IMG/VR virus record: IMGVR_UViG_3300037512_001384
Coordinates: 6,442-70,441 of that record
DNA: 64,000 bases
Source of the DNA: a virus
Reading direction: 5' to 3' (one strand)
Part shown: positions 1 through 64,000 of the stretch, piece after piece
How the letters are laid out: each line of letters opens with the position of its first letter
Position numbering within the stretch: the first letter of the stretch is position 1
The notes under the pieces: model-generated
Seen by the model: the letters and a program-made list of their open reading frames with translations, nothing else
What the model was told of the DNA's origin: nothing
The model's database searches: none
Position numbers and translations under genes: made by a program

Positions 1-567
1 CAGGTCGCTCAGTTCCAGATTATGACCCGTGGCTTGATTCAGCTCGCCATACGTAGCGGTCAGTACCTCAGAATAACCAACGCCGTTGTACATGAGGGAG
101 AGCTTGTGAAGTATAACCCCTTCACTGATGACTACGAGTTTGACCCGACCAAACGCACAAGCGACAAGGTTATCGGTTATATGGCATACTTCCGTATGGT
201 TGACGGATATGAGAAGTATTTCTATATGACTGAGGCTGAAGTCCTGGCTCATGGCAAGAAATACTCCAAGTCTTTCAACTCCGGTCCTTGGAAGGACAAC
301 ACAGAGGCTATGTGTCTCAAGACCGTGATGAAGTTGCTCCTCTCCAAGTTCGGTATCCTGTCTATCGAGATGCAGCGTGCCATCAAGTATGACCAGGGTA
401 TCGCTAAGGGTGACTTCACTCAGATGGGTAGCGTCGAGGAGATTGACAATGCTGAAGTGGAATATGTCGATAACCCGGAAGAGAACAACAAGCCCGTTGA
501 AGAGAGCGCAGACAACAAGAAGGAAAGGATGCGCAAGGAAAAGAAGGAGAAACCGGAAATGCCGTAA
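1..567 (+). CDS. recT: RecT-family single-strand annealing protein (5' end cut by window edge)
   Basis: Open frame runs from nt 1. Shows RecT-like blocks (GLIQLAIRSGQ, VIGYMAYFRMVDGYEKYFYMTEAEV, SGPWKDNTEAMCLKT) and a K/E-rich tail. Confidence 0.75.
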   Translation, partial: QVAQFQIMTRGLIQLAIRSGQYLRITNAVVHEGELVKYNPFTDDYEFDPTKRTSDKVIGYMAYFRMVDGYEKYFYMTEAEVLAHGKKYSKSFNSGPWKDNTEAMCLKTVMKLLLSKFGILSIEMQRAIKYDQGIAKGDFTQMGSVEEIDNAEVEYVDNPEENNKPVEESADNKKERMRKEKKEKPEMP

Positions 568-570
568 CGC

Positions 571-2658
571 ATGAACAAATACAGCAGCTACACTCCCGAT
601 GAGATGGATAACCTCCTGTCAGGTTATCTCATCGATTCATGGTCATACAGTAAGGTCAACACCTTCGCCCGTAACGAGAAGCAGTTTGAGAAGAACTTCG
701 TCTATCTCGAACCGGACAAACGCAGTATAAGCTCCATTGCCGGTAACGCCTATCACGAGGCGTTGAGGGTTTTCTTCATGGGCTACAATGAAGGTGCGAA
801 GAAGCCGGATCTTGTGGAGTTGTCAACGGTGGCATATAACTACATAGATGATGTTGACGCTAACACATGGAAGCTCAGTGATACTTATCCTTCCGTTGAC
901 CAGGCAAGAGAGCAATGTATCAAGATTGTCACTCTTCTGATTCAGAACTTCTGCGGCGAGTATGGTATCTATACCGACCATATAGCTGAGGTTCTGTCCG
1001 TCGAGGTCAAGGAAGAGTCTCTGGTGGTCTGCAACGGTGTCGATATCCCATTACCTCTGCATTATATTGCAGACCTTGTGATACGCACAAAGGACGGAAA
1101 GGTTGTCATCATAGACCATAAGAGCAAAAGCGCCTATACCGGTGACGATGAGGTCTCTCTTGTGCATGGTCAGCAGGCTATCGCTTACGTACTCGGATAT
1201 GAGCAGCATGACGAGAAGGATGACCGCCATGTAGATGAGGTCTGGTTCATCGAGAATAAGTATTCCAAGAACAAGAACGGCAGCGAGCAGCTTCGTCTGC
1301 ACCGTTTCGTGATGGATGAGGACTCACGCAAATTGCATGAGTATTATCTCTATCAGCCTCTTCGTCGTATGATAGAAGCTGTGGCTGATCCTGACTACAT
1401 CTACACAATCAACGCATCTGACAACCTTGCTGACAAGGCAGAGCTTTACGAGTTCTCGGCACGCACTCTGATTGCAGAGGTTGATGACTTCCCCAATATC
1501 CCGGAAAGGAAGAAGCCTCTGATAGAGAAACGTCAGCGTAAAATCAAGGACTCCAGCATCGCGATGATTTCACCGCGAGTCATACGTTCATTCAGAAAGA
1601 ATGCAGCATCGTTTATTACTTTCGACTATTCGCATAGCAATATGACAAACAAAGAAAAAATCGAACATAAGTTCCGTACCTTCGGCAAACAGGTTCAGGT
1701 AAGCCATGAGATAGAAGGATTCTCATGTAACACCTATCTGTGTGAGGTGGCGGCAGGCATACCCATCGCTTCTCTTAAGACATACGCGAAGGATATCGCT
1801 TACGCTCTTGATGTTCCGTCAGTACGTGTCGCTCAGGACCTGGTGGTACATGAAGGACGTTCTTATCTTTCCATAGAAGTGAGTAAGAAGAGTTCCGAGA
1901 TACTGGCATGGGATGCCAAATATCTTGAGGGTCATCGCATACCTCTCGGACTTGACAACTTCAAAGAGCCGGTAATATGGGATTTGGAGAACCATTCCAC
2001 TCCGCACATGCTTGTCTGTGGTGCTACCGGTTCCGGAAAATCCGTTCTTATCCGCTCTACTATCGCCTATGCCCTTCTCGCCAAGATGCGCGTTATCATC
2101 ATGGATCCCAAATACGAGTTCTCTGCATTCTCAGACAGATGTGAGGTTCATTCGGATATCGCAGACATAGAGAAACGCATGAAGGAACTTGTTGAGGAGA
2201 TGCAAGCCCGCAAGGGTACTTTCGGCGGTCTCACACTGATAGTATTCGATGAGTTCGCTGATGCAGTTTCATCGGCTCGTTCCGGCAAGGAGCTTGACAT
2301 CAGAGAGGAAGTGACAGTCGGTGAGTATAAGGATGGCAGACCGAAGAAGGAGTGGATTGTCACAGGACGTGACAAGAGTCTGGAAGAGAACCTGCAGATG
2401 CTCCTGCAGAAAGGTCGTTCTCTTGGTTATCGCATCCTGTCTGCCACACAGAGAGCTTCAGCCAAGGTTATCACAGGTGACGCCAAGGTCAATTTCCCAT
2501 GTATCTGTTGTTTCAGAGTACCCAAGGCTCTTGACAGTAAGGTTGTGATTGATGAGGATGGCGCACAAGCCCTTGCCGGTAACGGTGACGGACTGTTCAA
2601 GTCGCCTGAGTACATGGATCGTCTCGTGCGATTCCAGGGATTCTTCTATAAAGGATAA
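571..2658 (+). CDS. RecB-family PD-(D/E)xK nuclease fused to FtsK/SpoIIIE-like ATPase domain
   Basis: N-terminal half has GNAYHEAL, a D...IIDHKSKS PD-(D/E)xK core and a QQAIAYVLGY QxxxY motif (Cas4/RecB-like). C-terminal half has Walker A CGATGSGKS, Walker B LIVFDEFAD and an FtsK-like SATQRAS...FPCICCFRV block. One continuous 695-aa ORF placed directly after recT. Confidence 0.75.
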   Translation: MNKYSSYTPDEMDNLLSGYLIDSWSYSKVNTFARNEKQFEKNFVYLEPDKRSISSIAGNAYHEALRVFFMGYNEGAKKPDLVELSTVAYNYIDDVDANTWKLSDTYPSVDQAREQCIKIVTLLIQNFCGEYGIYTDHIAEVLSVEVKEESLVVCNGVDIPLPLHYIADLVIRTKDGKVVIIDHKSKSAYTGDDEVSLVHGQQAIAYVLGYEQHDEKDDRHVDEVWFIENKYSKNKNGSEQLRLHRFVMDEDSRKLHEYYLYQPLRRMIEAVADPDYIYTINASDNLADKAELYEFSARTLIAEVDDFPNIPERKKPLIEKRQRKIKDSSIAMISPRVIRSFRKNAASFITFDYSHSNMTNKEKIEHKFRTFGKQVQVSHEIEGFSCNTYLCEVAAGIPIASLKTYAKDIAYALDVPSVRVAQDLVVHEGRSYLSIEVSKKSSEILAWDAKYLEGHRIPLGLDNFKEPVIWDLENHSTPHMLVCGATGSGKSVLIRSTIAYALLAKMRVIIMDPKYEFSAFSDRCEVHSDIADIEKRMKELVEEMQARKGTFGGLTLIVFDEFADAVSSARSGKELDIREEVTVGEYKDGRPKKEWIVTGRDKSLEENLQMLLQKGRSLGYRILSATQRASAKVITGDAKVNFPCICCFRVPKALDSKVVIDEDGAQALAGNGDGLFKSPEYMDRLVRFQGFFYKG

Positions 2659-2663
2659 TCAAT

Positions 2664-3068
2664 ATGCAAGCAACTGGTAAGATTATAGCAATACTTGAAC
2701 CGCGTTCTGGCATTGCAAAGGCATCGGGCAATCCTTGGTTTATCCAAGGGTTCGTGCTTCAGACCGAAGAGCAATATCCGAAAAAGATACCATTTGAGGT
2801 ATCCGGTGAGGATAGAGTCAAGAACTTCAATATCCAAAAGGGTGAGACGCTGACCATCAGCTTCGATATTGACGCGAAAGAATGGAATGGAAAATGGATT
2901 CCTTCTATTCGATGCTTCAATATATCTCGTGGTGACGGTCAGCAGCAAGCAGCTCCGGCTCAAACGCAGAATCAGCAACCCGCACAACATGCTGCACCTG
3001 CACCGCAGGCACCGCCACCTGATCCGTTAGAGACCCAGGGAGGTGCAGATGATGATGTCCCCTTCTGA
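2664..3068 (+). CDS. SSB-like OB-fold protein (DUF3127-like) with SSB-type acidic C-terminal tip DDDVPF
   Basis: 134-aa ORF. MQATGKIIAILEPRSG...NPW...FDIDAKEWNGKW pattern, a Q/P/A-rich linker, and a terminal DDDVPF resembling the bacterial SSB C-terminus (DDDIPF). Confidence 0.6.
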   Translation: MQATGKIIAILEPRSGIAKASGNPWFIQGFVLQTEEQYPKKIPFEVSGEDRVKNFNIQKGETLTISFDIDAKEWNGKWIPSIRCFNISRGDGQQQAAPAQTQNQQPAQHAAPAPQAPPPDPLETQGGADDDVPF

Positions 3069-3103
3069 TTAGGATATGTCATTCATAGCCCGGTTAGGCT
3101 TGG

Positions 3104-3418
3104 TTGTCTCTCCGGGCACTAAAAGTGTTTTACATGAACGCAATAGATTTCACTCAGAAATACTCCTATGAGTTCATCCTTAAGCCTCCTCAAACCCTCG
3201 ATTATGAGGAATACAATGTTGATTGGTTCCTCACCCCTCGCGGTGACATGATGTGCAGGCGCGGCGGTTATGAAATATCGTCAGACATTCTGAACCGCCA
3301 ACACTGGCTGTGGTTTCTTGCAGAAAAACGTTGGTTTGACGCCAACACATTTCTTCCCGCCTATTTTGAGGCTTGTCGCAGAGCTGGGATAGAGAAAATT
3401 GAGATGAGGATAAGGTAA
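3104..3418 (+). CDS. hypothetical protein
   Basis: 104-aa ORF in the plus-strand operon with no recognisable motifs. Confidence 0.4.
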   Translation: MSLRALKVFYMNAIDFTQKYSYEFILKPPQTLDYEEYNVDWFLTPRGDMMCRRGGYEISSDILNRQHWLWFLAEKRWFDANTFLPAYFEACRRAGIEKIEMRIR

Positions 3419-3424
3419 TTAACA

Positions 3425-4258
3425 ATGAAAGATTCATTTGTTTTTCATAAAGACTGGTACTTAGCCTTAAAAGGGTTAGACGTTCAAGACAAAGTTGAGG
3501 TCTATGAAGCTATAATGAGCAAAATATTTGATGGTGTAGATAAGAAACTTTCGCCTGTTGCACAGATGGCAATGAATTTTATTTCGCCACAAATTGAAAG
3601 GGATGTTGAACGTTATAATTCCATTTGTGAGCAACGCAAACTATTTGGTAGTAAGGGCGGTATAGCAAAAGCTACCAAAAGCTACCAAAAGGTAGCAAAA
3701 GGTAGCAAAAGCAAGCAAAAGGTGGCAAGTGTAGCTGATAATGATAATAATATATCATCTTCTACTAACGTAGAATCTGATAATGATATTATAGATATAG
3801 AAGTAAAAGATAAATCTTTTCCTTCTAAGAAAAAAAATAAATTATTTATACCGCCTACATTAAACGAAGTAGAGGCGTATGTAAAAGAAAAAGGCTATCA
3901 TTTCAGCGCCAAGGCATTCTTTGACTATTACGAAGCGGATGACTGGCATTACGGCAAAGGCAGTAATAGAACAAAGATATCGAACTGGAAGCGCTGTTGT
4001 GCCACATGGGAGGAGCGGCGTACTACAAGTAATAATATACCTCGTGAACCCGCATCGTTGTTTGATAACCATACTCCCGAACCGGAAGACGAACAGACTT
4101 TATTACAGAAAGCATACGAAGAACTGAACGACACCCAGGAGGCTGAGATATACGGAATGGTCCCCTATGAGTTTCACATGCTGAATGAGAACGGCAAGAA
4201 ATATTGGCGCGAAGTTTACAAGGAAAAGATGCTTGATTGGATCAAGAGCAACAGATGA
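3425..4258 (+). CDS. putative replication initiator (lambda O-like organisation; lysine-rich repeat linker)
   Basis: 277-aa ORF immediately upstream of the primase-helicase, stop overlapping its start (ATGA). Contains an in-gene 10-bp iteron array followed by an AT-rich stretch. C-terminal W-rich block (AFFDYYEADDWHYGKG...NWKRCCATWEER) resembles phage replication-protein C-terminal domains. Confidence 0.45.
   Translation: MKDSFVFHKDWYLALKGLDVQDKVEVYEAIMSKIFDGVDKKLSPVAQMAMNFISPQIERDVERYNSICEQRKLFGSKGGIAKATKSYQKVAKGSKSKQKVASVADNDNNISSSTNVESDNDIIDIEVKDKSFPSKKKNKLFIPPTLNEVEAYVKEKGYHFSAKAFFDYYEADDWHYGKGSNRTKISNWKRCCATWEERRTTSNNIPREPASLFDNHTPEPEDEQTLLQKAYEELNDTQEAEIYGMVPYEFHMLNENGKKYWREVYKEKMLDWIKSNR
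3661..3730. repeat. 10-bp iterons GCTACCAAAA x2 then inverted GGTAGCAAAA x2 (+2 degenerate copies) inside the initiator gene; candidate origin
   Basis: Read directly: aaagctaccaaaagctaccaaaaggtagcaaaaggtagcaaaagcaagcaaaaggtggcaag. GCTACC and GGTAGC are reverse complements. Followed by an ~80% AT stretch at 3735-3860. Confidence 0.6.
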
Positions 4259-6150
4259 GCGACAATATTCTTTATGTAGAGGATTTCAGACACGTCTTAG
4301 GCAGCAGGTCATCAGGTAACATAAAAACCTTCTGTCCTTTCTGCCATGAGAATCGTGGAAACAAGAGGGATAAATCCCTTTCGATAAACTGCGCGACCCT
4401 GGCATATAACTGCCATTATTGCGGTGCGAGCGGTTATCTGAAATCCCGGCATGAGGAAATGATGCGGAGAATAGACAGGGAAACAAGACAGATGTCCAAG
4501 ACTTATCGCAAACCCTCGGTCAAGCCCAACCTTCAACCTAAGCTCAATGCGGACATGGTTGAGTATTTCAAAGGGCGCGGCATCAGCGAGAAGACACTTC
4601 TTGAGGCGAAGGTCACAAAGGAGAATTTCTTTTTCCCGCAAGACAATTGCAAGCGCGGATGTATCGCTTTCAACTACTATGTTGATGACGAGCATATCAA
4701 CACCAAATATCGCACAAGGGACAAGCATTTCGCATTCATTGCCGGTGCCAAGGTAGTCCCCTATAACATAGACAGCATAAGAGAGAGCGCATTCAAGAAG
4801 GGTGAAAAGAAAATCTGCATCATCACTGAAGGTGAAGCGGATACTCTCACTTATATCGAATGCGGCTATAAGCATGTCATATCCATGCCGTCCGGTGCTA
4901 ACACCAATCTGGAATGGATGGATGACTTCACCGAATCCCACTTTGATAAACTTGAACTGATTTATGTATCGACAGACAGTGACAAGAAGGGTGTTGAAGC
5001 CAAGAATGAGATAGTACGAAGGTTTGGAGCTGAAGTATGTAAGATAGTTGAGTATCCGGAAGACTGCAAGGATATAAACGAGGTTCTTGTCAAATATGGA
5101 CCGGAGAAGGTAAAGGAATGCTTCGAGGGTGCTGCGGATATTAGAATCCAAGGTGTCGAGGAACTTGTTGACATAGAGTCAGACCTTGACAACCTGTTTA
5201 CTTCGGGACTTCAAAAGGGAGTAACCCTGGGATTGGAGGATATGGATAAACTTCTGTCCTTCAATACCGGAATGGTGACGGTCGTTACAGGAATCCCTTC
5301 GCACGGCAAAACCCAATGGTTGAATTTCGCTCTGATCAGACTCAATATCCTTCACTCATGGAAGGTGGCGTTCTTCTCTCCTGAGTTCTATCCTGTAGCG
5401 CTGCATATATCCCAAATCATAGAGACGCTTGGAGGTAAAAGGTTCTCATCCCAGAACTATACGCCTCAGACTTACGGCATCCTGAAGGAGTATGTCAACA
5501 AGAATTTCTTTTGGGTGGATCCTGATGACACGGATATAAGCTCAGTCTTGGACAGAGCCAAGTTCCTCATCCGCAAGAGAGGTATCAAGGCGTTTGTGAT
5601 TGACCCTTTCAATTCGCTGACAGACGAGAAGCGAACGATATACAAGCAGGATGAATATATTTCGGACTTCCTGCAGAAGATACGATGGTTCGCCAGGAAG
5701 TATGACGTTGCAATGTTCATCGTCATGCATCCCACCAAACAATACAAGCAGGATAACGGCTTATATCCGGTCTGTGACCTGTACTCATGTAAGGGTGCAT
5801 CTGAGATATACGACAAGGCTGATATCGGCATCACCGTATGGAGAAACGAGCAGGGTAATTACGGTGAGGTGCATGTGACCAAGATGAAGTTCCGTCACAT
5901 GGGACAGAAAGGACATGACACTTTCGTCTATAACTTCAATAACGCCCGGTTCGTTGAGATTCCCACTATGGACGCGAAGCGTGTGGCTCCCGACATGGAT
6001 AAAGTGAAGTGGGATAACAGCAATTATGTAATTGAGAATATCAAGACGCAGCAGAATCAGCAGGAATTGGATTTTGGAGCGGAGCAGCCGGAAACACCAC
6101 ATAATGAAAAACCCTTTGATGCGCCGATAGACGAAGATATCCCGTTCTGA
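4255..6150 (+). CDS. bifunctional DNA primase (Zn-finger + TOPRIM) / DnaB-like helicase
   Basis: CPFCHENRGNKRDKSLSINCATLAYNCHYCG zinc finger; TOPRIM ICIITEGEADTL; Walker A GIPSHGKTQW; Walker B AFVIDPFNSL. ATG at 4255 overlaps the upstream stop (an in-frame ATG at 4237 is the alternative start). C-terminus ends in an SSB-like DEDIPF. Confidence 0.85.
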   Translation: MSDNILYVEDFRHVLGSRSSGNIKTFCPFCHENRGNKRDKSLSINCATLAYNCHYCGASGYLKSRHEEMMRRIDRETRQMSKTYRKPSVKPNLQPKLNADMVEYFKGRGISEKTLLEAKVTKENFFFPQDNCKRGCIAFNYYVDDEHINTKYRTRDKHFAFIAGAKVVPYNIDSIRESAFKKGEKKICIITEGEADTLTYIECGYKHVISMPSGANTNLEWMDDFTESHFDKLELIYVSTDSDKKGVEAKNEIVRRFGAEVCKIVEYPEDCKDINEVLVKYGPEKVKECFEGAADIRIQGVEELVDIESDLDNLFTSGLQKGVTLGLEDMDKLLSFNTGMVTVVTGIPSHGKTQWLNFALIRLNILHSWKVAFFSPEFYPVALHISQIIETLGGKRFSSQNYTPQTYGILKEYVNKNFFWVDPDDTDISSVLDRAKFLIRKRGIKAFVIDPFNSLTDEKRTIYKQDEYISDFLQKIRWFARKYDVAMFIVMHPTKQYKQDNGLYPVCDLYSCKGASEIYDKADIGITVWRNEQGNYGEVHVTKMKFRHMGQKGHDTFVYNFNNARFVEIPTMDAKRVAPDMDKVKWDNSNYVIENIKTQQNQQELDFGAEQPETPHNEKPFDAPIDEDIPF

Positions 6151-6162
6151 TCAAGACATACT

Positions 6163-6175
6163 TTATAGGCATATT
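6163..6175. repeat. left inverted repeat of MTase inverton (TTATAGGCATATT)
   Basis: Perfect 13-bp reverse complement of 6692-6704; 18/20 match when extended. Confidence 0.8.
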
Positions 6176-6688
6176 ATATTTCTTAGAGCCATGCATTATG
6201 GTATCCTTGCGACCGTCATAACCGGTTGCTATCTCCTGTATGGCTTCATGGTCAAAGAAATACTTCTCCTGTTTTGACATCAGGAATATATATTCATGTG
6301 CCTTCGTACAGCGGTCTTTGATGCTTTCGGGCTGCGGATTCAGCTTATGCCAGATGATGTCATTTCTCAGACGGAATCCGATACGGTCTCTTAGTGCGAA
6401 AGCCGCCATCCAGGGAATACCGATAAGACTTTTTGCATTGTCATAGCTATCTCCGAGGTTCAGCCAGAGCGTTCCTTCCGGTTTAAGAACGCGAAACACT
6501 TCCGTGAATACTTCGGTGAGTCTGTCGATATACTCTTCTGGTGACTTCTCCAGACCTATCTGACCGTCAATACCGTAGTCTCGCAGATTGAAATATGGCG
6601 GTGAGGTGACACAGCAATCAACGCAGTTGTCAGGAAGGCTTTTCATTCCGGTGAGGCAGTCTTCATTGAAAACTTTGTTGATTTCCAT
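6163..6688 (-). CDS. N6/N4 DNA methyltransferase, 5' half (MEINK...DPPY...HEYIFLMSK), inverted relative to its 3' half
   Basis: Minus-strand ATG at 6686-6688. Carries MEINKVFNEDCLTGMKSLPDNCVDCCVTSPPY, IIWHKLNP and HEYIFLMSKQEKYFFD (PF01555-like N-terminal and middle regions). As it stands, the frame runs on antisense into the primase 3' end down to 6041. Confidence 0.75.
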
Positions 6689-6691
6689 TAC

Positions 6692-6704
6692 AATATGCCT
6701 ATAA
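6692..6704. repeat. right inverted repeat of MTase inverton (AATATGCCTATAA)
   Basis: Perfect 13-bp reverse complement of 6163-6175. In both orientations it encodes residues N-M-P-I in frame. Confidence 0.8.
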
Positions 6705-7108
6705 TGCCTTCGGGTAACAGGCAGACGATGGCTACGCACGGGCATCAGCGATGGAGGTTCAAGAACCTTCAGGATGATGGACAGCAACCCAATTCGATGC
6801 ATATCAGACGTGCTGCCGGATTGCCGGACCAGCAATATCCGGTCAGAAACAAAAGGGATGTATGGAGTGTAGCCACCAAACCTGAGAAGGCGGCTCATTT
6901 CGCTGTCTATCCCGAAGAGCTCATCAGACCTTGCATCCTTGCCGGATGTCCGAAAGGTGGCCTGGTGCTTGACCCGTTTATGGGAAGTGGCACGACAGCC
7001 AGGGTCGCCCGTAAGTACAATCGCAACTTCATAGGGTATGAACTGAACCCTGAATATATCAAGATTATCAATCAGAAGACGGTGGTGACACCGGACTTGT
7101 TCTCATAG
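6692..7108 (+). CDS. N6/N4 DNA methyltransferase, 3' half (HFAVYPEEL...DPFMGSGTT...), in frame with the right inverted repeat
   Basis: DVWSVATKPEKAAHFAVYPEELIRP and the motif-I VLDPFMGSGTTARVARKYNRNFIGYELNPEY match the C-terminal half of a beta-class MTase. The ORF is open from the IR; the first ATG is at 6695. Confidence 0.75.
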   Translation, partial: NMPIMPSGNRQTMATHGHQRWRFKNLQDDGQQPNSMHIRRAAGLPDQQYPVRNKRDVWSVATKPEKAAHFAVYPEELIRPCILAGCPKGGLVLDPFMGSGTTARVARKYNRNFIGYELNPEYIKIINQKTVVTPDLFS

Positions 7109-7138
7109 AAACCTATTGTTTAACTAAATATCTATAGT

Positions 7139-7648
7139 ATGGCAGGTTTAAGAAGTAGAAGTGGTTTTTGGATGGAAGCAACCATCGAGATCACAGAGAC
7201 AACCCCCAAAGGGTTGCCAAAGACAGTGAGAGAACGCTACACAGTTGAGGCAGCGTCATTCATTGACGGTGAGGAGAGAATCCGCAAGGAGCTCAACTAC
7301 TCCAACCGTCCTATCAAGACCGTGAGCGGTATGTTGCGCCCCAAGTACGGTGAGATTTGTTTCTCTGATGACGCAGCAGCTGAGAACTGGTACAAGGTTA
7401 AGGTTGATATGAAGGAGGAGGTAGAGGTAAGAACCCGTAAGGGTGGCACCCGCACCAAGACCAAGACCGTATCGCACTATTATCTTGTCCAGTCTGACTC
7501 CAACGAGAACGCTCGCAAGGCAATCGGTGACGAGATTTACAAGGGTTCAAACGCCGACTATGAGATAGCCGATGTCGTGAAGACCCGTATCCTGGATGTG
7601 CTGGAGAAGGATAAGCATCTGAAGAGTGCTGAGAAAAAGGAAAATTAA
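7139..7648 (+). CDS. hypothetical protein
   Basis: 169-aa ORF followed by a strong terminator. Confidence 0.5.
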   Translation: MAGLRSRSGFWMEATIEITETTPKGLPKTVRERYTVEAASFIDGEERIRKELNYSNRPIKTVSGMLRPKYGEICFSDDAAAENWYKVKVDMKEEVEVRTRKGGTRTKTKTVSHYYLVQSDSNENARKAIGDEIYKGSNADYEIADVVKTRILDVLEKDKHLKSAEKKEN

Positions 7649-7670
7649 CCGTACACCATTTTGTTGTTGG

Positions 7671-7712
7671 AAAGCCCTATGCCGTGCCATTGCGGTGTAG
7701 GGCTTTCTTTTT
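7671..7712 (+). terminator. rho-independent terminator
   Basis: AAAGCCCTA...TAGGGCTTT stem followed by CTTTTT. Confidence 0.7.
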
Positions 7713-7722
7713 GAGAGAAGGG

Positions 7723-8202
7723 ATGAATACGTATGTAATTACTTTATCACAGACTTTCCCTGTGACACATAAACGCGCCGGTGAGCCCACCGACTTCGAG
7801 CATAAGTTCACCGCCGCGACCCACAAGTGGCTTGACCATTGGTGGAAGCGTCATACCATTCGTGCCAATTACGAATTATGGCGTAAGCGCTTTGAAAAGA
7901 TAGATGCCGGTCAAGCCCAGCTGTCTATACGTCAGTGGTCAGGTAAGCCTTACGCTTCCAAACAGGTTCAACTGGCTGTGCTCACCAAAGCTGACGGCAT
8001 CGGAATACAGAAACTGCAGTTCGATGTTGACAGGGATGGTATGCATTCCTTGAACCTGATAGAGATTGACGGCAAATCCGTAAGCAAGGAGCTTCTGGCA
8101 TATAACGATGGGTTGAAAATTGAGGATTGGATGGAATGGTTCCGTCGGTATGACCTCTCCAAACCTCTGGCTGTAATTCATTTCACAAGCATCAGGTATT
8201 AA
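7723..8202 (+). CDS. hypothetical protein
   Basis: ORF MNTYVITLSQ... starting just after the terminator (track gives 7684; the first ATG after the hairpin is 7723). Confidence 0.45.
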   Translation: MNTYVITLSQTFPVTHKRAGEPTDFEHKFTAATHKWLDHWWKRHTIRANYELWRKRFEKIDAGQAQLSIRQWSGKPYASKQVQLAVLTKADGIGIQKLQFDVDRDGMHSLNLIEIDGKSVSKELLAYNDGLKIEDWMEWFRRYDLSKPLAVIHFTSIRY

Positions 8203-8222
8203 CGATTATATCTGTCTGGGTT

Positions 8223-8681
8223 ATGCACAAACACAACTATTTCGTATCGGTTTTTGTTCACGGTAGGCATGTCAACTCGTATTTCAGCGAGGATCTTGAT
8301 GACCTCGTAACCATAAAGGTTATGAATGGTCCGGACTGTGAGCTGTCGATATTCGACATTAGCCGGTTTGTGCTTCTTACAGCCGAGCAGGTGGAGATAG
8401 AGATAGTCAAATCCAGGAACAGATGGAAGAAATCCCTGGAGAAACATATCGAAGAACCTCCTGAAGAGCCGATTGAGGAGGAGGTGGAGGAGAAACCGAA
8501 GAAGAGCTATGTATGGAAACGACCTGTGTTGTGCGTTGAGACCGGACAGGTATTCAAGTCCATACGTGAATGCTCGGATAAGGTTGGTATCCCATATATG
8601 ACAATAACCAATTGTATCAAGAACAAGAACGCCACGAGAGGCGTTCATTTTATTCAACTTGAAGAAGACGAGACGGAGTGA
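8223..8681 (+). CDS. hypothetical protein with NUMOD-like C-terminal DNA-binding module
   Basis: C-terminus VWKRPVLCVETGQVFKSIRECSDKVGIPYMTITNCIKNKNATRGVHF resembles the NUMOD1-type DNA-binding tail of homing endonucleases; acidic middle region. Confidence 0.45.
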   Translation: MHKHNYFVSVFVHGRHVNSYFSEDLDDLVTIKVMNGPDCELSIFDISRFVLLTAEQVEIEIVKSRNRWKKSLEKHIEEPPEEPIEEEVEEKPKKSYVWKRPVLCVETGQVFKSIRECSDKVGIPYMTITNCIKNKNATRGVHFIQLEEDETE

Positions 8682-9118
8682 TGAGACAGAAAACGATAGT
8701 CTTTGCCGTCATAGCAATGACGTGTGCCGCATTCATAGTGCTGCTTGGCGAGGCATGGCCGTTGATCCCCTTCATCTTGGCCGTATGGTGCGCAGTCAGA
8801 TGCTTCAATATAGAGAACGACCATGAGCCCTTTGACCGGGTGATTGCCGCCATGAGTGAGGCGAGCGGATTGGATACAGACTCGCTTCTTAAGAACACCA
8901 ACAAAAGGGACATCGTGTCATGCCGTTATCTGCTGTTCCTCTTCCTGTATGACAAATGGGAGTGGACAACGGGGCAGATAGGTCGTGCGTTCGGACGCGA
9001 CCATTCGACCGTGACTTACGGCATCAAGAGAGCCCGCGACTTCCTGTCGTTGGCATCCTACAAGAAAGAACAAGACATCTATGCCAAATTCCTGGCACAG
9101 ATACACAATATGGAGTAA
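8678..9118 (+). CDS. membrane-anchored protein with DnaA C-terminal (domain IV)-like helix-turn-helix
   Basis: Two N-terminal hydrophobic segments. C-terminus RDIVSCRYLLFLFLYDKWEWTTGQIGRAFGRDHSTVTYGIKRARDF resembles the DnaA DNA-binding domain. Confidence 0.45.
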   Translation: MMRQKTIVFAVIAMTCAAFIVLLGEAWPLIPFILAVWCAVRCFNIENDHEPFDRVIAAMSEASGLDTDSLLKNTNKRDIVSCRYLLFLFLYDKWEWTTGQIGRAFGRDHSTVTYGIKRARDFLSLASYKKEQDIYAKFLAQIHNME

Positions 9119-9292
9119 GCTAACTGGCATTTCTTTTTTATTTGGTTTATCCGGTCCCGTATGCAGTGATGTATGCGCGGCGGGTCTGCAGACGATGTGG
9201 TGCGGAGGTTTCTGGATTCGTTAGTTACTTGGAAGTAAAGTCATCTGCAGCAAGCGGGGCGGTTTGACAGCCTCCCCGCTGACTATATGGTC

Positions 9293-9363
9293 GGTCGTAT
9301 GGCGTAATGGTAGCGCAACAGACTTTGGTTCTGTGTGTCCCGGTTCGATTCCAGGTACGACTA
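9293..9363 (+). tRNA. tRNA-Gln (anticodon TTG)
   Basis: Cloverleaf folded by hand: acceptor GGTCGTA/TACGACT (G-U closing), D-arm GCGT-AATGGTA-GCGC, anticodon arm ACAGA-CTTTGGT-TCTGT (U33, TTG, G37), T-arm CCCGG-TTCGATT-CCAGG (one C-A mismatch), discriminator A. Confidence 0.65.
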
Positions 9364-9498
9364 CAAATTATTTCAGGGGAAATAAAACCTGAATCGGGGA
9401 AATTTTATCGCCCCAAAATGTGAGAGAAAGGCAATATTGGGAAATCAAAGGAAAATTTCCCCTGTTTTTCAGGTCAAACGGAACAACAAGAAAACAAC

Positions 9499-9909
9499 AT
9501 GATAGATAACCCTTATGACAGCAGAGACCCGCGTTTCGAGCCTGATCCCATACCGGTAGGTTTTATGAAGACGGTCATAGTCACCTTAAGCAAGGAGGTT
9601 AAACTTGAAACCACCGCCTATGAGGACCACATTGATTGTGACGGTAAAGGTTACTGCACTGAGATTGTCGGCGAGACCGATTGGGAACAGGTGTTCAAGG
9701 ATGAGCACAGGACCATACCGCAGCTTCTTGAACTGCTTGAGAAAGAGTGTGAGCGTAAGAAACAGGCGTTGGAGAGATACTTCGGTGTCCTGGAGTGCCA
9801 GGGTGAGAAACCCACAAAGGAGCTGCTGGATAAGAAGAGATACTGGGAGAGTGTCATTGAGGACTGCCGTAACTGGAAGGTTGACGAGATAGACATTGAT
9901 GATATTTGA
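9499..9909 (+). CDS. hypothetical protein
   Basis: 136-aa ORF. Confidence 0.5.
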   Translation: MIDNPYDSRDPRFEPDPIPVGFMKTVIVTLSKEVKLETTAYEDHIDCDGKGYCTEIVGETDWEQVFKDEHRTIPQLLELLEKECERKKQALERYFGVLECQGEKPTKELLDKKRYWESVIEDCRNWKVDEIDIDDI

Positions 9910-9915
9910 TGACCT

Positions 9916-10176
9916 ATGGACGAGATTCAAAGAGAACAATTAAGAGCTGTTGAAATAGCCTTATGTTCCATTAACGGGTATGTAGCACGAGACAAAGACG
10001 GTTCACTCTGGTTTCATTACAAAGAACCCCATAAGGAGAATGACATTGAGGAAACATGGTGGGGAAGTAACGATAAAGCATTTGAGATATTTGACAGCGA
10101 CTTTCCTCAGTTCAAGGATTTGCGTTGGCCGCAAGAGCCGGTTAAGGTTCAATTAGCGATACAGTTGAGTCAATAG
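9916..10176 (+). CDS. hypothetical protein
   Basis: 86-aa ORF. Confidence 0.45.
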   Translation: MDEIQREQLRAVEIALCSINGYVARDKDGSLWFHYKEPHKENDIEETWWGSNDKAFEIFDSDFPQFKDLRWPQEPVKVQLAIQLSQ

Positions 10177-10178
10177 AT

Positions 10179-10403
10179 ATGGAACCAAAATACATAGATT
10201 TCGGGGTTGCACCTTATGCCCTGCCTGATGTCTGTGAGGCATTATACAACAACGGGATAACCAATGGATTCCTCACTGTCGAAGACGGCGATATTCATGT
10301 TAGATGGCAATATGACATCAACCGCAAATCCAAACATCACGCAAAAACAAACGTCGATGGCTGCAATGAACAATCAGAAAACAAAGGCAAGCAGGATTCC
10401 TGA
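10179..10403 (+). CDS. hypothetical protein
   Basis: 74-aa ORF. Confidence 0.35.
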   Translation: MEPKYIDFGVAPYALPDVCEALYNNGITNGFLTVEDGDIHVRWQYDINRKSKHHAKTNVDGCNEQSENKGKQDS

Positions 10404-10449
10404 GCTGAACGTAACCAATGAAGTTCCCCCCAAGACCGTCATCAAACAC

Positions 10450-10806
10450 ATGGCGCGTGAGAGGGGTAAACTTCTCGCCTATATCGATGAGCTTGAGGAA
10501 AAGCTCAAACGTAAGGACGAAGCCATTGCCGAGTTCAAGAAATGGCAAGCCAAGGTCGCAGATTACAAATGGCACTATTGGCTGAGCGAAGGCATCAAGC
10601 TCATGGAGGAACCGCCAGACAAGACCATGCTTAACGCGCTGAAGCATCTGTTGGGTTGTCACCGGATCTTCGACGAGTGGCAGAAAAAGGTGGTCAACGC
10701 ATGGGAGCAATACAAGAAAGCCAAGGAGAAGTTTAAGAACGCTCTGGAGGCTCAGAATAAAACTGAAAAGAAAGAAACATCACAAGATGGAAAAGATACC
10801 GTTTAA
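10450..10806 (+). CDS. hypothetical coiled-coil protein
   Basis: ORF MARERGKLLAYIDELEEKL...; start chosen downstream of the overlapping 10179-10403 ORF (track start 10264). Confidence 0.4.
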   Translation: MARERGKLLAYIDELEEKLKRKDEAIAEFKKWQAKVADYKWHYWLSEGIKLMEEPPDKTMLNALKHLLGCHRIFDEWQKKVVNAWEQYKKAKEKFKNALEAQNKTEKKETSQDGKDTV

Positions 10807-11374
10807 CCCCAAATTCAGACCGCAGATTGAGTCCGGCGAATACCGTGTCGAGACCCGTTGCGGCTATCCGGTGCAGATTGTCTGTTGGAATCTCCGAGAC
10901 ACCAAGCATGAGGATGATACTCATAAACGCACCATACTTGGTCTTATAGACTGTGGCGACGGAACATTCGGACATGAGGTATTCAACTCAGAAGGATTAT
11001 ACATGCCGATTGCACAATCCAATATGGATTTGTTTGTCGTGACGGAAAATGTGCAACTGACGAAGTTCGAGAGCCGCTTATGTGAGATTCTTGATTACGC
11101 AATGCGTCACCCTGAAGATTCTCCAAATGCGATAATCTCTGTTGTCAAGCAGAAACTTTCTCCTGAGCTGATGGATTTAGCCCGAAAGGAGATAAAGACA
11201 GACGGTCCGAAATGGAGGATGGCTAAAGCCGGTACACGATTCGATAGCGATGCTGTTATTGTCGGCATAGGTGACGATAAGGACCCAAGGCTTGTAAGAT
11301 GTGCCGTGAATGACTGTTGGTATATCTTGGTGAAGGACCTGGTAGAGAAACTTACAAGTGAATTATCATTATGA
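10787..11374 (+). CDS. hypothetical protein
   Basis: 195-aa ORF. Confidence 0.5.
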   Translation: MEKIPFNPKFRPQIESGEYRVETRCGYPVQIVCWNLRDTKHEDDTHKRTILGLIDCGDGTFGHEVFNSEGLYMPIAQSNMDLFVVTENVQLTKFESRLCEILDYAMRHPEDSPNAIISVVKQKLSPELMDLARKEIKTDGPKWRMAKAGTRFDSDAVIVGIGDDKDPRLVRCAVNDCWYILVKDLVEKLTSELSL

Positions 11375-11952
11375 AACCTAAAGTTAAATTCTTGGAAGTA
11401 GGACGATATGTCCGTTGGATGTCACCCGAAGGTTACATGATGGCGGGTAAGATACTGGATGCGCCGGGAACGAACCGACAGAACCAATCAGTCTATCCCA
11501 TAGAACTTCTCAACGGCACCAAAACTGCCGTCAACGCCGATAAGCTGGAGGTGATCCCCAACTCACGAAAGAATATGTCTGCATCCGGCAAGCTGGCGCT
11601 TAAGAAAGAAATAGAAAACATAAACAATATGAAGAAAGGAAACAACCCCAATCAGAACGGAGGTATAGACCAGACCGCGTTACTCAAGGCTCGTGAAGCA
11701 GAGATAAGCGACCTGAAAGATAATCTCTCTCGTGGCAAACAGGAGTATGCAGAACTGCAGGCGAAGTTCGACGAGCTATCCAAGATGCGTGAGGAAACGC
11801 CTGTTAAGATTGATGTCATCCGCTCAGTCACCGAAGAGTTAAAGCAGTTGGTAAACGACCTTCTGTCCGACGAACAAGGTGAGACTGTGGAAACGAAAGC
11901 TGTGGCTCGTGGTCTGCTTCCGACTATCTATAAACTTGTAACACTGTGCTGA
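11371..11952 (+). CDS. hypothetical protein (coiled-coil C-terminus)
   Basis: 193-aa ORF; ATGA overlap with the upstream gene. Confidence 0.5.
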   Translation: MKPKVKFLEVGRYVRWMSPEGYMMAGKILDAPGTNRQNQSVYPIELLNGTKTAVNADKLEVIPNSRKNMSASGKLALKKEIENINNMKKGNNPNQNGGIDQTALLKAREAEISDLKDNLSRGKQEYAELQAKFDELSKMREETPVKIDVIRSVTEELKQLVNDLLSDEQGETVETKAVARGLLPTIYKLVTLC

Positions 11953-11964
11953 CATTAAACAGCA

Positions 11965-12438
11965 TTGACTGCCATGTTTGACTTGGAGAAACTGAAAGAT
12001 AATAACTGCATCTTTTGGGTGTTCATGTGGCCGGAGATACGCAGGGTTGCTTATGAACACGGCTGGGCTGTTGCCTTGCACGGCTCAATAGTACATGACC
12101 TTGACCTTATGGCGATGCCCTGGGTTGAGGAGCATTCTTCTGCCGACGTCCTTGCAGAGAAACTGTCTGAGGTTATCGGTACGAAATATGATGCGCCGAA
12201 GCGTGTCGCCAAGGATGATGGCGGAAAACCCAATAACAGGGTTGTCTATACCATCATATCCGGTCAGACATGGATTGACCTCAATGTCATCAAGGAGGTT
12301 GAGCCGCATGAAATGACATGGCAGGACATCGAGAAGATAGTCAGCATTGCTGATGCACTTGTCCATGACAAGAAGTTTACCAACACCAAAGAAGGTTATT
12401 ATACTGAGATACTTGAACGATTCAAAAAAGAGAAATAA
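11965..12438 (+). CDS. hypothetical protein
   Basis: 157-aa ORF. Confidence 0.5.
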   Translation: MTAMFDLEKLKDNNCIFWVFMWPEIRRVAYEHGWAVALHGSIVHDLDLMAMPWVEEHSSADVLAEKLSEVIGTKYDAPKRVAKDDGGKPNNRVVYTIISGQTWIDLNVIKEVEPHEMTWQDIEKIVSIADALVHDKKFTNTKEGYYTEILERFKKEK

Positions 12439-12439
12439 C

Positions 12440-12895
12440 ATGTGTGATAATGTTATGTGCGGTGATAACCGCTTTCAGATCATAGCTGCCGCGAAGAAGG
12501 ATATGCTGGAGAAAACCAACATTGAAACCTCAGAGGACGAGATGAAGGTGTTGGACAACTTCCTATTCCGTTGTTGGCAGATGGGATGGCTTGAGAAGTA
12601 TAACAGCACCTCTCACGCTATCACGGAAGAAGTTCGTGATGCGGCGATAGACTTCTTCAAATATCAGCCTGAACCCAACCGTTCGCGGCTTATCGAACAG
12701 GCTATCCTTGGTGCCGAATGGAGGTACTTGAACAAAGATAAGCCCTATGAGGCTATGTACCGAGAGAAAGATATCAGATATCCGATACCCGAAGGTGGTC
12801 GCACCTACGCTGCGGCAATGGATTGCAGTGCCTTTGAGTATGGCGCAGGGCTTGCTTATGAGTTCATAAGACGTAAACACAAGGAGAAAGTATGA
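12440..12895 (+). CDS. hypothetical protein
   Basis: ORF MCDNVMCGDNRFQ... (first ATG after the upstream stop). Confidence 0.45.
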   Translation: MCDNVMCGDNRFQIIAAAKKDMLEKTNIETSEDEMKVLDNFLFRCWQMGWLEKYNSTSHAITEEVRDAAIDFFKYQPEPNRSRLIEQAILGAEWRYLNKDKPYEAMYREKDIRYPIPEGGRTYAAAMDCSAFEYGAGLAYEFIRRKHKEKV

Positions 12896-13029
12896 AAGTG
12901 TTGTTTATTATAATCATTGCCGTGGTGTTCCTCTTGCTTCTCAACAACATGGATGACCGGTTGCTGTACATAGAGAACTACCTGCGTCAGATCAAGGATT
13001 TGCTTCACGAAATCAAGAGCAAGTTATGA
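12892..13029 (+). CDS. small hydrophobic protein (45 aa)
   Basis: MKVLFIIIIAVVFLLLLNN...; ATGA overlap with the upstream gene; not in the ORF track (<60 aa). Confidence 0.3.
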   Translation: MKVLFIIIIAVVFLLLLNNMDDRLLYIENYLRQIKDLLHEIKSKL

Positions 13030-13204
13030 GAATCATTCAATCTACTATAATCATCGACGAGAAACTGCCGGACATCATGGTGCAGTTCAAAGCCGACAAT
13101 AATGTGACGGTCTGGGATGATTTGTCACGCGAGGAACAGATAGCCGCGCTTAACGCTATGGCTGGTACTTGTTCTCTGTTTTCAAAAAACATAAAGAAAC
13201 CATA

Positions 13205-13543
13205 ATGAAAATCAACTATAAGGAGATACCCCCAACCGTCCGAATCGGGGGGGCGAACATCGAGATTCGTCAGGTCGAGAGATGTTCGAGTAATAACCTC
13301 GGAGAATGCTGCATCGCAGGCAGCTACATCGAGATTGCCGAGAAATTCGACAAGTGTGACCAGCAGAGCCAAGATAGCAAGCGCAACACTTTCTATCACG
13401 AATTGACTCATGCTATTCTCGATACTATGGGTGAGACTACGCTGAGCAGGAACGAGAAGTTCGTATGCGGATTCTCCAGCTTCCTGTGCGAAGCTATGAC
13501 CCACGCACGCTTTCAGGTTATGGAAGAAGACAACCAAGAGTAA
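13205..13543 (+). CDS. small protein with HExxH motif (possible metallopeptidase-like)
   Basis: FYHELTHAIL motif; 112 aa. Confidence 0.4.
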   Translation: MKINYKEIPPTVRIGGANIEIRQVERCSSNNLGECCIAGSYIEIAEKFDKCDQQSQDSKRNTFYHELTHAILDTMGETTLSRNEKFVCGFSSFLCEAMTHARFQVMEEDNQE

Positions 13544-13554
13544 TCATCTGAACA

Positions 13555-14334
13555 ATGGGTACAAAAATAGAGTGGACCAACAAGGTATGGAATCCCGTAT
13601 CGGGCTGCACTAAGGTCAGTGAGGCTTGCCAGAACTGTTATGCTGAAGTGATGGCAAGACGTCTGAGCGGAATGCCTGGCAGCAAGGAGAAATACAAGGA
13701 TGGATTCAAGGTGACGATTCACCCGGAAAGCCTCTATGAGCCTTACAAGTGGAAGAAACCATGCATGGTCTTCGTTTGCTCTATGGGCGACCTGTTCCAT
13801 GATGATGTTCCTATCCAGTTCATTGACGAGGTGATGAACGTGATCAGCGAGAATCCGCAGCACACGTTCCAAATTCTCACCAAGCGGGCTGGAGCGATGT
13901 ATTCATATTTTCAACATGAGGATGTTCCGAAGAACGCATGGCTCGGTGTCACCTGCGAGAGTGCCAAACATTATGACAGGGTGAGTCTTCTCCGTGATAT
14001 TAACCGTGTGAGTCTTCTCACCGATTTCCATAGCAAGACTGTCAAGTTCCTGTCATGCGAGCCTCTGTTGGGTGACATGGCGGATATAAACCTTGACGGT
14101 ATTGATTGGGTGATTACAGGAGGCGAAAGCGGTTCGCGAGCCCGAAGGACACCGATTGAATGGTTTCGGAATCTTCGTGACAGGTGTGTCGAGACCGGCA
14201 CGCCTTTCTTTTTCAAGCAATGGGGTGCGTTCGGCCCGGATGGTATCAAACGCAGCAAATATCTGAACGGTTCTGTACTGGACGGTCAGCAGTGGAAACA
14301 GATGCCACTTATAAAGCAAGACGATAATGATTGA
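13555..14334 (+). CDS. phage Gp37/Gp68-family protein (DUF5131)
   Basis: IEWTNKVWNPVSGCTKVSEACQNCYAE, CSMGDLFHDDVP, QHTFQILTKR and FLSCEPLLGD blocks typical of this family; directly upstream of a C5-MTase. Confidence 0.65.
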   Translation: MGTKIEWTNKVWNPVSGCTKVSEACQNCYAEVMARRLSGMPGSKEKYKDGFKVTIHPESLYEPYKWKKPCMVFVCSMGDLFHDDVPIQFIDEVMNVISENPQHTFQILTKRAGAMYSYFQHEDVPKNAWLGVTCESAKHYDRVSLLRDINRVSLLTDFHSKTVKFLSCEPLLGDMADINLDGIDWVITGGESGSRARRTPIEWFRNLRDRCVETGTPFFFKQWGAFGPDGIKRSKYLNGSVLDGQQWKQMPLIKQDDND

Positions 14335-16063
14335 CGAATTAGACAAGCAACTGCAGTATATCAAGACTTGCCCTCACTATACGGTCTTTGCCATAGACCT
14401 TTTCTGTGGCGCGGGCGGTGAAACGACAGGTATTGAACTGGCTATGGTGGATGGTAAGAAATGCGCCAAGGTCATAGCCTGCGTCAACCATGATCCGAAC
14501 GCTATTGCATCTCATGCTGCGAATCACCAATCCGTTCTGCATTATATCGAAGATATACGTACCCTCAACTTAGGCGGATTGGAGCAGTTGACGGAAGCTG
14601 TCCGGACTTTTCATCCAGGTTCATATATCCTGTTGCACGCTTCACTTGAATGTACAAACTTCTCCAAGGCCAAGGGTGGTCAACCACGTGACGCAGACTC
14701 CCGAACTCTGGCTGAGCATCTATTCCGATACATTGAGGCTATCAGACCGGATTATATCCAGATAGAGAATGTGGAAGAGTTTATGTGCTGGGGAGAGCTC
14801 GACAAGAACGGCAAGCCTTTGAGTAAAGACCGGGGTAGCAGTTATGTTCGTTGGGTGAACAACGTCAAACATTATGGGTATGATTTTGACTACAGGTTGC
14901 TTAACGCAGCTGATTTTGGCGCATACACAAGCCGTAAGCGCTTTTTCGGTCTTTTCGCCCGTCATGGATTACCGCTTGTCTTCCCGCATCAGACCTATGC
15001 GAAGAACGGTGACGAAGGTGGGCTTTTCCATCAGTACCGGAAATGGAAACCTGTACGTGAGGTGTTAGACCTGCAGGATGAAGGGGAAAGCATCTTTGGT
15101 AGAAAGAAACCGTTATGTGAAGCTACATTGGAGCGCATCTATGCAGGATTGGTGAAGTTTGTGGCAGGAGGTAAGCAGAAATGTGACGCCTGGATCCTAA
15201 AGTACAACTCCATGAATAAAGATAGAAGCCATAATGCACCCTCTATCGACGAGCCCTGTCCTACTGTTGCTGTGCAAAACAGATTAGGTTTATGCAAGTG
15301 TAATTTCCTGAGTCTGTATTATGGTGGCGCAGAGCATAACCAATCTATTGAAGAGCCAGCGGGTACTGTGACAACCAAAGACCATCATGCTTTCCTTTCG
15401 GTTCATTATGGACACGGTTGTAATAGAGATATTGACAAGCCTTCACCTACTGTGACATGCCAGGACAGAATTGAGCTTATTTCAAGCCAGTTCTTTGCCA
15501 ATGAGTATAGTGGCGGAGGACAGCTTTCTGATATAGAGAAACCTTCACCCGCTATACTTACCAAACCGAAACAGCATTTAGTCACGGCTAAACGCTGGCT
15601 GGCGAATACCAACTTCAAGAATGTGGGTAGCAGCATAGATTCTCCAGCACCGGTAGTGACAGCCAACTATAAGTACCACTATCTGATGAATCCGCAGTTT
15701 GCATCTGCAGGAGGTTCCATAGACAAGCCCTGTTTCACATTGATAGCCCGGATGGACAAGATGCCTCCGTATCTGATAAGCACAGAGAGCGGAGAAGTCG
15801 GAATCGCTGTATATGATTCGGATTCATCAATGACGTGCAAGGTCAAAGAGTTCATGGCTGCATACGGTATAGTGGATATCAAGATGCGTATGCTGAATGT
15901 GGGTGAACTTAAACGTATCATGGGCTTCCCTGATGATTATGTGCTTATCGGCACTCAGGCAGAGCAGAAGAAATATATAGGCAATGCCGTGGAGGTAAAT
16001 ATGTCCCGTATGTTATGTGAAGCACTTGCTACTAAATTAAACCTCACAAGACAAGCAATATGA
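14327..16063 (+). CDS. DNA (cytosine-5) methyltransferase
   Basis: Motif I AIDLFCGAGG; ECTNFS (motif IV-like); QIENVEEF (ENV motif VI); long variable region; 578 aa. Confidence 0.8.
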   Translation: MIDELDKQLQYIKTCPHYTVFAIDLFCGAGGETTGIELAMVDGKKCAKVIACVNHDPNAIASHAANHQSVLHYIEDIRTLNLGGLEQLTEAVRTFHPGSYILLHASLECTNFSKAKGGQPRDADSRTLAEHLFRYIEAIRPDYIQIENVEEFMCWGELDKNGKPLSKDRGSSYVRWVNNVKHYGYDFDYRLLNAADFGAYTSRKRFFGLFARHGLPLVFPHQTYAKNGDEGGLFHQYRKWKPVREVLDLQDEGESIFGRKKPLCEATLERIYAGLVKFVAGGKQKCDAWILKYNSMNKDRSHNAPSIDEPCPTVAVQNRLGLCKCNFLSLYYGGAEHNQSIEEPAGTVTTKDHHAFLSVHYGHGCNRDIDKPSPTVTCQDRIELISSQFFANEYSGGGQLSDIEKPSPAILTKPKQHLVTAKRWLANTNFKNVGSSIDSPAPVVTANYKYHYLMNPQFASAGGSIDKPCFTLIARMDKMPPYLISTESGEVGIAVYDSDSSMTCKVKEFMAAYGIVDIKMRMLNVGELKRIMGFPDDYVLIGTQAEQKKYIGNAVEVNMSRMLCEALATKLNLTRQAI

Positions 16064-16392
16064 ATATTATTTGTATGACAGAGGAGTTCTGGGCGAACTC
16101 ACAATTCAGCGTAGCAAGATATTATGGACGTATAGGAATTGACGGGCATGATTTCTTGATTGTAAACAAGGAAGGTAAGGATGTGTTCCAGTGTTCCGCC
16201 GAAGCAGAAAAGGATGGTCGTGAACATGCCATTGAGCCGGGTGAACCTGCAGACCTTTGCCGTTCTGATTTCGTCAAGTATTACAAGGAACTCAAACGTG
16301 ACAGATTCCTTGAAGTGTTGCGCGAGAATCCCAATGCCAGCGATAAGGAGCTATTAGAAATATTCAAACAACTGACAGCAAAGAAGAAATGA
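16060..16392 (+). CDS. hypothetical protein
   Basis: 110-aa ORF. Confidence 0.5.
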   Translation: MNIICMTEEFWANSQFSVARYYGRIGIDGHDFLIVNKEGKDVFQCSAEAEKDGREHAIEPGEPADLCRSDFVKYYKELKRDRFLEVLRENPNASDKELLEIFKQLTAKKK

Positions 16393-16522
16393 AGTGCTAT
16401 TTCAACAACCGGACAGTGAATGATAGTGTTTGTTCTTCCTGTACGCTAAAGAATGAATGTGTTGCTTATAACACACGGCAGACAGAGCATGTCAGTTCCG
16501 GAACCCCAGTAAACGTTTATAT

Positions 16523-17125
16523 ATGAAACTTGCATCACATAATACCTTCAGCTATCTGCCGGTACGCAAATGGTGGATGAAGCCTTTCGCATGGATGGCA
16601 CGCTGCCAGAGAATAACCACATATCAGCAGTTTAGATGTGGCGCTCGCTTCTTTGACTTAAGGGTCAGATTTGACAAGAAGAGAGAGCGAATAATATGTC
16701 ATGGGCTTATTGAGTATATGGACAATGAAGATACTTTGTCCGTTGCTCTTTCGATTCTTGATCATAAGGGTAGCTGCGGGATGAGGGTGGTCCTCGAAAC
16801 GAACAAGAGTGATGAGTTTCAGGAAGGTTGTTTCCGCCAATACTGCAGACACCTTCAAAATGAGTTTCCTAACATCATCTTCTGTGGCGGTAACAATCGC
16901 ACTGATTGGGGTTGCAAGCATCCCATATACGATTTCGGCAATCCACTTCCGGATATTGAGCATAAGTATTCAAGTACAACGAGCCTCTTTCCGAACGGTC
17001 CCAAGTGGCTGAGGCGTATCGATGACCTCTGTCCTTGGTATTATGCCAAACATCACAACAAGGAGAATCTTGAGAAGGGGACGAGCCATGAGTTTCTGAT
17101 GATTGACTTTGTTGATATACAGTGA
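16523..17125 (+). CDS. hypothetical protein, PI-PLC X-domain-like phosphodiesterase signature
   Basis: SHNTFSY...RCGARFFDLRVRF...ICHG resembles the catalytic core of PLC-like phosphodiesterases. Confidence 0.4.
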   Translation: MKLASHNTFSYLPVRKWWMKPFAWMARCQRITTYQQFRCGARFFDLRVRFDKKRERIICHGLIEYMDNEDTLSVALSILDHKGSCGMRVVLETNKSDEFQEGCFRQYCRHLQNEFPNIIFCGGNNRTDWGCKHPIYDFGNPLPDIEHKYSSTTSLFPNGPKWLRRIDDLCPWYYAKHHNKENLEKGTSHEFLMIDFVDIQ

Positions 17126-17439
17126 TGAAGAAATTAGACGAGTTATGTATTGCCAACGCTGTGGTCGCTCATGGTACTATGGCGGGTCTTCCTGTATATG
17201 AGCCTCCATATTATTGGTGGATAACCGATATAGAAAGGCGCATGTGGGTGCGAGAAGAAATGCGCAGGTATGGCAATAAATTACTGCATTTGCAACTCAG
17301 TAAGTACAATAAGCGTTACACAAAAATAGCTAATGAGTTGTTTGTACACAGCAATATGGGTTTTGCCGATATTGGTAGAACCCTTGGCTATCAGGGTTCA
17401 CTCTGGATGGCAAACGAATTTAACAAACACACAATATGA
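17122..17439 (+). CDS. hypothetical protein
   Basis: 105-aa ORF. Confidence 0.45.
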   Translation: MMKKLDELCIANAVVAHGTMAGLPVYEPPYYWWITDIERRMWVREEMRRYGNKLLHLQLSKYNKRYTKIANELFVHSNMGFADIGRTLGYQGSLWMANEFNKHTI

Positions 17440-17675
17440 AACCAGTAGAGTTTGAGGGCGTAAATACGACATACGCAAAGAATCAACCAGAGTATCTTCC
17501 ATTACCGGCACAGAGGATTAACGACAATACAATCATCACATGCTGGGAGTTGACCGATGAAGAAATCAAAGTGCTTAAAAAGACCAAGAAGCTGTGGCTT
17601 GGTGTGATGACATTCAACAAACCCTTGCAGCCGCTTCTTCCATCAGTATCAAAACAAGACATTTTAGAAGCATGA
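17436..17675 (+). CDS. hypothetical protein
   Basis: 79-aa ORF. Confidence 0.45.
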   Translation: MKPVEFEGVNTTYAKNQPEYLPLPAQRINDNTIITCWELTDEEIKVLKKTKKLWLGVMTFNKPLQPLLPSVSKQDILEA

Positions 17676-18304
17676 ATAAGTTACAAAAATTCTTCAACTT
17701 TTTCAACCAGAAGGTACTTATATGTGACCTTGACGGCACACTGATAGAAACAAAGAGCGGTAAGACTTTTCCTGAGAATGAGGACGATTGGAAATTCAAG
17801 AAGAACATCAGGGAGGCCATCCAAGAGTATAATCCCAAGTACGTTTTCATCGTAACCAATCAAGGTGGTATCGAAAAGGGTTTCGTCGATGAAGGTAAAT
17901 TCGCAACTAAACTGAGGGTTATTAAGGATGAAATCCGGTCGTGGGGTGATTATATTGTCTATGCCACTTACTGCACCTCCAACGATAAGAACTGTAAGTA
18001 TCGCAAGCCCAACACCGGAATGATAGATTGGTTGCGTCACGATTATGTTGGCGGCAATGACTTCAACCCTCGTAATGCGCTCATGATCGGCGATGCAAGC
18101 GGTCTTATAGGTCAGTTCTCAGATACAGACTTACAGTGTGCTCGTAATGCCGGTATCAAATACATTGATGTTGCAGATTTCATTAGGGCTATGGTGCCTT
18201 GCAGCATGTGCGATTCATGCAGTCTGGGTAGGGACATACCCGTATCGCGTCCATGTGACTTTAGTAAGAGATTCAGGCTGAAGGCTAACCTTTTAAACAA
18301 GTGA
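17672..18304 (+). CDS. HAD-superfamily (subfamily IIIA-like) phosphatase, PNK 3'-phosphatase/GmhB-like
   Basis: Motif I ICDLDGTLI, CKYRKPNTGM (RKP motif) and IGDASG; start codon overlaps the upstream stop (ATGA). Confidence 0.6.
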   Translation: MNKLQKFFNFFNQKVLICDLDGTLIETKSGKTFPENEDDWKFKKNIREAIQEYNPKYVFIVTNQGGIEKGFVDEGKFATKLRVIKDEIRSWGDYIVYATYCTSNDKNCKYRKPNTGMIDWLRHDYVGGNDFNPRNALMIGDASGLIGQFSDTDLQCARNAGIKYIDVADFIRAMVPCSMCDSCSLGRDIPVSRPCDFSKRFRLKANLLNK

Positions 18305-18308
18305 AATA

Positions 18309-18620
18309 ATGAAAGCAAGAAACACTGTTACAGGCGAAGTATTTAGGGATTTTGGAATCTCTAAGGAATTTGGGACAGCATCAGGAATTGATGAGAATAA
18401 CAAATTGAGATTCTTTACGCCTGCAGATGGCGCTTTTGAGATAATTGATGAACCAGAGGGGAAAGATTGGGATGAGTTCAGATGTGATGCTGCGAGTCGA
18501 TTTATGGCGGCTGCTTATGGTAAATACGGAACGCTCTTGGAACCGCGTATAACTGCCAAACAAAGCATTCATTACGCCGACATTCTTATTGAAGAACTTA
18601 AAAAACAAAGTGATATATGA
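18309..18620 (+). CDS. hypothetical protein
   Basis: 103-aa ORF. Confidence 0.45.
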   Translation: MKARNTVTGEVFRDFGISKEFGTASGIDENNKLRFFTPADGAFEIIDEPEGKDWDEFRCDAASRFMAAAYGKYGTLLEPRITAKQSIHYADILIEELKKQSDI

Positions 18621-18799
18621 GAGACAACAACAAAAGTAGAGGCTTGGGTCTTTGCGGAGTGCTGACGGTAGTATTCGTCGTTCTTAAACTGACCCATAAC
18701 ATTGATTGGTCATGGTGGTGGGTGCTTGCTCCATTATGGGGTGGCATAGCTCTTATCATTGCCTTGTTACTAATCTTGTTAATCATTAAACTGTTATGA
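18617..18799 (+). CDS. small membrane protein (two predicted TM helices)
   Basis: GLCGVLTVVFVVL...WWWVLAPLWGGIALIIALLLILLII. Confidence 0.4.
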   Translation: MRDNNKSRGLGLCGVLTVVFVVLKLTHNIDWSWWWVLAPLWGGIALIIALLLILLIIKLL

Positions 18800-18996
18800 C
18801 TGTAAATTTCACAAACGAAAAGGAAGAGCATATTAAGAGCTGGCCCAATTGGACCGGAGTCGTTCCTCAAATCGGAGATACTGTAATCCTCAACTTTGGC
18901 GATTACAATGAAATCCCGGAGAAGCATACGGTTACAGGTCGAGTCATCGATGGAAAGAAGCCGGACAAGGTTACTCTTGTCATAAATTGGGATTGA
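18796..18996 (+). CDS. hypothetical protein
   Basis: 66-aa ORF. Confidence 0.4.
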   Translation: MTVNFTNEKEEHIKSWPNWTGVVPQIGDTVILNFGDYNEIPEKHTVTGRVIDGKKPDKVTLVINWD

Positions 18997-18997
18997 T

Positions 18998-19465
18998 ATG
19001 GATGCGGGTATTCATTTGGGTATGGATAAAGCCCATAAGGAGTTGGAGGATGAAGCCAAGCGCATGATAGCAAGTTCGATTCTTGACGATTCACCTAAAC
19101 CGGTCTTTGTCGCTGCAGACTTTGGACAAGGAAAAGATTTGAGTTCGCTCATGCTTATAGATAAAGGCACCGGTAAAGTTGTCAGTTATGACAAAACAGC
19201 TGTCATTTCCATAAATGAGAACATGAAGATGGAAGTGCGCAAGAACGATTTTTCATATACGCCTCCTTCCGCAGAATGGAATGCCAAACTCAATTTCACC
19301 CATAAGCAGGCACGCCAGTTCCGAAAACTCAGAAGGGAAGTTGGTTTACACAAGTCACGTATTCCACGCAAAAGAAAGAAGAAGTTTAAGGCTTTTATGC
19401 GTATGACGATGCTATGCTGGCCAGATAGCGTATTCAGCCAAGTTTGCGATTATTCTAATTATTAA
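18998..19465 (+). CDS. hypothetical protein
   Basis: 155-aa ORF followed by a terminator. Confidence 0.45.
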   Translation: MDAGIHLGMDKAHKELEDEAKRMIASSILDDSPKPVFVAADFGQGKDLSSLMLIDKGTGKVVSYDKTAVISINENMKMEVRKNDFSYTPPSAEWNAKLNFTHKQARQFRKLRREVGLHKSRIPRKRKKKFKAFMRMTMLCWPDSVFSQVCDYSNY

Positions 19466-19470
19466 CCGAC

Positions 19471-19497
19471 AGGCATTCCGACAAGGATGCCTTTTTT
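19471..19497 (+). terminator. rho-independent terminator
   Basis: AGGCAT...ATGCCT stem followed by TTTTTT. Confidence 0.6.
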
Positions 19498-19509
19498 ATT
19501 TCCATAACA

Positions 19510-19806
19510 ATGAAGACTATTTTCGTTTCAATCCCCTGCACCGATCACATGGCAGAGCTGCCAGCAAGGTGCAAAGCCGCGCATGAGAAGTATGATGCGC
19601 CCGGTGTTAAGGTATTCACGCCTAAAGATGTGGTTCCGGATTCAAGCACACCCTATGCCACATGTCTGGGTAAGACCATTGAGAAGGTTCTGGAAGTTGA
19701 TGAAGTTGTCTTCGCCAACGGCTGGGCTGATTCCAAAGGTTGTACTATGGAAATGCACGCCGCACAGACCTATAACAAGAAATGGATTGTAGATGTCAAG
19801 ATTTGA
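19510..19806 (+). CDS. hypothetical protein
   Basis: 98-aa ORF. Confidence 0.45.
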   Translation: MKTIFVSIPCTDHMAELPARCKAAHEKYDAPGVKVFTPKDVVPDSSTPYATCLGKTIEKVLEVDEVVFANGWADSKGCTMEMHAAQTYNKKWIVDVKI

Positions 19807-19827
19807 TAACGATTAAAACCAGGAGAT

Positions 19828-20028
19828 ATGACTGACGCATTATGCTTTATTGCGCTCGTGATAGCCGCTTTCGCTGTCATAATTGCTGGCGCTGTATTCA
19901 TCGCAGTAAGATGCCTCGCCGATGATATTAGGGAGCAGATTGAAGGTTTTGAAAAGCGTCTGGACAACTTCGCTGAGGCTCGGATGTTTGAAAGGAAAGA
20001 ACAACGATATCACCATGACGAAAAGTGA
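19828..20028 (+). CDS. small membrane protein
   Basis: ALCFIALVIAAFAVIIAGAVFIAV hydrophobic helix. Confidence 0.35.
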   Translation: MTDALCFIALVIAAFAVIIAGAVFIAVRCLADDIREQIEGFEKRLDNFAEARMFERKEQRYHHDEK

Positions 20029-20211
20029 ATTTCTCTCAGAGTACACAGCCTTACTGACAAGGTATTGTGTGAACAACAAGGATTATGAGAACATTCAGCA
20101 TAGGGATATTCTCAAAACAGACATTCCCATAAAAGCAAGGAGCAGCGTAAGAGTGCAGCTGTCCACTTACCTGACAGCAACAGATGAATAGATAACCTAA
20201 AAGAAATACTT

Positions 20212-20736
20212 ATGAAACGTGATGTGTGGAAAGACGTAAAAGGCTATAAGGGTCTTTATAAGATAAACCGTGAAGGTGTTGTCATCAACAAACGAGGCAA
20301 GGTGGTAGGGACAGAGTTGTCGCAACGAGGTTACGTGCGCGTCAGACTGTATAAGAACAACGTCAAGAAGAATCATAAGGTTCACCGCTTGGTAGCCCAG
20401 GCTTTCATCCCCAACCCCAGACGTCTGTCACAGATAGACCATATCAATGGTGATAAGACGGACAACAGAGTCCAGAACCTTCGATGGATGGACAACAGAG
20501 AGAACAACAACGCATTCAAGAGTGAACATCTGAACAAGCAGCCGGTGGTAATCATCGGCTGTTTTGGTGAAATACTGAGATACTTCTCTTCATTACGCGA
20601 AGCAGCATCTGCCATAGGTGTCAGCAGGCATGGTATTTCAGCCGCCTGCCGTGGATTACAGAAGACATCAGGCGGTTATTCATGGCGTTTCGTGACTGAA
20701 GCTGAATTTGCTTTGTTCAACAGGAAGGCTGTATGA
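20212..20736 (+). CDS. HNH homing endonuclease (HNH_3 + NUMOD-like tail)
   Basis: WKDVKGYKGLYKINREGVV, VHRLVAQAFIPNP and HINGDKTDNRVQNLRWM (HNH). C-terminus VVIIGCFGEILRYFSSLREAASAIGVSRHGISAACRGLQKTSGGYSW (NUMOD-like). Confidence 0.8.
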   Translation: MKRDVWKDVKGYKGLYKINREGVVINKRGKVVGTELSQRGYVRVRLYKNNVKKNHKVHRLVAQAFIPNPRRLSQIDHINGDKTDNRVQNLRWMDNRENNNAFKSEHLNKQPVVIIGCFGEILRYFSSLREAASAIGVSRHGISAACRGLQKTSGGYSWRFVTEAEFALFNRKAV

Positions 20737-20770
20737 CATATACGGCCCGGAGAAAAACAATATCATTCTA

Positions 20771-21745
20771 ATGTATCGAAAAAAGAAACCGGCAGGTTTT
20801 GATGAACGTCTTCAGTGGTCTATCAATTTGTTGAAGAAAGCAGAAAAACTCGCTTTGCAATATGATCCTGATGACGGATTCTATTTAGCCTTCTCAGCAG
20901 GCAAGGATTCCCAAGCATTATATCACATCGCCAAACTTGCAGGTGTCAAGTTTCAGGCTCACATGAACTTTACGAGTATTGACCCTCCAGAGGTTATTCG
21001 CTTCTGTCGCGAACATTATCCTGATGTCATAACTCATGCACCCGAGGACAGCATCTACAATATTGCCGTAAACGGGAAATATCTGCTGCCTTCACGTATC
21101 ATTAGATGGTGCTGTGCCATTCTTAAAGAGACTGGAGGTGCCGGTACGGTCTGTCTTACAGGTGTACGCAGACAGGAAAGCATCAGACGCTCCAAACGTA
21201 ACAGCGTTGAAGTTAGCAACAGCTCCTTCTCCGGGGACCTCGATGCCTTCGAGACGTGGAGAAAAGAGAAGATTGCCAAGAAGATTCAGCATCTCAACCA
21301 GGACCAATTCAGTGAACAAGACGAGGAACAAATCAGATGTATCGGCGGCAAGGATAAAATCATTGTCAATCCGATAATAGACTGGTCTGAGTCTGATGTC
21401 TGGTATTTTCTCAACGAAGTTGTGAAAGTGCCTCACTGCTCGCTATATGACAGAGGATATAAACGTATCGGATGTATCTGCTGTCCTATGGCAAATTATA
21501 AGCAGAAACTCATCGAATTGGCGGATTACCCCCATGTCAAGCGCAACTGGATAAATGCCATCAAGCGGATACGCGAGCAGGGTATCGCAAAGAATATCCT
21601 GACAGAGAACTATTTCGGCAATGGTACGGAAGACGAGATATGTGAGAACATCTTCCAATGGTGGATCAGCGGGAAATCCTATGACGAATGGTATGCTGAG
21701 ACATTCCTTCAGCAAAGGATTGATTTTGGAGAGGAACAACAATAG
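20771..21745 (+). CDS. PAPS-reductase-family PP-loop ATPase with C-terminal Cys cluster (IbrA/DUF3440-like)
   Basis: PP-loop AFSAGKDSQAL; C-terminal RIGCICCPMA; sits directly upstream of the flanked MTase. Confidence 0.65.
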   Translation: MYRKKKPAGFDERLQWSINLLKKAEKLALQYDPDDGFYLAFSAGKDSQALYHIAKLAGVKFQAHMNFTSIDPPEVIRFCREHYPDVITHAPEDSIYNIAVNGKYLLPSRIIRWCCAILKETGGAGTVCLTGVRRQESIRRSKRNSVEVSNSSFSGDLDAFETWRKEKIAKKIQHLNQDQFSEQDEEQIRCIGGKDKIIVNPIIDWSESDVWYFLNEVVKVPHCSLYDRGYKRIGCICCPMANYKQKLIELADYPHVKRNWINAIKRIREQGIAKNILTENYFGNGTEDEICENIFQWWISGKSYDEWYAETFLQQRIDFGEEQQ

Positions 21746-21771
21746 AATGATATTGTAACCGGCAGTAGCAA

Positions 21772-21789
21772 ACAATATGTGGGTATTGT
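21772..21789. repeat. left inverted repeat flanking MTase A (ACAATATGTGGGTATTGT)
   Basis: 17/18 match to the reverse complement of 22468-22485 (13-bp perfect core ATGTGGGTATTGT). Confidence 0.55.
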
Positions 21790-21798
21790 ATTTCCATT

Positions 21799-22455
21799 TC
21801 AGAATAATTCGAGTTGTGTGATTGTGGTGCCGTCTTGCAATTTGGTCTCTCCGAGGCATTCCTCCCTGAACCGCTCTTCCTGGAGGTCATAGTATTCTTT
21901 GCTTATCTCACAAGCGTAGAAGTCAAACCCCATCTTATAGGCAGCGATGCGGCTTGAACCACTTCCAAGATGGCTGTCGAATATCTTGTCACCCGGCTTT
22001 GCGAAGGTCTTTAGCAGATAGGCGTATAGTTCTATTGGTTTACAGGTGGGATGCCATACAACCTTGTCGATGTGACCGCCTCGGTTGGATATTGTGATCA
22101 GTTTGGCTGGTTTATCAAATGACGTCCAGGCAAACTCACATTGACTGAAGTTCTCCCATACCTGCTGCTTATCCCAGATGACAAAGCAACGGCAAGGAGG
22201 TAAGGGAAAGTAGTTACCTCCCCAGATAATCTGGTTCTTGCTGACGCGGAATAACTCCTTCCAATATTCTGTGGGGGGTGCAACATCCCAACTCATATCA
22301 TGGCGGTTGAGGGTGCGATTCTTAAGTTTCCCGCTCCCTTGAACAGAGGATTTCTTGAGCTGATACGGCGGGTCCACTATCGCAAGGTCAAAGAATGCGT
22401 CTGGAAGCGTCTTCATATAGGCTAAGCAGTCTGTATTGAACACTTCGCTAACCAT
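21799..22455 (-). CDS. N6-adenine/N4-cytosine DNA methyltransferase (beta class), MTase A
   Basis: DLAIVDPPYQ (motif IV), VWHPTCKP, FDSHLGSGSSRIAAYKMG (motif I); 218 aa; whole gene bracketed by inverted repeats. Confidence 0.8.
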   Translation of the reverse strand: MVSEVFNTDCLAYMKTLPDAFFDLAIVDPPYQLKKSSVQGSGKLKNRTLNRHDMSWDVAPPTEYWKELFRVSKNQIIWGGNYFPLPPCRCFVIWDKQQVWENFSQCEFAWTSFDKPAKLITISNRGGHIDKVVWHPTCKPIELYAYLLKTFAKPGDKIFDSHLGSGSSRIAAYKMGFDFYACEISKEYYDLQEERFREECLGETKLQDGTTITQLELF

Positions 22456-22467
22456 TGTCTTTGGGTA

Positions 22468-22485
22468 ACAATACCCACATAATGT
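22468..22485. repeat. right inverted repeat flanking MTase A (ACAATACCCACATAATGT)
   Basis: Lies in the 31-bp gap between the divergent start codons of MTase A and MTase B. Confidence 0.55.
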
Positions 22486-22486
22486 A

Positions 22487-23245
22487 ATGCTTCATGGGGA
22501 TTGCCTTGAACTTATGCGGGATATTCCGGATAAGAGTATCGACATGATTCTGAGTGATCCGCCTTATGGAACGCTAAACAAGAGCAACCCGGATGCGCAA
22601 TGGGATAAGGAAGTTGACCTTAAGGCATTATGGAGGCAATACAAGCGCATCATCAAGCCCAACGGTGTCATTCTTCTGTTCGGTCAAGGTGTCTTTGGAG
22701 CCAAGCTGATTATGAGTAACCCGAAATGGTTCAGATATGACTTCGTTTGGGATAAGGTCAGGAAATCCAATTTCCTTAACTGTAAGAAGATGCCGATGCG
22801 TCAGCATGAGCAGATATTCGTGTTCTACGGCAAGCCGCCTCTGTATAACCCTCAGATGGTCCGGTGCAAGGAGTCTCAGAAGAACCACAGCAGAGGCACG
22901 ACAGGACGAGAGCAGAAGACCTCCTGTTACGGCAAATACAACGTGACGGAAACCATAGATACCGATTACAAGTATCCCGGAACTATCGTTCGGTTTCCCA
23001 AAGGGCACAGTAAGGAAGACTGGAAGCACGGGACAACCAAACCGGTCAATCTCTTGCGTTATCTCATCAGGACATATTCCAAAGAGGGTGATGTCATCCT
23101 TGACAATTTTGCAGGATCCGGCAATACACTGATTGCCGCCATCAAAGAGAAGAGAGACTGGATAGGTATGGAGATATCGGATAAGTTCTATGCTTTGGCT
23201 CAGCAACGTATAAATGACGAACTAAGAGAACCAACTTTATTCTGA
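22487..23245 (+). CDS. N6-adenine/N4-cytosine DNA methyltransferase (beta class), MTase B
   Basis: DMILSDPPYG, WKHGTTKPV, ILDNFAGSGNTLIAAIKEKRDWIGMEI; 252 aa. Confidence 0.8.
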   Translation: MLHGDCLELMRDIPDKSIDMILSDPPYGTLNKSNPDAQWDKEVDLKALWRQYKRIIKPNGVILLFGQGVFGAKLIMSNPKWFRYDFVWDKVRKSNFLNCKKMPMRQHEQIFVFYGKPPLYNPQMVRCKESQKNHSRGTTGREQKTSCYGKYNVTETIDTDYKYPGTIVRFPKGHSKEDWKHGTTKPVNLLRYLIRTYSKEGDVILDNFAGSGNTLIAAIKEKRDWIGMEISDKFYALAQQRINDELREPTLF

Positions 23246-23246
23246 A

Positions 23247-23459
23247 ATGAGCAAACAACAACGAGGTGGCGTAATCCATTTTCGCGACCGTGACAGGGAT
23301 GCATGGCCGCAATCTGATTTCAGGGATGTATATGTCAAGCCTAATATCAAGCTGCCTGAAGCACCCAAGAATCACATGATTTTAACTTGTAACCCTTCCG
23401 GGCTAAATATTTTCCATAAGAATTTCATCAACGACAACAATGAAAGAGATTCCCGATGA
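23247..23459 (+). CDS. hypothetical protein
   Basis: 70-aa ORF. Confidence 0.35.
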   Translation: MSKQQRGGVIHFRDRDRDAWPQSDFRDVYVKPNIKLPEAPKNHMILTCNPSGLNIFHKNFINDNNERDSR

Positions 23460-23715
23460 GCTGTACAACCAATTAGACTACTTGGGGTTGATTCCCAACG
23501 AAGTCCGTTCAACCAATGTAGGCAAGAGTGATTACTCCAAGCATTTCATCCAGCCCTGGACAATATGGTTGGATGCCAATCTCAACCCGTGGGATGCGGA
23601 TATAGTCAAGCGCATATTGAGGACAAAAGAAGGTGATTCCCGTATGATGGACTATGAGAAAATCATCCATATATGCGAGGAGCGTATCAGACAGCTTAAG
23701 TTCACTGCGAAATGA
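23440..23715 (+). CDS. hypothetical phage protein (DUF3310-like)
   Basis: SDYSKHFIQPWTIWLDANLNPWDADIVKRILRTKEG pattern. Confidence 0.4.
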   Translation: MKEIPDELYNQLDYLGLIPNEVRSTNVGKSDYSKHFIQPWTIWLDANLNPWDADIVKRILRTKEGDSRMMDYEKIIHICEERIRQLKFTAK

Positions 23716-24377
23716 AAAAGGTTGTAATCAAAACCGTGATGGAATATGAAGGTATGGAGTGGACATCACGGGTTGTGGACTTTGGTATTAGCCTTATGGT
23801 GGCGGCGGCTATCAACGAAGTGATTTGCGCCTTTATCATGGTGAAGGAATCCGACCTGTTCCGTCGTTCCGTCAAGCATAATGCGACAAGGGCTGTCAAG
23901 GAGGCTGAAGCCAAGCAACGTGAGTTGAAGGAATCGGCCGGGGATGGAGAGCTGTTCGCGTCTTACTCCGATGCAGTCATAGACAAGGCGCGTAACGACA
24001 TAACATTGCTGCAGCTTGCCATCAAGCAGGCGCTTGACACGCATAAAGTCAAACATTCAGATATCCTTGCTCGCGCTGAATGTGCGAGGGTATTATTGGA
24101 TATGTCAGCGAAGCAGTTCGCCAATACCATCAGGACTGCCGAATGCAGGTATCTGAAAAACTTCTATGAGCACTTCAAGGAGTTTGACATGAAGCATCTG
24201 CATGATGCATGGAAGATGGTTTGTACGGAACTGTTCGTGGGTTATAACGTTGACCTCAACACACCGACGGTGAAGGGGCTGTTCGAGTCTATGCTTAACA
24301 AGTTCTCCAACGGAGAGTACATATATGGTTGTCTGGACCAGGCGTATGAGGAATATCCCGAGAAACGACCTAATTAA
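23712..24377 (+). CDS. hypothetical protein
   Basis: 221-aa ORF. Confidence 0.5.
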   Translation: MKKVVIKTVMEYEGMEWTSRVVDFGISLMVAAAINEVICAFIMVKESDLFRRSVKHNATRAVKEAEAKQRELKESAGDGELFASYSDAVIDKARNDITLLQLAIKQALDTHKVKHSDILARAECARVLLDMSAKQFANTIRTAECRYLKNFYEHFKEFDMKHLHDAWKMVCTELFVGYNVDLNTPTVKGLFESMLNKFSNGEYIYGCLDQAYEEYPEKRPN

Positions 24378-24391
24378 ACATCAAAATAACT

Positions 24392-25162
24392 ATGGGAAAA
24401 TTTATCATTTATTTCAAGGAGAACAGAAACGGGCATTGCGCTTATCGTTTCGTCAAGAGTTATCGTAAGGGTGGTTTCTTAAGGAAAGAGCGTATTGAAT
24501 ATACGCTGGACTTGGTTCAGGCTATGGACTTTCCGGATATGGAAGTCGTAGTCAAAGCCCACAAGCGTTTGTCTGCAGATTATCCCGATGCGGCTGTGAA
24601 CTATATGGATGTCGAGGAGTTCAGGGACAGATTCGCACTGCATCGGTTCTGGCTGATATGCAGGCATGACAATAACGGTCAACCAATCGAGTATTACAGC
24701 GGCACCGGTAAGGGACATTTCTCCTGGACGAACGACATCACTAATGCCCTGTTGGGTCTGGATGCGAAGACGCAGGAAGAAACTTTCAGGCGTATCCGTC
24801 TGACCGGTGACAGGATTACCCTCATCCCTGTCTATCTCGACCTGATCAACGACCTTCTGAACCCCAACTTCATCATCACCTGTACCAGCAAGACCGGTGA
24901 ACAGAAGACCAAGTTCTTCGCCCGCAGGGAGGGTAACAGACTGAGGTTGGTTGAGACATCCGATGCCGCCAAGAAATTCAACTACCGCGAAGGACTGGAG
25001 GCGTTCGAGACTCTGAAGATAAACAACAAGAACTTCTTATATGCCATGCTTCCTGCATTCAAGGAGAATGTGTCATATAAGAATCTGGAAGCCTATTGCA
25101 AGGCAAACAACCCGTCTCGCGCCCTGCAGATGGAGATTAAGCTGGACGCTCTGAATAAATGA
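24392..25162 (+). CDS. hypothetical protein
   Basis: 256-aa ORF. Confidence 0.5.
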   Translation: MGKFIIYFKENRNGHCAYRFVKSYRKGGFLRKERIEYTLDLVQAMDFPDMEVVVKAHKRLSADYPDAAVNYMDVEEFRDRFALHRFWLICRHDNNGQPIEYYSGTGKGHFSWTNDITNALLGLDAKTQEETFRRIRLTGDRITLIPVYLDLINDLLNPNFIITCTSKTGEQKTKFFARREGNRLRLVETSDAAKKFNYREGLEAFETLKINNKNFLYAMLPAFKENVSYKNLEAYCKANNPSRALQMEIKLDALNK

Positions 25163-25165
25163 CGT

Positions 25166-25426
25166 ATGGACCAGACAAAAGCGCAGAAACTCGTTGATGA
25201 CCTTATGGAACTCATCAACAAGGAGAAGCTGGAAGGTTCTGAACGTCTCGCGGTCGTTTCGATGTTCTTCTCCACGGAGATAGCATGTGCGTTCTTGTCC
25301 GGCGTGATAGATGACACGCTGCCTACAGACCAGGTTCTGGACGGTGCGTTTGAAATCATACGTAAGGAGGTGAAGGATGCCATCTCACATGGCGGAGTGG
25401 CAGTGGATATTAAGGGAGATTGTTGA
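25166..25426 (+). CDS. hypothetical protein
   Basis: 86-aa ORF. Confidence 0.45.
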   Translation: MDQTKAQKLVDDLMELINKEKLEGSERLAVVSMFFSTEIACAFLSGVIDDTLPTDQVLDGAFEIIRKEVKDAISHGGVAVDIKGDC

Positions 25427-25442
25427 CGTGAAACATAAGACT

Positions 25443-25667
25443 ATGACTGAGCAGGAGGGACAGGAGATCCTGGACCGTATATCCGAGTTGTTCAACGAAC
25501 ATGAACTCACACTCGGTGACGCCTTTCGGGTACTGTCCTCCATGTTCATCAGTCTCACGAATGACGTTCAGAAGAGATATCCGAAAGAGAATGTCATTGG
25601 CGAAGCGGTCAAGTATCTGAATATCATCCGATATAACGTACTACCTCCTAAAGACAGACCGAACTGA
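25443..25667 (+). CDS. hypothetical protein
   Basis: ORF MTEQEGQEILDRISELF...; start chosen after the upstream stop (track 25377). Confidence 0.35.
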   Translation: MTEQEGQEILDRISELFNEHELTLGDAFRVLSSMFISLTNDVQKRYPKENVIGEAVKYLNIIRYNVLPPKDRPN

Positions 25668-25668
25668 T

Positions 25669-26619
25669 ATGGCACGATTGAAGAAAGCAGAGAGGGAACG
25701 TAGGGAGAAAGAGAGGATACACCGCGAGACTGACTGTATCAGACGTAAGGTCGTGGGTGATTTCTTTATCAGCTTCTCACGTCATATACGTCCTTGGCTC
25801 CTTGGTATGGCGGAACGGTATATCGAGAGAGGTATATACCCGATGCTGGCGCAGTCTATCCTGCCTTCCTATTACGAGGACAAGAATGACAAGGAGATAG
25901 CTGCTTTCGCGTCCCTGTTGCTGGACCCCGAATCAGAGTTTGACAGGATCCAGGCGTTCCGCGAGATGATGGGGGAGCATCCGTTTCTTTGGTTTGGTAA
26001 AAGGGATTATGTCATACTCTCTACCGGTGCCAATCAGAACAAACTGATAGGCGGCGTCCCGGGATGGAAGATAGCCAGGCTGATGGAGAAGCTATGGCAG
26101 CGAGGACGTATGGACGCTCAGGAAGGTGACGGTACATACTATGTCCTTACACCTATCATGGTGACACTGAATGTGAAGTACCTCAACTGGCTTCCGGAGG
26201 ATGCCGTACTTGATATGATAGGTGACTGCATTCCCAAGAAAGAGAGTCTTTATCGAATAAGGCTCGCATTGCTCGTTCTTTTGACGCCTGACGGCATCGG
26301 TCAGGATGTGTGGTCAGTTGAACCGGAACGTCTGAGATGTCCACTCTCAACCAAAATAACACCGTTCCTTGAAACGTGGTTTCCCGACTATACGAGATAC
26401 GGTACAAGGGAAGAGGCTATTGAGCTGTTCGACATGCCTCATCATTATGATTTCTTCTATGCTTATCTGGCTTACATGGAGATAGGCAAAAGAAAACCCC
26501 GCGAGTGCAGCAGGCTCGCCACTACATACCGACGATGGTATGACCGTGGCGATGATAAATACAGACCTGCTGTCTGGCGGGAAATAATGGACAGGGTGGA
26601 ACAACAAGACCTTGCTTAG
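25669..26619 (+). CDS. hypothetical protein
   Basis: 316-aa ORF, last gene of the plus-strand block, followed by a bidirectional terminator. Confidence 0.5.
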   Translation: MARLKKAERERREKERIHRETDCIRRKVVGDFFISFSRHIRPWLLGMAERYIERGIYPMLAQSILPSYYEDKNDKEIAAFASLLLDPESEFDRIQAFREMMGEHPFLWFGKRDYVILSTGANQNKLIGGVPGWKIARLMEKLWQRGRMDAQEGDGTYYVLTPIMVTLNVKYLNWLPEDAVLDMIGDCIPKKESLYRIRLALLVLLTPDGIGQDVWSVEPERLRCPLSTKITPFLETWFPDYTRYGTREEAIELFDMPHHYDFFYAYLAYMEIGKRKPRECSRLATTYRRWYDRGDDKYRPAVWREIMDRVEQQDLA

Positions 26620-26627
26620 TCTTATCG

Positions 26628-26667
26628 TGTGGGGAGTAGCTGTCATGCTGCTCCCCACTTTTTTTTG
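26628..26667. terminator. rho-independent terminator between convergent genes
   Basis: GTGGGGAG...CTCCCCAC stem followed by TTTTTTTT. Confidence 0.7.
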
Positions 26668-27510
26668 TTATGTGCCGGTGAAGAACCCCATACCGCTCAA
26701 GTCGAGATTATCGGCATCCACGCAGATGTAACGTGATGTCATGTTCTCGTTCTTGTTGTGGTTCATCAGGGCGCAGATGACGGCACGCGGCACACCGCGC
26801 AGAGTCAGGTTGGTGGCGAAGGATCTCCGGGCCGTATGACTCCCGACATACTCGTACTTGGGTCGCGTCTGCGTCTTACCGTGATAGAATATCTTGGTTT
26901 CCTGACTGATACCGCATCGGCGACAGATACGTTTGATGACATCGTTATAAACGGCTCTGTTATGTTCGCCGGTGGGCTTGTACTGCAGGTAACGCATGAG
27001 GTTGCGATGTATCGGTATGGAGCTCTCCACCTTCGTCTTCTGACTCACATAACACAGTCTGCCGTCAATGATGTTATGCTCGGTGAATGACTTGACATCG
27101 GACGTCCTGGCACCGCAGTAGCACTCGATGAGGAAAGCCGCCTTGATGTCCCGTTCCGTGTCATTATGGGGAACATATCGTTCGATACGCTCTATCTCCT
27201 CTTCCGTGAGATAGACGTTCTGTGACGGCACTCTCTTAGCCTTCAATTCCTTCCCGGGATTCTTACAGGGGAATAAATTCTCATCCAGATAAGCGGAAAG
27301 GAAAGCCTTCAATACGGCGAGATAGGTACATGCCGTATTACCGGCTACGTTGTCACAGATATTATCCCTCATCTCGGACAGGTTAAGCGTCGTGAGGTCG
27401 CTCCACTGCACCTCCTGAACGCCTATCGCATCACGCATATACCGAAGGATATGCGCATAGCTGGGTTGTCTTCTGACAAACTCCTGCTCAAAACTTAAAA
27501 TTCCGTTCAT
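26668..27510 (-). CDS. small tyrosine site-specific recombinase (Xer/invertase-sized, 280 aa)
   Basis: C-terminal catalytic region HTARRSFATNL...RGVPRAVICALMNHNKNENMTSRYI (R...HxxR...Y). No large N-terminal arm-binding domain. Confidence 0.8.
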   Translation of the reverse strand: MNGILSFEQEFVRRQPSYAHILRYMRDAIGVQEVQWSDLTTLNLSEMRDNICDNVAGNTACTYLAVLKAFLSAYLDENLFPCKNPGKELKAKRVPSQNVYLTEEEIERIERYVPHNDTERDIKAAFLIECYCGARTSDVKSFTEHNIIDGRLCYVSQKTKVESSIPIHRNLMRYLQYKPTGEHNRAVYNDVIKRICRRCGISQETKIFYHGKTQTRPKYEYVGSHTARRSFATNLTLRGVPRAVICALMNHNKNENMTSRYICVDADNLDLSGMGFFTGT

Positions 27511-27696
27511 ATCATTTGGTTTTTATTGATTACGACGAGTGAAGCCGGACAATATCCCATCGTCCGGCTCCTGATTAACCTAAATACTTATGTGGTAAAA
27601 ACGTACACACGAAAGTATGTGTAAACATGTTGACCACACTGCTACGACTATGGTAATCTTGCTGCCGGAGGACGTTTTACCGTCATCCGGCATTGT

Positions 27697-29073
27697 TTAC
27701 AGGCGCAGTGTACCCGCTCTTGCCGCCTCACAGCGTCTCAGCACCTCCTTACGGTCACGTATGAGTATCCTGGCTCTCATATCCATACCTTCGCCCGTGG
27801 GCTTATCCAGGACACCTATCGCAACCATCGTGAGGAAGTCCTCGATTGCCATACGGCGTGTAAGAAGGAAGGGGAACATACCGAAGTTACGTGGCGTCAA
27901 CTCTGTCCTGCCTTGTGACTCCTGCAGGAAGAGGCATTCGGGTTGTCCCTTGATAGTAACGGTGACACATGGCGCATCCTCCTGTCCCGGGATGTCAAGC
28001 ACGGAACCGGTAAATGTACCTCTGCAGACAAGGTTGAGCAGTATAGCATCCTCGATGTACTCCGTATCTGCATATCCGCATTGTACGCGCACGTCATCAA
28101 TGCCGTCTGAGTAGAGCATATCACCCTTACCCATCAGGTCCTCGGCACCGGTATGGTCGAGGATGACACGCGAATCAATACCCGATGCGACGCGGAACGC
28201 GATACGTACCGGGAAGTTCGCCTTGATGTTTCCTGTCACGATGGTCGCCGACGGACGTTGCGTGGCTATGATCATGTGGATACCGACGGCACGGGCTTTC
28301 TGTGCGATACGGCATATCATACGCTCCATATCCTTCCCGGCTGTCATAATAAGGTCGGCATACTCGTCTATGACCACGATGCAGTAACGCATGTAGTCTT
28401 CACCGTTGAGCTTGTCATTATACTCTTTGATGTTACGTACTCCTTTCTGCGAGAGAAGGGTGTAACGGTACTCCATGAGGTTAATGACACGCTGCAGGAT
28501 AGCGACAGCATCCTCTGTGGTCGTGGCTATGTCATCGGCGAGATACTTGTGCCAGAGAGGAGCGTAGATGTTGAGCTCAACCTGTTTGGGGTCGATGAGC
28601 ACCAACTGCATCTCTTCCGGTGTGCGCTTGCTCATCAGTGAGAGCAGCAGCATGTTCAGGCATACCGACTTACCTTGACCGGTCGCACCGGCAATAAGCA
28701 GGTGCGGCATCTGTGTGAGGTCACGGATGAAGAGTTCTCCCTGTACCGTCTTGCCTATGGCGCATGGAAGTGCCATCCTGCAGGACTCGTAATCGACATG
28801 ATGCAGAACGCTGTCCATGTGTACTATCTGACGTTGGAAGTTGGGAACCTCAATGCCAATCGTACCGCCTGCGAGCGGTCCCATGATGCGTACCGACTCC
28901 GTACCGACCGCCAAGGCAAACTCATCAGCGAGTCTGCGTACACGTGTCATATTCACACCCATATCCGGTCTGAACTCATACAGGGTGACGCTGGGTCCTT
29001 TCGTGACTCTCCAGCTCAGCGGTTCAATCTTATGAACCCTGAGCACCTGTTCTAACTTGTAAGTGTAATCCAT
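27697..29073 (-). CDS. FtsK/SpoIIIE-family DNA translocase (motor + gamma-like domain)
   Basis: Walker A IAGATGQGKS; Walker B IVVIDEYADL; IATQRPSATIVTGNIKANFPVRIAFRV; C-terminal winged-helix-like EDFLTMVAIGVLDKP. Start MDYTYK is preceded by the conserved array upstream element. Confidence 0.8.
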   Translation of the reverse strand: MDYTYKLEQVLRVHKIEPLSWRVTKGPSVTLYEFRPDMGVNMTRVRRLADEFALAVGTESVRIMGPLAGGTIGIEVPNFQRQIVHMDSVLHHVDYESCRMALPCAIGKTVQGELFIRDLTQMPHLLIAGATGQGKSVCLNMLLLSLMSKRTPEEMQLVLIDPKQVELNIYAPLWHKYLADDIATTTEDAVAILQRVINLMEYRYTLLSQKGVRNIKEYNDKLNGEDYMRYCIVVIDEYADLIMTAGKDMERMICRIAQKARAVGIHMIIATQRPSATIVTGNIKANFPVRIAFRVASGIDSRVILDHTGAEDLMGKGDMLYSDGIDDVRVQCGYADTEYIEDAILLNLVCRGTFTGSVLDIPGQEDAPCVTVTIKGQPECLFLQESQGRTELTPRNFGMFPFLLTRRMAIEDFLTMVAIGVLDKPTGEGMDMRARILIRDRKEVLRRCEAARAGTLRL

Positions 29074-29320
29074 AATGATTGTTTGAGTTATTATTGGCGG
29101 AGCAGCTGATGTCACTCAATCAGCTCCAGGACGTGGGATTTGTCCTTTGGAAAAGTGATGCGCACCCATGTCAATGAGTACGCATCTGTTTAACTCTTTA
29201 AATACTACAACTATGCGCCTCACGGCGTTCGTATGTAATAATTAGCACAAAGATAAGGATTCGCCCTTATCCTTGTATGGCGATGTTAATCCTTAACATA
29301 GTTAATGTACGGATTTAACA

Positions 29321-29593
29321 TTAGTAGTGTTGCTGAACGAGGTTGTCGATAGAATCAAGCACCTCATCCACGTCACGTATCACTCCCATCTTACCGAGAT
29401 CTTCCACGATACATTTAAGTCTGACGTAGTTCTTAACCCCCACACGTGTGGCTCCTACGCCGTTTTTTACGAATGACGGGCGTATGGAATGGAAGTGCTT
29501 ACGGAAGAACTGTTCAAGCGACATGAAGCCCACTGTCTTGCTCTTCTGTTCCCTGTTGCTGAAATACTCAGCGGCTAATTTCCTCAGTCTCAT
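29321..29593 (-). CDS. hypothetical protein (array gene)
   Basis: 90-aa ORF with an upstream element variant. Confidence 0.45.
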   Translation of the reverse strand: MRLRKLAAEYFSNREQKSKTVGFMSLEQFFRKHFHSIRPSFVKNGVGATRVGVKNYVRLKCIVEDLGKMGVIRDVDEVLDSIDNLVQQHY

Positions 29594-29844
29594 AGTTACT
29601 TCTCAATTAGTTAAGTTACTACCCTGTTAATTACTGACCGCCTGCACCGTATGAGCCTTGAAGTGGAATAATGCATCTGCAGGTGTCATAGGAATCGGGG
29701 TTGAAAGTATTTCCTCCTTACCCCGGCGGTACACCCTCCATTGGGTGTACTTCTTCTGGGTTGTTTTCTCTTCTTTCATTGCGAATCATTTTAGTTAGAC
29801 ATAATGGCGATTATAGCTGCGTTTCCACAGCTATAACCTTCTTG

Positions 29845-30435
29845 TTACTCGGCGATGTAATCATTCCAGAGAGCTTGTGCCATGATCTCCGCTGCAATCT
29901 CGTCCTCGGGAAGTTGGTTGAACATATCCAATGTGTTGCCATGAAGATCCTCGTCCCCGGCTTCCAAAACATCTCTAATCTCAGAGATGACATCGAGCAT
30001 ATCATCTTTGAGCTGTTGAAAATCCTCAATAGGATTACCGTCGCTGTCATAACAATGGTCGTTCGGATCATTAAGGTTAAGTAGGATGTCGCCCGTTAAG
30101 TTGATAAAGTGATATTCATGATACCCGGGTACGAACGAATACTCTGTCTTGGCGTACTGTTCGCGCAGTGATTTGAGAATGAATATCAGCTCTTCTACCG
30201 GATGCTGAATAACGTATTCGCCTTCTTCTTGGTAGTCTTCAAAGAGCAGGATGATACCGTTATCGATTGGATTTAGGTCCACACCCTGCAGCAATACCTC
30301 GCCGTCATGGTCGTCAATCATGATAGGTGTCTCGAACGTCCACGCAAATCCCATTTTCTTCATCTCCTTGCGGATGTCAGCGATTACCTGCTCTTTGAGC
30401 TCCTTTACTTTTTCGTTGTAGTTTTTTGTTTCCAT
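29845..30435 (-). CDS. hypothetical acidic protein (array gene)
   Basis: 196-aa ORF with the conserved upstream element. Confidence 0.5.
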   Translation of the reverse strand: METKNYNEKVKELKEQVIADIRKEMKKMGFAWTFETPIMIDDHDGEVLLQGVDLNPIDNGIILLFEDYQEEGEYVIQHPVEELIFILKSLREQYAKTEYSFVPGYHEYHFINLTGDILLNLNDPNDHCYDSDGNPIEDFQQLKDDMLDVISEIRDVLEAGDEDLHGNTLDMFNQLPEDEIAAEIMAQALWNDYIAE

Positions 30436-30497
30436 AATTGATGTTTTTTAGGTTAAACGTGGTTCCCTGCAAGCATTTCCGTACTTGCAGGAATAAA

Positions 30498-30977
30498 TCA
30501 CCAATGATTCGCAGTACGTATGTGTTTCATTGTGAATGTAGCGGTCTCTAATGAGCCCTTGAACTTGATGCGGGTAAAGAATGTCACACCCAATTCTCCT
30601 GTGTTGGACAGTTCAGTCTCGACCTTTGTGATTTTGGATGTGTGATTCTTTCCGTCATCAGGGCAATACCATTTGACGGTATCGTTGATGCTGTAGGGAA
30701 TGACAATCAATCCGTTCGGTTTCTCACCCAGATCCACGAAGAAATCAGTCCATCGGTCGTGGCAATTTGCGTTCTTTTCAGGAAGGTATGGCCAGGCGTG
30801 ACTTGCATTCATCTTGTCATTGGTTATAAACCCACAGTCATATTTGCCGGGAGTATAGTTCTCCTTCTGTGAGTAGGCGGGCTCAAAATCACATAGGTAA
30901 ATCCGTCCTTTGCGATAGTAACCCTTGATGTCCTGTTTGCACAAAAACATGTGCCCTTTAATAATCCTCGGTTCCAT
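30498..30977 (-). CDS. hypothetical protein (array gene)
   Basis: 159-aa ORF with the conserved upstream element. Confidence 0.5.
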   Translation of the reverse strand: MEPRIIKGHMFLCKQDIKGYYRKGRIYLCDFEPAYSQKENYTPGKYDCGFITNDKMNASHAWPYLPEKNANCHDRWTDFFVDLGEKPNGLIVIPYSINDTVKWYCPDDGKNHTSKITKVETELSNTGELGVTFFTRIKFKGSLETATFTMKHIRTANHW

Positions 30978-31203
30978 TGTAGTATGATTTAAGAGTTAAA
31001 CAATTGTTGCCGTCACAAAAACTTTCATATCTTTGTGACGTGGAAACTAAAACGGATGTTCAGTCCGTATGTCGGGACTTACCTAAACCCAAGACTTATA
31101 GTCAGGGTGAAGTGCCACACTCTCAGGGAAATTGTAATGCGCATAATTACAATATTTAAAGAGTTAGTTTCCGTCCTCAGCTTAGGGCGCATGAGGGGCC
31201 TAA

Positions 31204-31238
31204 ATGGATGTCTCGCTGGCATCCATTCTTTTTTTATG
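31204..31238 (+). terminator. hairpin + T-run (plus-strand-oriented terminator-like structure inside the minus-strand array)
   Basis: ATGGATG...CATCCAT stem followed by TCTTTTTTT. Confidence 0.35.
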
Positions 31239-31665
31239 ACCTGATTACACGGGCGTAGGAGTGAGTCGGATAGAATATTTCCTCTGCATTCCATGCGCTC
31301 GCCAAATCGTGCAAGTCCTCGAAGCAATCCACGTAATCCGAACCGGCATCGTACATCTCCAATATCTCCTTGTCGGATATTTCATTAAACTCTTTCTCGT
31401 CAAGGATGTCAGCATTGCTATCCAAGATATAGATGCGCTCACGAGATAATGGTTCCTTCATCAGACAACAGAGTAATGCGTCATTGAGCAGATTGGGGAG
31501 TTCTTCCTCGAAATAACCATCCGCGTAATTATCGATTACCTTTCCCTTGAGATTGCAGATGTCAAGGCGGTACGTGTTGTCTTCAGCTTTGACGCTTAGC
31601 TTATAACCGCGTTCTTTTAATTGTTCGTTGGCGAACTTCAGCAGTTTCTTGTTTTCTTTTTCCAT
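31234..31665 (-). CDS. hypothetical protein (array gene)
   Basis: 143-aa ORF with the conserved upstream element. Confidence 0.5.
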   Translation of the reverse strand: MEKENKKLLKFANEQLKERGYKLSVKAEDNTYRLDICNLKGKVIDNYADGYFEEELPNLLNDALLCCLMKEPLSRERIYILDSNADILDEKEFNEISDKEILEMYDAGSDYVDCFEDLHDLASAWNAEEIFYPTHSYARVIRS

Positions 31666-31730
31666 AATAGTGTAGTGTTAGAGTTAAACAATAGCTGATG
31701 CTGTCAGTGTCATCCGGCAGCATCGTAGAT

Positions 31731-32030
31731 TCATATCCAGCTCACGAAGTCAATCTCCGTCTCTTCAGTGATGTTGATAGGCTCTTCGGTGACAATCGTA
31801 CCGCAGAAGTTGACCATGATACCGGCACCTTCCTTCTGAACTGTTACGGGTGTACTCCAGTCCCCGTCATCATTGTGTCTGGTGTGATACATGTGTTTGC
31901 CTTCGGGGATTGAGTTCGGATCAAGGCGCATTCCGTCAAAGAACTGCACTTCCCGGTTCTTATCTTCTCCTACTACATGAATCTCCAGCTTGTCGCAGTA
32001 ATCGAGATGTTCGTTGTAATTGTAAAGCAT
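31731..32030 (-). CDS. hypothetical protein (array gene)
   Basis: 99-aa ORF with the conserved upstream element. Confidence 0.5.
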   Translation of the reverse strand: MLYNYNEHLDYCDKLEIHVVGEDKNREVQFFDGMRLDPNSIPEGKHMYHTRHNDDGDWSTPVTVQKEGAGIMVNFCGTIVTEEPINITEETEIDFVSWI

Positions 32031-32094
32031 AATAATATAATTTTGAGTTAAACATATTTGCTTTGGTGTCGAATATCACTCCGACACCAAACAA

Positions 32095-32706
32095 TCAGAA
32101 CGGAAGAGGAATGTCCTCGATGATTTCATTCATAACCTCTTTCTCGAACTTCTCCAACTCCTCGATGTAGTCATAGTTGCCTTCGTCTTCATCCTTGCCG
32201 CCCAACCTCTTCTCAAATTCAACAGCTTTCTTGATGAAGTAAGCGGCTTTATCTCTGGAATCCAACCAAGGGTAACTTCCGCTTTTCTCAATCTTGGCGA
32301 TGTCTTCAGCGAGGTCTGCTACCAGATGTACGGCATTCTCCATCTCCTTGTAGGTGTATGTACGCACTTCGTCTTCTCCCTTGACCTCTATCTCAGGCAG
32401 ATAATCCATGATAAAATCAATGTGCGAATAGTGTACATCACCGAGTCCAATCTCAATGTCTGACACAGAACCGTCATGCAGATTGACTGACATACGGATG
32501 TTACCTTTGGACTCCACCCATATTTTCATCACATCTACGTCGCCTACATACTCGCAATCGTCAATGCTGGCTGTTATGATGGGGTATTCTATACCGGAAT
32601 CCTTCCATGTAAAACTGCCTCCCAGCTTTTCCAGGCACTTGCGCAATTCCCTTTGTTCCTTTACGGCTATTTCAGCATACGCTTTGTAAAATGATTCATG
32701 TTTCAT
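32095..32706 (-). CDS. hypothetical protein (array gene)
   Basis: 203-aa ORF with the conserved upstream element. Confidence 0.5.
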   Translation of the reverse strand: MKHESFYKAYAEIAVKEQRELRKCLEKLGGSFTWKDSGIEYPIITASIDDCEYVGDVDVMKIWVESKGNIRMSVNLHDGSVSDIEIGLGDVHYSHIDFIMDYLPEIEVKGEDEVRTYTYKEMENAVHLVADLAEDIAKIEKSGSYPWLDSRDKAAYFIKKAVEFEKRLGGKDEDEGNYDYIEELEKFEKEVMNEIIEDIPLPF

Positions 32707-32749
32707 AATTGTAGTTTTAAGAGTTAGTTACATGGTGGAGAGATGCATT

Positions 32750-33250
32750 TTACTGCATCATCTCCTTCGGTATCAGACAGGTTGGGTTATCATTGATGTA
32801 TCTTATGATTCGCTCTATTGTAACCCAGCCGAGGCTTGCCACTCGGTCATGCCAATCATCTGCATCATCCGGATTATCCGTGTATATTATGCCCGGATTG
32901 ACGTAGTGGTAGCACATAAGATGCTCAGAGCCGTCATTTTCTTTCCGTATGTAGATACAACGGATAGAACGGTGGGTAAATTCATCTTCGAGAAGGTCAT
33001 AAACGTTATCGTCAATGTCACTCATGGAGATTTCAGGATTGACGAGACTCTTCATCTTGATAACTTCACATCCGGCTCTCTCATTGAAGGACAATACGTG
33101 AGTTGCCTCTGCTCCGTCCAAATCCAATCCGAACTCCTTGATGTCACCGGGCGTGGGCTTATGTCCTTTCTCGCGAACATACTCCATGAGTTGTTTAACC
33201 ACCTCATCCGCAGCTCTGTTCATTGATGTCATTAAGTCACTTGCTTTCAT
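32750..33250 (-). CDS. hypothetical protein (array gene)
   Basis: Start MKASDLMTS placed at the conserved upstream element (track extends to 33337). Confidence 0.45.
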   Translation of the reverse strand: MKASDLMTSMNRAADEVVKQLMEYVREKGHKPTPGDIKEFGLDLDGAEATHVLSFNERAGCEVIKMKSLVNPEISMSDIDDNVYDLLEDEFTHRSIRCIYIRKENDGSEHLMCYHYVNPGIIYTDNPDDADDWHDRVASLGWVTIERIIRYINDNPTCLIPKEMMQ

Positions 33251-33308
33251 AATCGTATTTATTTGAGTTAAGTTGTATCCTTGCGCCCGGTTAAGAGCGC
33301 ATGGATAG

Positions 33309-33854
33309 TCAGATCTCGTAGAAGGGAATCTGGTCATCGGCTGTCATCCTTCCTGTAAGCAGTTGGAAGAAGACCGTCTCATAACGTCTATGCTCAGGAC
33401 CTTCGGAATTTCTCATACAATCGAAGTATTTCTCCATTGCGGCTCGTCTGGTCATTACCTCTGTGTCGTTGTAGCAGATGACAGTTACCTGCTCTTCGAG
33501 TTTACTTTCAGCTAAACCGCTGAGAGCAGATGCTTTTGGTTCACTGAGTTCCTTGTCAAGCGTAGCCCATACGTCTATGAGAGATTCACCGAGATAGTTT
33601 AGAAGGCTGTCGCCAATCACCCATTCGGTCTCCTTGCCGGATACTTCCGTAGATACCTCGAATCGTAGTTCTCCGTCAGAATCAGCCATAACGGAATGAC
33701 ACAATTCCTTGGCGCATACCTCACCTTCAAGGAAGAAGATTTGTACGGGCTTCTTGAACTTATGGCAAACTCCCATACCCAGGCGGTTGAGCATATCACT
33801 AATCATCTGGCGTTTGGCGGCCTCAATCATCGTTTCATAAACTTGTCTTTGCAT
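33309..33854 (-). CDS. hypothetical protein (array gene)
   Basis: 181-aa ORF with the conserved upstream element. Confidence 0.5.
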   Translation of the reverse strand: MQRQVYETMIEAAKRQMISDMLNRLGMGVCHKFKKPVQIFFLEGEVCAKELCHSVMADSDGELRFEVSTEVSGKETEWVIGDSLLNYLGESLIDVWATLDKELSEPKASALSGLAESKLEEQVTVICYNDTEVMTRRAAMEKYFDCMRNSEGPEHRRYETVFFQLLTGRMTADDQIPFYEI

Positions 33855-33919
33855 AATTGTAGAGTATTTGAGTTAAACAATTGGTATGTGGCAAGGAAGC
33901 TGCTCGTTGCCACACTGAC

Positions 33920-34126
33920 TTACTTGACCTCATAGTAATCGTCGGGATAACGGCTCATATAGTTGCGAATATCCTCCTCTGTCCAATCATCGGTCATACA
34001 TCCTTTACCCTGAACGTTGGTCCTATATTTGGCTATTACCTTGCCTTTCTCATATACCCTGATGGTGTAAGTCCTGTCATGGTGGTTAGCCTTGATTCTG
34101 TAATTTCTGTCTTTTCTGTTGTACAT
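33920..34126 (-). CDS. hypothetical protein (array gene)
   Basis: Start MYNRKDRNYRI placed at the upstream element. Confidence 0.4.
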   Translation of the reverse strand: MYNRKDRNYRIKANHHDRTYTIRVYEKGKVIAKYRTNVQGKGCMTDDWTEEDIRNYMSRYPDDYYEVK

Positions 34127-34187
34127 AGTTTCGGTTTTAGTTGAACATAGTGACCATTCTATTGTTTCCAATAAAATGGTCCGGGTG

Positions 34188-34544
34188 CTAACTTACATAG
34201 TTACCGCAAGGGGTATCTGTTGTAACGTTGGCAAAACTAAGACGATAATCGGCTGGCTTGCCGTCAAAATACGTGTTGATAGTCTCAAGGATTTCTTCCT
34301 CAGAATGGTCATCCTGATATTGGCTGAAATCGCAGTAGCTGTCATCTACATAGTCTTTGTTCTCTGACATGTGGCGTACAAAATCCTCCAATTTCTCGAT
34401 GAAGAAATCGCACTCCATATTGGCCCAGTAATCCTCATTGTGGTAGATGTAACCGAAGATATGGATAAACTTTACTCCATGCTCTTCATAAATCTGGAAG
34501 AAGTCCAATTCTTCCGGTTTGGTTAATTTCTCGAATTTCTGCAT
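34188..34544 (-). CDS. hypothetical protein (array gene)
   Basis: Start MQKFEKL placed at the upstream element. Confidence 0.45.
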   Translation of the reverse strand: MQKFEKLTKPEELDFFQIYEEHGVKFIHIFGYIYHNEDYWANMECDFFIEKLEDFVRHMSENKDYVDDSYCDFSQYQDDHSEEEILETINTYFDGKPADYRLSFANVTTDTPCGNYVS

Positions 34545-34603
34545 AGCTGTACGTTTTGAGTTAATGGCATCTCCTGTCGGTGTCGCCCGGCAGAAGATGA
34601 TAG

Positions 34604-34834
34604 TCACTTGATCCAATAGAAGGATGCACGTTTGCCTACGATAGCCACCGCGTCAGTTACAAGCCCTCTCGCGTTGCTGATGTCATAGACTTGTCCGAGA
34701 CGCGATTCATACCTCTCGCTCTTGTTGGCTATGAATGTCTCCCAGTACATCTTGTCGATGACCAGCAATCCAAGGTCCATCAGATCTTTTGCGCTACCCG
34801 CAAGATGCAGGTCTTTCTTTGTCAGTTTCTCCAT
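34604..34834 (-). CDS. hypothetical protein (array gene)
   Basis: 76-aa ORF with the upstream element. Confidence 0.4.
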   Translation of the reverse strand: MEKLTKKDLHLAGSAKDLMDLGLLVIDKMYWETFIANKSERYESRLGQVYDISNARGLVTDAVAIVGKRASFYWIK

Positions 34835-34885
34835 AATCTTTTGTTTTGAGTTGGTGGACAGGCGAATGTTATTCCGCCTTATCCT

Positions 34886-35083
34886 TCAGGCGACAATCTC
34901 CAGCTCGTGAGGGAACGCCTCTAAGTCTGAATACTCGTCGGAGCACTGCACAAAATCGCCCTTGAGATTGTCAATGGTGAAGATGCGCGACAAGTCACGG
35001 TTCTCAATGTCAGGATCGTAGAATCTTACCTTAGCGCCAACAGACAATTCCTTTCCGTTGATGTCATACATTTTCTCTTCCAT
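34886..35083 (-). CDS. hypothetical protein (array gene)
   Basis: 65-aa ORF with the upstream element. Confidence 0.4.
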   Translation of the reverse strand: MEEKMYDINGKELSVGAKVRFYDPDIENRDLSRIFTIDNLKGDFVQCSDEYSDLEAFPHELEIVA

Positions 35084-35265
35084 AATTTAGAGTTTAAGAG
35101 TTAGTAGCTCCGTAACCGTCCGTCAAGACCGCTACGGAAATAGTTACGGGCGATAGAAGAAGCGGTGGTCCATTGATACCATGATAACTGAACCGTTGCT
35201 CTGCTCGTGCTCAAAAAAATCCTGATGCAGATATTCTTTGTTAATCTGCTTGCCTCGGAGTTCCG

Positions 35266-36039
35266 TCATGCCGCAATTTTTGAGAAGTGAATCTCTTCCA
35301 GCCTGTACGGTGTGCCGAAGTTGCCCCATGAGCTTGTCTTTACCTCGTACATGATGTGATACATGCCGTTCTTGCTCCGTTCATACTTGTAGCCTATTAT
35401 CGTTCCCTCTGTACGTTCATCAGCGTGACGGTAAAGTTTGACGTAGCATTTCTTGCCAATCTCAAAGCCGGATGCAGGGCGCAAATCTTCAGCGACCAGG
35501 CTCCCGTCCCAAGCTCCAAGATCAACCTTTTCCCATCCCTCACGGAACGCTTTCGGCATACGCTCGATGGTGTCGAACTTGATGTCTTCGGTGGAGGTGA
35601 TGAGCTTGTCCTTGCGGAGCTGCACGAGAAGATTGTTATATACATACTGCTGAATCTCTGTCGGAGCTTTGCAAGCCTCCTTATAGACGGCATAATACTG
35701 AGATGCTATCTGTCTGTTCTCGGAGAGATACTTCAGGTTCTGTCCGAAAGTCAGACCACCCAGATAATCATCGTTGACACGTGACGGATGCGAGTAGTTG
35801 CAGCCCCAATTCTGATAGTGGGATTCCCTGCGGTTCTCCGCATCCCATCTCTTCTTGAGTTCAGGGCGAAAGTCATGCCTCTCGCCATACTTGTCCACGT
35901 CATACTTGGGATAGGTGTATTCAAAATCGCCTACTTTCACTCTGACGCATTCGGTCTCGTGATTCCAATCGTCCTTGACGGTGATGTCCTCGCTCGTTCC
36001 TTTGTCGAGATAATCGAGGATGTTTTCTTTCTTTGCCAT
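35266..36039 (-). CDS. hypothetical protein (array gene)
   Basis: Start MAKKENILDY placed at the upstream element; 258 aa. Confidence 0.5.
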   Translation of the reverse strand: MAKKENILDYLDKGTSEDITVKDDWNHETECVRVKVGDFEYTYPKYDVDKYGERHDFRPELKKRWDAENRRESHYQNWGCNYSHPSRVNDDYLGGLTFGQNLKYLSENRQIASQYYAVYKEACKAPTEIQQYVYNNLLVQLRKDKLITSTEDIKFDTIERMPKAFREGWEKVDLGAWDGSLVAEDLRPASGFEIGKKCYVKLYRHADERTEGTIIGYKYERSKNGMYHIMYEVKTSSWGNFGTPYRLEEIHFSKIAA

Positions 36040-36103
36040 AGTTGTAGTCTTAAGTTGGTTAAACAATATGGCTCCAAGGGAAGATTCTACTCTTCCCTCA
36101 GAT

Positions 36104-36349
36104 TCAGAGCGCCCAGAAGATTTCCTCTTCGTCATCAAAATCCTCCGGGGCCCAATCGGAATCGTATCCCTTTTCGTCTGCAAAATCCGATATAAGTTCG
36201 ATAATAGCATCAATGATTTTACTTCCGTCATGGGTCATACGTAGAGGGCAGCGTTTGTGATCAACATCCACTAAAGCACGCCCTTCTTCCTCTTCTGTCC
36301 ACGTCTTATTGTCGCGGATGTACTGCAACAATTCATCTTTCAGCTCCAT
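36104..36349 (-). CDS. hypothetical acidic protein (array gene)
   Basis: 81-aa ORF. Confidence 0.4.
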   Translation of the reverse strand: MELKDELLQYIRDNKTWTEEEEGRALVDVDHKRCPLRMTHDGSKIIDAIIELISDFADEKGYDSDWAPEDFDDEEEIFWAL

Positions 36350-36361
36350 ATCCGTAAAAGT

Positions 36362-36538
36362 TTAGATGATTCCATTCTCGCGAAATTCGCGTGTCAGTCC
36401 GAATCGTCTGGCCAGCTTTGCGAAGAAGTTGCCGAAATAAGCCAACTCCGAATAGGAGTAGTTGTGGTTTGCAAAATCATACTGCCAGTCGATAGCTTTC
36501 TCTCTGGCGGCAGCTTTTCTTTTCTGATAATCTGTCAT
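36362..36538 (-). CDS. hypothetical small protein (array gene)
   Basis: Start MTDYQKRKAAAREK placed at the upstream element. Confidence 0.3.
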   Translation of the reverse strand: MTDYQKRKAAAREKAIDWQYDFANHNYSYSELAYFGNFFAKLARRFGLTREFRENGII

Positions 36539-36597
36539 AGTCGTGTAGTTTTGGTTAATGGCGCACCATACCGATGTCATCCGATATGATGCATGAC

Positions 36598-36729
36598 TCA
36601 CCGCGTGGGCTGCTTGTGACGTTTCATATCTTCCGCGTGCCAGCATATCTGACATACACCGCCATAGCGGATATACTGCAAATCGGATATCTCCTTTCCG
36701 CAGTTCAGGCATTTGCAAGGTTTACTCAT
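36598..36729 (-). CDS. small zinc-ribbon protein (43 aa)
   Basis: MSKPCKCLNCGKEISDLQYIRYGGVCQICWH with two CxxC pairs; not in the ORF track. Confidence 0.3.
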   Translation of the reverse strand: MSKPCKCLNCGKEISDLQYIRYGGVCQICWHAEDMKRHKQPTR

Positions 36730-37073
36730 GGCTGTGGCTTGCAGTAGATACACTTCACTTCATAATGCTGGCGTGTGAAGAGTTTGAGCAGTGCGTCCGA
36801 ACCCTTGTATGCCATATTCAGCTTAATCTCGTTGATTGTATCTTTCCCGAAGAAATCACTCCCCGAACGCAGGATATTGTTCACGTGATCCTTGTCGGCA
36901 AGGAAGGAATAGAGAGTGCATCGCCACGAACCATCCTCGTTCTGTACTCTATGTACAAAAGCGGCCAGCGCGTTACACTCGTAGATTCCGATAGTGAAAT
37001 CCACATACTTGTCACCCTGTTTCTGCGTGAGCTTGACCTCACCCATCTGATGATTGTACTTTACTTCTAACAT
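36726..37073 (-). CDS. hypothetical protein (array gene)
   Basis: Start MLEVKYNHQMG placed at the upstream element. Confidence 0.45.
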   Translation of the reverse strand: MLEVKYNHQMGEVKLTQKQGDKYVDFTIGIYECNALAAFVHRVQNEDGSWRCTLYSFLADKDHVNNILRSGSDFFGKDTINEIKLNMAYKGSDALLKLFTRQHYEVKCIYCKPQP

Positions 37074-37139
37074 AGTCGTAATATTTTGGTTAAACAATTT
37101 GCGCCCAGAGCGGATGTCATTCCGCTCCAGACTGAAAGG

Positions 37140-37925
37140 TTAATCGCGCTTTACGGCAATAACATCTTCGCAACCCATATCACTCACGCGGAGTCTGATT
37201 CTGAGCAATTTGTATGCTCTGCTGGGAAGGAGGTCATACTCCTCTTCGTTTACGTCCTCCTGATAGGCTACAAGATTATATCTACCGTTTGCGTTGGCGT
37301 TGAAAGCCAGCATGTCGCAGTTATCGGCATCATAGGCGAAACCGATACCCTTCTCTTGTGCGTTCTTCCAAGCATCCTCTACCGCTTTCAGCGCCTCCTT
37401 CTGCTCGTCTGTCAGCATGACCTTACGGACAACTCCTTCATGGACTTTCTCGTTGCCCTCTTCATCGACATACTTGAATGAAGACATTCCGGCACAAATT
37501 TCCTTGTCGATGTAGTAGTCATCGGGGAGGGAATCAGCCTTGAAGTCCCATACATCAGAGGCATTGATATGTCCTTCTATCGTCTGGAAGTCAAACTCAT
37601 GCTCAACTGGCTGGCCGTTCTCTGATGTGAAGTAACGCCATTCGTTATTGAGATTGAGCTGATAAGGCGACAGGGTGTCGGGAGATGCAGGTATATTCTC
37701 GGTGTACGCTTTCATGTTGGGATAGAGCTGGGTATAGTGAATCTTCATGTTTTCACTATCCTTGTCTGTCCTGACGATGAGATGAATGTCATTGTGGATA
37801 GGGTTGCCGTTCTCGTCCTCTTTCTTTGTGAGAATCTGACCGACAACTTGCACCTTACGCAGAGCGCCACCTGTGAATACGAATCCTTCTTTCAGATACA
37901 CACAATAAATGTTTGAATGTGTCAT
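37140..37925 (-). CDS. hypothetical protein (array gene)
   Basis: 261-aa ORF with the upstream element. Confidence 0.5.
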   Translation of the reverse strand: MTHSNIYCVYLKEGFVFTGGALRKVQVVGQILTKKEDENGNPIHNDIHLIVRTDKDSENMKIHYTQLYPNMKAYTENIPASPDTLSPYQLNLNNEWRYFTSENGQPVEHEFDFQTIEGHINASDVWDFKADSLPDDYYIDKEICAGMSSFKYVDEEGNEKVHEGVVRKVMLTDEQKEALKAVEDAWKNAQEKGIGFAYDADNCDMLAFNANANGRYNLVAYQEDVNEEEYDLLPSRAYKLLRIRLRVSDMGCEDVIAVKRD

Positions 37926-38012
37926 AGTTGTAATTTTTTAGAGTTAAACATAATGGTTGCTCCCGCCTGAGTTTTCATACCCAGGCAGGATGATTTGAGT
38001 TTGAACGAATGT

Positions 38013-38246
38013 TCAATAATCCACCTTAATCCCGCATCTCCTGACAACATCCTCTTGCGAACGATGAACCCAGCAGGGATATTTATCACCCTCAGTCCAC
38101 ATTATCAATTCGCCATCGTGCATAGTTCGTTTGTAATCAATATAATGAGCCCTTATAGCTTCTATATGTAACCCATTTTTTTGCAATACCTCAAGAACCT
38201 CATGCACAGAGTTCCTTCGCGTCTCGATGTAATATAGATTATTCAT
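38013..38246 (-). CDS. hypothetical protein (array gene)
   Basis: 77-aa ORF. Confidence 0.4.
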   Translation of the reverse strand: MNNLYYIETRRNSVHEVLEVLQKNGLHIEAIRAHYIDYKRTMHDGELIMWTEGDKYPCWVHRSQEDVVRRCGIKVDY

Positions 38247-38297
38247 AATTATAAGTTTTGGTTTGCGGATTCGGGGATGTCGTTCCCCGGAATCCTG

Positions 38298-38759
38298 TCA
38301 TGCCGCCATCTTCTCCCATTCCTCAATCTGCTCGTATGTCAGCCATTCGGGTTTGAGGTCTTCGGGTATCTTGTTCCAATACTCCTTGACGGCGGCAATA
38401 GTGTCGCGGATGCTACCGCCTATAAAATGCTCATTATGATAGCGGCAGTCCCATTTGTCGTTATCCTCGTTGCCTGACTTGCCGAAATATGCGGCTGCGT
38501 CATCGCTGAGGCGGCTCAGCATCATGTACTCGAACTGAAATCCTTTCATCCTCCGTTCTTTGTCCGTCAGAGGATTGGTGATTTCAAAGTTCTCGATACA
38601 AACATCCGGCTCTCCGTCTTGTTCCGTAGGAGGACACAGGCGGTAAAGTGCATTTGGATTGTCGTTGTTGCAGTCCACGTAATACCTGCCATATTCGTCC
38701 TTATACAGAGTTCCTTCCATTCGGTGCTCTCCGATTCTCGTCACTTTGATTTTTTCCAT
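38298..38759 (-). CDS. hypothetical protein (array gene)
   Basis: 153-aa ORF. Confidence 0.45.
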   Translation of the reverse strand: MEKIKVTRIGEHRMEGTLYKDEYGRYYVDCNNDNPNALYRLCPPTEQDGEPDVCIENFEITNPLTDKERRMKGFQFEYMMLSRLSDDAAAYFGKSGNEDNDKWDCRYHNEHFIGGSIRDTIAAVKEYWNKIPEDLKPEWLTYEQIEEWEKMAA

Positions 38760-38944
38760 ATCAGATACAGTTTTCTTAATAATCCATAGACTTGCATTCT
38801 CATTAGATTTTCAAGGCGGTAACGCTCCATGTAGTTAAAGGCGTATGACTTAGCCGTCATGTAGCCGCATCGTCTGTAACGTCTGCCTATACATCTGAGG
38901 AATGCTTTGAACATCACGGGTGAACACGTTGTTTTTTCTTCCAT
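38741..38944 (-). CDS. hypothetical protein (array gene)
   Basis: 67-aa ORF with the upstream element. Confidence 0.35.
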   Translation of the reverse strand: MEEKTTCSPVMFKAFLRCIGRRYRRCGYMTAKSYAFNYMERYRLENLMRMQVYGLLRKLYLIWKKSK

Positions 38945-39004
38945 AGTCTGTAATTTATAGTTAAACAGTTCCGCATGGAGATTTTGCTCTCCACGCAGAT
39001 AATG

Positions 39005-39997
39005 TCACGCATCGGCCCAGTAAGTCCAAGTGTGGATCTTGCTCACCCCGTAGCGGTTGAGGTAGGCGTCGAGACGTTTGCGGAACTTCTCCAGCCCGAA
39101 CTTCAGACCGTCAAGGATGAGGGCGCGTTCCTCCTTGCTCGCCTCATGGCCTTCGTTGTTGTACCACGACCTGCCGATAAGGAAATCGAGCTTGTTCTTG
39201 TAACCTGTCTCAGCGATACGCAGTGTCTCACCCTTCTCGATGCTCTCAATGGAGCGAGTGAAGGCGCTTTCGTTCTGCTGGATGAAATACTGACGGAGTT
39301 TACTCTCGTCTTTCATCAGCTCGCAATAGAACTTATAGTCCGGTCCTTCGTCATGGAAGCAGAAGCGGTTGTCTATTGACGGCTTGGTTATCAAGTAGAA
39401 ATGTCCGTCAATCTTCACCGCTCCGACACATCCCTTGCTGTAGTAGTCGCGGTCTGACTTGTCATCTTTGCACTCGGTGTCAAGAAACTCGCTGAGCCAC
39501 GTGATGAACTTCTCGTCCTTCTTGGCAGTCTTCTCGACCTTGGCGGTAATATGTGATGCTCCGCCTCCGATGAACGCCTCCACAGCCTCGCGCTTGTCGT
39601 TATTGAACAGCCAGCCCGCTCCGCAGGAGAGGAACTTGTTGAACTTCCAAGCCCCGAGTTTCTTCAGCTGCTCGCGGTAAGTGAACGTGTCACCCACAAC
39701 CGCGAAGCATTTCTCTGAATATTCTACGATTCTCAGGTCAGGCCCGTCGGTTTTCAGAGCCGCCTTGATGTCGTTGAAATCCTCCTCACCCAGCCAATCC
39801 GAACAGGAGAGGCCGTCAGGGAAATCCTCGGTGTCCTGAATCATAAACTCCGGATCGCTCTCGTTCTTGTGCAGTTCTTTGCACTTCGAGATAAACGCAT
39901 TGTAGTTCTCACAATCCGCGAGAGAAACCCATCCGCCCGCGATGCTGCCGTTGTTGTACTTACCCCAAGTACCGACATAAACTTTTGGATTACACAT
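39005..39997 (-). CDS. ardA: ArdA-like anti-restriction protein (N-terminal ArdA domain + C-terminal extension)
   Basis: N-terminus KVYVGTWGKYNNGSIAGGWVSLADCENYNAFISKCKELHKNESDPEFMIQDTEDF matches the ArdA family start (VYVg..a.YN.G.L.G.W..L...e...); 330 aa with the upstream element. Confidence 0.6.
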   Translation of the reverse strand: MCNPKVYVGTWGKYNNGSIAGGWVSLADCENYNAFISKCKELHKNESDPEFMIQDTEDFPDGLSCSDWLGEEDFNDIKAALKTDGPDLRIVEYSEKCFAVVGDTFTYREQLKKLGAWKFNKFLSCGAGWLFNNDKREAVEAFIGGGASHITAKVEKTAKKDEKFITWLSEFLDTECKDDKSDRDYYSKGCVGAVKIDGHFYLITKPSIDNRFCFHDEGPDYKFYCELMKDESKLRQYFIQQNESAFTRSIESIEKGETLRIAETGYKNKLDFLIGRSWYNNEGHEASKEERALILDGLKFGLEKFRKRLDAYLNRYGVSKIHTWTYWADA

Positions 39998-40058
39998 AGT
40001 TGTAGAATTTAAGGTTAAACATAGTGGCGGTTACGGGAGATTCCGCTCTCCCATAACC

Positions 40059-40319
40059 TTAACATTCGCCAAGCGGCTTAAGTCCGACATACTGATATTC
40101 TGCGTCGCCTGTTCCGTTTTTCTTGAAAGTCTGATAGAGTGCGCAATTGCGATTCCAATCGTGAGAATACGCCTCGCCCGGCTGGAAGATTCCTCTTTCC
40201 CAAGTTGCAGGCGGTAACGCACCGCACAGTTCCCAGAACACTTCGTTTGATATGAACTGACCGACTTTGACGTTCAGAGTCTTATCTTTCTCCCATTGCT
40301 CCATTGTGTAGATATCCAT
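40059..40319 (-). CDS. hypothetical protein (array gene)
   Basis: Start MDIYTMEQWEK placed at the upstream element. Confidence 0.4.
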   Translation of the reverse strand: MDIYTMEQWEKDKTLNVKVGQFISNEVFWELCGALPPATWERGIFQPGEAYSHDWNRNCALYQTFKKNGTGDAEYQYVGLKPLGEC

Positions 40320-40469
40320 AATCGTAGAATTAAGAGTTAAACAATAGCACCCCAGAGAATATTTCCTATTCCCTGAGATTTGACGTGTAAGGAAATTTCT
40401 CATACCCTCGTGAGAAAATCTACCGCTGAGAGGGAGAAAATCGTTTGTAGGGCAAAAATTGCGGGAAAT

Positions 40470-40917
40470 TCACGCTGATTCCTCCATATCCAACTCTCCG
40501 AGACAATAGAGGGCGAAGTTCTCAGCCGTATCCTTCGCCTCATCCCATCCGATAGCCTCACCGAATCCGTCCGCGTATTGGCTGACCTCCTTCGCCTCCA
40601 CTCCGAGAGTGTTCTTGTAGTCACTGACGTAGCACGAGCCGAGGCAAATCTGACCGCGCAGTTTCTTCAGTTCATTGTAGCACAGGTCATCCACGTGTCG
40701 CCACGGCTGCAAATCGGTCGGATCACAGAGGAATGTCTGTCCGTCCGAATCCACGACATAGACGTTCACTAATTTCGGGGTTTGGTCAATCTCCTTCTTG
40801 GTGGGCTGGTTCTCATTGCACAGGTCAAGAATCTCGTCAATAGTGACAACCTCCTTGAACCAAGTATGGAAAACCTTCTTCCCTGACTTTACGAATCTTG
40901 AGTATTTCATAATCATA
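40470..40917 (-). CDS. hypothetical protein (array gene)
   Basis: Start MIMKYSRFVK placed at the upstream element. Confidence 0.45.
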
Positions 40918-40971
40918 GAATTTGAGTTAAACTTGGTTTCCGGAACCGCTCTCGCACGATTCCGGAATGAT

Positions 40972-41361
40972 TCATACATACTGCTCGATGCTCTCAGCGA
41001 TAGAGCCCAGCGTCTCATAGCACAGGTAATCTCCGTCACCGAAGGCGAACCAATCGGGATCCCACGTGGAATCGTTGGCGTCAAACACCTCGCCCGGCTC
41101 GTTGAGGTTTATCTTGTCGGTGTTAGGGAGAATCTGCAGGGTGTCGTTCTTGACGCGCACCGCGATGACCTCATAGGGGAACATAATGTCCAAGCTGCCG
41201 TCAGAGCAGAACCTGTACGTCCAGATGTTGTCCGTTGCTCCGTCTTCCTTCACGTGGGTGTCTATGTATCCTTTCTCGCCCTGATGCAGACGGATGAAAT
41301 TCTTCACAACTTCCTCCAGCGCCTTGGTGCCGTGGAACATCAAATCCTTAAGTATTTCCAT
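40972..41361 (-). CDS. hypothetical protein (array gene)
   Basis: 129-aa ORF with the upstream element. Confidence 0.45.
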   Translation of the reverse strand: MEILKDLMFHGTKALEEVVKNFIRLHQGEKGYIDTHVKEDGATDNIWTYRFCSDGSLDIMFPYEVIAVRVKNDTLQILPNTDKINLNEPGEVFDANDSTWDPDWFAFGDGDYLCYETLGSIAESIEQYV

Positions 41362-41464
41362 ATCGTTTCAATTTTAGGTTAAACATAGTAGGCGCAGCCG
41401 GATTCCATCCCGCTGCACCCGAAAAACACTTAAATACACAACTAAGATTGTTGTTATCCTTTCG

Positions 41465-41785
41465 TCACGCAGGGACGGCCGGTTCGTACTCCAGCTCGCA
41501 GCTGCCGATTCCCTCGTCATAGAGTTTCAGCTCGGGAGCGCAGCACGAGATGACATCCGTTCCCTCATAGAAGAAACACGTCTTCTTGGACATCCCCACG
41601 ATGATTTTCTCACGCGCCCACTCAAGGTTGCGCTTGTTGAGGAAATCACGTTTGTATCGCTGGCAGATATAGAGAGTAAGCGCATAATAGGCGGAATATT
41701 TGCCCTCATACGTGGCCAGCTCCTCTATCTCGCCATTCTCGTGAATGACATTGATGACATTCAGGTTCTTGTTGGTCCTTCTCAT
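41465..41785 (-). CDS. hypothetical protein (array gene)
   Basis: 106-aa ORF. Confidence 0.4.
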   Translation of the reverse strand: MRRTNKNLNVINVIHENGEIEELATYEGKYSAYYALTLYICQRYKRDFLNKRNLEWAREKIIVGMSKKTCFFYEGTDVISCCAPELKLYDEGIGSCELEYEPAVPA

Positions 41786-41849
41786 AATCGTAGCATTAAA
41801 GAGTTATTCGCTCCGACAGGAGTTATCTCTCCTCCTGCCGGAAATAGTG

Positions 41850-42149
41850 TCAGTTGCCGATGACGAATCCGTAGCGTTTCCACATCTCCATACCGGTTTC
41901 CTTGTATTCGGCGTCCTTGTCCCAATTCTCGGGAATCCACACGTCAATGCCGAAGTCGCTGTCCTCTATGTATTCCCTCGGAATACCCAGGTCCTGACAT
42001 AGCATCTGCACGTCAGATAATGTCGGTACGTTACAGCCTCCGTAGATGCATACTTCTCCTTCTGTTTCCCAATCCTCGGTTGAATAGCCGAAATCGTGGT
42101 TCTGGGCTATATGCTCGATACCCCAGCATAATACTTCAATTTTCTTCAT
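41850..42149 (-). CDS. hypothetical protein (array gene)
   Basis: 99-aa ORF with the upstream element. Confidence 0.4.
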   Translation of the reverse strand: MKKIEVLCWGIEHIAQNHDFGYSTEDWETEGEVCIYGGCNVPTLSDVQMLCQDLGIPREYIEDSDFGIDVWIPENWDKDAEYKETGMEMWKRYGFVIGN

Positions 42150-42211
42150 AGTTGTATAGTTTAAGAGTTGGTTGGCGCGTCAGGGAATTTCCGTATTCCC
42201 TGACACAAAAG

Positions 42212-42874
42212 TCACGCTGCGTCCGGCTCGCATATACCACGGAACAGCGTTCCGTCCTCGCAGTAGATCTCGTCCTCGTCAATCAGCAGCTCCTCGCGGA
42301 CGTACTCGTCACTTCCTCCGGATTCCATATCATCCCGCCTTTCCTTGAAGAAACTGTCCAGGCAGTCATCCACCAAATCATACAGGGATTTGTTGTAGTC
42401 GGGTTTCCTGAACCATTCATAGACAGGATGCAGGATGAAGTTGTCACCGCAGAATCCGGTGAGCGGACAGTCGTAGTCCACGAGCAGGATCTTGGAGTTC
42501 TTGCTCTTGCCGTACACCCACTTGCCGTCCTCTCCGAGATGTCCTTTCGCGGAGATATATTTCCCTTTGAATACGTACTTGTGGATGTCACGCATAAAAC
42601 GCGCCAGATATTTTCCTGTCACGTCCTCCGCGTCTCTCTCATAGACGTCATTCTTGAAACGGAACCGGTAATCGTAGGAACAGGAATCCACCTCCCAGTG
42701 TCTCACGTCAATACCGAACAGCTCGCAGAACTCTTTCAGCGAGTCGCGGTATTCCGATTCCCAGGCGTCTATGTGTAACCGCTGTATGTCGTCACGCTCG
42801 CGGTCAATGACTTTCTTCTGAGCCTCTTCGCTCAGCTCCTCAAACTTGTAGAGCTTACATTTCACTTCTCTCAT
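42212..42874 (-). CDS. hypothetical protein (array gene)
   Basis: 220-aa ORF with the upstream element. Confidence 0.5.
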   Translation of the reverse strand: MREVKCKLYKFEELSEEAQKKVIDRERDDIQRLHIDAWESEYRDSLKEFCELFGIDVRHWEVDSCSYDYRFRFKNDVYERDAEDVTGKYLARFMRDIHKYVFKGKYISAKGHLGEDGKWVYGKSKNSKILLVDYDCPLTGFCGDNFILHPVYEWFRKPDYNKSLYDLVDDCLDSFFKERRDDMESGGSDEYVREELLIDEDEIYCEDGTLFRGICEPDAA

Positions 42875-42914
42875 TGTCGTAGTATTTAAGTATGGTTTAT
42901 CGTACTCCGGTAGT

Positions 42915-43230
42915 CCGTCAGGACAGCCGGAATCATTTTCACGCAGCGGAGTATGATTTATCGTACTTTCCGAACTGTCCGTACATCGTCAGGTTCTTTC
43001 CCGTACTCTTGGCGGTCAGCTCATAACTCCTGTTGCGGATTCTCCTGTAGATTCTCGTCTTCATAATCGTAGTATTTTAGAGTTGGTGATAATCGTACTG
43101 CGTAGGGTTTCCGTACTCTCCGTCAGTTTTCGTACTGCGGATAATTATCGTACTATCCGCAGTTATGGCCGCGAATCGCTTTGTCTGTCATCCGCGTGAC
43201 GTATCCTCAGCCGTTGGTTTACGTACTGAT
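42915..43230. repeat. cluster of 8 direct CGTACT-core repeats (TTATCGTACTnnCCG-like)
   Basis: Copies read at ~42921, 42981, 43022, 43113, 43142, 43150, 43161 and 43222. Confidence 0.5.
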
Positions 43231-43239
43231 TCCGCGTTC

Positions 43240-43380
43240 TCAGGACAGACCTTCAAGCAATCCGCAAAGGAGTATGAACAGGACACAGCCGGACATCGTG
43301 ACGATGATCCCGCCTATCGTGTAGTCCTCATCGAGCCAGTGCACTTTCTTGCACAGCAAATCCAAAATCTTCTCTTTCAT
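43240..43380 (-). CDS. small membrane protein (46 aa; array gene)
   Basis: MKEKILDLL...GIIVTMSGCVLFILLCGLL with the upstream element. Confidence 0.3.
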   Translation of the reverse strand: MKEKILDLLCKKVHWLDEDYTIGGIIVTMSGCVLFILLCGLLEGLS

Positions 43381-43411
43381 AATCGTAGTATCTATAGAGT
43401 TGTAGTTTCCG

Positions 43412-43768
43412 TCACGCATTTCCCATACGTGACAGAATGACCACGCGGTCCTGTTCCGGCAGTGTCGGGAGGATCGCGAAGAACAGCTTCTTGGCGGATG
43501 TGAAATCCACTCCGTTCTCCGCCAGAAATTCCTTTGACCATCGGTACTGCGCCATATCTTTCTTAAGGGCGCAGAAGTCAAACATAAAATCAAAGACTTT
43601 CATCGATACCTTGCGGGCCTCCGGTGTCTGCATCCATTCGGCCGATTTCAGGTATTCGGGAAAGTCACGTCCGTAAACCTTGAGGTTGCGGACGTCACGA
43701 GGGAGCTGCATCATATAATCCCAGGCACGCTGGCGCTCATACTCCCGTCTTTCCTTGTCTGCGTTCAT
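43412..43768 (-). CDS. hypothetical protein (array gene)
   Basis: 118-aa ORF. Confidence 0.45.
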   Translation of the reverse strand: MNADKERREYERQRAWDYMMQLPRDVRNLKVYGRDFPEYLKSAEWMQTPEARKVSMKVFDFMFDFCALKKDMAQYRWSKEFLAENGVDFTSAKKLFFAILPTLPEQDRVVILSRMGNA

Positions 43769-44473
43769 AGTTCAAGAGAATCTTCTGCGCACAGACATTC
43801 GATCATCTCCTCCGCTCCCAGTCTTTCAAGCAGCTTGGAGGATAACCTGATAAATTCTTTCATAGTTGCGCGTATTTAAGGTTAAACAATATTCGTAAGC
43901 GGACCGGCAATCTTTCAGCCGTTCCGCCCTGTCCTGTGTCTTTCATCTCTCAGGCGTTTTCCAATAGATTCTAAGTTTAACCATAACTCTGAATCCCACA
44001 GCTCCGGCCTACCGGAGATTCCAGCGGAATTATTCTCAGGCGGAAAAGGGAAATAAATTCCGGTCCGCGAGGAAAGCCCAGGGATTCGCGTAACGATACG
44101 CAAATCCGCATAATCCGCTGATTAGGGATGATGTTCAACGCTGCCGTATAATCCGCGCTCCGATTACTCACTGTTTCGGCTTTCATCTTTCACTACTTGC
44201 CTATATCACTTTCAAACGGAGTGCGCCCTGATCCTGCACGCAGCGCAAAAGCACCGGTACAGGACCGCACGGGAACAGCGCCCGCTATCCGCCAGCTCTT
44301 TGCAGAACAGCCGGAAATATTCGCGTCCAATATGTCAATGTACGTTTTATTAACTTGCACCCTTCACGGAATCCAACCGCGCCCAGATAAGCAGCTCACC
44401 TGGGTTGCAAAAAGGGTATGATCCAAGCGCCCACCTGATAGGCAAATCCTTTCAGATAGGCACAAAAAAGATA

Positions 44474-44500
44474 GGCGGCGGAAAGTATCCGCCACCTATC
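44474..44500 (-). terminator. candidate terminator for the first array gene
   Basis: GGCGG...CCGCC hairpin followed, on the minus strand, by a U-run (tatcttttttgtg). Confidence 0.35.
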
Positions 44501-44515
44501 AAACAGGGTTAAAAT

Positions 44516-45100
44516 TTAATCAACTTTGCAAACTCTTGTAAAACCAAATTTTGCCAACAGTTCAGGAGTTAAAAGACTTGCGTCTATTCCAAGACTTGCG
44601 GCCAGACTTGCGGACGCTCTTTGCAATTGCTTTTCATTTGCCTGCTTGCGTGCAGTCCGTGCAACTTCATCCCTGAATATATCGTAACTATTAAAACAAG
44701 TACGGAGGCCAGCGGCCGAAATTGTAGTTTTACGGTATGGAGTTAAACCGCTTTCCGTATTTCCTATTGTGTTTGTATCCGCTTCACTTTGAAAAGTGAT
44801 TGTAAAGTTGTTTGTTGCTTTCCTCACTTTTGCAAACACCCTCAAAAACAGATATTTTTCTGTTGCCATAAAAGGAGCGGAACGGAAAGAATCCGCAAAA
44901 CAAGCGGATAATTTATTAAGGTTTTCGGCCTCAATACTTGCGTTTTCGTTGTCAATACTTGCAAGTAGTTTGCTAATTGTGGTTTTACTTGCGTTTGCTT
45001 TTCTCAATTCCTTAACTGAAATACTTGTTACCAGTGTTTCAAGTTCAACGGTTGAAATACCTGAATAAAGGTAATCAACAAGATTTTTGTTTACTTGCAT
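44516..45100 (-). CDS. hypothetical protein (first gene of the minus-strand array, next to the origin-like region)
   Basis: 194-aa ORF with the upstream element. Confidence 0.5.
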   Translation of the reverse strand: MQVNKNLVDYLYSGISTVELETLVTSISVKELRKANASKTTISKLLASIDNENASIEAENLNKLSACFADSFRSAPFMATEKYLFLRVFAKVRKATNNFTITFQSEADTNTIGNTESGLTPYRKTTISAAGLRTCFNSYDIFRDEVARTARKQANEKQLQRASASLAASLGIDASLLTPELLAKFGFTRVCKVD

Positions 45101-45180
45101 AGTTGTAATATTTAAGAGTTAATAAAATAGTGTCAAAGTGCGCATATCGGAAACACCTTTCCGACACTATAAAATTACAA

Positions 45181-45370
45181 AAATAATCCGATATAATGCC
45201 AATATTTGTATATTTAACTTATGTTTAATTGATTGATATATAGTAAGTTATAAAGAAAGATTATACAATATTGTAGTATATATACAGGTTATTATTGTAT
45301 ATATACATAGATAGTTAATTATATAATAACTTAAATATATAGATATTTAACGGAAAAATACTTACAAATT
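45181..45370. other. ~80% AT stretch with TATATA-type repeats (candidate DNA-unwinding element of an origin)
   Basis: Base composition read directly; ORF-free. Confidence 0.45.
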
Positions 45371-45609
45371 GATCCCAGAGTTTCGGCAATAGGTGCAAAC
45401 CGATGAACACACAACCAACACGGCAATAAAGCGGAAAAGTTGCAAGGAGCGACAAACCCCACAACGGACCGACAACGCGACCGCGAGCGGATACAATACA
45501 ATTATAATGTATTTGTTTTGCAGGAAAAACCGCGCGAATACCCCACCCAGAGAAGGCTACCCCCGACCCCCTAAATACGTTTGTATTGCGTGGGGGTCAG
45601 CCCCCGCCG

Positions 45610-45850
45610 AGATTTTCAATTTTTCATTTTTCGTTTTTACTTTTCGTATGCGGAACATGTTTCTGTGTATCTCAATCGGTGTTTCTGGTCTATATATATC
45701 AGTCCTGATGCCGTGTATCCTTGTCTGCGCGTTGATTATGGTCTGATACATGGGTATCTATGGAAAAAGGGTCAAAAAAGCCTGAAAAAGCCCCAAAATA
45801 CCCTGAAAATAGGGGTCAAAAAGAGGTGCTTTTCCTCAAAAAAGGCTGTT
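45610..45850. other. phased T-tracts then A-tracts at ~10-bp spacing (intrinsically bent DNA)
   Basis: gattttcaatttttcatttttcgtttttacttttcg ... ggtcaaaaaagcctgaaaaagccccaaaataccctgaaaataggggtcaaaaag. Confidence 0.45.
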
Positions 45851-45854
45851 TTTG

Positions 45855-45975
45855 GCGTATGAATGTACCAAAAATGGAATTTGATGTACCAAAATAGAGA
45901 TTACCAAAAAAAAACGTAAGTTATTGAAATATAGGGTAGATATTTGTCATGCAATGAACCAAATGAACCAAATGT
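45855..45975. repeat. iteron-like repeats (TGTACCAAA x3, TGAACCAAA x2, ATTACCAAA) upstream of the SF3 helicase gene
   Basis: Read directly; irregular spacing and only 9 bp long, so not CRISPR. Confidence 0.55.
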
Positions 45976-46013
45976 ACCAAATTTCGATACCCAGGTATTG
46001 GTTTGTTTAGTTA

Positions 46014-47483
46014 TTGTTTTTATATATGGGTAAAGGTACACAAAACAACAATTTCACGCTTATTGAAGACCTTAGTAAGCTGATTTACAACTCGCTGAAC
46101 AAAGCTCCGTTGAAGGAGTCCTATAAGCTGTATTCATCGGGTGACAGGGTATATGTCTATCAGGAGGTCATCCTTGATGCCTGCAGCAAGTGTTTCCGGT
46201 CTTACATGGGTGATGTATATTACTTCGACGGCAGGATATGGTGTCCTCTGGCTGATATTGTGCTTGAGACTGCGTTGAGCAAGGCGTTGGTGCAGGGAGG
46301 AGCGCGTAAGTCGGATATCGTGAATGCCAGGAGCAAGATTCTGTATTCGGCACGTGGCGGTGCGTCGATGTCACCGTTGGAGTTGCGTGCGTCGGTCATC
46401 GGATTCCGTAACGGCGTATGGGATTTCACTGACATAGACAACCCGGTCTATCACTCTTTTGCCGAGCGTATGCCTGTGGTGCGGATACTCCCTTACGACT
46501 ATGACCCTGATGCGGGCTGTCCGAAGTGGCAGGCGTTCCTGCAGTCCATCTTGCCGAAGGGTGAGATAATGAAGCTCCAGAAGTACCTCGGTCTCGGCTG
46601 TGCTGACCGTAAGAGCATGACGCATAAGATTGAAGAGACGCTGTGGCTCATCGGGTCGGGTGCCAACGGCAAGTCCACCATCTTCGACGTGGTACGCGGG
46701 GTGTACGGTGCGGATAACATCAGCTATGTGGGTCTCGATACGCTGCTTAGCGGCTCGTCGGACGTGCGTGCGCGGTTCATCGGGAGCATCGTGGGTAAGA
46801 TCTTCAACTACTGCTCGGAGATACAGGCGGATGACATATCACGTTACGCCGATACCTTCAAGTCCCTCTGTTCGGGTGAGCCGCAGACCGTGAGAAGGTT
46901 GGGTCAGAACCCCGAGACCACCTTCGACATACCGTTCCTTGTGTTCAACATGAACCAGAAGCCCACGAACCGGCGTATGGACCAGGCTCTCGTGCGCCGT
47001 CTGCTCTTCATACCTTTCAAGACCACCGTCTCTGCCGCCGACATGAACCGTGAGCTCTCGTCGGAGCTGCTGAAGGAGCTGCCGGGTATCCGCAACTGGA
47101 TGATAGAGGGCTATAAGATGCTCATACGTGACGGCTATCAGTTCAACACCACCAAAGCCGCCGATGATGAGATGACCGACTACATGCTGGAGAACGGTCA
47201 GACGGTGCAGGTGTTCCTACAGAAGAAGGGCTACTCATGTAACAGGCGCACGGGACACTGGGAGGACCGTATCCAGTGGGTTCCTGCGTCCGCTCTCTAT
47301 GAGGACTATGTGTCGTTCTGCGAGAAGTGGCTGCAGGATCCTGTCAAGCAGCGTGCTTTCGGCAGTGAGATGGCACGTCTCGGATGGCATGAGACGGGAG
47401 GGAACCGCAAACGTACCGGCACGGGTTACGCCTACGGCATCTTCTGCGAGAAGGATATCGATTACGCAAAAAATAACATCTGA
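46014..47483 (+). CDS. P4/D5-family SF3 helicase (phage/plasmid primase C-terminal domain + D5_N-like)
   Basis: NGVWDFTDIDN...CPKWQAFLQSIL...LWLIGSGANGKST (Walker A)...FNMNQKPT...RRLLFIPF. Confidence 0.75.
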   Translation: MFLYMGKGTQNNNFTLIEDLSKLIYNSLNKAPLKESYKLYSSGDRVYVYQEVILDACSKCFRSYMGDVYYFDGRIWCPLADIVLETALSKALVQGGARKSDIVNARSKILYSARGGASMSPLELRASVIGFRNGVWDFTDIDNPVYHSFAERMPVVRILPYDYDPDAGCPKWQAFLQSILPKGEIMKLQKYLGLGCADRKSMTHKIEETLWLIGSGANGKSTIFDVVRGVYGADNISYVGLDTLLSGSSDVRARFIGSIVGKIFNYCSEIQADDISRYADTFKSLCSGEPQTVRRLGQNPETTFDIPFLVFNMNQKPTNRRMDQALVRRLLFIPFKTTVSAADMNRELSSELLKELPGIRNWMIEGYKMLIRDGYQFNTTKAADDEMTDYMLENGQTVQVFLQKKGYSCNRRTGHWEDRIQWVPASALYEDYVSFCEKWLQDPVKQRAFGSEMARLGWHETGGNRKRTGTGYAYGIFCEKDIDYAKNNI

Positions 47484-47486
47484 GCT

Positions 47487-47768
47487 ATGGTGACGGGAAG
47501 AGACAGACAGCCGCTCTCGGAGGAGCAGGAGCGTGAGATAAGGAAGGAGCTGGAGATGATGGACGCCGACGAGCGTGCCATGCTCGCGGGTTACGGACTC
47601 CCGCAGATAAGACGTATCCGTGACATCTGCCATTCGGACATGCAGCCGGATGCGATGAGCGCGATACTGCGTATGGAGGGTTTCGTCAACATAGCCGATG
47701 ACATAGACCGCCGCCTGGAGGAATACAGGCAATACAGGGAGAAGCATAAAAACGACACTATTGTTTAA
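47487..47768 (+). CDS. hypothetical protein
   Basis: 93-aa ORF. Confidence 0.45.
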   Translation: MVTGRDRQPLSEEQEREIRKELEMMDADERAMLAGYGLPQIRRIRDICHSDMQPDAMSAILRMEGFVNIADDIDRRLEEYRQYREKHKNDTIV

Positions 47769-47783
47769 CCAATACTATTATCT

Positions 47784-48608
47784 ATGAAGAAGTTTCTTTT
47801 GTTTCTGGCAGTAGCTTTATTGACAAGCATTGCGATGACCTCCTGTCACGGTGTCCGTCCGGATGCCGACGAGGAGGCGGTGCTCATTCACAAGCCGTGG
47901 TTCTTCGGTCATGGCGGCGTGGCAGATAACCCTGTCGAGACCGGACTGCGCTGGTGCTGGTGGAGCACGTCGAGTGAGACGTTCAAGATCGTGCCGCAGA
48001 AGCAGCAGGTGGATATGGAGGACTTGGTATCCAACGACAACACACCGCTGGACTTCCATACGGTCATCATCACGCAGATCGTCAAGGGCAAGTCACCCGT
48101 CCTGCTGGTCAACTACGGCACGGACTGGTTCAACACCAACCTCTACAACTACTACTGTAACCGTGTGCGTGACTACATATCACAACACAGCCCCTTCGAC
48201 CTGATGTCCAATCGTGAGGTGTTAAATGAGATTGACACCAAGGTGCTCAGGGAGATGCGCGAGTACGTAGCCGAGCTGTCAGCCGAGAAGGAGTTCCCCG
48301 TGGAGATAAAACAGGTGGTCATCGGACGTGCCATTCCCAACGCGGAGCAGCTGGAGGAGATGAACCGCACCGCCAAGGCTGTTCAGGCGAAGCAGACACA
48401 GGAACGTGAGGTGGAGGTGCAGCTGGCACGTGAGAAAGCCGAGCGTCAGCGTGCCATCGCGGATAAAGCCTATCAGAATGAGATGGGACTGTCGGCACAG
48501 CAGTTCATACAGCTCAAGGCATGGGATATCATCGCGCAGAAGCAGGGTGCCAACATAGACGTCCTCTTCGATGCGGACGGAGCAAGCAAGATGTGGAACA
48601 TTAAATAA
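47784..48608 (+). CDS. SPFH/band-7-like lipoprotein
   Basis: Lipoprotein signal MKKFLLFLAVALLTSIAMTSC. C-terminal coiled AEQLEEMNRTAKAVQAKQTQEREVEVQLAREKAERQRAIADKAYQ typical of SPFH (HflK/C-like) proteins. Confidence 0.55.
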   Translation: MKKFLLFLAVALLTSIAMTSCHGVRPDADEEAVLIHKPWFFGHGGVADNPVETGLRWCWWSTSSETFKIVPQKQQVDMEDLVSNDNTPLDFHTVIITQIVKGKSPVLLVNYGTDWFNTNLYNYYCNRVRDYISQHSPFDLMSNREVLNEIDTKVLREMREYVAELSAEKEFPVEIKQVVIGRAIPNAEQLEEMNRTAKAVQAKQTQEREVEVQLAREKAERQRAIADKAYQNEMGLSAQQFIQLKAWDIIAQKQGANIDVLFDADGASKMWNIK

Positions 48609-48616
48609 CTATCACT

Positions 48617-49348
48617 ATGGGTACAATCAGAGTAGGACAGAAAGACCCCAAGAAATTCGCAAACGAGGGTATCACACTGGTACGTCCCACCAAGGTGGAG
48701 GCAGGGACCTCCATGACAGAGGACGAGAAGAAGCGTTTCATCGACGCCGTGATGCAGATGCCGAAGGAGAAGCGTGTCGGTATGCTGCGTGAGAAGGGTC
48801 TCACGAAAGAGGCTGACGAGTATGAGCAGTTTCTCGCGGAGGATCACCTGCGTGAGATGCGCGAAGCCAACCGCAAGAAACGTCTTGAGGATATACGTAC
48901 ATTACCGGAGGATGAGCAGCTGCCGCTCCTGATAGCCGAGGGTTATGAGGATGAGGCGGAGGAGCTGTCCGCCAAACTCGCCGAGGAGAAAGCCGCCGAG
49001 AAAGCCGCGAAAGCGGCAGCAGAGGCTAAGGGCTCAGGCGAGGGTAAGGAAGATACTGATGCCGGCACCGGTGAAGGTGAGCAAGCCCCCGAACAGAACG
49101 GTGAGGGTGAGCAGGCATCAGGTGAAGCCAAGGAGGGTGAGGAAACCCAGGAGGAGGCACCTGCTGACGCTGCACCTGCTGAGAGCGAGGCTGCACCAGA
49201 GCCAGAGCCGGAACCCGAGCCCGAACCTGCACCTGCACCGGCGGAGGAGAAAGCCGCTGTGAATGAGAGTAAGAGCAAGAAGAACGTCGCCAAGGCACCA
49301 TCCAAGGCCAAGGCTCCGTCAAAAGCAAATAACCCTTCAAAGAAGTGA
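48617..49348 (+). CDS. acidic low-complexity protein (E/A/K/P-rich; EPEPEP repeats)
   Basis: 243-aa ORF; the out-of-frame ORFs 48943-49311 (-) and 48945-49262 (+) are repeat artefacts. Confidence 0.45.
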   Translation: MGTIRVGQKDPKKFANEGITLVRPTKVEAGTSMTEDEKKRFIDAVMQMPKEKRVGMLREKGLTKEADEYEQFLAEDHLREMREANRKKRLEDIRTLPEDEQLPLLIAEGYEDEAEELSAKLAEEKAAEKAAKAAAEAKGSGEGKEDTDAGTGEGEQAPEQNGEGEQASGEAKEGEETQEEAPADAAPAESEAAPEPEPEPEPEPAPAPAEEKAAVNESKSKKNVAKAPSKAKAPSKANNPSKK

Positions 49349-49351
49349 GTT

Positions 49352-49825
49352 ATGGATGAAGAGAAAAGACAAAAGATAGAGTCGTTCGTCAGTGGTCTGA
49401 CGGAGGCTGAGGCACGGGAGCAGCTGAAACTGGCTTACGAGCAGATGGAGTTATGCAATGAACTCCTGCACGGTCATAAGGCAGAACCTGTAGAGATGAA
49501 GGACAACGGTCTGTCATCTGACCTGGAGTTGTTCTACAGCTGTAAGAAGATACGTATCGAGCTCAACGGCTATACCGGCGAGAAATTCGGCGAGGGACAG
49601 AACTATCCCGTCTTCGAGGTCGGCGAGGAGGTCTTCTACATGCGTGACAACAGGATTCGCATGTCTGCGGTCAAGGAGGTGGACGCCAGTGACATAGAGA
49701 ACGTCATGTACACCCTGGAAACAGGTGAGGTCATGGCGGAGGATGACCTCTATGACGGCATCGACGAGCTGACGGAAAGCCTCGTGTTTAATCTCTATGA
49801 GGATCTGAGACAGGAGGGTGACTGA
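49352..49825 (+). CDS. hypothetical protein
   Basis: 157-aa ORF. Confidence 0.45.
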   Translation: MDEEKRQKIESFVSGLTEAEAREQLKLAYEQMELCNELLHGHKAEPVEMKDNGLSSDLELFYSCKKIRIELNGYTGEKFGEGQNYPVFEVGEEVFYMRDNRIRMSAVKEVDASDIENVMYTLETGEVMAEDDLYDGIDELTESLVFNLYEDLRQEGD

Positions 49826-51404
49826 TATGCATGTAGGCAAGAGAAGAGGTTACAGGGCACCGCTGCGGGTTTCGACCGGCGGCGGTATCGCCCTTTGTGT
49901 CATCGGACGTATGGAGAACCGCTATGCTGTGGAGTTCGTGGAGCATTACCTCTCTCTGGGATTCGACAAGATATACGTCTGTGACAACAACAGGGACGGC
50001 GAGGAGCGGTTCGAGGATGTGTTGCAGCCTTATATCGACGAGCACCGTGTGACGATAGTGGATTACCGTAACCGCAGTGCGGCGCAGTGTCCCGCCTATG
50101 CAGAGGTCTATGAGCAGCACCGTAACGAATACCGGTGGATGGCGTTCTTCGACTTCGACGAGTTCCTGGAGCTGGAGGTCTGTGATGACATACATGAGCT
50201 CATGGATAACTACTCGGGGTTCGACTGTGTGTTTTTCAACTGGAAGAACTACGGTGACAACGGTCAGGTGCGTGATGACGGTCGTGACCTGCAGGAGCGT
50301 TTCACCGAGCCCTTACCCGATAACCTGTGCGTGCAGTATGATGACATACCCGAGAACTGGCATGTCAAGAGCATCGTCCGTGGCGGCATCAGGGATCTGG
50401 CGTTCCATTCCAACCCTCATATACCGTCCAAGTTCATGCGTTGCTGTAACACGTCGGCTCAGGAATGTGAGCAGAAACCCTTCCAAAAACCCGACTTCTC
50501 GGTGGCTTACCTAAAGCATTACATCACCAAGACCGTTGAGGAATGGGCTTCCGTCAAATGCAGGCGTGGCGGTGGCACGCACCGTAACCTTGAGCAGTTC
50601 CGCTCCCTTTATACCGGGCGATTCTTCAAGTATAACGAGTGGACACAGGAGAAGGAGGACATCTTCCGCCGTATAAGCGGTATGCCGCCGTTCAAGGCAG
50701 CTAAGAACCGTAACGTCGTTATCGTCAACTACAACACGCAGAAGCTCACGGATGCGACGATAATGTCTCTCAACAGGCATACTCCGGGATGTAAGGTGTA
50801 TGTGTTCGACAACAGCAACAAAGAGCCGTTCGTCAACACCTTCGGTAACGTCGAGGTGATTGACAACACCAAGTGTCAGCATATAGACTTCGAGAAGATG
50901 CTGCAGGAGTATCCGGACCGTGTGGTTGAGACGTGGGTCGGCAGTAACTACGGTTCTGCGAAGCACTGCAGGACGGTGGACATTTGTCTTGACCTCTTCC
51001 CCGAGGGATTTCTTCTCATGGACAGTGACGTCCTGGTGAAGAAGGACATAACGCCGTTCTTCGACGCCTCATGTGTCTGGACGGGTCTGGTGGGTAATCA
51101 TACGAGCCGCTGGGGTATCACCGTGCCGCGTGTGCTGCCTTACATCTGCTACCTCAACGTGCCGATGATACGTAAGAACGGCATACGTTACTTCAACGGT
51201 GACAAGATGTACGCCCTCACCGACCGTGAACCGAATAAAGCCTATGATACCGGTGCCTGGTTCTATGAGGACTGCAACAACCACGGTCTGCCGGTCCACG
51301 ACCTGCAGATCAACGACTATATCCTGCACTTCGACCACGGGAGCTGGCTTGACAAGAGCCCCGACGAGTGGCTGGATGAACATTCTGATTTATGGAAAGA
51401 CTAA
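49818..51404 (+). CDS. two-domain glycosyltransferase (GT-A fold: GT92/DUF23-like N-domain + GT2-like C-domain)
   Basis: ENRYAVEFVEHYLSLGFDKIYVCDNN...WMAFFDFDEFLEL (GT92-like DxD); second domain VVIVNYNTQKLTDATIMSLNRHTPGCKVYVFDNSN...MDSDV. Confidence 0.55.
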   Translation: MTDMHVGKRRGYRAPLRVSTGGGIALCVIGRMENRYAVEFVEHYLSLGFDKIYVCDNNRDGEERFEDVLQPYIDEHRVTIVDYRNRSAAQCPAYAEVYEQHRNEYRWMAFFDFDEFLELEVCDDIHELMDNYSGFDCVFFNWKNYGDNGQVRDDGRDLQERFTEPLPDNLCVQYDDIPENWHVKSIVRGGIRDLAFHSNPHIPSKFMRCCNTSAQECEQKPFQKPDFSVAYLKHYITKTVEEWASVKCRRGGGTHRNLEQFRSLYTGRFFKYNEWTQEKEDIFRRISGMPPFKAAKNRNVVIVNYNTQKLTDATIMSLNRHTPGCKVYVFDNSNKEPFVNTFGNVEVIDNTKCQHIDFEKMLQEYPDRVVETWVGSNYGSAKHCRTVDICLDLFPEGFLLMDSDVLVKKDITPFFDASCVWTGLVGNHTSRWGITVPRVLPYICYLNVPMIRKNGIRYFNGDKMYALTDREPNKAYDTGAWFYEDCNNHGLPVHDLQINDYILHFDHGSWLDKSPDEWLDEHSDLWKD

Positions 51405-51416
51405 TAACAATGTGAT

Positions 51417-52034
51417 ATGGAGAAAGAAGAGTTGACAATTAAGATACCGTTCGGCAAGGCCGCACGTATCGGTAACTTCAAGATATGGCGTTCACGTGTG
51501 GAGCAGCAGTTCATGCCTCAGCTCTCCGACGAGCAGAAGGAGATGATAAAGGAAGGCAAGGCGCGACCCAAGAAGCTGAAAGGGGACATCGAGGCTATCA
51601 ATATCAGTAACCTTGACGGCACATGGATGGTACGCATACCGCAGACCTATGAGATGTTCGGCATGATCACCTGCTGCTATCAGTGGAGTCAGAGCCACAA
51701 CCCCGAGGACCGTGAGCGTGGTGTGAGTTTTCTCTCCACCGCTTTGTCGAACATGATATTCTGCTCGACGATTTGCAACGGATTCTACCACCAGGCTCTT
51801 AAGATGATAGCCACCGCCTACGCCCATCCGTCACTGCTGTCCGACAAGAAGCAGCGTAAGGATTTCGATAAGGAAGCCAAAGACCTCATCAAACGGTTCC
51901 TTGACTGGCGTGTGGAGTATGAGCGTCATCTCAAGGAGAAGGAGCTCAGCGATAAGGAACTGGAGCGTGACGCCAAGGCCGATGCCATGCGTGAGGAGCT
52001 GGCAAAAGCCGAGGAGGGTGAGAAAAGCGAGTGA
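51417..52034 (+). CDS. hypothetical protein
   Basis: 205-aa ORF. Confidence 0.45.
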   Translation: MEKEELTIKIPFGKAARIGNFKIWRSRVEQQFMPQLSDEQKEMIKEGKARPKKLKGDIEAINISNLDGTWMVRIPQTYEMFGMITCCYQWSQSHNPEDRERGVSFLSTALSNMIFCSTICNGFYHQALKMIATAYAHPSLLSDKKQRKDFDKEAKDLIKRFLDWRVEYERHLKEKELSDKELERDAKADAMREELAKAEEGEKSE

Positions 52035-52624
52035 TAGCTATGGAACTCTCGAAGACCAAGCAGAACGAAGCGAATAAATTGGGTGTGCCATTGCAGTATC
52101 TCATCATGGCGGATCTGATGGCTCTGGGTTATACCGAGGATGACGCGCATACCCTCGCCTATCCGGAGAACGCCTTGCTGTCCGAACAGAAGAAGAAGAC
52201 GGTCATCACCGGTATCATCGAGACCGCCAAGTTCCGCAAGCTGCTTGACACCCGCCGCGCACGTATCAAGGACGGTACGGCCGCTCCCATACTGCTTGAC
52301 GAGGTGGAGCTGGCAGACACAGAGGAGGTGCTGAAGGAGGTGCTGCGCTCAGCCAAGCAGCAGCCGGTCGGCTCCAAGGAACGCGCAGACCTGTTCGCAC
52401 GCTATCACGAGATAAAGACCAAGAACGAGCAGGGGTCGGAGGACGAGACCGATTACATCAACTTCGTCCTTCCCCTCAAATGCAACCAGTGTCCGCTCCT
52501 GTCGGCTTATAACGACTTCTTGAAACAGGAGGGTAAGAAAGAGCTCAGACCGGATGAGATGATGCATGTGATGCGTAACGCACATGTCGTTGTCGATGCG
52601 GCACGTAAGGCACATACGCTGTAA
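52031..52624 (+). CDS. hypothetical protein
   Basis: 197-aa ORF. Confidence 0.45.
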   Translation: MIAMELSKTKQNEANKLGVPLQYLIMADLMALGYTEDDAHTLAYPENALLSEQKKKTVITGIIETAKFRKLLDTRRARIKDGTAAPILLDEVELADTEEVLKEVLRSAKQQPVGSKERADLFARYHEIKTKNEQGSEDETDYINFVLPLKCNQCPLLSAYNDFLKQEGKKELRPDEMMHVMRNAHVVVDAARKAHTL

Positions 52625-52644
52625 CCGACGGCTCATAAGAAGGC

Positions 52645-52686
52645 GAAAGGCGATCTCTTCACAGAGACCGCCTTTCTGATTTTTAA
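52645..52686. terminator. bidirectional rho-independent terminator between convergent operons
   Basis: GAAAGGCG...CGCCTTTC stem followed by TGATTTTTAATTT. Confidence 0.65.
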
Positions 52687-52702
52687 TTTCATTACTATGA
52701 TG

Positions 52703-53587
52703 CTATTGCGGATTATCTATTGTATTCTCATCGAGAAGGAAGATTGGGATTGCGTAACAGCAGCAGTTGGCATGATACATGGGGAATCCCTCCTTGTCCT
52801 TGATGTCATGGAAGCCCACCATCGAGTCACATTTCGCACACGGATAGGTCGAGCCGCGCAGCACGTAATAGCCCACTGCACCGTCTTTCTCGTAATCCAT
52901 GCCGAGAGACTTCATCCATGCCATCTGCAGCGTTGTCTTCGCCATGTTGGTGACGTTGGTCGAGCCGTTGTTGGATATGCCGACCGCGCCGTGCTGCACG
53001 CCGAGGCTCTGTATATACTGAGCGGCGAAGTCACGGTTATGCTTGAACGCCGCCAGCACCTCCGGCATGACATATATGGCATGTTTGTACATCTTGAGTC
53101 TGATGACCGCCTGTGCCATCGTGACCTTCACGGCCCGGAGCGCGGCGATAGCGGCTTCAAAGTCCTTCATCGTCTTATACAGGTAGCCGTCGAGGGTGTC
53201 ACGCAGGTTCTTGTTACCACGTCCGAGTACAGCCATCCATGCGAGCAGCCGTGCTATACGGTCCTTGTCATCGGTCACACGTGTCGAATACTCGTTGATG
53301 AGATTCAGTATCCTCTCTTCGACATCATCCATGACCTCCGATATCTCACTCATCATGTCCTCGTTGTACTGGTAGCTGATGGTGAAGGTCTCGGGGTCCA
53401 CGTCATAACGGTAACAGATGGTGACGATACGTTCAGCCATGTCATCGAGGATATCGTCAACACGTGACGCGAGGGCACGCGCCATCTCGTTACGACGGAG
53501 TATGAAATCCTTGGCAGAACGGATGTCATCCTCCTTCGGTAAACGGTAGCGTGTGCCGTCAATCTTTATCCTGATGGTGCTGGCCAT
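52703..53587 (-). CDS. phage head morphogenesis protein (Mu gpF / SPP1 gp7 family)
   Basis: C-terminal signature AVGYYVLRGSTYPCAKCDSMVGFHDIKDKEGFPMYHANCCCYAIP (Y.W...C..C...G......P.HpnC.C); placed after the portal. Confidence 0.7.
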   Translation of the reverse strand: MASTIRIKIDGTRYRLPKEDDIRSAKDFILRRNEMARALASRVDDILDDMAERIVTICYRYDVDPETFTISYQYNEDMMSEISEVMDDVEERILNLINEYSTRVTDDKDRIARLLAWMAVLGRGNKNLRDTLDGYLYKTMKDFEAAIAALRAVKVTMAQAVIRLKMYKHAIYVMPEVLAAFKHNRDFAAQYIQSLGVQHGAVGISNNGSTNVTNMAKTTLQMAWMKSLGMDYEKDGAVGYYVLRGSTYPCAKCDSMVGFHDIKDKEGFPMYHANCCCYAIPIFLLDENTIDNPQ

Positions 53588-53590
53588 GAA

Positions 53591-55348
53591 TTAGTGTGTT
53601 GCGTTCCACCGGTTCCAGTTGTTCTCGTTCGGACGATTACCCCACTTGTCGGTATTCAGACGGTTGGGTCTTCCCTGTCCGCGACCTGTGGCTACCGAGC
53701 CTTTGGTCTTCTTTGAGACCTTACCTTTCTCCTCCTGTCCCTGCTCAATCCTGTTCTCAGCTTTGGCGACCTCAATTTGCTGGTTGGTCTCAATCTCACT
53801 GAGCTCACGCTGCATGTCTATGTTAGCGTCGTTCTGAATCTCCAGACGTTGCTCTTCAAGGAGCAGCTGGTTCATCATAGCCTCATGCTCCTCGTTGCAG
53901 ATACGCTCCCATTCGTTCGGTGTAGCATACGGGCTCTTCTCGGATGCCGTCTGTCGTGACAGGAACTTACCTACCACGGATGTGTTGAGGTTATTGGTCA
54001 GCTCGGTGTTGTTGACATGGATGTAAGGCTCAAGGTAATGACGTATGTTGGTTTTCATAAACGACAGCCTCATCTCAGCCTCGATGCCGTAACCCCATGT
54101 GAATATCTGAACCATGTCATCCACCACGCCGTCATACTCCTGTGCGTCATTCATAGCCTTCTCATAGGCGTCGGAGTACATGATCTTCAATGCCACACCC
54201 GGAGTGTCACCGGACTTGAGCTCAGGAGTCTTGACGGCGAAGGACTGCTTGTATATGGCATCCTCCACCTTATCCAGCTCGGCTTTGTAGGCGTTGGAGG
54301 CATCCTGGCGGTTGAGGAATCCAATCTCACCGTCTTCAGGAAGCAGCATTATCTTCGATGCGTATGACATATCCTTGGTGGTGATCTCCTCCGAACCCTC
54401 GCCCTTGACATACATGATAGGCAGACCGAAGTCATGGTTGCTGTGGGCGAGGTTGGAGAAGGCTACCTCATAGTTCTCGATGGACTCCTCTGAGAATGTC
54501 CAGCACGGACCGTTGTCATCACGCTTGTAAGCGACCGGGATACCGTTGAAACCATGCGGTTCTATGTACTCCAGCTTATAGCCGTCGGTGGAGAATATCT
54601 TCAGTATGAGTTGCTTCGCCTTATCGAAGATATTGGAAGGGTCGCCGTCAGCCACGAACCGGTAGTAGTAGGTGTTGTCCCATACGTCGATGTAACGCTT
54701 GGTGACGCTGCCGTCTTCCGAGTAGTTGCAGTAGGTACGTGCCAGGGTGTTGATTTTGCCGGTACGCATGTCATAATGCGGAAACAGACGGTCGCCGTTG
54801 AGGAAGCTCAGCACCTTCCATCCGAACTTACCGTTATCCATGAAGCCCACGAACGCGCCGTCACCGGTCGCCTTGACGGACTTGGCCAGCTGATACCATG
54901 CCACCTCCATGTTCTTGTTCGCCCATCCGTTACGGAAGGCGTTGAAGACGTTACGGCTCTCTTCGGTCACGGTGGTATCCGACAGCTCGAACTGCACGTC
55001 ATTACCGCACAGGTGTGTGAGGTGCTTGACGAGTATGATCTGCTGGTATGCGAAGGCGTAACGTGGTATCTCCTGGATATACCAGCGTCCGTCCTCCTCG
55101 TTCTGCTGCCATACGTCAGGGTAGAGCTCCCTGTCGTTGATGATGTGTCCTGCAGGATCCAGCTCACGCAAGAAATCCTCCTGTGTGATAATCTTACGTC
55201 TGAGGATGTCATGTGTCAGCGGAATCTCCGACGCTTCGTTCCAAACATACCCGTGGTCATAATGACCGTCGGGAAGGATACGAGTGAAAGGCTTCTTTGT
55301 CAGAAGGTCTCTCAGTTGTTTCTTGGTCTCGATGATGTTGTCTGCCAT
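53591..55348 (-). CDS. portal protein (by size and synteny)
   Basis: 585-aa ORF between the large terminase and the MuF-like gene; basic C-terminal tail. Confidence 0.55.
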   Translation of the reverse strand: MADNIIETKKQLRDLLTKKPFTRILPDGHYDHGYVWNEASEIPLTHDILRRKIITQEDFLRELDPAGHIINDRELYPDVWQQNEEDGRWYIQEIPRYAFAYQQIILVKHLTHLCGNDVQFELSDTTVTEESRNVFNAFRNGWANKNMEVAWYQLAKSVKATGDGAFVGFMDNGKFGWKVLSFLNGDRLFPHYDMRTGKINTLARTYCNYSEDGSVTKRYIDVWDNTYYYRFVADGDPSNIFDKAKQLILKIFSTDGYKLEYIEPHGFNGIPVAYKRDDNGPCWTFSEESIENYEVAFSNLAHSNHDFGLPIMYVKGEGSEEITTKDMSYASKIMLLPEDGEIGFLNRQDASNAYKAELDKVEDAIYKQSFAVKTPELKSGDTPGVALKIMYSDAYEKAMNDAQEYDGVVDDMVQIFTWGYGIEAEMRLSFMKTNIRHYLEPYIHVNNTELTNNLNTSVVGKFLSRQTASEKSPYATPNEWERICNEEHEAMMNQLLLEEQRLEIQNDANIDMQRELSEIETNQQIEVAKAENRIEQGQEEKGKVSKKTKGSVATGRGQGRPNRLNTDKWGNRPNENNWNRWNATH

Positions 55349-55359
55349 ATCTGTTGATG

Positions 55360-58152
55360 TTAATTATAGTGTGGTGACAGCTTACGCACTGTCCTTACCC
55401 GGTTTCCTTTCTGGAGCCAGTTGGGTACGGTAGCCTGCGTATGCTTGATGTCGAAAATCTCACGCATAAACAGAGCCTCGAAGAAGTCCGGTGAGTGACC
55501 TACGACGGCTTTGTTCTTCATCTGTTCCTTGTGAATAAGACACCATCCCTTATCGGCTTTTGACATATCCTGCTTGACGCATTTACGTTCAAGCTGCAGG
55601 ATGGCATATAATGTCTTGATCTCCTTTCCTATCTTGTATTTGCGCTGCAGCAGTGTCGGCTCGATGCTCCATCCGGACTGCTGTGTGCGCTCCGCGAACT
55701 TGTAAGCGCACTGTGACTTCTTGTTGTCATAGAGATGCTTGTCCTTGACGGACACAGCCTCCTGGTTGTTGAACGGTACGGCACGCGGGAACGCACCTTT
55801 GAGCACCTGTCCCATTCCGTTGAGGTCATAGGCGAAGTTCTCCTCCAGCACACCCCACTCACGCAGTTTCTCTTTCAGCATGGATGCGGTGGTGAAGGGG
55901 TCACGACGGCATACGAAGACATCGGCGACATGCCATCCTATCCACAGCCATGTGACGCAGTTGTCACCGCCGTCACCTGCTACGTCACAGGTGGCGCGAC
56001 GTATCTTGTCACCTACCATCTGTGAGTTCTTGAAGCAGGAATCGAGATGGAACGGCTGTATCATGTCATCACCCATCTTGATGATGTCCCAGTTACCGTC
56101 GAACTCACGGGCCCTGATTTCAGGAGGTTGGTTGAGCAGTGATGCTATATAACCCGGGTCGTTCTTGAGCAGCGCCTTGTTGTCCTTGAGGTTAGCCTTG
56201 ACGAAAGTGACCGATTTGACGAAGAAGGAGGTCTTGGTGTAGCCGTACTGCTCCCACTCGGGGTCCCATGCGTCATCAATCATCTCCTTACACTGCTCAT
56301 ATACCTCTTCGGGTGTGTCACCCCAGATGATGTTATCCACGCTATCATCCGGCATGTAGCAGTAACGCAGCACGCCGTCACGCTCCGGTATGGCGAACCC
56401 TTTGCGTTCCGGGTGTTTCTTACCGTCGAGATAGACGGTATCCTCCTTGCCTATCCACCAGTCCACGAACTTACGCAGCCATGACAGAGGGTCGGGGTTG
56501 CAGGTGCCGAGGATACGAGAATGGACACCGACGGTGTTACGGTTACAGGTCATCAGGAACTTGAACATCTCGAACGGCATCTGCGGCAGCTCGTCGATAC
56601 CGATATACGCGAACTGCTGTCCACGGAACTTTCTGTCGAAGTCCGCCATCGGCATGTCGTAAATGGTCAGTCCCAGCTTGGCTCCGGAACGGAAGTTCCA
56701 GGTCATATCATCCTTGGACTTGTTGTATCGTCCGAGTCCGGAGAACCAACGCTGGCTTTCGTTGATGATATTATCGAAGTCATCCTTGTTCCTTCTGAAG
56801 ATGTAACCATTAAAGTGCTTGTTCTTGATGTCATACATCGGTTCCATGAGCATTGTCACGGTATTGTGGTTGATGGTGTATGCATCGGTCAGATACAGGT
56901 GGTCACGTCCGGTGACGGTGATGCAACGGCACTGCTGCTTGGTATGATCCTTCGTTATGTACTGGATTTTCTTGGACAGCATGTTGGTGCATTGCGGGTT
57001 GGTCGGACATTCGGCGTTGACCCTGACAGTCCGGTCCGCTCCGCTGCCTTTCCTGAACAGTTCCTTGTCGTTCGGCGCCTTCATGGTGACGCGCCACCAT
57101 CCGAGGTAATTGGGTTCATCCTCTACCTGATGCACACGCGCCCATATACCCAGCGAGCGTGCGAGTTCAGCTATATCATCTATGAAATCCTTGTTCGGGA
57201 GTGTGATTATCGGACAGTTATGTCTTGTACGTCCGGAGCGTGCCATGATGCCAAGCAGGTATGACCATCTCACGGACACCGCTGCAGTCTTATACTCATG
57301 CGGTATGCGACAGGGCTCTTCCTGTCTGCAGCATGTTATCCTGCGTCTGTTTTCGTCGCTGATGCCGCGAATATAGAAGAAGCCGTCTTCTGCGTTGAGG
57401 TTGACCTTATAACCCCAAGCGCGGTATCTGACACGCATGAACTTGTCATCATCGAGGCGGATTCCCTTCTTGCCGAACTCCCATGTCCCCTTGCTGCTAA
57501 GAACGCCGAGCAGATACGGATGTATAGGCATATCGATGGCGGTCTTCTGCTCGTTCATCTCCACCTTGCCACAGAGCGGTATCTCCACATACTGTGTCTT
57601 ACCCCTACGCAGTGACATAGGGAACGGACGGTCTATGACGTAGTTGTCGAATATCTCACGTGCGGTCATCTCATGGTATATGTCACCTGCACCCACGCGA
57701 GCCCAGAACCGGTGGTTGTTCATGCATTTGAGTGTCGTGCCGTCATCGAAGTGTAGCGTGTATATCGTCTGCTCACCCTGCTCGAATATCTCACTGACCT
57801 TCTGAACGCCGTTGTAGGGCGTACATATAAGGTCGCCCACCTCCAGGTCGCCCATCCTGCGGAATCCCGAGGGTGTGGCTACCATAGTGCTGTAGGGGTT
57901 GGCTTTGCCGCCGCCCCTGTTGCCGCCGAACACCGTGATGTCCGCGACATTACCGAGTCCGAACTCCTGAGCGCCATCCTGGACGATGAAATATTTGTTT
58001 TTCTTGTCCGTTTCGGCTATCGTCCGAATATGCGGTAAAAAATCGTGACTAAAGATGTTCTTTCCATCCTTAGTACGTAACGCTGTCAAGCATGTTGAAT
58101 CCTGCATATTTCTTATACATTTTTGACAAAGATATTTCAGAACAAGTGTCAC
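55360..58152 (-). CDS. terL: terminase large subunit carrying an intein in the Walker A P-loop
   Basis: Extein P-loop FGGNRGGGK|...|T rebuilt across the insert; Walker B AYIGIDE; C-terminal nuclease-like region. The 930-aa ORF minus a 347-aa insert leaves a ~583-aa terminase. Confidence 0.8.
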   Translation of the reverse strand: MTLVLKYLCQKCIRNMQDSTCLTALRTKDGKNIFSHDFLPHIRTIAETDKKNKYFIVQDGAQEFGLGNVADITVFGGNRGGGKANPYSTMVATPSGFRRMGDLEVGDLICTPYNGVQKVSEIFEQGEQTIYTLHFDDGTTLKCMNNHRFWARVGAGDIYHEMTAREIFDNYVIDRPFPMSLRRGKTQYVEIPLCGKVEMNEQKTAIDMPIHPYLLGVLSSKGTWEFGKKGIRLDDDKFMRVRYRAWGYKVNLNAEDGFFYIRGISDENRRRITCCRQEEPCRIPHEYKTAAVSVRWSYLLGIMARSGRTRHNCPIITLPNKDFIDDIAELARSLGIWARVHQVEDEPNYLGWWRVTMKAPNDKELFRKGSGADRTVRVNAECPTNPQCTNMLSKKIQYITKDHTKQQCRCITVTGRDHLYLTDAYTINHNTVTMLMEPMYDIKNKHFNGYIFRRNKDDFDNIINESQRWFSGLGRYNKSKDDMTWNFRSGAKLGLTIYDMPMADFDRKFRGQQFAYIGIDELPQMPFEMFKFLMTCNRNTVGVHSRILGTCNPDPLSWLRKFVDWWIGKEDTVYLDGKKHPERKGFAIPERDGVLRYCYMPDDSVDNIIWGDTPEEVYEQCKEMIDDAWDPEWEQYGYTKTSFFVKSVTFVKANLKDNKALLKNDPGYIASLLNQPPEIRAREFDGNWDIIKMGDDMIQPFHLDSCFKNSQMVGDKIRRATCDVAGDGGDNCVTWLWIGWHVADVFVCRRDPFTTASMLKEKLREWGVLEENFAYDLNGMGQVLKGAFPRAVPFNNQEAVSVKDKHLYDNKKSQCAYKFAERTQQSGWSIEPTLLQRKYKIGKEIKTLYAILQLERKCVKQDMSKADKGWCLIHKEQMKNKAVVGHSPDFFEALFMREIFDIKHTQATVPNWLQKGNRVRTVRKLSPHYN
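56863..57903 (-). mobile_element. intein (Ala-1, class-3-like) with LAGLIDADG homing endonuclease domain inside terL
   Basis: Block A ANPYSTMVATPSGFRRMGDLEVGDLI; block B LKCMNNHRF; LAGLIDADG-like YLLGVLSSKG and SYLLGIMARSG; block F/G RCITVTGRDHLYLTDAYTINHN followed by +1 Thr, which completes GKT. Confidence 0.7.
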
Positions 58153-58261
58153 ATACGGTGTATTTCATTGGTAAAATGAAAGATTACCAAAATAAAAGCG
58201 CTTAGGAAAACACCAATCACTATAATTTGGCGAAAAATCTTTACAAATTATAGCAATTGGT

Positions 58262-59125
58262 ATGGAAAAAACAGCACTAATTCAGGAATTTAGGACCAGG
58301 CTTGGAGAAGACAACGCCAAGGTCATCAGTGACAAAACTTTCGACGGTATCGCCGATACAGTATTACCTCTCTTCGCGGATGACTCGAAAATCACCGAAG
58401 AGACGTGGAAGCTCCCTATCGCCATGCTGACTCAGTATGCAGGGCAGAAGCGTCACGATGAAGCCGAGTTCGCCAAGAAGTATCAAACCGAGTACGCCAC
58501 ACAGCATGAGCAAGATGTTGCCAAGCGTATCAAGGACGCAGCTGGCAAGGCTGTCGAGGAGTACAAGAAAGCTCACCCGGATAAGCCCGGTGGAGAAGGT
58601 GGCGACGGCGGTAACGGCGGCGAAGGTGGAAAGGACGATCTCAAAACAATGGTAAGTAACGCCGTAGCCGAGGCTATGAAGGGACTGACCGGTGACGAGA
58701 GCGAACTTTCAAAGGCACTGAAATCAATAAACGCATTTACGGCTTCACAGGCTGCACGGGAAAAAACCGACAACAAGAACCGCGTGAAGACCGAGCTCAT
58801 CAGCTACCTCACCGGTCTGGAGAAGGAAGCCCGCAAGGGTGGAGATATCCCGGCCGAGATTCAAGCTCTCATCGAAGATGCCGCTACTTACCTCGATTAC
58901 GGAGAAGACCCGAAGACTGACGCTCTCAAGCCCAGCATCAAGGCTTTCTACGAGAAGGAGTACAAGCGTCGCTACCCCAACGGAGGACAACCCTTCGGCG
59001 GTTCAAGCACCGGCGGTGGCGGCGGAGAGACGAACACCTTCGTCAAGGAGAAGATCGAGCAGCTGAAGAAGGAGGCCAAGGAAAGCGCGGACTACGCCAC
59101 CGAACAGGAGAAGACCTTCTGCTAA
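58262..59125 (+). CDS. scaffolding-like protein (acidic, Gly-rich, coiled-coil)
   Basis: 287-aa ORF upstream of the capsid candidates. Confidence 0.45.
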   Translation: MEKTALIQEFRTRLGEDNAKVISDKTFDGIADTVLPLFADDSKITEETWKLPIAMLTQYAGQKRHDEAEFAKKYQTEYATQHEQDVAKRIKDAAGKAVEEYKKAHPDKPGGEGGDGGNGGEGGKDDLKTMVSNAVAEAMKGLTGDESELSKALKSINAFTASQAAREKTDNKNRVKTELISYLTGLEKEARKGGDIPAEIQALIEDAATYLDYGEDPKTDALKPSIKAFYEKEYKRRYPNGGQPFGGSSTGGGGGETNTFVKEKIEQLKKEAKESADYATEQEKTFC

Positions 59126-59171
59126 TCCAGGGGGCAAACAAAAGGTTTGTTAAACAAAAACTCACAGAAAA

Positions 59172-59834
59172 ATGAGAACAGGAACTATCAACAACTATGT
59201 GAAGTTCAGCAAGAGCTTCGGTGGTGTCCGCAAGTGCTACGAGGGCAAGCCCGAGATCGTAGTAGGCGGTTTCTCCTGCGACAAGTCATTGATGCCGCTT
59301 GACGGCGCTGCAATGGCTGCTGGAACCCCCGTGCTCTATGACGAGCAGCTCCGCACCCTCGTTCCTCTCTACACCTTCCGTGTCCTGGATGTTGACACCG
59401 AAGAGAACACCATCAAGGTGGAGAAGTTCGAGACCGGTAGTATCGCCAAGGTCGGCATGAACCTCATCGTCGTGGGTGATGACCTGACCGCCGCCGCTGC
59501 AGCCGTCCTGACCATCACCGATATCGACAAGTCAGCATCAGACTATGACATCCTGACCGTTACCGGTCTCACCGGTGGCAGCTCAGCCAATGTCCAGGTC
59601 GGTGACATCCTCGCAGAAGCCATGTCTGCAGTGGTGAAGAAAGTTAAGGTCATACCTAACGGTCTCACCTATTGCGACAACGTGCTTGACAACGATGCCT
59701 ACGCCATTGACGTAGATCCCATCTATTTCAGCGTGCGCCCCGTCCTTGAGCGTCGTATGCCTCCTCTGACCGCCAGTCTGAAGAAGGCCCTCATCGAGAA
59801 CGGTTGCTACTTCAATTTCTCAAACCGCAAGTAA
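59172..59834 (+). CDS. hypothetical structural protein
   Basis: 220-aa ORF. Confidence 0.4.
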   Translation: MRTGTINNYVKFSKSFGGVRKCYEGKPEIVVGGFSCDKSLMPLDGAAMAAGTPVLYDEQLRTLVPLYTFRVLDVDTEENTIKVEKFETGSIAKVGMNLIVVGDDLTAAAAAVLTITDIDKSASDYDILTVTGLTGGSSANVQVGDILAEAMSAVVKKVKVIPNGLTYCDNVLDNDAYAIDVDPIYFSVRPVLERRMPPLTASLKKALIENGCYFNFSNRK

Positions 59835-59851
59835 ACAAAGGAGATTAGATT

Positions 59852-61015
59852 ATGAGAGACCAAAATCTTTATGGAATCAACGGTCTGCATCAGTATGTGG
59901 ACGCTGAGAGCTTCGGTCTGATCCTCGATAACGTCAACGCAAAGTACAACAATGCGATTTGGCGTCAGTTTGCTTCGTGGGGACAGCCGTCAAACGAGAG
60001 AGAGTGGAAGCAGGGTCTGAAGAAGACTCCTATCCTGGTACGTGCCAGCGTGCTCGGTACTCATTCCGAGAAGCCGCAGCGCTCAACCCAGGGTTGGGAA
60101 CTCTACGGAGGCACACTGCCCAAGGTAGGTCACGGATTCAGCATCGACCAGGATGACCTGATTGAGCTCCGTCGTTACAGCAAGGTCAATGACATCACCT
60201 TCGGTGAGGCCATTACCGACAGCTTCATACAGAACTCCAGCAACATGCTCGGAGGTGTACACAACGAACTCTCCTACATGACCCTCCAGGCCATGTCAAC
60301 AGGTGAGATTCACGATGTCGCCGTTGACGGCTACAAGTACGACTTCAAGTTCCAGATCCCCGAGGAGAACTTCGTAGCTCCCGACTCTGGCAAGGAGTGG
60401 TATGTATGGGATACCACCAGTGGCACTCCCAAGCTCGTCGCCAACGAGAACGCCGATGTCATCGAGGACATCTTGACCTTCCAGGATTACTACACCAACG
60501 TCCGCAACCTTGGTGTTGACCACTGGAAGCTGTCGAAGAACCTGCTCGACAAGATCGTGCTCCATCCGAGTGTCGTGAAGGCTTACATCGCCAGCAAGAA
60601 CTACTTCTCACCGACCAACGTGAAGGTGGTTCGCACCGATGTGCTGGCATGGATGCACAATGACATGAAGATATGGCCGTTCCAGGTCATCGACTTCAAG
60701 TCACGTCACGAGGAGGACGGCAAGCCCGTTGCCGATGCTCCCGCCTTCGATGAGCACAACATGGTAGCTGCCTCACGCGCTTACCGTCTCTTTGAGATGA
60801 AGTGCATGAACAGCGTCTATGTTGACCGCGTGAAGCTGGGTGGTCTGAGCGCTTCGGACCGCTATTCATTCGTTGAGGGACGTATCGCCGTGCTCAATAC
60901 ATGGCAGGAGCGTCCTATCAAGAACATCGTGGACTGCGAGCTCTTCGCCGGTCCTGTGTTCAACAACGTGAATGACTACGGCATCGCTACCGTATGGTAC
61001 GACTACGCCGGGTAA
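59852..61015 (+). CDS. major capsid protein candidate
   Basis: 387-aa ORF after the scaffold-like gene; assigned by size and position only. Confidence 0.45.
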   Translation: MRDQNLYGINGLHQYVDAESFGLILDNVNAKYNNAIWRQFASWGQPSNEREWKQGLKKTPILVRASVLGTHSEKPQRSTQGWELYGGTLPKVGHGFSIDQDDLIELRRYSKVNDITFGEAITDSFIQNSSNMLGGVHNELSYMTLQAMSTGEIHDVAVDGYKYDFKFQIPEENFVAPDSGKEWYVWDTTSGTPKLVANENADVIEDILTFQDYYTNVRNLGVDHWKLSKNLLDKIVLHPSVVKAYIASKNYFSPTNVKVVRTDVLAWMHNDMKIWPFQVIDFKSRHEEDGKPVADAPAFDEHNMVAASRAYRLFEMKCMNSVYVDRVKLGGLSASDRYSFVEGRIAVLNTWQERPIKNIVDCELFAGPVFNNVNDYGIATVWYDYAG

Positions 61016-61037
61016 TACTTTGACAATGTGATTTGAC

Positions 61038-61451
61038 ATGTCCGAACCCGAGGTACATATCTACACAGCTGAGGAGTATATCCAGAGCCTGTCACCCAAT
61101 GCCAACGTCAGTGAGAGCACCATGTCCGGTGTTCTCGCTGATGCGGGCATTAAGGCTGACACCGCCTTCGAGACCCTTACTGAGAAACAGAAGGACCTGG
61201 CTCAAGCCTATCTTTTCATTCGTTTCGCAAGCAATCCCATTCAGTCACAGAGAGTGTCTGACAAGGATGGTGACTGGGAACATTCGGAAGGTAGCGAGCA
61301 GTGGTCACGTTCGCAGATGCAGCAGTTCCTGTTGCTGGCACGTGACCTTTTGAAGAAGTGGGGTATCACTGATCAGCGTGTCGAGTCTCTTGCTCCCAAG
61401 TGGGGCATGAAAGGTAACGGTTTCCACAAGATACGCAGACCTATACGGTAA
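61038..61451 (+). CDS. hypothetical structural protein
   Basis: 137-aa ORF. Confidence 0.4.
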   Translation: MSEPEVHIYTAEEYIQSLSPNANVSESTMSGVLADAGIKADTAFETLTEKQKDLAQAYLFIRFASNPIQSQRVSDKDGDWEHSEGSEQWSRSQMQQFLLLARDLLKKWGITDQRVESLAPKWGMKGNGFHKIRRPIR

Positions 61452-61455
61452 AGCT

Positions 61456-61926
61456 ATGAGAGTCAACAATCCGCGATTTCCCCATACCTGCCGCATCACG
61501 CGCAACACTGACGAAGGTCCCATGTCAGACGAGTCGGTAGTCAGCAATCCCATGCTTGACGAAGACCCTATGGCAGACAGCGAACCGACGTCCGGCACTG
61601 GCGGTGACGAGACGCAGGATCCCGCGCAGGAAGAACCCACGCAGGAGGGCGAAGAGGTCAAGGAGGGAGATTCGGTCATCTATGAGGGCAAATGCCGCGC
61701 CTACGACAAGCATACGACGTCAGACAAGGGAGAGGTTATCACGTCATACCGTGCTCTCGCCTTGCCTCTCACACGGGACGACTGGCAGAAGCTGGGTGTG
61801 GTGCCGAGAGCAGGTGACATCATCGTTGTTGACCGTGGCGGTTATACCGAATATGGTTTTGTGCTGGATGCCAACCCAGCGAATTTCGGAGGGACACATC
61901 TGATTTGGAAATATGGCAGGAACTAA
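61456..61926 (+). CDS. hypothetical structural protein (acidic N-terminus)
   Basis: 156-aa ORF. Confidence 0.4.
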   Translation: MRVNNPRFPHTCRITRNTDEGPMSDESVVSNPMLDEDPMADSEPTSGTGGDETQDPAQEEPTQEGEEVKEGDSVIYEGKCRAYDKHTTSDKGEVITSYRALALPLTRDDWQKLGVVPRAGDIIVVDRGGYTEYGFVLDANPANFGGTHLIWKYGRN

Positions 61927-62458
61927 CGACAGTATCATAGACAAGGCTTGTAAGGATTACAAGAAGGCGATTTTCAACGAGGTTGAGAAGCGCTGTAAGT
62001 CTTTCTGCGATGACCTCTGTCTCAGGGCTATCGAGTTCCGTAAGTCCGCACCGGGTAAGCATGACTTCACCGGTAACTTGCTGACATCTATCGTGGTCTG
62101 TCTGTATCGCAACGGCAGACCGGTATATGCTTGTTACGCGGGTGACAGTCTCTCTTATCCCATCCAGGTCAAGATGACCGCTCCCAAGAAATATCACTTC
62201 AAGGTTGACTATGAGGGTGCTGAGAGTCATTACACACCTTCAGTGAAGACCGATGAGGGTTGGGGACCGGATGATGCGGTCAAGTTCTTCCAGTCGTACA
62301 GACCGGAGGGCAAGAACCTGTTCGACATCGTTGTGGCATACCCTGTTGAGTATGCTTCATGGGTGGAGAAGCAACGCAGCACCACCGGTATCCTGCAGAC
62401 CTATGCCTACGCCGAGCGCGTGGGTACTACCTTCCTCGGATTACCACGAGCCGCTTAA
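61913..62458 (+). CDS. hypothetical structural protein
   Basis: 181-aa ORF. Confidence 0.4.
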   Translation: MAGTNDSIIDKACKDYKKAIFNEVEKRCKSFCDDLCLRAIEFRKSAPGKHDFTGNLLTSIVVCLYRNGRPVYACYAGDSLSYPIQVKMTAPKKYHFKVDYEGAESHYTPSVKTDEGWGPDDAVKFFQSYRPEGKNLFDIVVAYPVEYASWVEKQRSTTGILQTYAYAERVGTTFLGLPRAA

Positions 62459-62470
62459 CACATTACGACT

Positions 62471-62887
62471 ATGGCAAGCAAACCGCTGATATACCGCATC
62501 TATGAGGATATGAGTGCAGCCCTTCTGACCGTCACGTCGAAGGTGTACTTAGGACGTCCCAAGACCACCGACTCCAATCTCTCGGAGTTCCTGGTCTTTG
62601 AGATTCCGACGGAGCTGCTGGGTATGATTGCCGGAAACGCCGATGTGCGGTCGGACTGTTACCCTCTCATCTCTGTCTATGTGAATGCCAAGAGCAACGG
62701 CACTCTCAACATAGGGGCACAGAGTAACCTCATTCAGAAGGTTCTCGACCTGTTTCCCATCAACGGGAAGCATATCGTAGCCAAGAAGCCGAGGATACTC
62801 ATGCGCGGCAATGATGACACGGGTTATCAGGTCACACAGATAACGTTCAAGCTGAGAACCAAGTTCAATGCGAGAACTATAGAGTAA
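62471..62887 (+). CDS. hypothetical structural protein
   Basis: 138-aa ORF. Confidence 0.4.
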   Translation: MASKPLIYRIYEDMSAALLTVTSKVYLGRPKTTDSNLSEFLVFEIPTELLGMIAGNADVRSDCYPLISVYVNAKSNGTLNIGAQSNLIQKVLDLFPINGKHIVAKKPRILMRGNDDTGYQVTQITFKLRTKFNARTIE

Positions 62888-62909
62888 TCAATCCAAAAAC
62901 TATACGACA

Positions 62910-63527
62910 ATGAAAAAGAAGATTCAACTGCAAGACGAGGTATTTGAGGGCATATCCTCAGTATTCGCCGTGAAGGGTGGTTTCGATTTCACCATCCCCA
63001 CTTCTGGTTCAGGTGCAGGTAAGGCTTCCGCAAGCATCAACAGCAACGACAGCAACCTGTTCGAGTTCCCCGTCTCTGACGAGTCAGGTTTCAACTTCGA
63101 CACCGGTGCTCCTACTGTTGACAACTTCAAGATCAAGGGTCTTGGAGCAGCTTGGGTGAGCACATTCACTCCTGGTGATGGCTCCATCACACTGGAGATC
63201 CCCTGCAATGAGACCAACATCATGGAGGCTTGCTTCGGCAGCGCTCCTGTTGAAGCCACCATCGAGCTCAAGAGCGGTATCCTGGGTAACAGCGCTGTCA
63301 GCTTCAAGGGCGCAGCCTTTGCAGCTCCTCAGAAGGCTGTTTACTTCGGTATGCTCATCTTGAACGACGCCGAGGACAAGCTGCTCTTCATCAAGAAGGC
63401 GAAGTTCATGGCTCAGGCCATCTTCGACGGCAGCAACAAGCCTCTGTGCGTGGTGCTGACCGGCAATCTCAGCGCAGCTGCCGATCCCACCTCATTCGGT
63501 GTGCTGACCAAGGTGGTTGCAGCCTAA
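62910..63527 (+). CDS. hypothetical structural protein (possible tail component)
   Basis: 205-aa ORF. Confidence 0.4.
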   Translation: MKKKIQLQDEVFEGISSVFAVKGGFDFTIPTSGSGAGKASASINSNDSNLFEFPVSDESGFNFDTGAPTVDNFKIKGLGAAWVSTFTPGDGSITLEIPCNETNIMEACFGSAPVEATIELKSGILGNSAVSFKGAAFAAPQKAVYFGMLILNDAEDKLLFIKKAKFMAQAIFDGSNKPLCVVLTGNLSAAADPTSFGVLTKVVAA

Positions 63528-63606
63528 GTGCTGTCGGGACCGATTCCTTAAAGGGTAGTGGCGGCGTACAACCACCGCTGCCCTTTAAAATTTCAAACGA
63601 GACGAT

Positions 63607-64000
63607 ATGCAACAGATAGATTACGTAGTACCGATGGTGTTCACTGATGACCCTGTATGGCAGGCGCAGTGTGCAGAAGCTATGGGACGTCCGGTGGAGT
63701 CACTGAATGAGTCACCGCGTTGGCGTAGCTGGGGTACGGAGGAGCTGCTGGTGAAGGCAATCCTCAAGTTCATGCCGTGGATACGTCGTATCCATATCCT
63801 GCTGTCCGGTGAGAGCCAGGTGCAGCCGTGGATGAAGGATTACGAGAAGGTCAACGTGGTGTTCCATAAGGATGTTATTCCCGAGGAGTACCGTCCGTGC
63901 TTCGTGTCACGCACAGTGGAGATGTTCCTTGGTTCCATCCCGGGACTGGCTGCGCAGTTTATATACGGCAATGATGACATGTATCCGTTGTCACCCTTGG
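63607..64000 (+). CDS. Stealth-CR1-like protein (3' end beyond window)
   Basis: IDYVVPMVFTDDPVWQAQ resembles Stealth conserved region 1 (DVVYTWVNGSDP); the ORF is open to the window end. Confidence 0.35.
   Translation, partial: MQQIDYVVPMVFTDDPVWQAQCAEAMGRPVESLNESPRWRSWGTEELLVKAILKFMPWIRRIHILLSGESQVQPWMKDYEKVNVVFHKDVIPEEYRPCFVSRTVEMFLGSIPGLAAQFIYGNDDMYPLSPL

Follow-up and report, generated by a model that had tools for sequence, protein, structure and literature searches.

A split methyltransferase gene behind a phage primase

Behind a primase-helicase gene in a plus-strand operon lies a DNA methyltransferase (MTase) gene that is split across the two strands (Table 1). The window, by which we mean the whole 64,000-nucleotide stretch of DNA that was analysed, carries this gene, MTase A, at a pair of perfect 13-bp inverted repeats, TTATAGGCATATT at 6163–6175 and its exact reverse complement at 6692–6704, which bound an invertible segment that we term inverton A. 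The N-terminal half is encoded on the minus strand from an ATG at 6688–6686, 3 nt inside the right repeat, and continues antisense to the 3′ end of the primase gene as far as a stop codon at 6041, whilst the C-terminal half lies on the plus strand in an open reading frame that runs from the right repeat (6695 or 6704) to 7108. The repeat encodes N-M-P-I in frame. Every feature that the original prediction had noted here was found as described. The repeat pair extends to 16 nt at 94% in a repeat search, and the window holds no further copies of the 13-mer. Started at the ATG at 6695, the C-terminal fragment would be 137 aa long; since gene callers start at 6704, this form is not on record as a called protein, and the 134-aa version is. 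The 215-aa product of the OFF contigs L003, L005, L007 and L008 bears a match to PF01555.

Reverse-complementing positions 6163–6704 in silico restores one uninterrupted 309-aa open reading frame starting at 6179, as had been predicted, although the spacing from the primase stop codon to this start is 28 nt and not the 27 nt originally claimed. In this ON state the left site stands immediately upstream of the MTase start codon. A collinear, full-length match of the flipped product to PF01555 had been set beforehand as a check on the prediction, and the product met it: residues 23–298 align with model positions 1–220/221 (E 1.1e-56; 192.7 bits against a cut-off of 26.7). The motifs are in the beta order, with SPPY at residues 29–32 and FMGSGTT near residue 265, so that motif IV is N-terminal to motif I; in the OFF state the two are on opposite strands. 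The gene calls of another assembly include the very same protein (P0001, 100% identity to the flipped product); P0002 is 99% identical, and full-length homologues are numerous. The nearest solved structures take in both N4C and N6A enzymes, leaving the modified base and the recognition motif unresolved. A scan of the locus for sigma-70 promoters and terminators, which is uninformative for Bacteroidales, was excluded as evidence.

The window comes from a temperate gut Bacteroidales phage. That its carrier is a phage, as first proposed, is borne out by terminase and lysis genes, an integrase, a 2422-aa tail-type protein and a terminase 49% identical to that of the Bacteroides LoVEphage. The closest named phages, LoVEphage, BI-TP1 and Phocaeicola PV4-TP1, are likewise temperate phages of Bacteroidales; they match it at 49% identity in the terminase, 37–39% in the small tyrosine recombinase and 36% in the large integrase, and they too carry several MTase and PAPS-reductase genes. 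Among GenBank phages, DNA comparison returned distant MTase matches only and no close relative. Of metagenome-assembled genomes, the one that matched most closely was a Bacteroidaceae genome from red deer.

Table 1. Features discussed in the text, in window coordinates; L numbers are contigs used for comparison
Feature	Coordinates	Strand	Description
Primase-helicase gene (Toprim + DnaB_C)	4237–6150	+	upstream neighbour in plus-strand operon
OFF-state N-terminal fragment of MTase A	6041–6688	-	215 aa by gene callers; without AdoMet-binding motif I
Inverton A, left site	6160–6177		OFF state reads ACTTTA-TAGGCA-TATTAT; perfect core 6163–6175; breakpoint of L001, L002 and L004 maps here
Inverton A, invertible segment	6176–6691		start codon and codons 1 to ~171 of MTase, motif IV (SPPY) included; OFF here
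Inverton A, right site	6690–6707		ACAATA-TGCCTA-TAATGC; perfect core 6692–6704; within coding sequence
OFF-state C-terminal fragment of MTase A	6704–7108	+	134 aa; motif I (FMGSGTT), without catalytic motif IV
Inverton B	20757–21756		18-nt sites ACAATA-TCATTC-TAWTGT at 20757–20774 and 21739–21756; flipped in L015, L018, L021
PAPS-reductase-like gene	20771–21745		whole gene inside inverton B; here same direction as operon
Inverton C	21772–22485		18-nt sites ACAWTA-TGTGGG-TATTGT at 21772–21789 and 22468–22485; flipped in L015, L016, L019, L020, L021
218-aa PF01555 (DPPY) MTase gene	21799–22455		whole gene inside inverton C; antisense to operon here (OFF)
252-aa PF01555 MTase gene	22487–23245	+	fixed, non-invertible; start codon 1 nt past right site of inverton C
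280-aa Xer-like tyrosine recombinase gene (PF00589)	26668–27510	-	candidate invertase
FtsK-like DNA translocase gene	27697–29115	-	adjoins 280-aa recombinase gene
Lone perfect site	45493–45510		ACAATA-CAATTA-TAATGT; in 900-bp non-coding region

Orientation of inverton A in other genomes

Independent assemblies that include inverton A fall into four ON and five OFF; contigs L001, L002/L006 and L004 are ON, and L005, L007, L008, L051 and the window are OFF. Contig L001 (ERZ27257203) shares 99.986% identity with the window across 7.1 kb, a single difference, and none at all in 3196 nt of flank; its 542-bp segment is turned around precisely at the repeats. The blastn breakpoints of L001, L002 and L004 overlap 6163–6175 and 6689/6692–6704. 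We therefore observe both orientations among natural genomes of otherwise identical sequence, as the original prediction required, by comparison of assemblies rather than by read mapping. Taken with the full-length flipped product, this supports the reading of the split gene as phase-variable, the loss of methylation in the OFF state being an inference. Nor is the inversion a single event. The OFF contig L005 differs at 11 positions from L004, which is ON, and at 51 from the window, which is OFF, and within the segment the OFF alleles are no closer to one another. Since orientation is scattered over the tree of flank sequences and does not follow phylogeny, at least three inversion events are needed.

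That the two orientations coexist within a sample, and that the change is reversible, may be inferred from the tree and from where contigs end, rather than from direct read counts. Four or five contigs begin at the k-mer branch point predicted for mixed orientations. The first 141-mer of L001 (assembled at k=141) ends at 6175, the last shared base; L010 starts at 6692, and L011 at the first ON-specific 31-mer. Likewise at inverton C, described below, L019 opens with a 141-mer whose final base is the last one shared at the site, and L017 starts at 22468. Contig ends at exact branch nodes of this kind, identified without reads, occur in samples ERZ27257203, ERZ27257204, SRR17418358, SRR17023456 and SRR34397668, and ends at de Bruijn branch nodes would imply both orientations within those samples. 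Two contigs of opposite state from one metagenome, L063 and L107, were left out of the within-sample evidence because they represent different strains and L107 duplicates L031.

The repeat pair is also kept at homologous positions in relatives at 65–72% amino acid identity, of which 7 or 8 are ON and 3 are OFF. Their spacers read CAGGAA, CAGGTA or TAGGAA where the window has TAGGCA, and in each of these four spacer alleles both arms always match. The pair is absent from homologues at 63% identity or below. Judging from the aligned relatives, we take the repeats of inverton A to be maintained by selection. A further inverton, on a C5-MTase gene in the 72% clade, cuts the coding sequence so that only the 5′ part of the gene flips.

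Two further invertons, their sites and a candidate recombinase

Two more invertons, a site architecture common to all three and a candidate recombinase had escaped the original prediction. Invertons B and C each enclose a whole gene (Table 1), and both occur in both orientations, independently of each other and with breakpoints at the repeats, in genomes that are 98–100% identical. On present sequence evidence, this genome has three or more independent switches on DNA-modification genes, inverton A among them. Among 80 homologues of the 218-aa MTase in IMG/VR the flanking sites are missing for 79, and are present only in L175, a distant phage considered below.

All of the sites take the form ACAWTA-N6-TAWTGT, with an asymmetric 6-nt spacer that is the same within each pair and differs between pairs: TGCCTA for inverton A, TCATTC for B and TGTGGG for C. 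As the 13-mer itself has no other copies in the window, the invertons could be linked only through this 18-nt arm and spacer form. The 13-bp repeat by itself is not significant, perfect inverted repeats of 13 nt or longer within 1 kb numbering 3 in the window against 0.64 ± 0.89 in random sequence. Significance comes instead from natural breakpoints that fall exactly on the repeat, from the three repeats being the three invertons, and from the single 18-nt pattern that they share. The window contains 5 perfect 18-nt sites where 0.02 are expected, and 3 inverted pairs with the same spacer against 0 in 200 random windows (0.0 expected); across 1.83 Mb of fetched loci, site pairs are confined to invertons. 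No ACAWTA-N6-TAWTGT pairs were found in the 40.8 kb of BI-TP1 examined, and those published descriptions of LoVEphage that we examined mention no inversions. Where arm bases are polymorphic, the inner ones follow the segment when it flips and the outer ones do not, which puts the crossover inside TA-N6-TA. The layout, inverted arms around an asymmetric spacer that is identical in partners, is of the tyrosine recombinase type.

One perfect site stands alone, at 45493, with no partner in 84 kb of contig. Examined as a possible attP, it showed the same phage-form arrangement in all 5 contigs, and its region gave no tRNA match and no Rfam match. Its role might be resolution, as a dif/lox-like site of the enzyme that acts at the invertons, and together with the FtsK-like gene it may reflect an ancestral dif-like resolution function of the recombinase.

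The leading candidate for the invertase, by inference and without biochemical evidence, is the 280-aa enzyme. Its GARTSD, HTARRS, MNH and SRY motifs (the R, H-x-x-R, H, Y set) align with those of XerA (4a8e). It falls below the NCBIfam equivalog cut-offs for XerA (37.9 bits against 220), XerD (26.9 against 329.6) and XerC (23.6 against 335), and we reject XerC or XerD proper as its identity; it is Xer-like in fold and size only. Every contig with inverton C also has this gene, conserved at 100%. In the distant phage L175/L256, four adjacent invertons with the same arm consensus lie 6 kb upstream of a homologue that is 49% identical. A single-protein scan for co-occurrence of recombinase relatives with such sites returned one locus. 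In BI-TP1 the homologue adjoins a ParA-like gene, which suggests that its primary job is a different one. From about -10 kb to +73 kb of the contig, none of the called genes has a precomputed Pfam annotation as a serine recombinase (PF00239).

It remains possible, if on balance unlikely, that the inversion is programmed but is carried out by the phage's 378-aa integrase or by an invertase of the Bacteroidales host, the phage supplying only target sites. The integrase is a second tyrosine recombinase, encoded ~3.9 kb upstream of the window, and many chromosomal invertases of Bacteroidales are established to act in trans (e.g. PMC7641763). An alignment-based scan of IMG/VR moreover found 36 loci with relatives of the 280-aa enzyme at 36–64% identity, none of which has such sites within ±10 kb. 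Against this, the simple 6-6-6 cores, with no arm-type sites seen, suit a small Xer- or Cre-like enzyme better than a lambda-type integrase, and the lone perfect site in a non-coding region of the phage suggests an enzyme–site pair specified by the phage. The strict conservation of the 280-aa gene alongside inverton C, and the homologue that accompanies the inverton array of the distant phage, also speak for the phage's own small recombinase.

A probable programmed switch on phage DNA modification

We consider it very likely that positions 6163–6704 form a programmed, reversible inversion switch on a phage MTase, in a set of three. One 18-nt site lies just before the MTase A start codon and its inverted partner in the variable middle region of the gene, at codons 172–175; in the mechanism that we propose, recombination between them flips a promoter-less 5′ half of the gene. 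When ON, MTase A is intact and would be co-transcribed behind the primase. When OFF, the half with motif IV is antisense and the AdoMet-binding half a stranded fragment, so that no active enzyme is expected, although expression of the two halves is conceivable. That a tyrosine recombinase is the catalyst is likewise inferred. At invertons B and C a whole gene flips relative to the operon, the PAPS-reductase-like gene in one case and a second MTase in the other. If spacer identity limits recombination to cognate partners, each inverton would flip alone, giving up to 8 modification states. Mixed modification among progeny might then hedge between hosts with classical restriction–modification (R-M) and hosts with modification-dependent restriction, a fitness effect that is inferred. 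A wider generalisation, attractive but tentative, and one that we would stop short of calling probable, is that in a lineage of Bacteroidales phages one small Xer-like recombinase runs a combinatorial switchboard, with inverted sites of common arms and private spacer around each modification gene or its 5′ half (N6/N4 MTases, a C5 MTase, PAPS-reductase-like and radical-SAM-like genes), and that up to 2^n epigenetic virion types within one burst or lysogen population hedge between R-M hosts and type IV or modification-dependent ones.

The paired sites might instead serve mainly as cassette boundaries at which a recombinase exchanges modification genes between co-infecting phages, inversion being a by-product. 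Modification genes do stand as discrete cassettes in their own site pairs (invertons B and C here, four in L175), and the MTases of Bacteroides prophages show modular swaps between phages (PMC10333322). We nevertheless find this improbable, because in two cases, inverton A and the 72% clade's C5-MTase inverton, a coding sequence is cut and only its 5′ part flips, which fits switching and not cassette exchange, and because genomes that do not differ otherwise carry one and the same cassette either way round. A one-off, non-programmed rearrangement at a chance 13-bp repeat, with the window MTase a pseudogene, is very improbable indeed. Chance alone would supply about 0.6 repeats of this kind, within 1 kb, in 64 kb of sequence, and the OFF state does destroy the MTase reading frame, but roughly half of all contigs are OFF; the OFF state turns up in three or more separate lineages with ON nested among them; relatives at 65–72% protein identity keep the repeat, with spacers that covary; and the same genome has two more invertons with the 18-nt site form. 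Least credible of all is that an assembler mis-oriented the segment: assemblers are well known to err at inverted repeats, and several contigs do break there, but at 13–18 nt the repeats are far below k (141 for MEGAHIT, 31 for Logan), so that only genuine k-mers can have bridged each junction, two pipelines returned each orientation time and again from unrelated samples, and a true mixture also yields contig breaks at the sites.

A programmed phage switch of this kind has well known counterparts. In the Mu G (Gin), P1 C (Cin), e14 P (Pin) and Salmonella Hin systems, serine invertases act at 26-bp gix or cix sites with a Fis enhancer, and the C-termini of tail fibres are swapped to change host range. 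The present system resembles those of Mu, P1 and e14 in that a phage genome carries site-specific inversion; that two genotypes per lysate result, as a form of bet-hedging, is inferred for it. It differs from all four in having no annotated serine recombinase, 6-6-6 tyrosine-type cores, DNA-modification genes as targets and several invertons with differing spacers. In Cre/loxP, Flp/FRT and XerCD/dif, inverted arms flank an asymmetric spacer that sets orientation, and partners must share that spacer; in engineered heterospecific lox switches (FLEx/DIO), different spacers do not cross-react, so that one enzyme performs independent inversions. The sites described here likewise have an asymmetric spacer, of 6 nt, between inverted arms and identical in partners, but the arms are only ~6 nt as opposed to 13 in lox and 11 in dif, heterospecificity is inferred, and the resemblance of the 280-aa enzyme to Xer proteins is distant (NCBIfam E 1e-9, well short of the family cut-offs). 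If a single recombinase does serve all of the pairs as a combinatorial switchboard, it would be a natural counterpart of the engineered FLEx switches.

Among switches on methylation, the phasevarions of Haemophilus, Neisseria and Helicobacter (Mod or type III MTases) are bacterial, turn on slippage at simple sequence repeats and serve gene regulation. The phage system would share with them stochastic ON/OFF switching of MTases and epigenetically mixed populations, both inferred here; unlike them it works by inversion and is found in a virus, and no repeat tract is visible in the MTase A gene as read, without a tandem-repeat finder. The epigenetic hsdS invertons of S. pneumoniae (SpnD39III/ivr) and B. 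fragilis belong to bacterial defence and shuffle specificity domains to change the methylated motif (PMC7672463, PMC7641763, PMC4948785). As in those type I R-M systems, inversion at short inverted repeats is inferred to alter the methylation output of the population, but here solitary type-II-like MTases and a PAPS-reductase-like gene go ON and OFF, in a phage; when we looked for an hsdS shufflon, no hsdS, hsdM or hsdR was present, and the inverted units are the 5′ half of an MTase gene or whole genes. Gene-altering invertons, both partial intergenic and intragenic, are known on bacterial chromosomes, including in type II RM, BREX and DISARM genes (PMC9881135; 10.1101/2023.03.11.532203). Inverton A shares the partial intergenic layout, with one repeat upstream and one inside the gene, so that inversion truncates or recodes the product. 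Neither invertons on phage MTases nor sets of sites with shared arms and different spacers were reported by Milman 2023 (PMC9881135) or Chanin 2023 (10.1101/2023.03.11.532203). DNA inversion as a switch is thus a known mechanism; its use on phage DNA-modification genes we did not find described in the literature searched, although a prior description cannot be excluded.

Phage-borne MTases are usually treated as constitutive anti-restriction armour. Stochastic toggling of several modification genes, as inferred for this phage, would imply that modification carries a cost, for example through modification-dependent restriction or through what it does to the lysogen. It would also imply that phase variation serves phages for counter-defence in much the way that it serves bacteria for defence. 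A compact recombinase with 18-nt sites whose spacers are apparently orthogonal could also serve for multiplexed genetic switches in Bacteroidales. Bacteroides prophages carry many MTase genes without a detectable motif, and their MTase cassettes look modular (PMC10333322); invertons are one possible explanation of both observations. For annotation there is a practical consequence, in that about every second assembly will have such a gene annotated, by gene callers and virome pipelines, as a fragment or pseudogene.

The split methyltransferase gene and its two orientations

MTase A, a PF01555 methyltransferase, is divided between the two strands at a 542-bp segment (inverton A) bounded by perfect 13-nt inverted repeats, as the original prediction had described. 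The left repeat is TTATAGGCATATT and the right repeat is its exact reverse complement; the pair can be extended to 16 nt at 94% complementarity. The N-terminal half (MEINKVF...), with the N-terminal PF01555 motifs including SPPY, is read from the minus strand and continues into the antisense of the 3′ end of the primase gene, and the C-terminal half, containing FMGSGTT, lies on the plus strand. Reverse-complementing 6163–6704 in silico yielded a single ORF of 309 aa, the length anticipated, although its start at 6179 lies 28 nt past the primase stop and not 27 nt as first counted. The product covers positions 1–220 of the 221 in the PF01555 model (E 1e-56), providing the full-length match that had been predicted.

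By itself, a perfect 13-nt inverted repeat inside 1 kb is no rare event, with three in the window against 0.64 ± 0.89 in random sequence. The case therefore depends on natural orientations, recurrence, conservation, the other invertons and the form of the sites. The flipped protein was already present in the protein collection, where full-length homologues of MTase A run to thousands: P0001 is 100% and P0002 99% identical to it. P0001 is encoded on L001, a contig (ERZ27257203) that matches the window at 99.986% identity over 7.1 kb; in it the 542-bp segment is inverted, and the breakpoints coincide exactly with the repeats. The source of the window is a 107-kb contig (k141_4620388, assembly ERZ27256849), and a look-up with a neighbouring protein turned up further, independently assembled copies of this phage at 95–100% nucleotide identity. 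The gene is split (OFF) in the window, L007 (SRR8543131), L005 (SRR14597532), L008 (SRR17418359) and L051 (ERZ27257204), and intact (ON) in L001, L004 (SRR24653781), L002/L006 (SRR17418320) and, at the junction only, L011 (SRR17023456). These junctions are real, since the assemblers' k far exceeds the length of the repeats. The presence of both orientations in near-identical assemblies supports the interpretation of a phase-variable MTase. The OFF state would entail loss of MTase activity, and the adaptive benefit may be bet-hedging between modification-requiring and modification-dependent restriction; both are inferences. Two longer proteins, P0012 (516 aa) and P0112 (517 aa), cover ~65% of MTase A at 65–79% identity with ~200 aa more, and may be read-through or fusion products from rearranged loci.

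Recurrence and conservation of the switch

The right flank, compared over 3196 nt, is identical in the window and L007 (both OFF) and L001 (ON). L005, also OFF, differs from the window at 72 positions. In the left flank the closest contig to L005 is L004, which is ON (11 differences, vs 51 to the window), and within the segment itself two OFF alleles resemble each other no more than an OFF allele resembles an ON allele. These sequence differences call for no fewer than three independent inversions, so inversion at A is recurrent and does not go back to a single inherited event. Where a sample holds both orientations, the assembly graph branches at the last or first k-mer common to the two. Several contigs begin exactly at such k-mers: for k=141, the first 141-mer of L001 ends at 6175 and that of L019 at the final base of site C that both orientations share; L010 starts at 6692 and L017 at 22468; and L011 opens on the earliest 31-mer specific to ON, made up of 17 nt from the segment, the 13-nt repeat and a single flanking nt. 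These are signs, albeit indirect ones from contig ends only and without reads, that both orientations were mixed within samples.

Among relatives drawn from IMG/VR, JGI metagenomes and one Bacteroidaceae MAG, homologues at 65–72% protein identity have a 12–18-nt perfect repeat pair with both members placed as in MTase A, one ahead of the start codon and the other at codons ~171–176. Seven or eight loci are ON (L022, L053, L060–L065; some may duplicate one contig's record) and three unique loci are OFF (L028, L029 and L031 = L107), all split at the same residue. The central 6 nt read CAGGAA, CAGGTA or TAGGAA, vs TAGGCA in the window, and covary, being always identical between the two arms of each relative's pair. 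The repeat pair is absent from homologues at ≤63% identity. One site of L029 (2669–2690) has an extra T at the boundary of spacer and inner arm, shortening the perfect repeat to 12 nt; this switch may be locked, or the insertion may be a sequencing error.

Further invertons, their sites and the candidate recombinase

Gene annotation placed a 218-aa PF01555 (DPPY) gene antisense within a plus-strand operon, which was the lead to inverton C. Inverton B is separated from it by 15 nt. Among 98–100% identical contigs, segments B and C each occur in either orientation, independently: relative to the window both are flipped in L015 and L021, only B in L018, and C in L016, L019 and L020, where B is not covered.

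Coordinates of the features (window positions unless a locus is named)
Feature	Location	Details
Inverton A, left repeat	6163–6175	spacer TAGGCA (TGCCTA as read at the right repeat)
Inverton A, right repeat	6692–6704	
MTase A, N-terminal half	start 6688 (−)	
MTase A, C-terminal half	6695/6704–7108 (+)	
Inverton B repeats	20757–20774 and 21739–21756	spacer TCATTC; enclose whole PAPS-reductase-like gene
Inverton C repeats	21772–21789 and 22468–22485	18 nt; spacer TGTGGG; enclose whole 218-aa MTase gene
280-aa recombinase	26668–27510 (−)	26668–29115 with FtsK-like translocase
Lone site	45493–45510	spacer CAATTA
C5-MTase inverton, 72% clade	L060 3043–3323; L068 827–1108	also L061, L062, L064
Cassette array, distant phage	L175 989–4836	four site pairs, one gene each, all co-directional in contig
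Recombinase homologue, distant phage	L256 7201–8013	49% identical to 280-aa recombinase
tRNA-Gln (TTG) gene	9293–9364	early region of phage
DUF5131 gene	13555–14334	precedes C5 MTase
578-aa C5 MTase (PF00145)	14327–16063	anti-restriction equipment
ArdA homologue	39005–39997	anti-restriction equipment

All six sites of invertons A, B and C fit ACAWTA-N6-TAWTGT, with T as the first spacer base throughout. The window holds five perfect matches to this pattern (0.02 expected) and three inverted same-spacer pairs (0 in 200 random windows), and in all retrieved loci, 1.83 Mb together, every such pair is at an inverton. Variant bases of the inner arms travel with the segment whereas those of the outer arms stay put, which places the crossover within TA-N6-TA. 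By analogy, this layout of arms and spacer follows the design of the core sites on which simple tyrosine recombinases act, and private spacers would prevent cross-recombination among the three switches.

The arrangement extends to other phages. In the 72% clade, a second inverton, beginning 3–5 nt past the MTase A stop codon, spans the first ~80 codons (start codon and motif I) of a C5-MTase-like gene directly downstream, leaving the PCQ motif outside. A distant phage (L175/L256, IMGVR_UViG_3300021254_000044) carries four adjacent whole-gene cassettes with four different spacers, encoding a CxxxCxxC radical-SAM-like protein, a PAPS-reductase-like protein, a PF01555 MTase and an NPPY protein.

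A single PF00589 protein, the 280-aa recombinase, is encoded in the window, at distances of 4.2 kb from C and 20 kb from A. Its resemblance to Xer is only distant, and in an alignment with XerA the catalytic residues R, HxxR, H and Y match. We lean modestly towards this enzyme as the catalyst of the inversions, an inferred identity. It is 100% conserved in all contigs with inverton C, and its homologue in the distant phage lies 6 kb downstream of the inverton array. Arguing against it, no sites lie within 10 kb of the relatives (36–64% identity) at 36 loci, and the homologue in BI-TP1, a LoVEphage-type Bacteroides phage (L052 18721–21989), adjoins a ParA-like partition gene and a large integrase. 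The FtsK-like or ParA-like neighbours hint that the recombinase may act in resolving or segregating a circular or plasmid-like form. The 378-aa phage integrase, ~3.9 kb upstream of the window with an Xis-like neighbour, is an alternative to the 280-aa protein, and an invertase supplied by the host remains possible. The contig annotation from about −10 kb to +73 kb lists no serine recombinase.

One further perfect 18-nt site, ACAATACAATTATAATGT, stands alone in 900 bp of non-coding DNA, at the very point where G+C steps from ~45% to ~53%. It has no partner within 84 kb of contig and no tRNA or Rfam match, and an integrated form was not seen in five contigs. It may be the original resolution-type target of the enzyme; nothing tried explains it.

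Mechanistic kin are the switches of Mu and P1, in which serine invertases act on tail fibres, the hsdS epigenetic invertons and the gene-altering and partial-intergenic invertons, which belong to bacteria, and the phasevarions driven by SSRs. In no case does a phage genome go together with ON/OFF switching of solitary DNA-modification genes and with several invertons of shared arms and private spacers, and no prior description of such phage invertons was found in the literature searched, many subscription journals being outside its coverage. The inverton A switch is real, and a larger system lies behind it.

The phage and its other genes

Sequence similarity identifies the element as a temperate phage of Bacteroidales and a distant relative of LoVEphage, with identities to phages of that group of 49% for the terminase, 37–39% for the small recombinase and 36% for the integrase. 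A sharp composition boundary separates positions 1–46000 (42–50% G+C; replication, modification and anti-restriction genes) from 46000–64000 (51–55%; D5-like primase, terminase and structural genes). As LoVEphage homologues occur in both halves, this is probably one mosaic phage and not two elements. No recombination sites surround the C5 MTase, DUF5131 or ArdA genes; L005 has an HNH_3 endonuclease gene inserted immediately upstream of the DUF5131 gene. The recombination module also varies between strains, with RecT and a 695-aa PDDEXK-FtsK/DUF87 fusion protein in the window (22..2658), vs a DUF3799 exonuclease and a longer RecT in L005 (3420–5361).

Follow-up and report, generated by a model that had tools for sequence, protein, structure and literature searches.

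The window analysed here comprises 64,000 nucleotides of a phage of rumen or gut Bacteroidales with a genome of roughly 107 kb. From before the start of the window to 26.6 kb the genes are rightward and tightly packed. Lying on the minus strand within this run, MTase A (21799-22455) encodes a 218-aa beta-class N6/N4 DNA methyltransferase with DPPY and GSGSS motifs and with profile matches to Pfam PF01555 (N6_N4_Mtase; 4.8e-14) and phrog_67 (3.6e-37). It is preceded by a PAPS-reductase-like gene (20771-21745, plus strand; 324 aa; Pfam PF01507, 9.7e-19; phrog_424), which is in line with the operon in the window, and followed by MTase B (22487-23245, plus strand), a fixed N6/N4 methyltransferase (Pfam PF01555, 1.3e-33). 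A megablast search of GenBank phages gave no match to region 19500-24500 and, judged by this search, the phage appears to have no cultured close relative.

MTase A is the only gene of a segment bounded by two inverted 18-mers. The left one (21772-21789) reads ACAATATGTGGGTATTGT and the right one (22468-22485) reads ACAATACCCACATAATGT, the reverse complement of the latter being ACATTATGTGGGTATTGT. Their positions and the match of 17 out of 18 bases given by the initial annotation were reproduced; however, the perfect run, described there as a 13-bp core, is of 14 bp, the sole mismatch being at position 4. As had also been described, the repeats bracket the gene, 9 nt past its stop codon and 12 nt before its start codon, and the right repeat is located inside the 31-bp gap preceding MTase B. 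Since the interior of the segment (21790-22467) has only these 9 and 12 nt of non-coding DNA, MTase A is promoterless. When up to three mismatches were allowed, the 18-mer was found at just these two places in the window, compared with 0.04 in shuffled sequences. Inverted pairs with at least 17 of 18 matches and separated by 100-2000 bp numbered two in the window, versus a mean of 0.225 in 40 Markov simulations; the expectation of about 0.05 given in the initial annotation was somewhat low. The second of these pairs is the adjacent, related pair at 20757 and 21739. In addition, MTase A homologues were examined at 80 other phage loci, and at 79 of them no inverted repeat flanks the gene (best, 11-13 of 16); the sole exception carries the same site family. 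The shuffles, the simulations and these repeat-free loci ruled out a chance repeat.

Each 18-mer has the structure of a lox-like site, ACAWTAT-N5-TAWTGT, in which an asymmetric spacer separates two inverted arms of 6-7 bp, a feature that had been missed earlier together with the inverton around the PAPS-reductase-like gene. In the segment containing MTase A (inverton B, 21772-22485), the left site is ACAATA-TGTGGG-TATTGT (outer arm, spacer and inner arm, respectively) and the right site is ACAATA-CCCACA-TAATGT, whose spacer is the reverse complement of that of the left site. Two further invertons on DNA-modification genes were identified. Inverton A (20757-21756) has the PAPS-reductase-like gene as cargo. 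The inner arm of its left site (20757-20774; ACAATA-TCATTC-TAATGT) moves with the cassette and holds the ATG (20771) at which gene callers place the start of this gene, and its right site (21739-21756; ACAATA-GAATGA-TATTGT) overlaps the stop codon. Inverton C (6160-6707) is bounded by a left site (6160-6177; ACTTTA-TAGGCA-TATTAT) and a right site (6690-6707; ACAATA-TGCCTA-TAATGC), the latter within coding sequence when MTase C is intact. Its invertible segment (6178-6689, minus strand) contains the N-terminal half of MTase C, an N6/N4 methyltransferase, with an SPPY motif and matching only positions 1-133 of the PF01555 profile. The C-terminal half (6695-7108, plus strand), with an FMGSGTT motif, is fixed outside that segment. 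The window thus shows the disrupted state, in which the N-terminal half is cut off from the C-terminal half. Flipping inverton C in silico restored an intact MTase C, and the intact 329-aa gene was found in two contigs (L006 and L008); PF01555 also matches the 134-aa C-terminal product of MTase C in L005.

The three invertons have the same arms (ACAWTAT...TAWTGT) and private spacers, namely TCATTC in A, TGTGGG in B and TGCCTA in C. The frame ACAWTA-N6-TAWTGT, with no more than one mismatch, was found six times in the window versus 0.8 in shuffles, and five of the six are at cassette borders. A solo site of this family (45493-45510; ACAATA-CAATTA-TAATGT) is located in a 900-bp AT-rich divergent intergenic region upstream of a D5-type primase gene and is present at the equivalent position in 8 of 12 IMG/VR relatives. 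It may be the primary site of the recombinase, either attP or a resolution site.

The segments of all three invertons were found flipped in natural contigs. One of them (L002; ENA ERZ27257203) is collinear with positions 13653-31006 of the window, with 2 SNPs outside the sites, except that 20757-21756 as well as 21772-22485 lie inverted at their usual positions, with breakpoints inside the 18-mers. Inverton B is flipped, with the breakpoints in its 18-mers, in L002, L016, L019, L020 and L021, and unflipped in the window, L001, L003, L004 and L018. Contigs of both B states are 99-100% identical to the window and come from other metagenomes, and the MTase A protein is identical on contigs of both orientations. 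Inverton A is flipped in L002, L018, L021, L201, L202 and L203. These natural copies bear out the initial annotation, which had proposed a whole-gene inverton, now antisense, whose inversion would bring MTase A into line with the operon, directly upstream of MTase B, and had suggested looking for the flipped arrangement in related phage genomes.

Three linked states of invertons A and B were observed within the same phage species, at 99-100% identity. A is in line and B antisense in the window and L003, A is antisense and B in line in L002 and L021, and both are antisense in L018 and L202. The fourth state, with both in line, was found in no single contig of this species and only in the relative L030. 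As three of the four linked states occur in one species, invertons A and B switch independently, in agreement with the independent switching from another inverton that had been anticipated. The 15-bp linker between them (21757-21771) keeps its orientation in all states; window positions 21739-21789 align to 8087-8137 of L002 in the same orientation. Moreover, sample ERZ27257204 gave, as assembled contigs, both L004, with the state of the window, and L019, with B flipped. At least six contigs from different samples start or stop at a site. The near-identical contigs and the mixed sample suggest that switching takes place within a clonal lineage, and they are also the guide to its rate.

An assembly artefact was rejected as the origin of the flipped copies, as independent assemblers and samples agree; because the 18-bp repeat is shorter than assembly k-mers, mis-assembly across it is no explanation. 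Exact-pattern scans for the inter-cassette and right junctions gave zero matches in IMG/VR and in two scans of JGI metagenome contigs, which is uninformative because contigs break there or the records are outside the collection.

The positions of the arm mismatches delimited the crossover. The single mismatch of inverton B is in the outer arm of its right site and stays put after inversion, the inner-arm mismatch of inverton A travels with the cassette, and the three of inverton C sort likewise. This sorting confines the exchange to positions 4-14 of the 18-mer. Nested site pairs were observed in L025, where the pair responsible for the flip relative to L024 is ambiguous, and crossover mapping between these two was abandoned. 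A logo of the 78 sequences in the list of site pairs showed that positions 1-7 and 13-18 are conserved (ACATTAT...TAATGT) and positions 8-12 variable. The spacers of cognate pairs were identical at six of six positions in all 28 pairs listed from the window and eight relatives, the mismatches being in the arms, and those of non-cognate combinations share at most four of six. Inverted arms around an asymmetric spacer of 6-8 bp, with identical spacers in both partners and strand exchange inside them, are what lox, FRT and dif-type sites have. However, characterised tyrosine-recombinase sites have arms of 11-13 bp and in this phage the conservation ends at 6-7 bp, with unrelated flanks.

The 18-mers could instead be regulatory palindromes, either operators of dimeric proteins or RNA hairpins at gene borders, with inversion as a by-product. 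A 6-N6-6 palindrome is typical of operators bound by helix-turn-helix (HTH) dimers, the sites are exactly at gene borders and one arm supplies a start codon. Nevertheless, neither operators nor hairpins need a gene-specific central 6 bp that is identical in inverted partners, as seen in 28 of 28 cognate pairs, and the natural inversion breakpoints are inside the sites. For these reasons we give this alternative hardly any credit.

The same architecture was found in relatives having 51-60% recombinase identity, in which homologues of MTase A and of the PAPS reductase and a radical-SAM cassette are each located between ACATTAT-N5-TAATGT pairs. These relatives have two or three invertible cassettes next to each other, and all four combinations of orientation are represented among them; the perfectly matched spacers are kept although the DNA of these phages is just about 74% identical. 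The relatives differ in the number of cassettes (two or three) and in their content, some lacking radical SAM, and nested pairs also occur. L104 has three tandem sites and L103 an orphan site. The adjacent HNH endonuclease was rejected as a cause through homing, since the same cassettes are flipped in relatives that lack its gene at this position.

A row of single promoterless genes within an operon, together with the variable cassette number and content and the tandem and orphan sites just mentioned, would also suit an integron-like capture system in which the sites mainly insert and excise single-gene cassettes, inversion being one outcome. However, all cassettes are between inverted and never direct pairs, which permit inversion and not excision, and among the contigs there was no empty site, cassette-free hybrid site or circular cassette. 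Cassette capture is, accordingly, an improbable explanation.

Another possibility is that the orientations are fixed differences between strains, caused by rare evolutionary inversions at short inverted repeats instead of a programmed reversible switch. The comparison rests on assembled contigs, each long contig representing one state, which is compatible with such an origin. Against it, two inversions separate genomes with about 2 SNPs between them over 17 kb, one species displays three linked states and one sample both states of B, and contigs break repeatedly at the sites. Architecture and matched spacers are also kept at about 74% DNA identity, with all four states represented. Furthermore, 18 bp is a length at which homologous recombination is inefficient. 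We therefore consider fixed strain differences very unlikely, slightly more so than cassette capture.

The candidate invertase is encoded at 26668-27510, on the minus strand. This 280-aa protein is a tyrosine recombinase of two domains and without an arm-binding domain, matching Pfam PF00589 with 47.6 bits (cut-off, 27.1). Residues R135, K158, H225, R228, H251 and Y261 are invariant across 32 homologues. Its AlphaFold2 (AF2) model has a pLDDT of 87.5, and Foldseek matched this model with a probability of 1.00 to the lambda Int core, XerA, XerH and Cre. Both the catalytic set and the two-domain fold place it in the tyrosine recombinase superfamily. It does not match the XerC, XerD or XerA equivalogs, with NCBIfam scores of 24-38 bits versus cut-offs of 220-335. 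Gene inventories of 74 kb of the ~107-kb phage revealed no other recombinase and no gene with Resolvase or Recombinase Pfam domains. An FtsK-like DNA translocase gene (27697-29115, minus strand) adjoins the recombinase gene in the window, as it does in 10 of the 15 closest related loci covered by tblastn, and its product is a possible partner of the recombinase.

From these data we infer that inverton B is likely inverted by this Xer/Cre-like tyrosine recombinase of the phage itself. The initial annotation had regarded the repeats of B and of the first inverton, presumably that at 6160-6707, as unrelated and had suggested different recombinases. However, invertons A, B and C share their arms and differ only in the spacer, so that a single recombinase with spacer-specific pairing is the simpler reading, and one enzyme probably serves all three.

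Inversion could also be site-specific and carried out by some other enzyme, coming from the Bacteroidales host (an invertase or a Xer protein) or from another part of the phage genome (a recombinase), the protein at 26668-27510 being then an integrase or resolvase. Its nearest homologues in cultured Bacteroides phages (LoVEphage, BI-TP1 and PV4-TP1), with 38% identity, are annotated as integrases, and about 33 kb of the contig lie beyond the 74 kb of the recombinase inventory. Some relatives keep the recombinase without site pairs nearby: none was found within 10 kb of it in L022, L023, L027 and L204. The last one (P0003), the closest recombinase relative fetched (74% identity), lacks sites as well as methyltransferase and PAPS cassettes over these 10 kb. 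On the other hand, the site pattern is at background density, about 0.2 per 10 kb, in about 2.1 Mb of loci of distant recombinase homologues (44% identity or less), and by this comparison the site family is clade-specific and confined to phages with at least 51% recombinase identity, although the co-occurrence of enzyme and sites is biased because the inverton-bearing relatives came from a recombinase-based search. The window and 8 of 12 related loci also have a solo site of this family, the arm variant with A for T at position 4 is common to the solo and inverton sites of this phage, and the 74 kb contain no further recombinase domain. Taken together, an enzyme other than the phage recombinase is unlikely, albeit the most serious of the alternatives considered here.

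The segment 21772-22485 is a region bounded by inverted repeats and found in both orientations with breakpoints in those repeats. It is best explained as a programmed inverton with MTase A as cargo, one of three in the phage and likely flipped by a phage enzyme, a reading to which we assign a probability of about 0.8. The recombinase would pair both inverton B sites and swap strands within or next to the spacer, TGTGGG, which is the same at both ends in opposite directions, and the gene would flip. Once flipped, MTase A would be read as part of the rightward operon (ON); in the state of the window only its antisense strand would be read (OFF). From the gene order, inversion likely switches promoterless genes ON and OFF relative to the operon, and in inverton C it would break or rebuild MTase C. 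Scans with simple consensus patterns for sigma-70-type promoters, the Bacteroidetes TAnnTTTG motif and intrinsic terminators near the cassettes gave none above chance. In the 5' region of MTase B, which had been pointed out as a place where a promoter of MTase A would make the repeats incidental, these crude scans found sigma-70-like matches at chance level and no TAnnTTTG. This hints, together with a cassette without room for one, that antisense MTase A has no promoter of its own. With private spacers only cognate partners would recombine, as is the case for heterospecific lox variants, and independent flipping of A, B and C could give up to eight DNA-modification states in one phage population. 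The benefit of switching is likely bet-hedging, as modification would guard against host restriction-modification (R-M) and expose the phage to modification-dependent restriction.

Among known systems, Cre/loxP of phage P1 also relies on a two-domain tyrosine recombinase that the phage encodes and that has no arm-binding domain. Its site likewise consists of two inverted arms separated by an asymmetric spacer, which determines the orientation, and recombination between inverted sites leads to inversion. The system differs in its 13-bp arms and 34-bp site, compared with the 6-7-bp arms and 18-bp site of this phage, which also has several natural inverted pairs in one genome, and the sequence identity of the recombinase to Cre is negligible (12-14% by Foldseek). 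In heterospecific lox sites (lox511 and lox2272, used in FLEx-type switches) matching spacers are likewise needed and pairs with different spacers are independent, a behaviour that would apply here to the candidate enzyme. XerA, XerD and XerH are among the best family and fold matches, and XerC/D-dif with FtsK, XerH/difH and XerA resemble this system in the adjacent FtsK-motor gene and in a solo palindromic site with a 6-bp centre; however, the NCBIfam scores are far below the Xer cut-offs. The phage-borne programmed inversions of Mu (G/Gin), P1 (C/Cin), p15B (Min) and e14 (Pin) also give mixed virions, but they rely on serine invertases, 26-bp sites, a 2-bp crossover and a Fis enhancer and act on tail-fibre genes, and thus on host range. 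The invertons described here fall outside the Gin/Cin/Hin/Pin class, with no serine recombinase in 74 kb, tyrosine-type-looking sites and DNA-modification genes as cargo. Integrons (IntI, attC) share arrayed promoterless single-gene cassettes, palindromic tyrosine-recombinase sites and an outside promoter, whereas their cassettes have one attC and are excised and inserted; those of the phage have an inverted pair with a private spacer and are flipped in place, and do not constitute an integron.

Phase-variable DNA methylation is well established in bacteria, where it serves defence and gene regulation. In the hsdS invertons of Type I R-M systems, one tyrosine recombinase acts on several inverted-repeat pairs and varies methylation across a population (PMC7672463, PMC7096588, PMC7641763). 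Examples are the SpnD39III/cod locus of S. pneumoniae (PsrA/CreX) and the phase-variable Type I R-M system of B. fragilis, which are alike in this variation of methylation. However, hsdS invertons are bacterial defence loci that shuffle halves of specificity domains, whereas the phage, on the other side in the arms race, inverts modification genes as a whole or, in one case, splits the gene. Invertible promoters and intragenic invertons of Bacteroidales (PhaseFinder; 10.1101/2023.03.11.532203, Chanin et al.; PMC9881135, Milman et al.) belong to the same host order and also have short inverted repeats. Inverton C is intragenic, as some of those, and breaks or rebuilds a coding sequence. Chromosomal invertons of Bacteroidales mostly flip promoters, whereas the phage type flips an entire promoterless gene within an operon, in a head-to-tail array.

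On a wider scale, we slightly favour the view that a clade of Bacteroidales phages of roughly 100-110 kb carries a natural Cre/lox-style combinatorial switchboard as a counter-defence bet-hedge. One phage tyrosine recombinase would serve both a solo site, for integration or genome resolution, and an array of inverted pairs. Each of these pairs, independent by virtue of its spacer, would flip one promoterless modification gene (methyltransferases, PAPS-reductase/DndC-like or radical SAM), and a single lineage would continuously yield 2^n epigenetically different virion types.

To our knowledge, programmed inversions of phages are textbook matter only for tail fibres, by means of serine invertases. 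A literature search found no description of flip-switches on DNA-modification genes in phages; there was only a tentative mention of 'potential viral invertons' (PMC13501310), and nothing on methyltransferase cassette arrays. What is new is a phage that would vary its own DNA-modification enzymes combinatorially by whole-gene flips at very short lox-like sites. If true, the system would mirror bacterial phasevarions on the side of the phage and be a natural precedent for the logic of heterospecific spacers, and would help to explain how one lineage copes with R-M as well as with modification-dependent defences. It predicts that methylomes differ among virions of one phage. The 18-bp site, the 280-aa recombinase and the naturally orthogonal spacers would also offer a genetic tool for Bacteroidales. 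In practical terms, assemblies of such phages break or appear 'mis-oriented' at the inverton sites.

The initial annotation had described an 18-bp inverted repeat bracketing a methyltransferase gene, MTase A, and had read the segment as a candidate inverton to be sought in flipped form in related genomes. Both arms of this repeat, named here inverton B, were located: the left site (21772-21789) reads ACAATATGTGGGTATTGT and the reverse complement of the right site (22468-22485) reads ACATTATGTGGGTATTGT, 17 of the 18 positions being identical. The coordinates of the bracketing also agreed. The arms enclose an ORF on the minus strand (21799-22455), leaving gaps of 9 nt at its stop codon and 12 nt at its start codon, and the right arm occupies the 31-bp gap ahead of the gene of a second methyltransferase, MTase B (start 22487). 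MTase A is an N6/N4 DNA methyltransferase of 218 aa (PF01555; phrog_67). Elsewhere in the window no further copies of the B 18-mer were found with up to 3 mismatches (shuffles give 0.04). Inverted pairs identical at 17 or more of the 18 positions and spaced by 100-2000 bp numbered two in the window, versus a mean of 0.225 in 40 Markov simulations; the other one is the adjacent pair of inverton A (20757-21756). The B repeat therefore exceeds chance expectation.

The exact MTase A protein was looked up in public assemblies, giving the contig of the window itself (ENA ERZ27256849 k141_4620388; 107,074 bp) and several others. Querying with MTase B, with the HNH gene and with a gene at about 7 kb yielded extra contigs, and the orientations of A, B and a third inverton, C (6160-6707), were assigned with flank and interior probes. 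Contig L002 (sample ERZ27257203) is collinear with positions 13653-31006 of the window, with 2 SNPs outside the sites, except that two segments, 20757-21756 and 21772-22485, have each been turned around in place; the alignment blocks stop exactly at the 18-mers. Altogether, B was flipped in five contigs (L002, L016, L019, L020 and L021) and in the window state in L001, L003, L004, L018 and L202. These flipped natural copies, with breakpoints at the 18-mers, bear out the reading of the segment as an inverton. Inverton A was flipped in six contigs (L002, L018, L021, L201, L202 and L203) and in the window state in L001, L003 and L200. At C, an intact methyltransferase of 329 aa was encoded by L006 and L008, and the gene was split in the window and in L007, L009 and L010.

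The linked states of A and B were in line/antisense in the window and L003, antisense/in line in L002 and L021, and antisense/antisense in L018 and L202; the fourth state was not found on any single contig of this species. Three linked states within one species indicate that A and B flip independently. Both orientations of B were present in the same sample, ERZ27257204 (L004 and L019), and a site forms one end of at least six contigs that come from different samples, as expected of assemblers when both orientations are present. Mis-assembly induced by the repeats is not credible, since the assemblies used k-mers longer than 18 bp (141 for the k141 contigs). With a probability of about 95%, 21772-22485 is a natural invertible element.

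Each B arm is palindromic by itself (ACAATA-N6-TATTGT). This frame has 5 matches in the window versus 0.14 expected, and 6 versus 0.8 expected when W is admitted at positions 4 and 15. The sites of A, ACAATATCATTCTAATGT (20757-20774) and ACAATAGAATGATATTGT (21739-21756), form an inverted pair (17/18, spacer TCATTC) which exactly encloses the PAPS-reductase-like gene adjoining B. Those of C (6160-6177 and 6690-6707; 15/18, spacer TGCCTA) lie within an N6/N4 methyltransferase gene, MTase C, which is split in the window between an N-terminal half on the minus strand and a C-terminal half on the plus strand (6695-7108); flipping the segment in silico restored an intact methyltransferase. C is an intragenic inverton of the A/B site family and presumably equals the one called first inverton in the initial annotation. 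The inverton repeats had been considered unrelated there, but those of A, B and C share one site family and are hence related. The original observation extends to a three-inverton system, which is conserved across a phage clade. The ATG called as the start of the PAPS-reductase gene (20771-20773) sits in the inner arm (TAATGT) of the left A site and moves with the cassette, and the arms TAATGT/ACATTA supply an outward-reading ATG on either strand.

The arm mismatches were used as crossover markers. The inner-arm mismatch of the left A site (position 15) moves with the cassette, the outer-arm mismatch of the right B site remains in place and, in C, both outer-arm mismatches remain and the inner-arm mismatch swaps. 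From this behaviour, the exchange falls within positions 4-14, an interval of the 18-mer that includes the central spacer.

The sole recombinase in the neighbourhood is a tyrosine recombinase of 280 aa (PF00589) encoded on the minus strand at 26668-27510. It has hundreds of homologues, carried by contigs that measure roughly 100-110 kb and derive from gut or rumen samples rich in Bacteroidales, and distant ones in cultured Bacteroides phages carry an integrase annotation. Residues R135, K158, H225, R228, H251 and Y261 are invariant in a 32-sequence alignment, and the AlphaFold2 model (pLDDT 87.5) resembles the lambda Int core, XerA, XerH, the Tn1549 integrase and Cre. The link between enzyme and sites is circumstantial, and a host enzyme, or a phage enzyme encoded outside the region inspected, might perform the inversion, which we regard as unlikely; no second recombinase domain is recorded on the genes of the window or of the adjoining 2.8 kb ahead of it and 7 kb past it. 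The 280-aa recombinase is a reasonably likely invertase. An FtsK-motor gene (27697-29115) adjoins it in the window, as it does in 10 of the 15 closest tblastn-covered loci. A second FtsK/SpoIIIE-motor gene, at 571-2658, is fused to a PD-(D/E)XK nuclease domain and lies beside RecT.

Relatives were fetched from IMG/VR and GTDB with the recombinase alignment. In 9 of the 15 closest loci (51-60% recombinase identity), the MTase A and PAPS-reductase homologues each lie within inverted 18-mers ACATTAT-N5-TAATGT, and all four combinations of their orientations with respect to the operon occur. A third adjacent cassette, encoding a radical SAM protein (phrog_9298), is present in L024, L028, L030, L031 and L103; the window holds a free-standing HNH/NUMOD endonuclease gene (20212-20736) at this place. 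In all 28 cognate pairs listed, from the window and 8 relatives, the spacers are identical (6/6) and every mismatch falls in the arms, versus at most 4/6 shared in non-cognate combinations. Such identity within pairs is expected of a strand exchange that depends on homologous spacers, which is the case for tyrosine recombinases. The flanking inverted repeat is absent from 79 of 80 IMG/VR loci with MTase A homologues in other phages (best 11-13/16), and the single exception bears the same site family. Other layouts were a site present three times in tandem, the copies being 27 bp apart (L104, 16038-16109), an inner pair nested in an outer one around a single methyltransferase (L025, 6913-7680; L026, 10973-11737) and an orphan site with no partner (L103, 17474-17491); this variety hints at turnover of cassettes or sites.

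A seventh site of the window, ACAATACAATTATAATGT (45493-45510), has no partner and lies in a 900-bp AT-rich divergent intergenic region upstream of a D5-type primase gene. Of 12 related IMG/VR loci, 8 have a solo site of this family at the corresponding place, and some of these loci come from contigs without invertons in the recombinase region. As solo sites occur also where invertons are absent, solo site and recombinase look like a conserved core, and the invertons like add-ons borrowing the same arms. The solo site may be an attP or a resolution site. The G+C content increases from about 45% to about 53% past 46 kb (46000-64000). This point is no host junction: the genes beyond it include those of the primase and the large terminase (55360-58152) as well as structural genes, all belonging to the same phage of about 107 kb.

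All other genes, starting upstream of the window and continuing to 26.6 kb, are tightly packed on the plus strand. Non-coding DNA in the B cassette adds up to just 21 nt. Sequences resembling promoters are no more frequent than expected by chance, and no Bacteroidetes TAnnTTTG motif faces MTase A. In the simplest reading, orientation would set whether the sense strand of a cassette joins the operon transcript. We infer that B is probably an ON/OFF switch of this kind. In the state represented by the window, the PAPS-reductase gene would then be ON and MTase A OFF, with MTase C broken. Methyltransferases, a PAPS-reductase-family enzyme and a radical SAM enzyme make up the cargos of the invertons; the PAPS-reductase family includes DndC, and all these cargos are plausibly DNA-modification functions. 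In principle, a population with mixed modification states would be hedged against two kinds of host, those with restriction-modification systems and those with modification-dependent nucleases. The phage also has fixed anti-restriction equipment, namely a C5 methyltransferase of 578 aa and its DUF5131 partner (13555-16063), MTase B (22487-23245) and an ArdA homologue (39005-39997).

The closest mechanistic analogue is Cre/lox with heterospecific spacers, and the closest biological analogues are the bacterial Type I hsdS epigenetic invertons (PMC7672463, PMC7096588) and the intragenic invertons of Bacteroidales (10.1101/2023.03.11.532203; PMC9881135). The classical phage inversions, Mu Gin and P1 Cin, rely on serine invertases and switch tail fibres. 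The row of promoterless cassettes recalls an integron array, but each phage cassette has its own inverted pair and is flipped instead of excised. The literature searched gave no description of phage methyltransferase cassette invertons and, on viral invertons, nothing beyond the tentative predictions of a 2026 methods paper (PMC13501310).

Finally, L002, elsewhere almost identical to the window, diverges from it directly after 31006, where it continues with a 223-bp tail (L002 17355-17577) without match in the sequences compared, and this region is strain-variable. An imperfect inverted repeat of 33 nt (29191-29223 and 31134-31166; 82% complementary) lies near it.

Follow-up and report, generated by a model that had tools for sequence, protein, structure and literature searches.

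Methylation is known to be phase-variable in cellular restriction-modification systems, and the inversion systems known from phages act on tail fibres. In the epigenetic invertons, or phasevarions, of Type I hsdS (e.g. in S. pneumoniae; PMC7672463, PMC9881135), inversion alters the modification activity that is made and leads to heterogeneous methylation within the population. As for viruses, invertons have been mentioned only tentatively, in a 2026 paper (PMC13501310). Our literature searches turned up no phage reported to switch orphan methylases and a PAPS-reductase-like gene of its own through site-specific inversion, and no description of phage methylase invertons or of the FtsK-like/recombinase gene pair treated below.

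The window analyzed here, that is, the whole stretch of 64,000 nucleotides (positions 6,442 to 70,441 of the IMG/VR record IMGVR_UViG_3300037512_001384), comes from a temperate Bacteroidales phage with a genome of about 107 kb; megablast with the locus as the query gave no match among the GenBank phages. The features are listed in Table 1. We propose that a small tyrosine recombinase of 280 aa flips three DNA-modification segments at 18-bp sites, so that the phage would switch its modification state; this reading, of which we infer the catalyst, the on/off effect, and the purpose, is considered likely.

Table 1. Features of the window, with positions counted from its first letter
Feature	Position	Strand	Remarks
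Site C, ACTTTA TAGGCA TATTAT	6160-6177		Weaker site, within the 215-aa methylase ORF
Site C', ACAATA TGCCTA TAATGC	6690-6707		
Split beta-class methylase	6041-7108		N-terminal part (SPPY), 6041-6688 (-); C-terminal part (DPFMGSGTT), 6704-7108 (+); Pfam on both
Site A, ACAATA TCATTC TAATGT	20757-20774		Left end of the PAPS-reductase inverton; ATG of the gene (20771) in the right half-site
PAPS_reduct-family gene	20771-21745	+	Pfam; invertible as a whole; sense to its neighbours in the window
Site A', ACAATA GAATGA TATTGT	21739-21756		Right end of the PAPS-reductase inverton
Site B, ACAATA TGTGGG TATTGT	21772-21789		Left end of the 218-aa methylase inverton
218-aa N6/N4 DNA methylase	21799-22455	-	Pfam N6_N4_Mtase; invertible as a whole; antisense to its neighbours in the window
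Site B', ACAATA CCCACA TAATGT	22468-22485		Right end of the 218-aa methylase inverton
12-bp-stem hairpin	26629-26658		Terminator scan; between the convergent recombinase and 316-aa genes, past the recombinase stop
Small tyrosine recombinase	26668-27510	-	280 aa; core-binding and catalytic domains, no arm-binding extension
Intergenic spacer, 186 bp	27511-27696	-	Between the FtsK-like and recombinase genes; promoter-like box and hairpins
Hairpin AGCCGGAC..GTCCGGCT (GCCGGAC/GTCCGGC)	27543-27569	-	Sequence
Promoter-like box TACTTTCG	inside palindrome 27604-27623	-	Sequence
Hairpin just past the FtsK-like stop	27664-27691	-	Sequence
Soluble FtsK/SpoIIIE-like ATPase	27697-29115	-	472 aa from GTG, 458 aa from ATG at 29073; alpha, RecA-like motor, C-terminal winged helix
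C-terminal winged-helix DNA-binding domain of the FtsK-like protein	27700-27990	-	97 aa; weakly gamma-like
Promoter-like box TATCTTTG	29248-29255	-	Upstream of the FtsK-like gene; fits TAnnTTTG; putative function
Lone perfect site, ACAATA CAATTA TAATGT	45493-45510		533 bp upstream of the D5-like primase gene

The two open reading frames of the preliminary description, the recombinase and the FtsK-like gene, were both found where it had placed them. The recombinase matched Pfam PF00589 (Phage_integrase) with E = 2e-12 over residues 100-265 (47.6 bits; gathering cut-off, 27.1), and its PHROG matches were integrase families. Among 29 homologues, the catalytic residues R135, K158, H225, R228, and Y261 were invariant, and H251 was nearly so (at least 90 % conserved). 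Its scores were below the cut-offs of all the Xer equivalogs of NCBIfam (XerA, 37.9 vs 220; XerD, 26.9 vs 329.6; XerC, 23.6 vs 335), and none of the NCBIfam invertase families matched at E <= 1e-3. It had been taken for the only recombinase, which is correct within the window; however, the genome encodes a second tyrosine recombinase, of 378 aa, about 4 kb beyond position 1 of the window. The two enzymes are 26 % identical, and the small one lacks about 108 N-terminal residues of the large one, in agreement with the claimed absence of an arm-binding domain. The gene for the 378-aa integrase adjoins an HTH_17 gene and small genes, which look like a lysogeny module (repressor/excisionase set), and integration into the host would be performed by this separate enzyme. 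Because such an integrase with its apparent module is present, the phage-plasmid lifestyle suggested earlier is not supported. The contigs that carry members of the small-recombinase family measure 145-380 kb, and the LoVEphage relatives are integrated prophages (PMC8525569). Among the gene calls of the regions examined (all but about 28 kb of the genome), Pfam families of ParA/ParB or Rep were absent.

The consensus of the inverton sites was 18 bp, ACAWTA-N6-TAWTGT, and the breakpoints fell within these sites. Segments A (between A and A') and B (between B and B') do invert: in metagenome contigs 99.9-100 % identical to the window, they were flipped independently of each other, with the 15-bp piece between them unchanged. 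Segment A was inverted in L006/L010 at 100 % identity (the orientation of the PAPS_reduct gene differs between L003/L009 and L006/L010), and segment B was inverted in L006/L010 and L007; both orientations were also found among relatives (L014 vs L015; L026 vs L029). In L006, the A/T difference between the half-sites was exchanged, which puts the crossover in the 6 bp of the spacer, where a tyrosine recombinase is expected to make it. As for the third inverton, simulated inversion at C/C' gave a single 309-aa ORF, a complete methylase with motifs IV and I. Flipped inverton C was not seen in a look-up by the 134-aa product, a look-up biased to the unflipped state, and the scans of JGI metagenomes for the flipped junction and for the junction common to both states returned no contig of either and were uninformative. 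Inversion would have an on/off consequence if the segments are transcribed from the flanking operon.

When all loci were considered, 44 inverted pairs with reverse-complement spacers were found, together with no direct pairs and no pairs in shuffled sequence; the motif-independent search for pairs gave 52 vs 0. The spacers vary among relatives, yet match between the two arms of each inverton, and the sites of L015 and L102 are stacked or in tandem, as in a shufflon. Site pairs were found only in loci with this recombinase clade. Among the 79 loci picked by the methylase alone, pairs occurred in the one that has the recombinase, and the other 78 had neither pairs nor recombinase. The exact-site search of IMG/VR returned mostly chance matches or already known contigs. 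Note that the lineage of the window has ACAATA where relatives have ACATTA, at the inverton sites and at the lone site (see below) alike; this matched shift would be explained by one binding protein. The co-occurrence and the site architecture point to the recombinase as the catalyst of the inversions, and the enzyme is probably a multi-site invertase; the earlier proposal that it drives the methylase invertons has thus gained support, from the real inversions as well.

It is quite unlikely that the inversions are catalyzed by the 378-aa integrase or by a host invertase, with the small recombinase unrelated to them. A second tyrosine recombinase does exist in the genome, and so do loci of the small-recombinase clade with no inverton within 10 kb (L013, L021, L024, L025, L030-32, L034, L100, and L443), where the other inverted repeats of L013, L021, L025, and L030 were only low-complementarity noise. 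However, the restriction of the invertons to this clade stands against such an enzyme, and the conservation of the sites across phages from MAGs of several Bacteroidales families argues against a particular host enzyme. Moreover, the 378-aa protein belongs to the apparent lysogeny module, and arm sites are the norm for integrases of about this size that have an N-terminal extension; the LoVEphage-type phages have a homologue of it (36-39 %) and no such sites. The clade loci with no local inverton imply that inversion is not the only or the ancestral task of the recombinase, or that its targets lie elsewhere in the genome. Bacteroidales hosts themselves encode many invertases.

In the mechanism proposed for the small recombinase, the enzyme would bind ACAWTA half-sites of 6 bp, two of which face each other in inverted orientation across a 6-bp overlap, and would cut and exchange strands within this overlap. 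With an overlap sequence of its own for each inverton, each segment would flip independently, the flipped units being two entire genes, for the PAPS reductase (A/A') and for the 218-aa methylase (B/B'), and the 5' part of the split methylase (C/C'). The three invertons could give up to eight combinations of DNA-modification genes; we see in this a phase-variable modification system, encoded by the phage as a hedge against restriction-type defences of the host. The lone site is probably a further substrate, or a binding site, of the recombinase, and monomerization or cyclization of the genome, or regulation, is conceivable as its purpose.

The FtsK-like protein matched FtsK_SpoIIIE (PF01580; E = 1.2e-49, 169 bits) and FtsK_alpha (PF17854; E = 1.4e-17, 64 bits), and the Walker A GATGQGKS, the Walker B DEY, and TQRP were invariant in its family. 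On the NCBIfam FtsK model (1355 positions) it covers 911-1243. The alpha domain begins at residue 13, and because there is no N-terminal membrane domain and no linker, the protein corresponds only to the C-terminal alpha-beta-gamma part of FtsK. Public gene calls begin at the ATG at 29073, which is the likely start, and an exact-product look-up of the protein from the GTG start gave no match. Where the preliminary description had seen a complete motor with a gamma-like winged helix, the motor, the alpha domain, and the winged-helix fold stood, but the likeness to gamma was marginal. With the profile of the C-terminal 97 aa, the best PDB match, to 2j5p (gamma of E. coli FtsK), was marginal (E = 0.024); 5dcf and 2ius were also listed, and Pfam FtsK_gamma had no match in the protein. 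The AlphaFold model of this part (pLDDT 85) was a winged helix by Foldseek, in which TubR, Sso10a, ArsR, MarR, and SarA were the top matches and FtsK gamma was absent from these. In many family members the C-terminal region is variable or missing.

The FtsK-like gene is the last one of the long, early anti-defence array, which holds ArdA, LPD11, and LPD28. The upstream element of the array, said to precede the translocase as well, was recovered there in part: of the leader repeated through the array, the 3' part (AACTCAAA..ATG) is common to the FtsK-like start, but the rest is not. The box TATCTTTG upstream of the gene fits TAnnTTTG, the consensus of the Bacteroidota -7 promoter box.

The FtsK-like gene and the recombinase gene form a conserved unit in the clade. 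An FtsK-like orthologue adjoins the recombinase in all 17 of the 17 orthologue loci, across which the recombinase identity falls to 39 % and the gap between the genes ranges from 2 bp (L443) to 1.6 kb. This tight conservation of the neighbour is not explained by the inversion reading. A recombinase with no FtsK-like gene within 10 kb was found in L026-29, L033, L035-38, L103-104, and the LoVEphage group, and in the FtsK-less lineages unrelated genes lie upstream of the recombinase. Invertons are also present in lineages where no FtsK-like gene lies within 10 kb, so that an obligatory part of the motor in inversion is not supported, and the motor would not be needed in cis. A universal "NTPase + recombinase" module was also considered and rejected, as BI-TP1 gp59, which lies upstream of the LoVEphage homologue, is ParA-like and not homologous to the FtsK-like protein; in Dulem virus 40, which has a recombinase homologue, the upstream 680-aa protein has no FtsK-like motifs (translation inspected by eye).

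An explanation that falls just short of probable is that the FtsK-like protein is unconnected with recombination, being either an early DNA translocase (e.g. one pulling in or clearing phage DNA) or a counter-defence protein, and that the adjacency is inherited gene order. It accords with the place of the gene at the end of the array and with its leader motif, with the separate promoter-like box of the recombinase, with the invertons of the FtsK-less lineages, and with the finding that FtsK-like proteins are common in unrelated phages that have no such recombinases; the phage itself has a second one, fused to a PD-(D/E)XK nuclease within a RecT/RusA module. However, an adjacency kept in every orthologue locus despite such divergence in identity and spacing exceeds what unrelated accessory genes usually show, though it is no proof of a functional link.

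The spacer between the two genes does contain the hairpin and the palindrome noted earlier, which had been offered as the site of the recombinase. Neither could be retained as such: both are unlike the verified sites, which lie elsewhere, and no ACAWTA-type site occurs in the spacer. The relatives L022 and L101 align here, with TAcCTTTG and GTTTTTACC plus a hairpin. The arms of the palindrome are not conserved, and it aligns to the TAnnTTTG-like box; the hairpin in these relatives has compensatory changes in the stem and a conserved loop, typical of an RNA/terminator element. An Rfam scan of 26400-29400 gave nothing relevant. The pair had further been described as ending at a terminator. A 12-bp-stem hairpin does follow the recombinase stop, but its T8 tail is on the + strand only, i.e. 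the strand opposite to the recombinase gene.

The lone site lies at the beginning of the anti-defence array, in a divergent region of low GC. Such sites have a background frequency of about one per 44 kb, and 8 of the 12 relatives have an equivalent one 405-714 bp upstream of the primase gene. It is possible, albeit on the less likely side, that the recombinase mainly recombines this site, present on sister or concatemeric copies or in terminal redundancies, into circular monomers as an Xer- or Cre-like module, in which the FtsK-like motor would pair the sites and/or activate catalysis (cf. FtsK/XerD at dif) and the invertons would have been co-opted later; this reading and that of a multi-site invertase are compatible and not exclusive. 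The constant place of the site in the relatives, also in genomes where the recombinase has no inverton nearby (contigs of L021 and L024), speaks for the module, as do the adjacency of the FtsK-like orthologue, the winged helix with its best PDB sequence match to FtsK gamma, and the 6-bp centre of the site, like that of dif (PMC3025954). However, besides the marginal gamma likeness, the recombinase scores far below the Xer cut-offs, and several lineages and the LoVEphage group have the recombinase with no FtsK-like gene within 10 kb. L351-353 and L360 are without a lone site, though the contig of L351 has both genes, and a phage packaged from concatemers has no obvious need of dimer resolution. 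The site is also at a GC-skew minimum and a gene-divergence point, which is not a terminus-like position; the skew follows gene orientation and thus cannot settle an origin or terminus role.

The fuller version, a complete phage Xer-like machine in which the soluble FtsK alpha-beta-gamma motor is loaded onto the phage DNA and activates the 280-aa recombinase at a lone, conserved lox/dif-like site to monomerize or cyclize the genome, with the enzyme also recruited to flip up to four modification cassettes, we regard as doubtful; if it were true, the phage would change its DNA modifications heritably and reversibly, and with them which host restriction, BREX, or similar barriers it crosses. That the small recombinase is an integrase for a second or the main attachment site, with the lone site as its attP, is very improbable. 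The homologues of relatives do carry the annotation "integrase", and a single simple site exists, but a dedicated integrase with an apparent lysogeny module is already present, and the paired inverted sites around the modification genes would be left unaccounted for.

If the assignment of the small recombinase as the invertase is right, a widespread clade of about 105-kb Bacteroidales phages (rumen, gut) would hedge its DNA-modification state, with consequences for host range, for the arms races against restriction-type defences, and for the reading of prophage methylases in microbiome epigenomes. The compactness of the system (280-aa enzyme, 18-bp sites, spacer-defined orthogonality) may make it a tool for multiplex recombination, and the conserved FtsK-like neighbour with the lone site would be a tractable case for Xer-style motor activation outside chromosomes.

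With XerCD/dif/FtsK of E. coli (chromosome dimer resolution), the locus shares a tyrosine recombinase lacking an arm-binding domain, a site whose inverted arms flank a 6-bp centre, a neighbouring FtsK alpha-beta motor that ends in a winged helix, and one lone site per genome. It differs in having one recombinase and not two, with 24-27 bits against XerC/XerD cut-offs of about 330, in site arms of 6-9 bp vs 11 bp and of ATTA/TAAT vs ATAA/TTAT in dif (PMC3025954), and in a motor that has no membrane anchor and only marginal similarity to gamma; in addition, most of the phage sites are paired invertons (three inverted pairs in the genome), of which Xer systems have none. Cre/loxP of phage P1 is likewise a simple phage-encoded tyrosine recombinase with a short symmetric site and an asymmetric spacer, separate from the integration function, and its single site could serve cyclization or monomerization. 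However, loxP is 13-8-13, as against 6-6-6 (up to 9-6-9) for the sites found here, the P1 prophage is a plasmid whereas the present phage has an integrase, and Cre has neither an FtsK partner nor natural invertons.

The second "integrases" of LoVEphage and of Bacteroides phage BI-TP1 (gp60) are homologues of the small recombinase (37-38 % identity), similar in size, and likewise encoded besides a larger integrase, in phages that are distantly related as judged from terminases of 49 % identity. There, the gene follows the ParA/Mrp-like ATPase gene and is tail-to-tail with the large integrase, with no ACAWTA-type sites within 10 kb. In the use of one recombinase for several independently flipping segments with a common half-site, the phage system resembles Rci of the R64 shufflon, RecV of C. 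difficile, and the Tsr invertases of Bacteroides, but it is encoded by a phage and its targets are DNA-modification genes, not pilus, surface, or promoter elements. Gin, Cin, and Hin likewise stand for programmed inversion encoded by phages; these are serine recombinases, dependent on an enhancer and Fis, and their targets are tail-fibre genes, whereas a tyrosine recombinase, simple sites, and modification genes are found here. Finally, the Type I hsdS phasevarions shuffle domains of the specificity subunit of cellular restriction-modification systems, whereas the units switched here belong to a phage and are entire genes, for orphan methylase and PAPS reductase, and one split methylase.

In contigs that carry an identical recombinase, gene calls placed the 218-aa methylase gene and the PAPS-reductase gene in varying orientation, and the inverted repeats at the segment ends are 18-bp sites composed of a half-site, 6 bp and an inverted half-site (consensus ACAWTA-N6-TAWTGT; pairs A/A', B/B' and C/C'). 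In contig ERZ27257203 k141_5146506 (loci L006/L010), segments A and B are both flipped, and neither the flanks nor the 15-bp stretch separating A' from B is altered; in JGI 3300031993 (L007), segment B is flipped. The flipped contigs share 99.9-100% identity with the window, and the flips are therefore recent events inside one phage population. Since both orientations of the 218-aa gene (B/B') occur in contigs of this identity, the methylase inverton of the preliminary description is real for that gene. The A/T difference between the A and A' half-sites is swapped in L006, which places the crossover within the 6-bp spacer. Relative to the operon, the PAPS-reductase gene is sense in the window and antisense in L006, and the 218-aa methylase gene is antisense in the window and sense in L006; the window also has a third methylase gene, which is split. 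The PAPS-reductase ATG (20771) lies inside the right half-site (TAATGT) of site A and moves with the segment, so that a flip takes the intact ORF away from the signals upstream of it. The C/C' pair interrupts a beta-class methylase gene, and its simulated inversion joined the SPPY part and the DPFMGSGTT part into one 309-aa ORF, in frame through the site; a flipped C segment was not found in natural contigs, for which the look-ups were biased or returned no contig.

Coordinates of the sites and genes considered (window positions unless a locus is named)
Feature	Position	Strand	Sequence or content
Second FtsK-like gene	571-2658	+	695 aa
Site C	6160-6177		ACTTTA TAGGCA TATTAT
Site C'	6690-6707		ACAATA TGCCTA TAATGC
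Site A	20757-20774		ACAATA TCATTC TAATGT
Site A'	21739-21756		ACAATA GAATGA TATTGT
Site B	21772-21789		ACAATA TGTGGG TATTGT
Site B'	22468-22485		ACAATA CCCACA TAATGT
Small recombinase gene	26668-27510	-	280 aa
FtsK-like gene	27697-29115	-	472 aa with GTG start
Anti-defence array	29321-45100	-	about 30 small genes: ArdA, LPD11, LPD28, many unknown
Lone perfect site	45493-45510		ACAATA CAATTA TAATGT; 533 bp upstream of D5-like primase gene
378-aa tyrosine integrase gene	L018 4414-5550	-	about 4 kb upstream of window position 1, strand opposite

When sites with at most one mismatch and exactly reverse-complementary spacers were counted in all loci fetched, several of which are copies of one phage, 44 inverted and 0 direct pairs were obtained, and shuffled sequences gave 0; with any dyad-symmetric 6-6-6 pair admitted, the count was 52 versus 0, nearly all of the ACAWTA type. 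The same arrangement around the PAPS-reductase and methylase genes was found in relatives (L014-17, L022, L023, L026-29, L033, L101 and L102), of which the recombinases are 49-60% identical to that of the window. Their spacers vary (TCTTCC/GGAAGA, TTTTCC/GGAAAA, TCTTTC/GAAAGA, TCTCAC/GTGAGA and others), the spacers of the two arms of an inverton always match, in relatives too, and orientation differs between L014 and L015 and between L026 and L029. Three different sites are stacked within about 75 bp in L015 (16873-16945), and in L102 (16038-16109) three left sites that share one spacer lie in tandem, which would permit alternative inversions, as in a shufflon. As a control, 79 IMG/VR loci were retrieved using only the methylase as query, each with 10 kb of sequence to either side. 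Paired sites occurred in one of the 79, which was also the sole locus with the small recombinase; both are missing from the other 78, many of which are phage contigs of some 95-110 kb that are syntenic and have two methylase genes and the PAPS-reductase gene in one direction. We consider it fairly probable that the small recombinase is the invertase of these segments. That another enzyme performs the flipping appears quite improbable; the small recombinase had been described as the only recognisable one in the window, which holds (precomputed Pfam matches on called genes), but it is not the only one in the genome, the 378-aa integrase lying about 4 kb outside. No inverton was found within 10 kb of the recombinase in L013, L021, L024, L025, L030-32, L034, L100 and L443.

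The recombinase ORF had been delimited correctly. The protein matches Phage_integrase in Pfam (E = 2e-12, residues 100-265), PHROGs concur, and 639 homologues were obtained at E <= 1e-10; among the 120 listed, the length is almost always 275-281 aa, and many are on 100-117 kb contigs. The homologue alignment shows no variation at the catalytic residues R135, K158, H225, R228 and Y261 and almost none at H251. The identity with the 378-aa integrase is 26%, aligned only over integrase residues 143-351; judging from this alignment, roughly 108 N-terminal residues of the integrase are missing from the small recombinase. The score is far below the Xer family cut-offs, and the nearest solved structures are generic (the catalytic domains of P2 and HP1 integrases, XerA, IntI4, lambda Int and XerD). 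A hairpin with a 12-bp stem follows just past the stop codon.

The FtsK-like ORF was likewise recovered with the boundaries already assigned, and public gene calls begin it at ATG 29073, giving 458 aa. The protein matches FtsK_alpha (E = 1.4e-17) and FtsK_SpoIIIE (E = 1.2e-49) in Pfam, with which PHROGs concur; it is without a membrane domain or linker, and its alpha domain begins at residue 13. Walker A, Walker B and TQRP are invariant across the family, the C-terminal ~100 residues differ, some members having a coiled-coil tail instead, and the FtsK model match ends at position 1243 of 1355, short of gamma. In the subgroup of the family containing the window protein, the best PDB match of the C-terminal profile was E. 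coli FtsK gamma (2j5p) with a marginal E = 0.024, and 5dcf (a XerD-FtsK-gamma fusion) and 2ius were also listed. The AlphaFold model of this region is confident (pLDDT 85), and its Foldseek neighbours are the winged-helix DNA binders TubR, Sso10a, ArsR, MarR and SarA. From these comparisons the predicted C-terminal fold (residues 376-472) is a winged helix, as had been proposed, and its homology to FtsK gamma is plausible but weak. The second FtsK-like protein, encoded directly after RusA and RecT, has an N-terminal PD-(D/E)XK nuclease domain fused to an FtsK-like part, and shares 27% identity with the 472-aa protein in the motor domain; such a nuclease-translocase fusion in a recombination module is unusual.

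Among loci fetched with the recombinase, the FtsK-like gene is directly upstream in L013-17, L021-25, L030-32 and L100-102 and downstream in L034; within 10 kb it is absent in L026-29, L033, L035-38, L103-104 and the whole LoVEphage group, in which a ParA-like gene, non-homologous to the FtsK-like gene, precedes the recombinase. Invertons, with orientation varying between contigs, also occur in lineages where no FtsK-like gene lies within 10 kb. Among loci fetched with the FtsK-like protein, the recombinase adjoins in all 17 with an FtsK-like identity of at least 51%, and beside more distant FtsK-like genes in none of 63. The gap between the two genes ranges from 2 bp (L443) to 1.6 kb (L024); in L014-L017 (P0076 lineage), it holds a 77-aa ORF that is not in the window. 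Functional coupling of the FtsK-like protein to the recombinase is a tentative proposal and rather doubtful; the protein may just as well be an early DNA translocase with no such link, held nearby by inherited gene order.

The spacer between the two genes (27511-27696) contains the GCCGGAC/GTCCGGC hairpin and the palindrome for which a role as the recombination site had been suggested. In L022 and L101, the palindrome aligns to a TAcCTTTG box and GTTTTTACC, the window version being TACTTTCG; we take this box to be the Bacteroidota -7 promoter motif TAnnTTTG. The hairpin loop is kept and the stem changes are compensatory; no Rfam family was found at the spacer. Because of the promoter-like box and the compensatory hairpin, the spacer was excluded as a recombination site, and we read it as a separate and probably weak promoter with a 5' structure for the recombinase gene. 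In the array, nearly all of the intergenic gaps (each ~60 nt) consist of a variable hairpin and then TGTTTAACTCTTAAA..TACAACT-ATG, and the gene content varies by strain (L004 and L005 versus the window). The upstream element of the array was said to be carried by the translocase start as well; the AACTCAAA..ATG part is there and the remainder of the leader is missing, and the recombinase gene has no part of it. Just upstream of the FtsK-like gene, a complete leader copy lies in the opposite orientation (+ strand, about 29190-29240), followed by an ATG and 9 codons only; this copy could be what is left of a cassette that was inverted or lost.

No near match to the window was found among GenBank phages; parts of metagenome contigs are identical to it, the longest being 107,074 bp (ERZ27256849 k141_4620388, window at 34868-98867). 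The phage is present in SRR8543131, ERZ27256849, ERZ27257203 and JGI 3300031993. The terminase shares 49% identity with its counterparts in LoVEphage, BI-TP1, PV4-TP1 and Dulem virus 40, and the MAGs holding recombinase relatives are of Bacteroidales, Prevotellaceae and Porphyromonadaceae. The 378-aa integrase adjoins a 158-aa gene, an HTH_17 gene and an endolysin gene, which together are read, by analogy with BI-TP1, as a classical lysogeny module. LoVEphage, with 'two integrases, a repressor', is reported to be integrated in B. dorei (PMC8525569), and members of the small-recombinase family are also on 145-380 kb contigs. On the basis of this module, the LoVEphage parallel and these contigs, the phage is an integrating temperate phage; the separate integrase with its putative lysogeny module and the same contigs speak against the phage-plasmid maintenance suggested in the preliminary description, and no plasmid-prophage signs were found in the regions read (all but about 28 kb of the 107-kb genome). 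The GC content rises at about window position 46000; it is 0.40-0.49 over the left 46 kb and 0.51-0.55 over the replication/structural part, a difference suggesting that the two halves are of mosaic origin.

The lone site is in the low-GC region where the array and the replication genes diverge, and has no partner within the window. An equivalent site (at most one mismatch) is 405-714 bp upstream of the primase gene in 8 of 12 primase-fetched IMG/VR loci, the background frequency being about one site per 44 kb; the eight include contigs of L021 and L024, inverton-free near the recombinase. The lone-site relatives have A/T-rich spacers and arms reaching about 9 bp. ACAATA is favoured in the window lineage and ACATTA in relatives, in invertons and lone site alike, and this parallel shift would fit one binding protein for all sites. 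The architecture of the lone site resembles dif/lox, and its sequence differs from E. coli dif (PMC3025954). An additional function of the recombinase, perhaps an older one, is suggested by this site; it might be monomerisation, cyclisation or regulation, and the FtsK-like motor could assist at the site, as in Xer systems; that the recombinase has some Xer/Cre-like role there is, in our judgement, rather doubtful. About 40-60 nt past the lone site in the same region (window 45550-45610; also in L354-L362), a conserved GGGG(T)ACA/TCAG-CCCC hairpin is followed by GCCGAGATTTT, and may be an origin or promoter element. In L351-L353, which have no lone site, GCGCTATTGTG occurs twice as a direct repeat at the corresponding position, some 450 bp upstream of the primase, and both copies contain the TATTGT half-site.

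In the mechanism that we propose, the small recombinase would bind the ACAWTA half-sites and swap strands within the 6-bp overlap; as overlaps must match for recombination, each inverton would be insulated from the others, and the three together would allow eight orientation states. The on/off switching of DNA-modification genes would then be bet-hedging against restriction-type defences of the host. No description of such a system was found in the searchable literature, and viral invertons were reported tentatively only (PMC13501310). In mechanism, the enzyme would be of the same simple tyrosine recombinase type as Cre, Xer, Rci, RecV and Tsr, and the outcome is similar to that of epigenetic invertons or phasevarions (PMC7672463, PMC9881135); new are the encoding by a phage, the orphan methylases and PAPS-reductase-like gene as targets, and the conserved lone site and FtsK-like neighbour.
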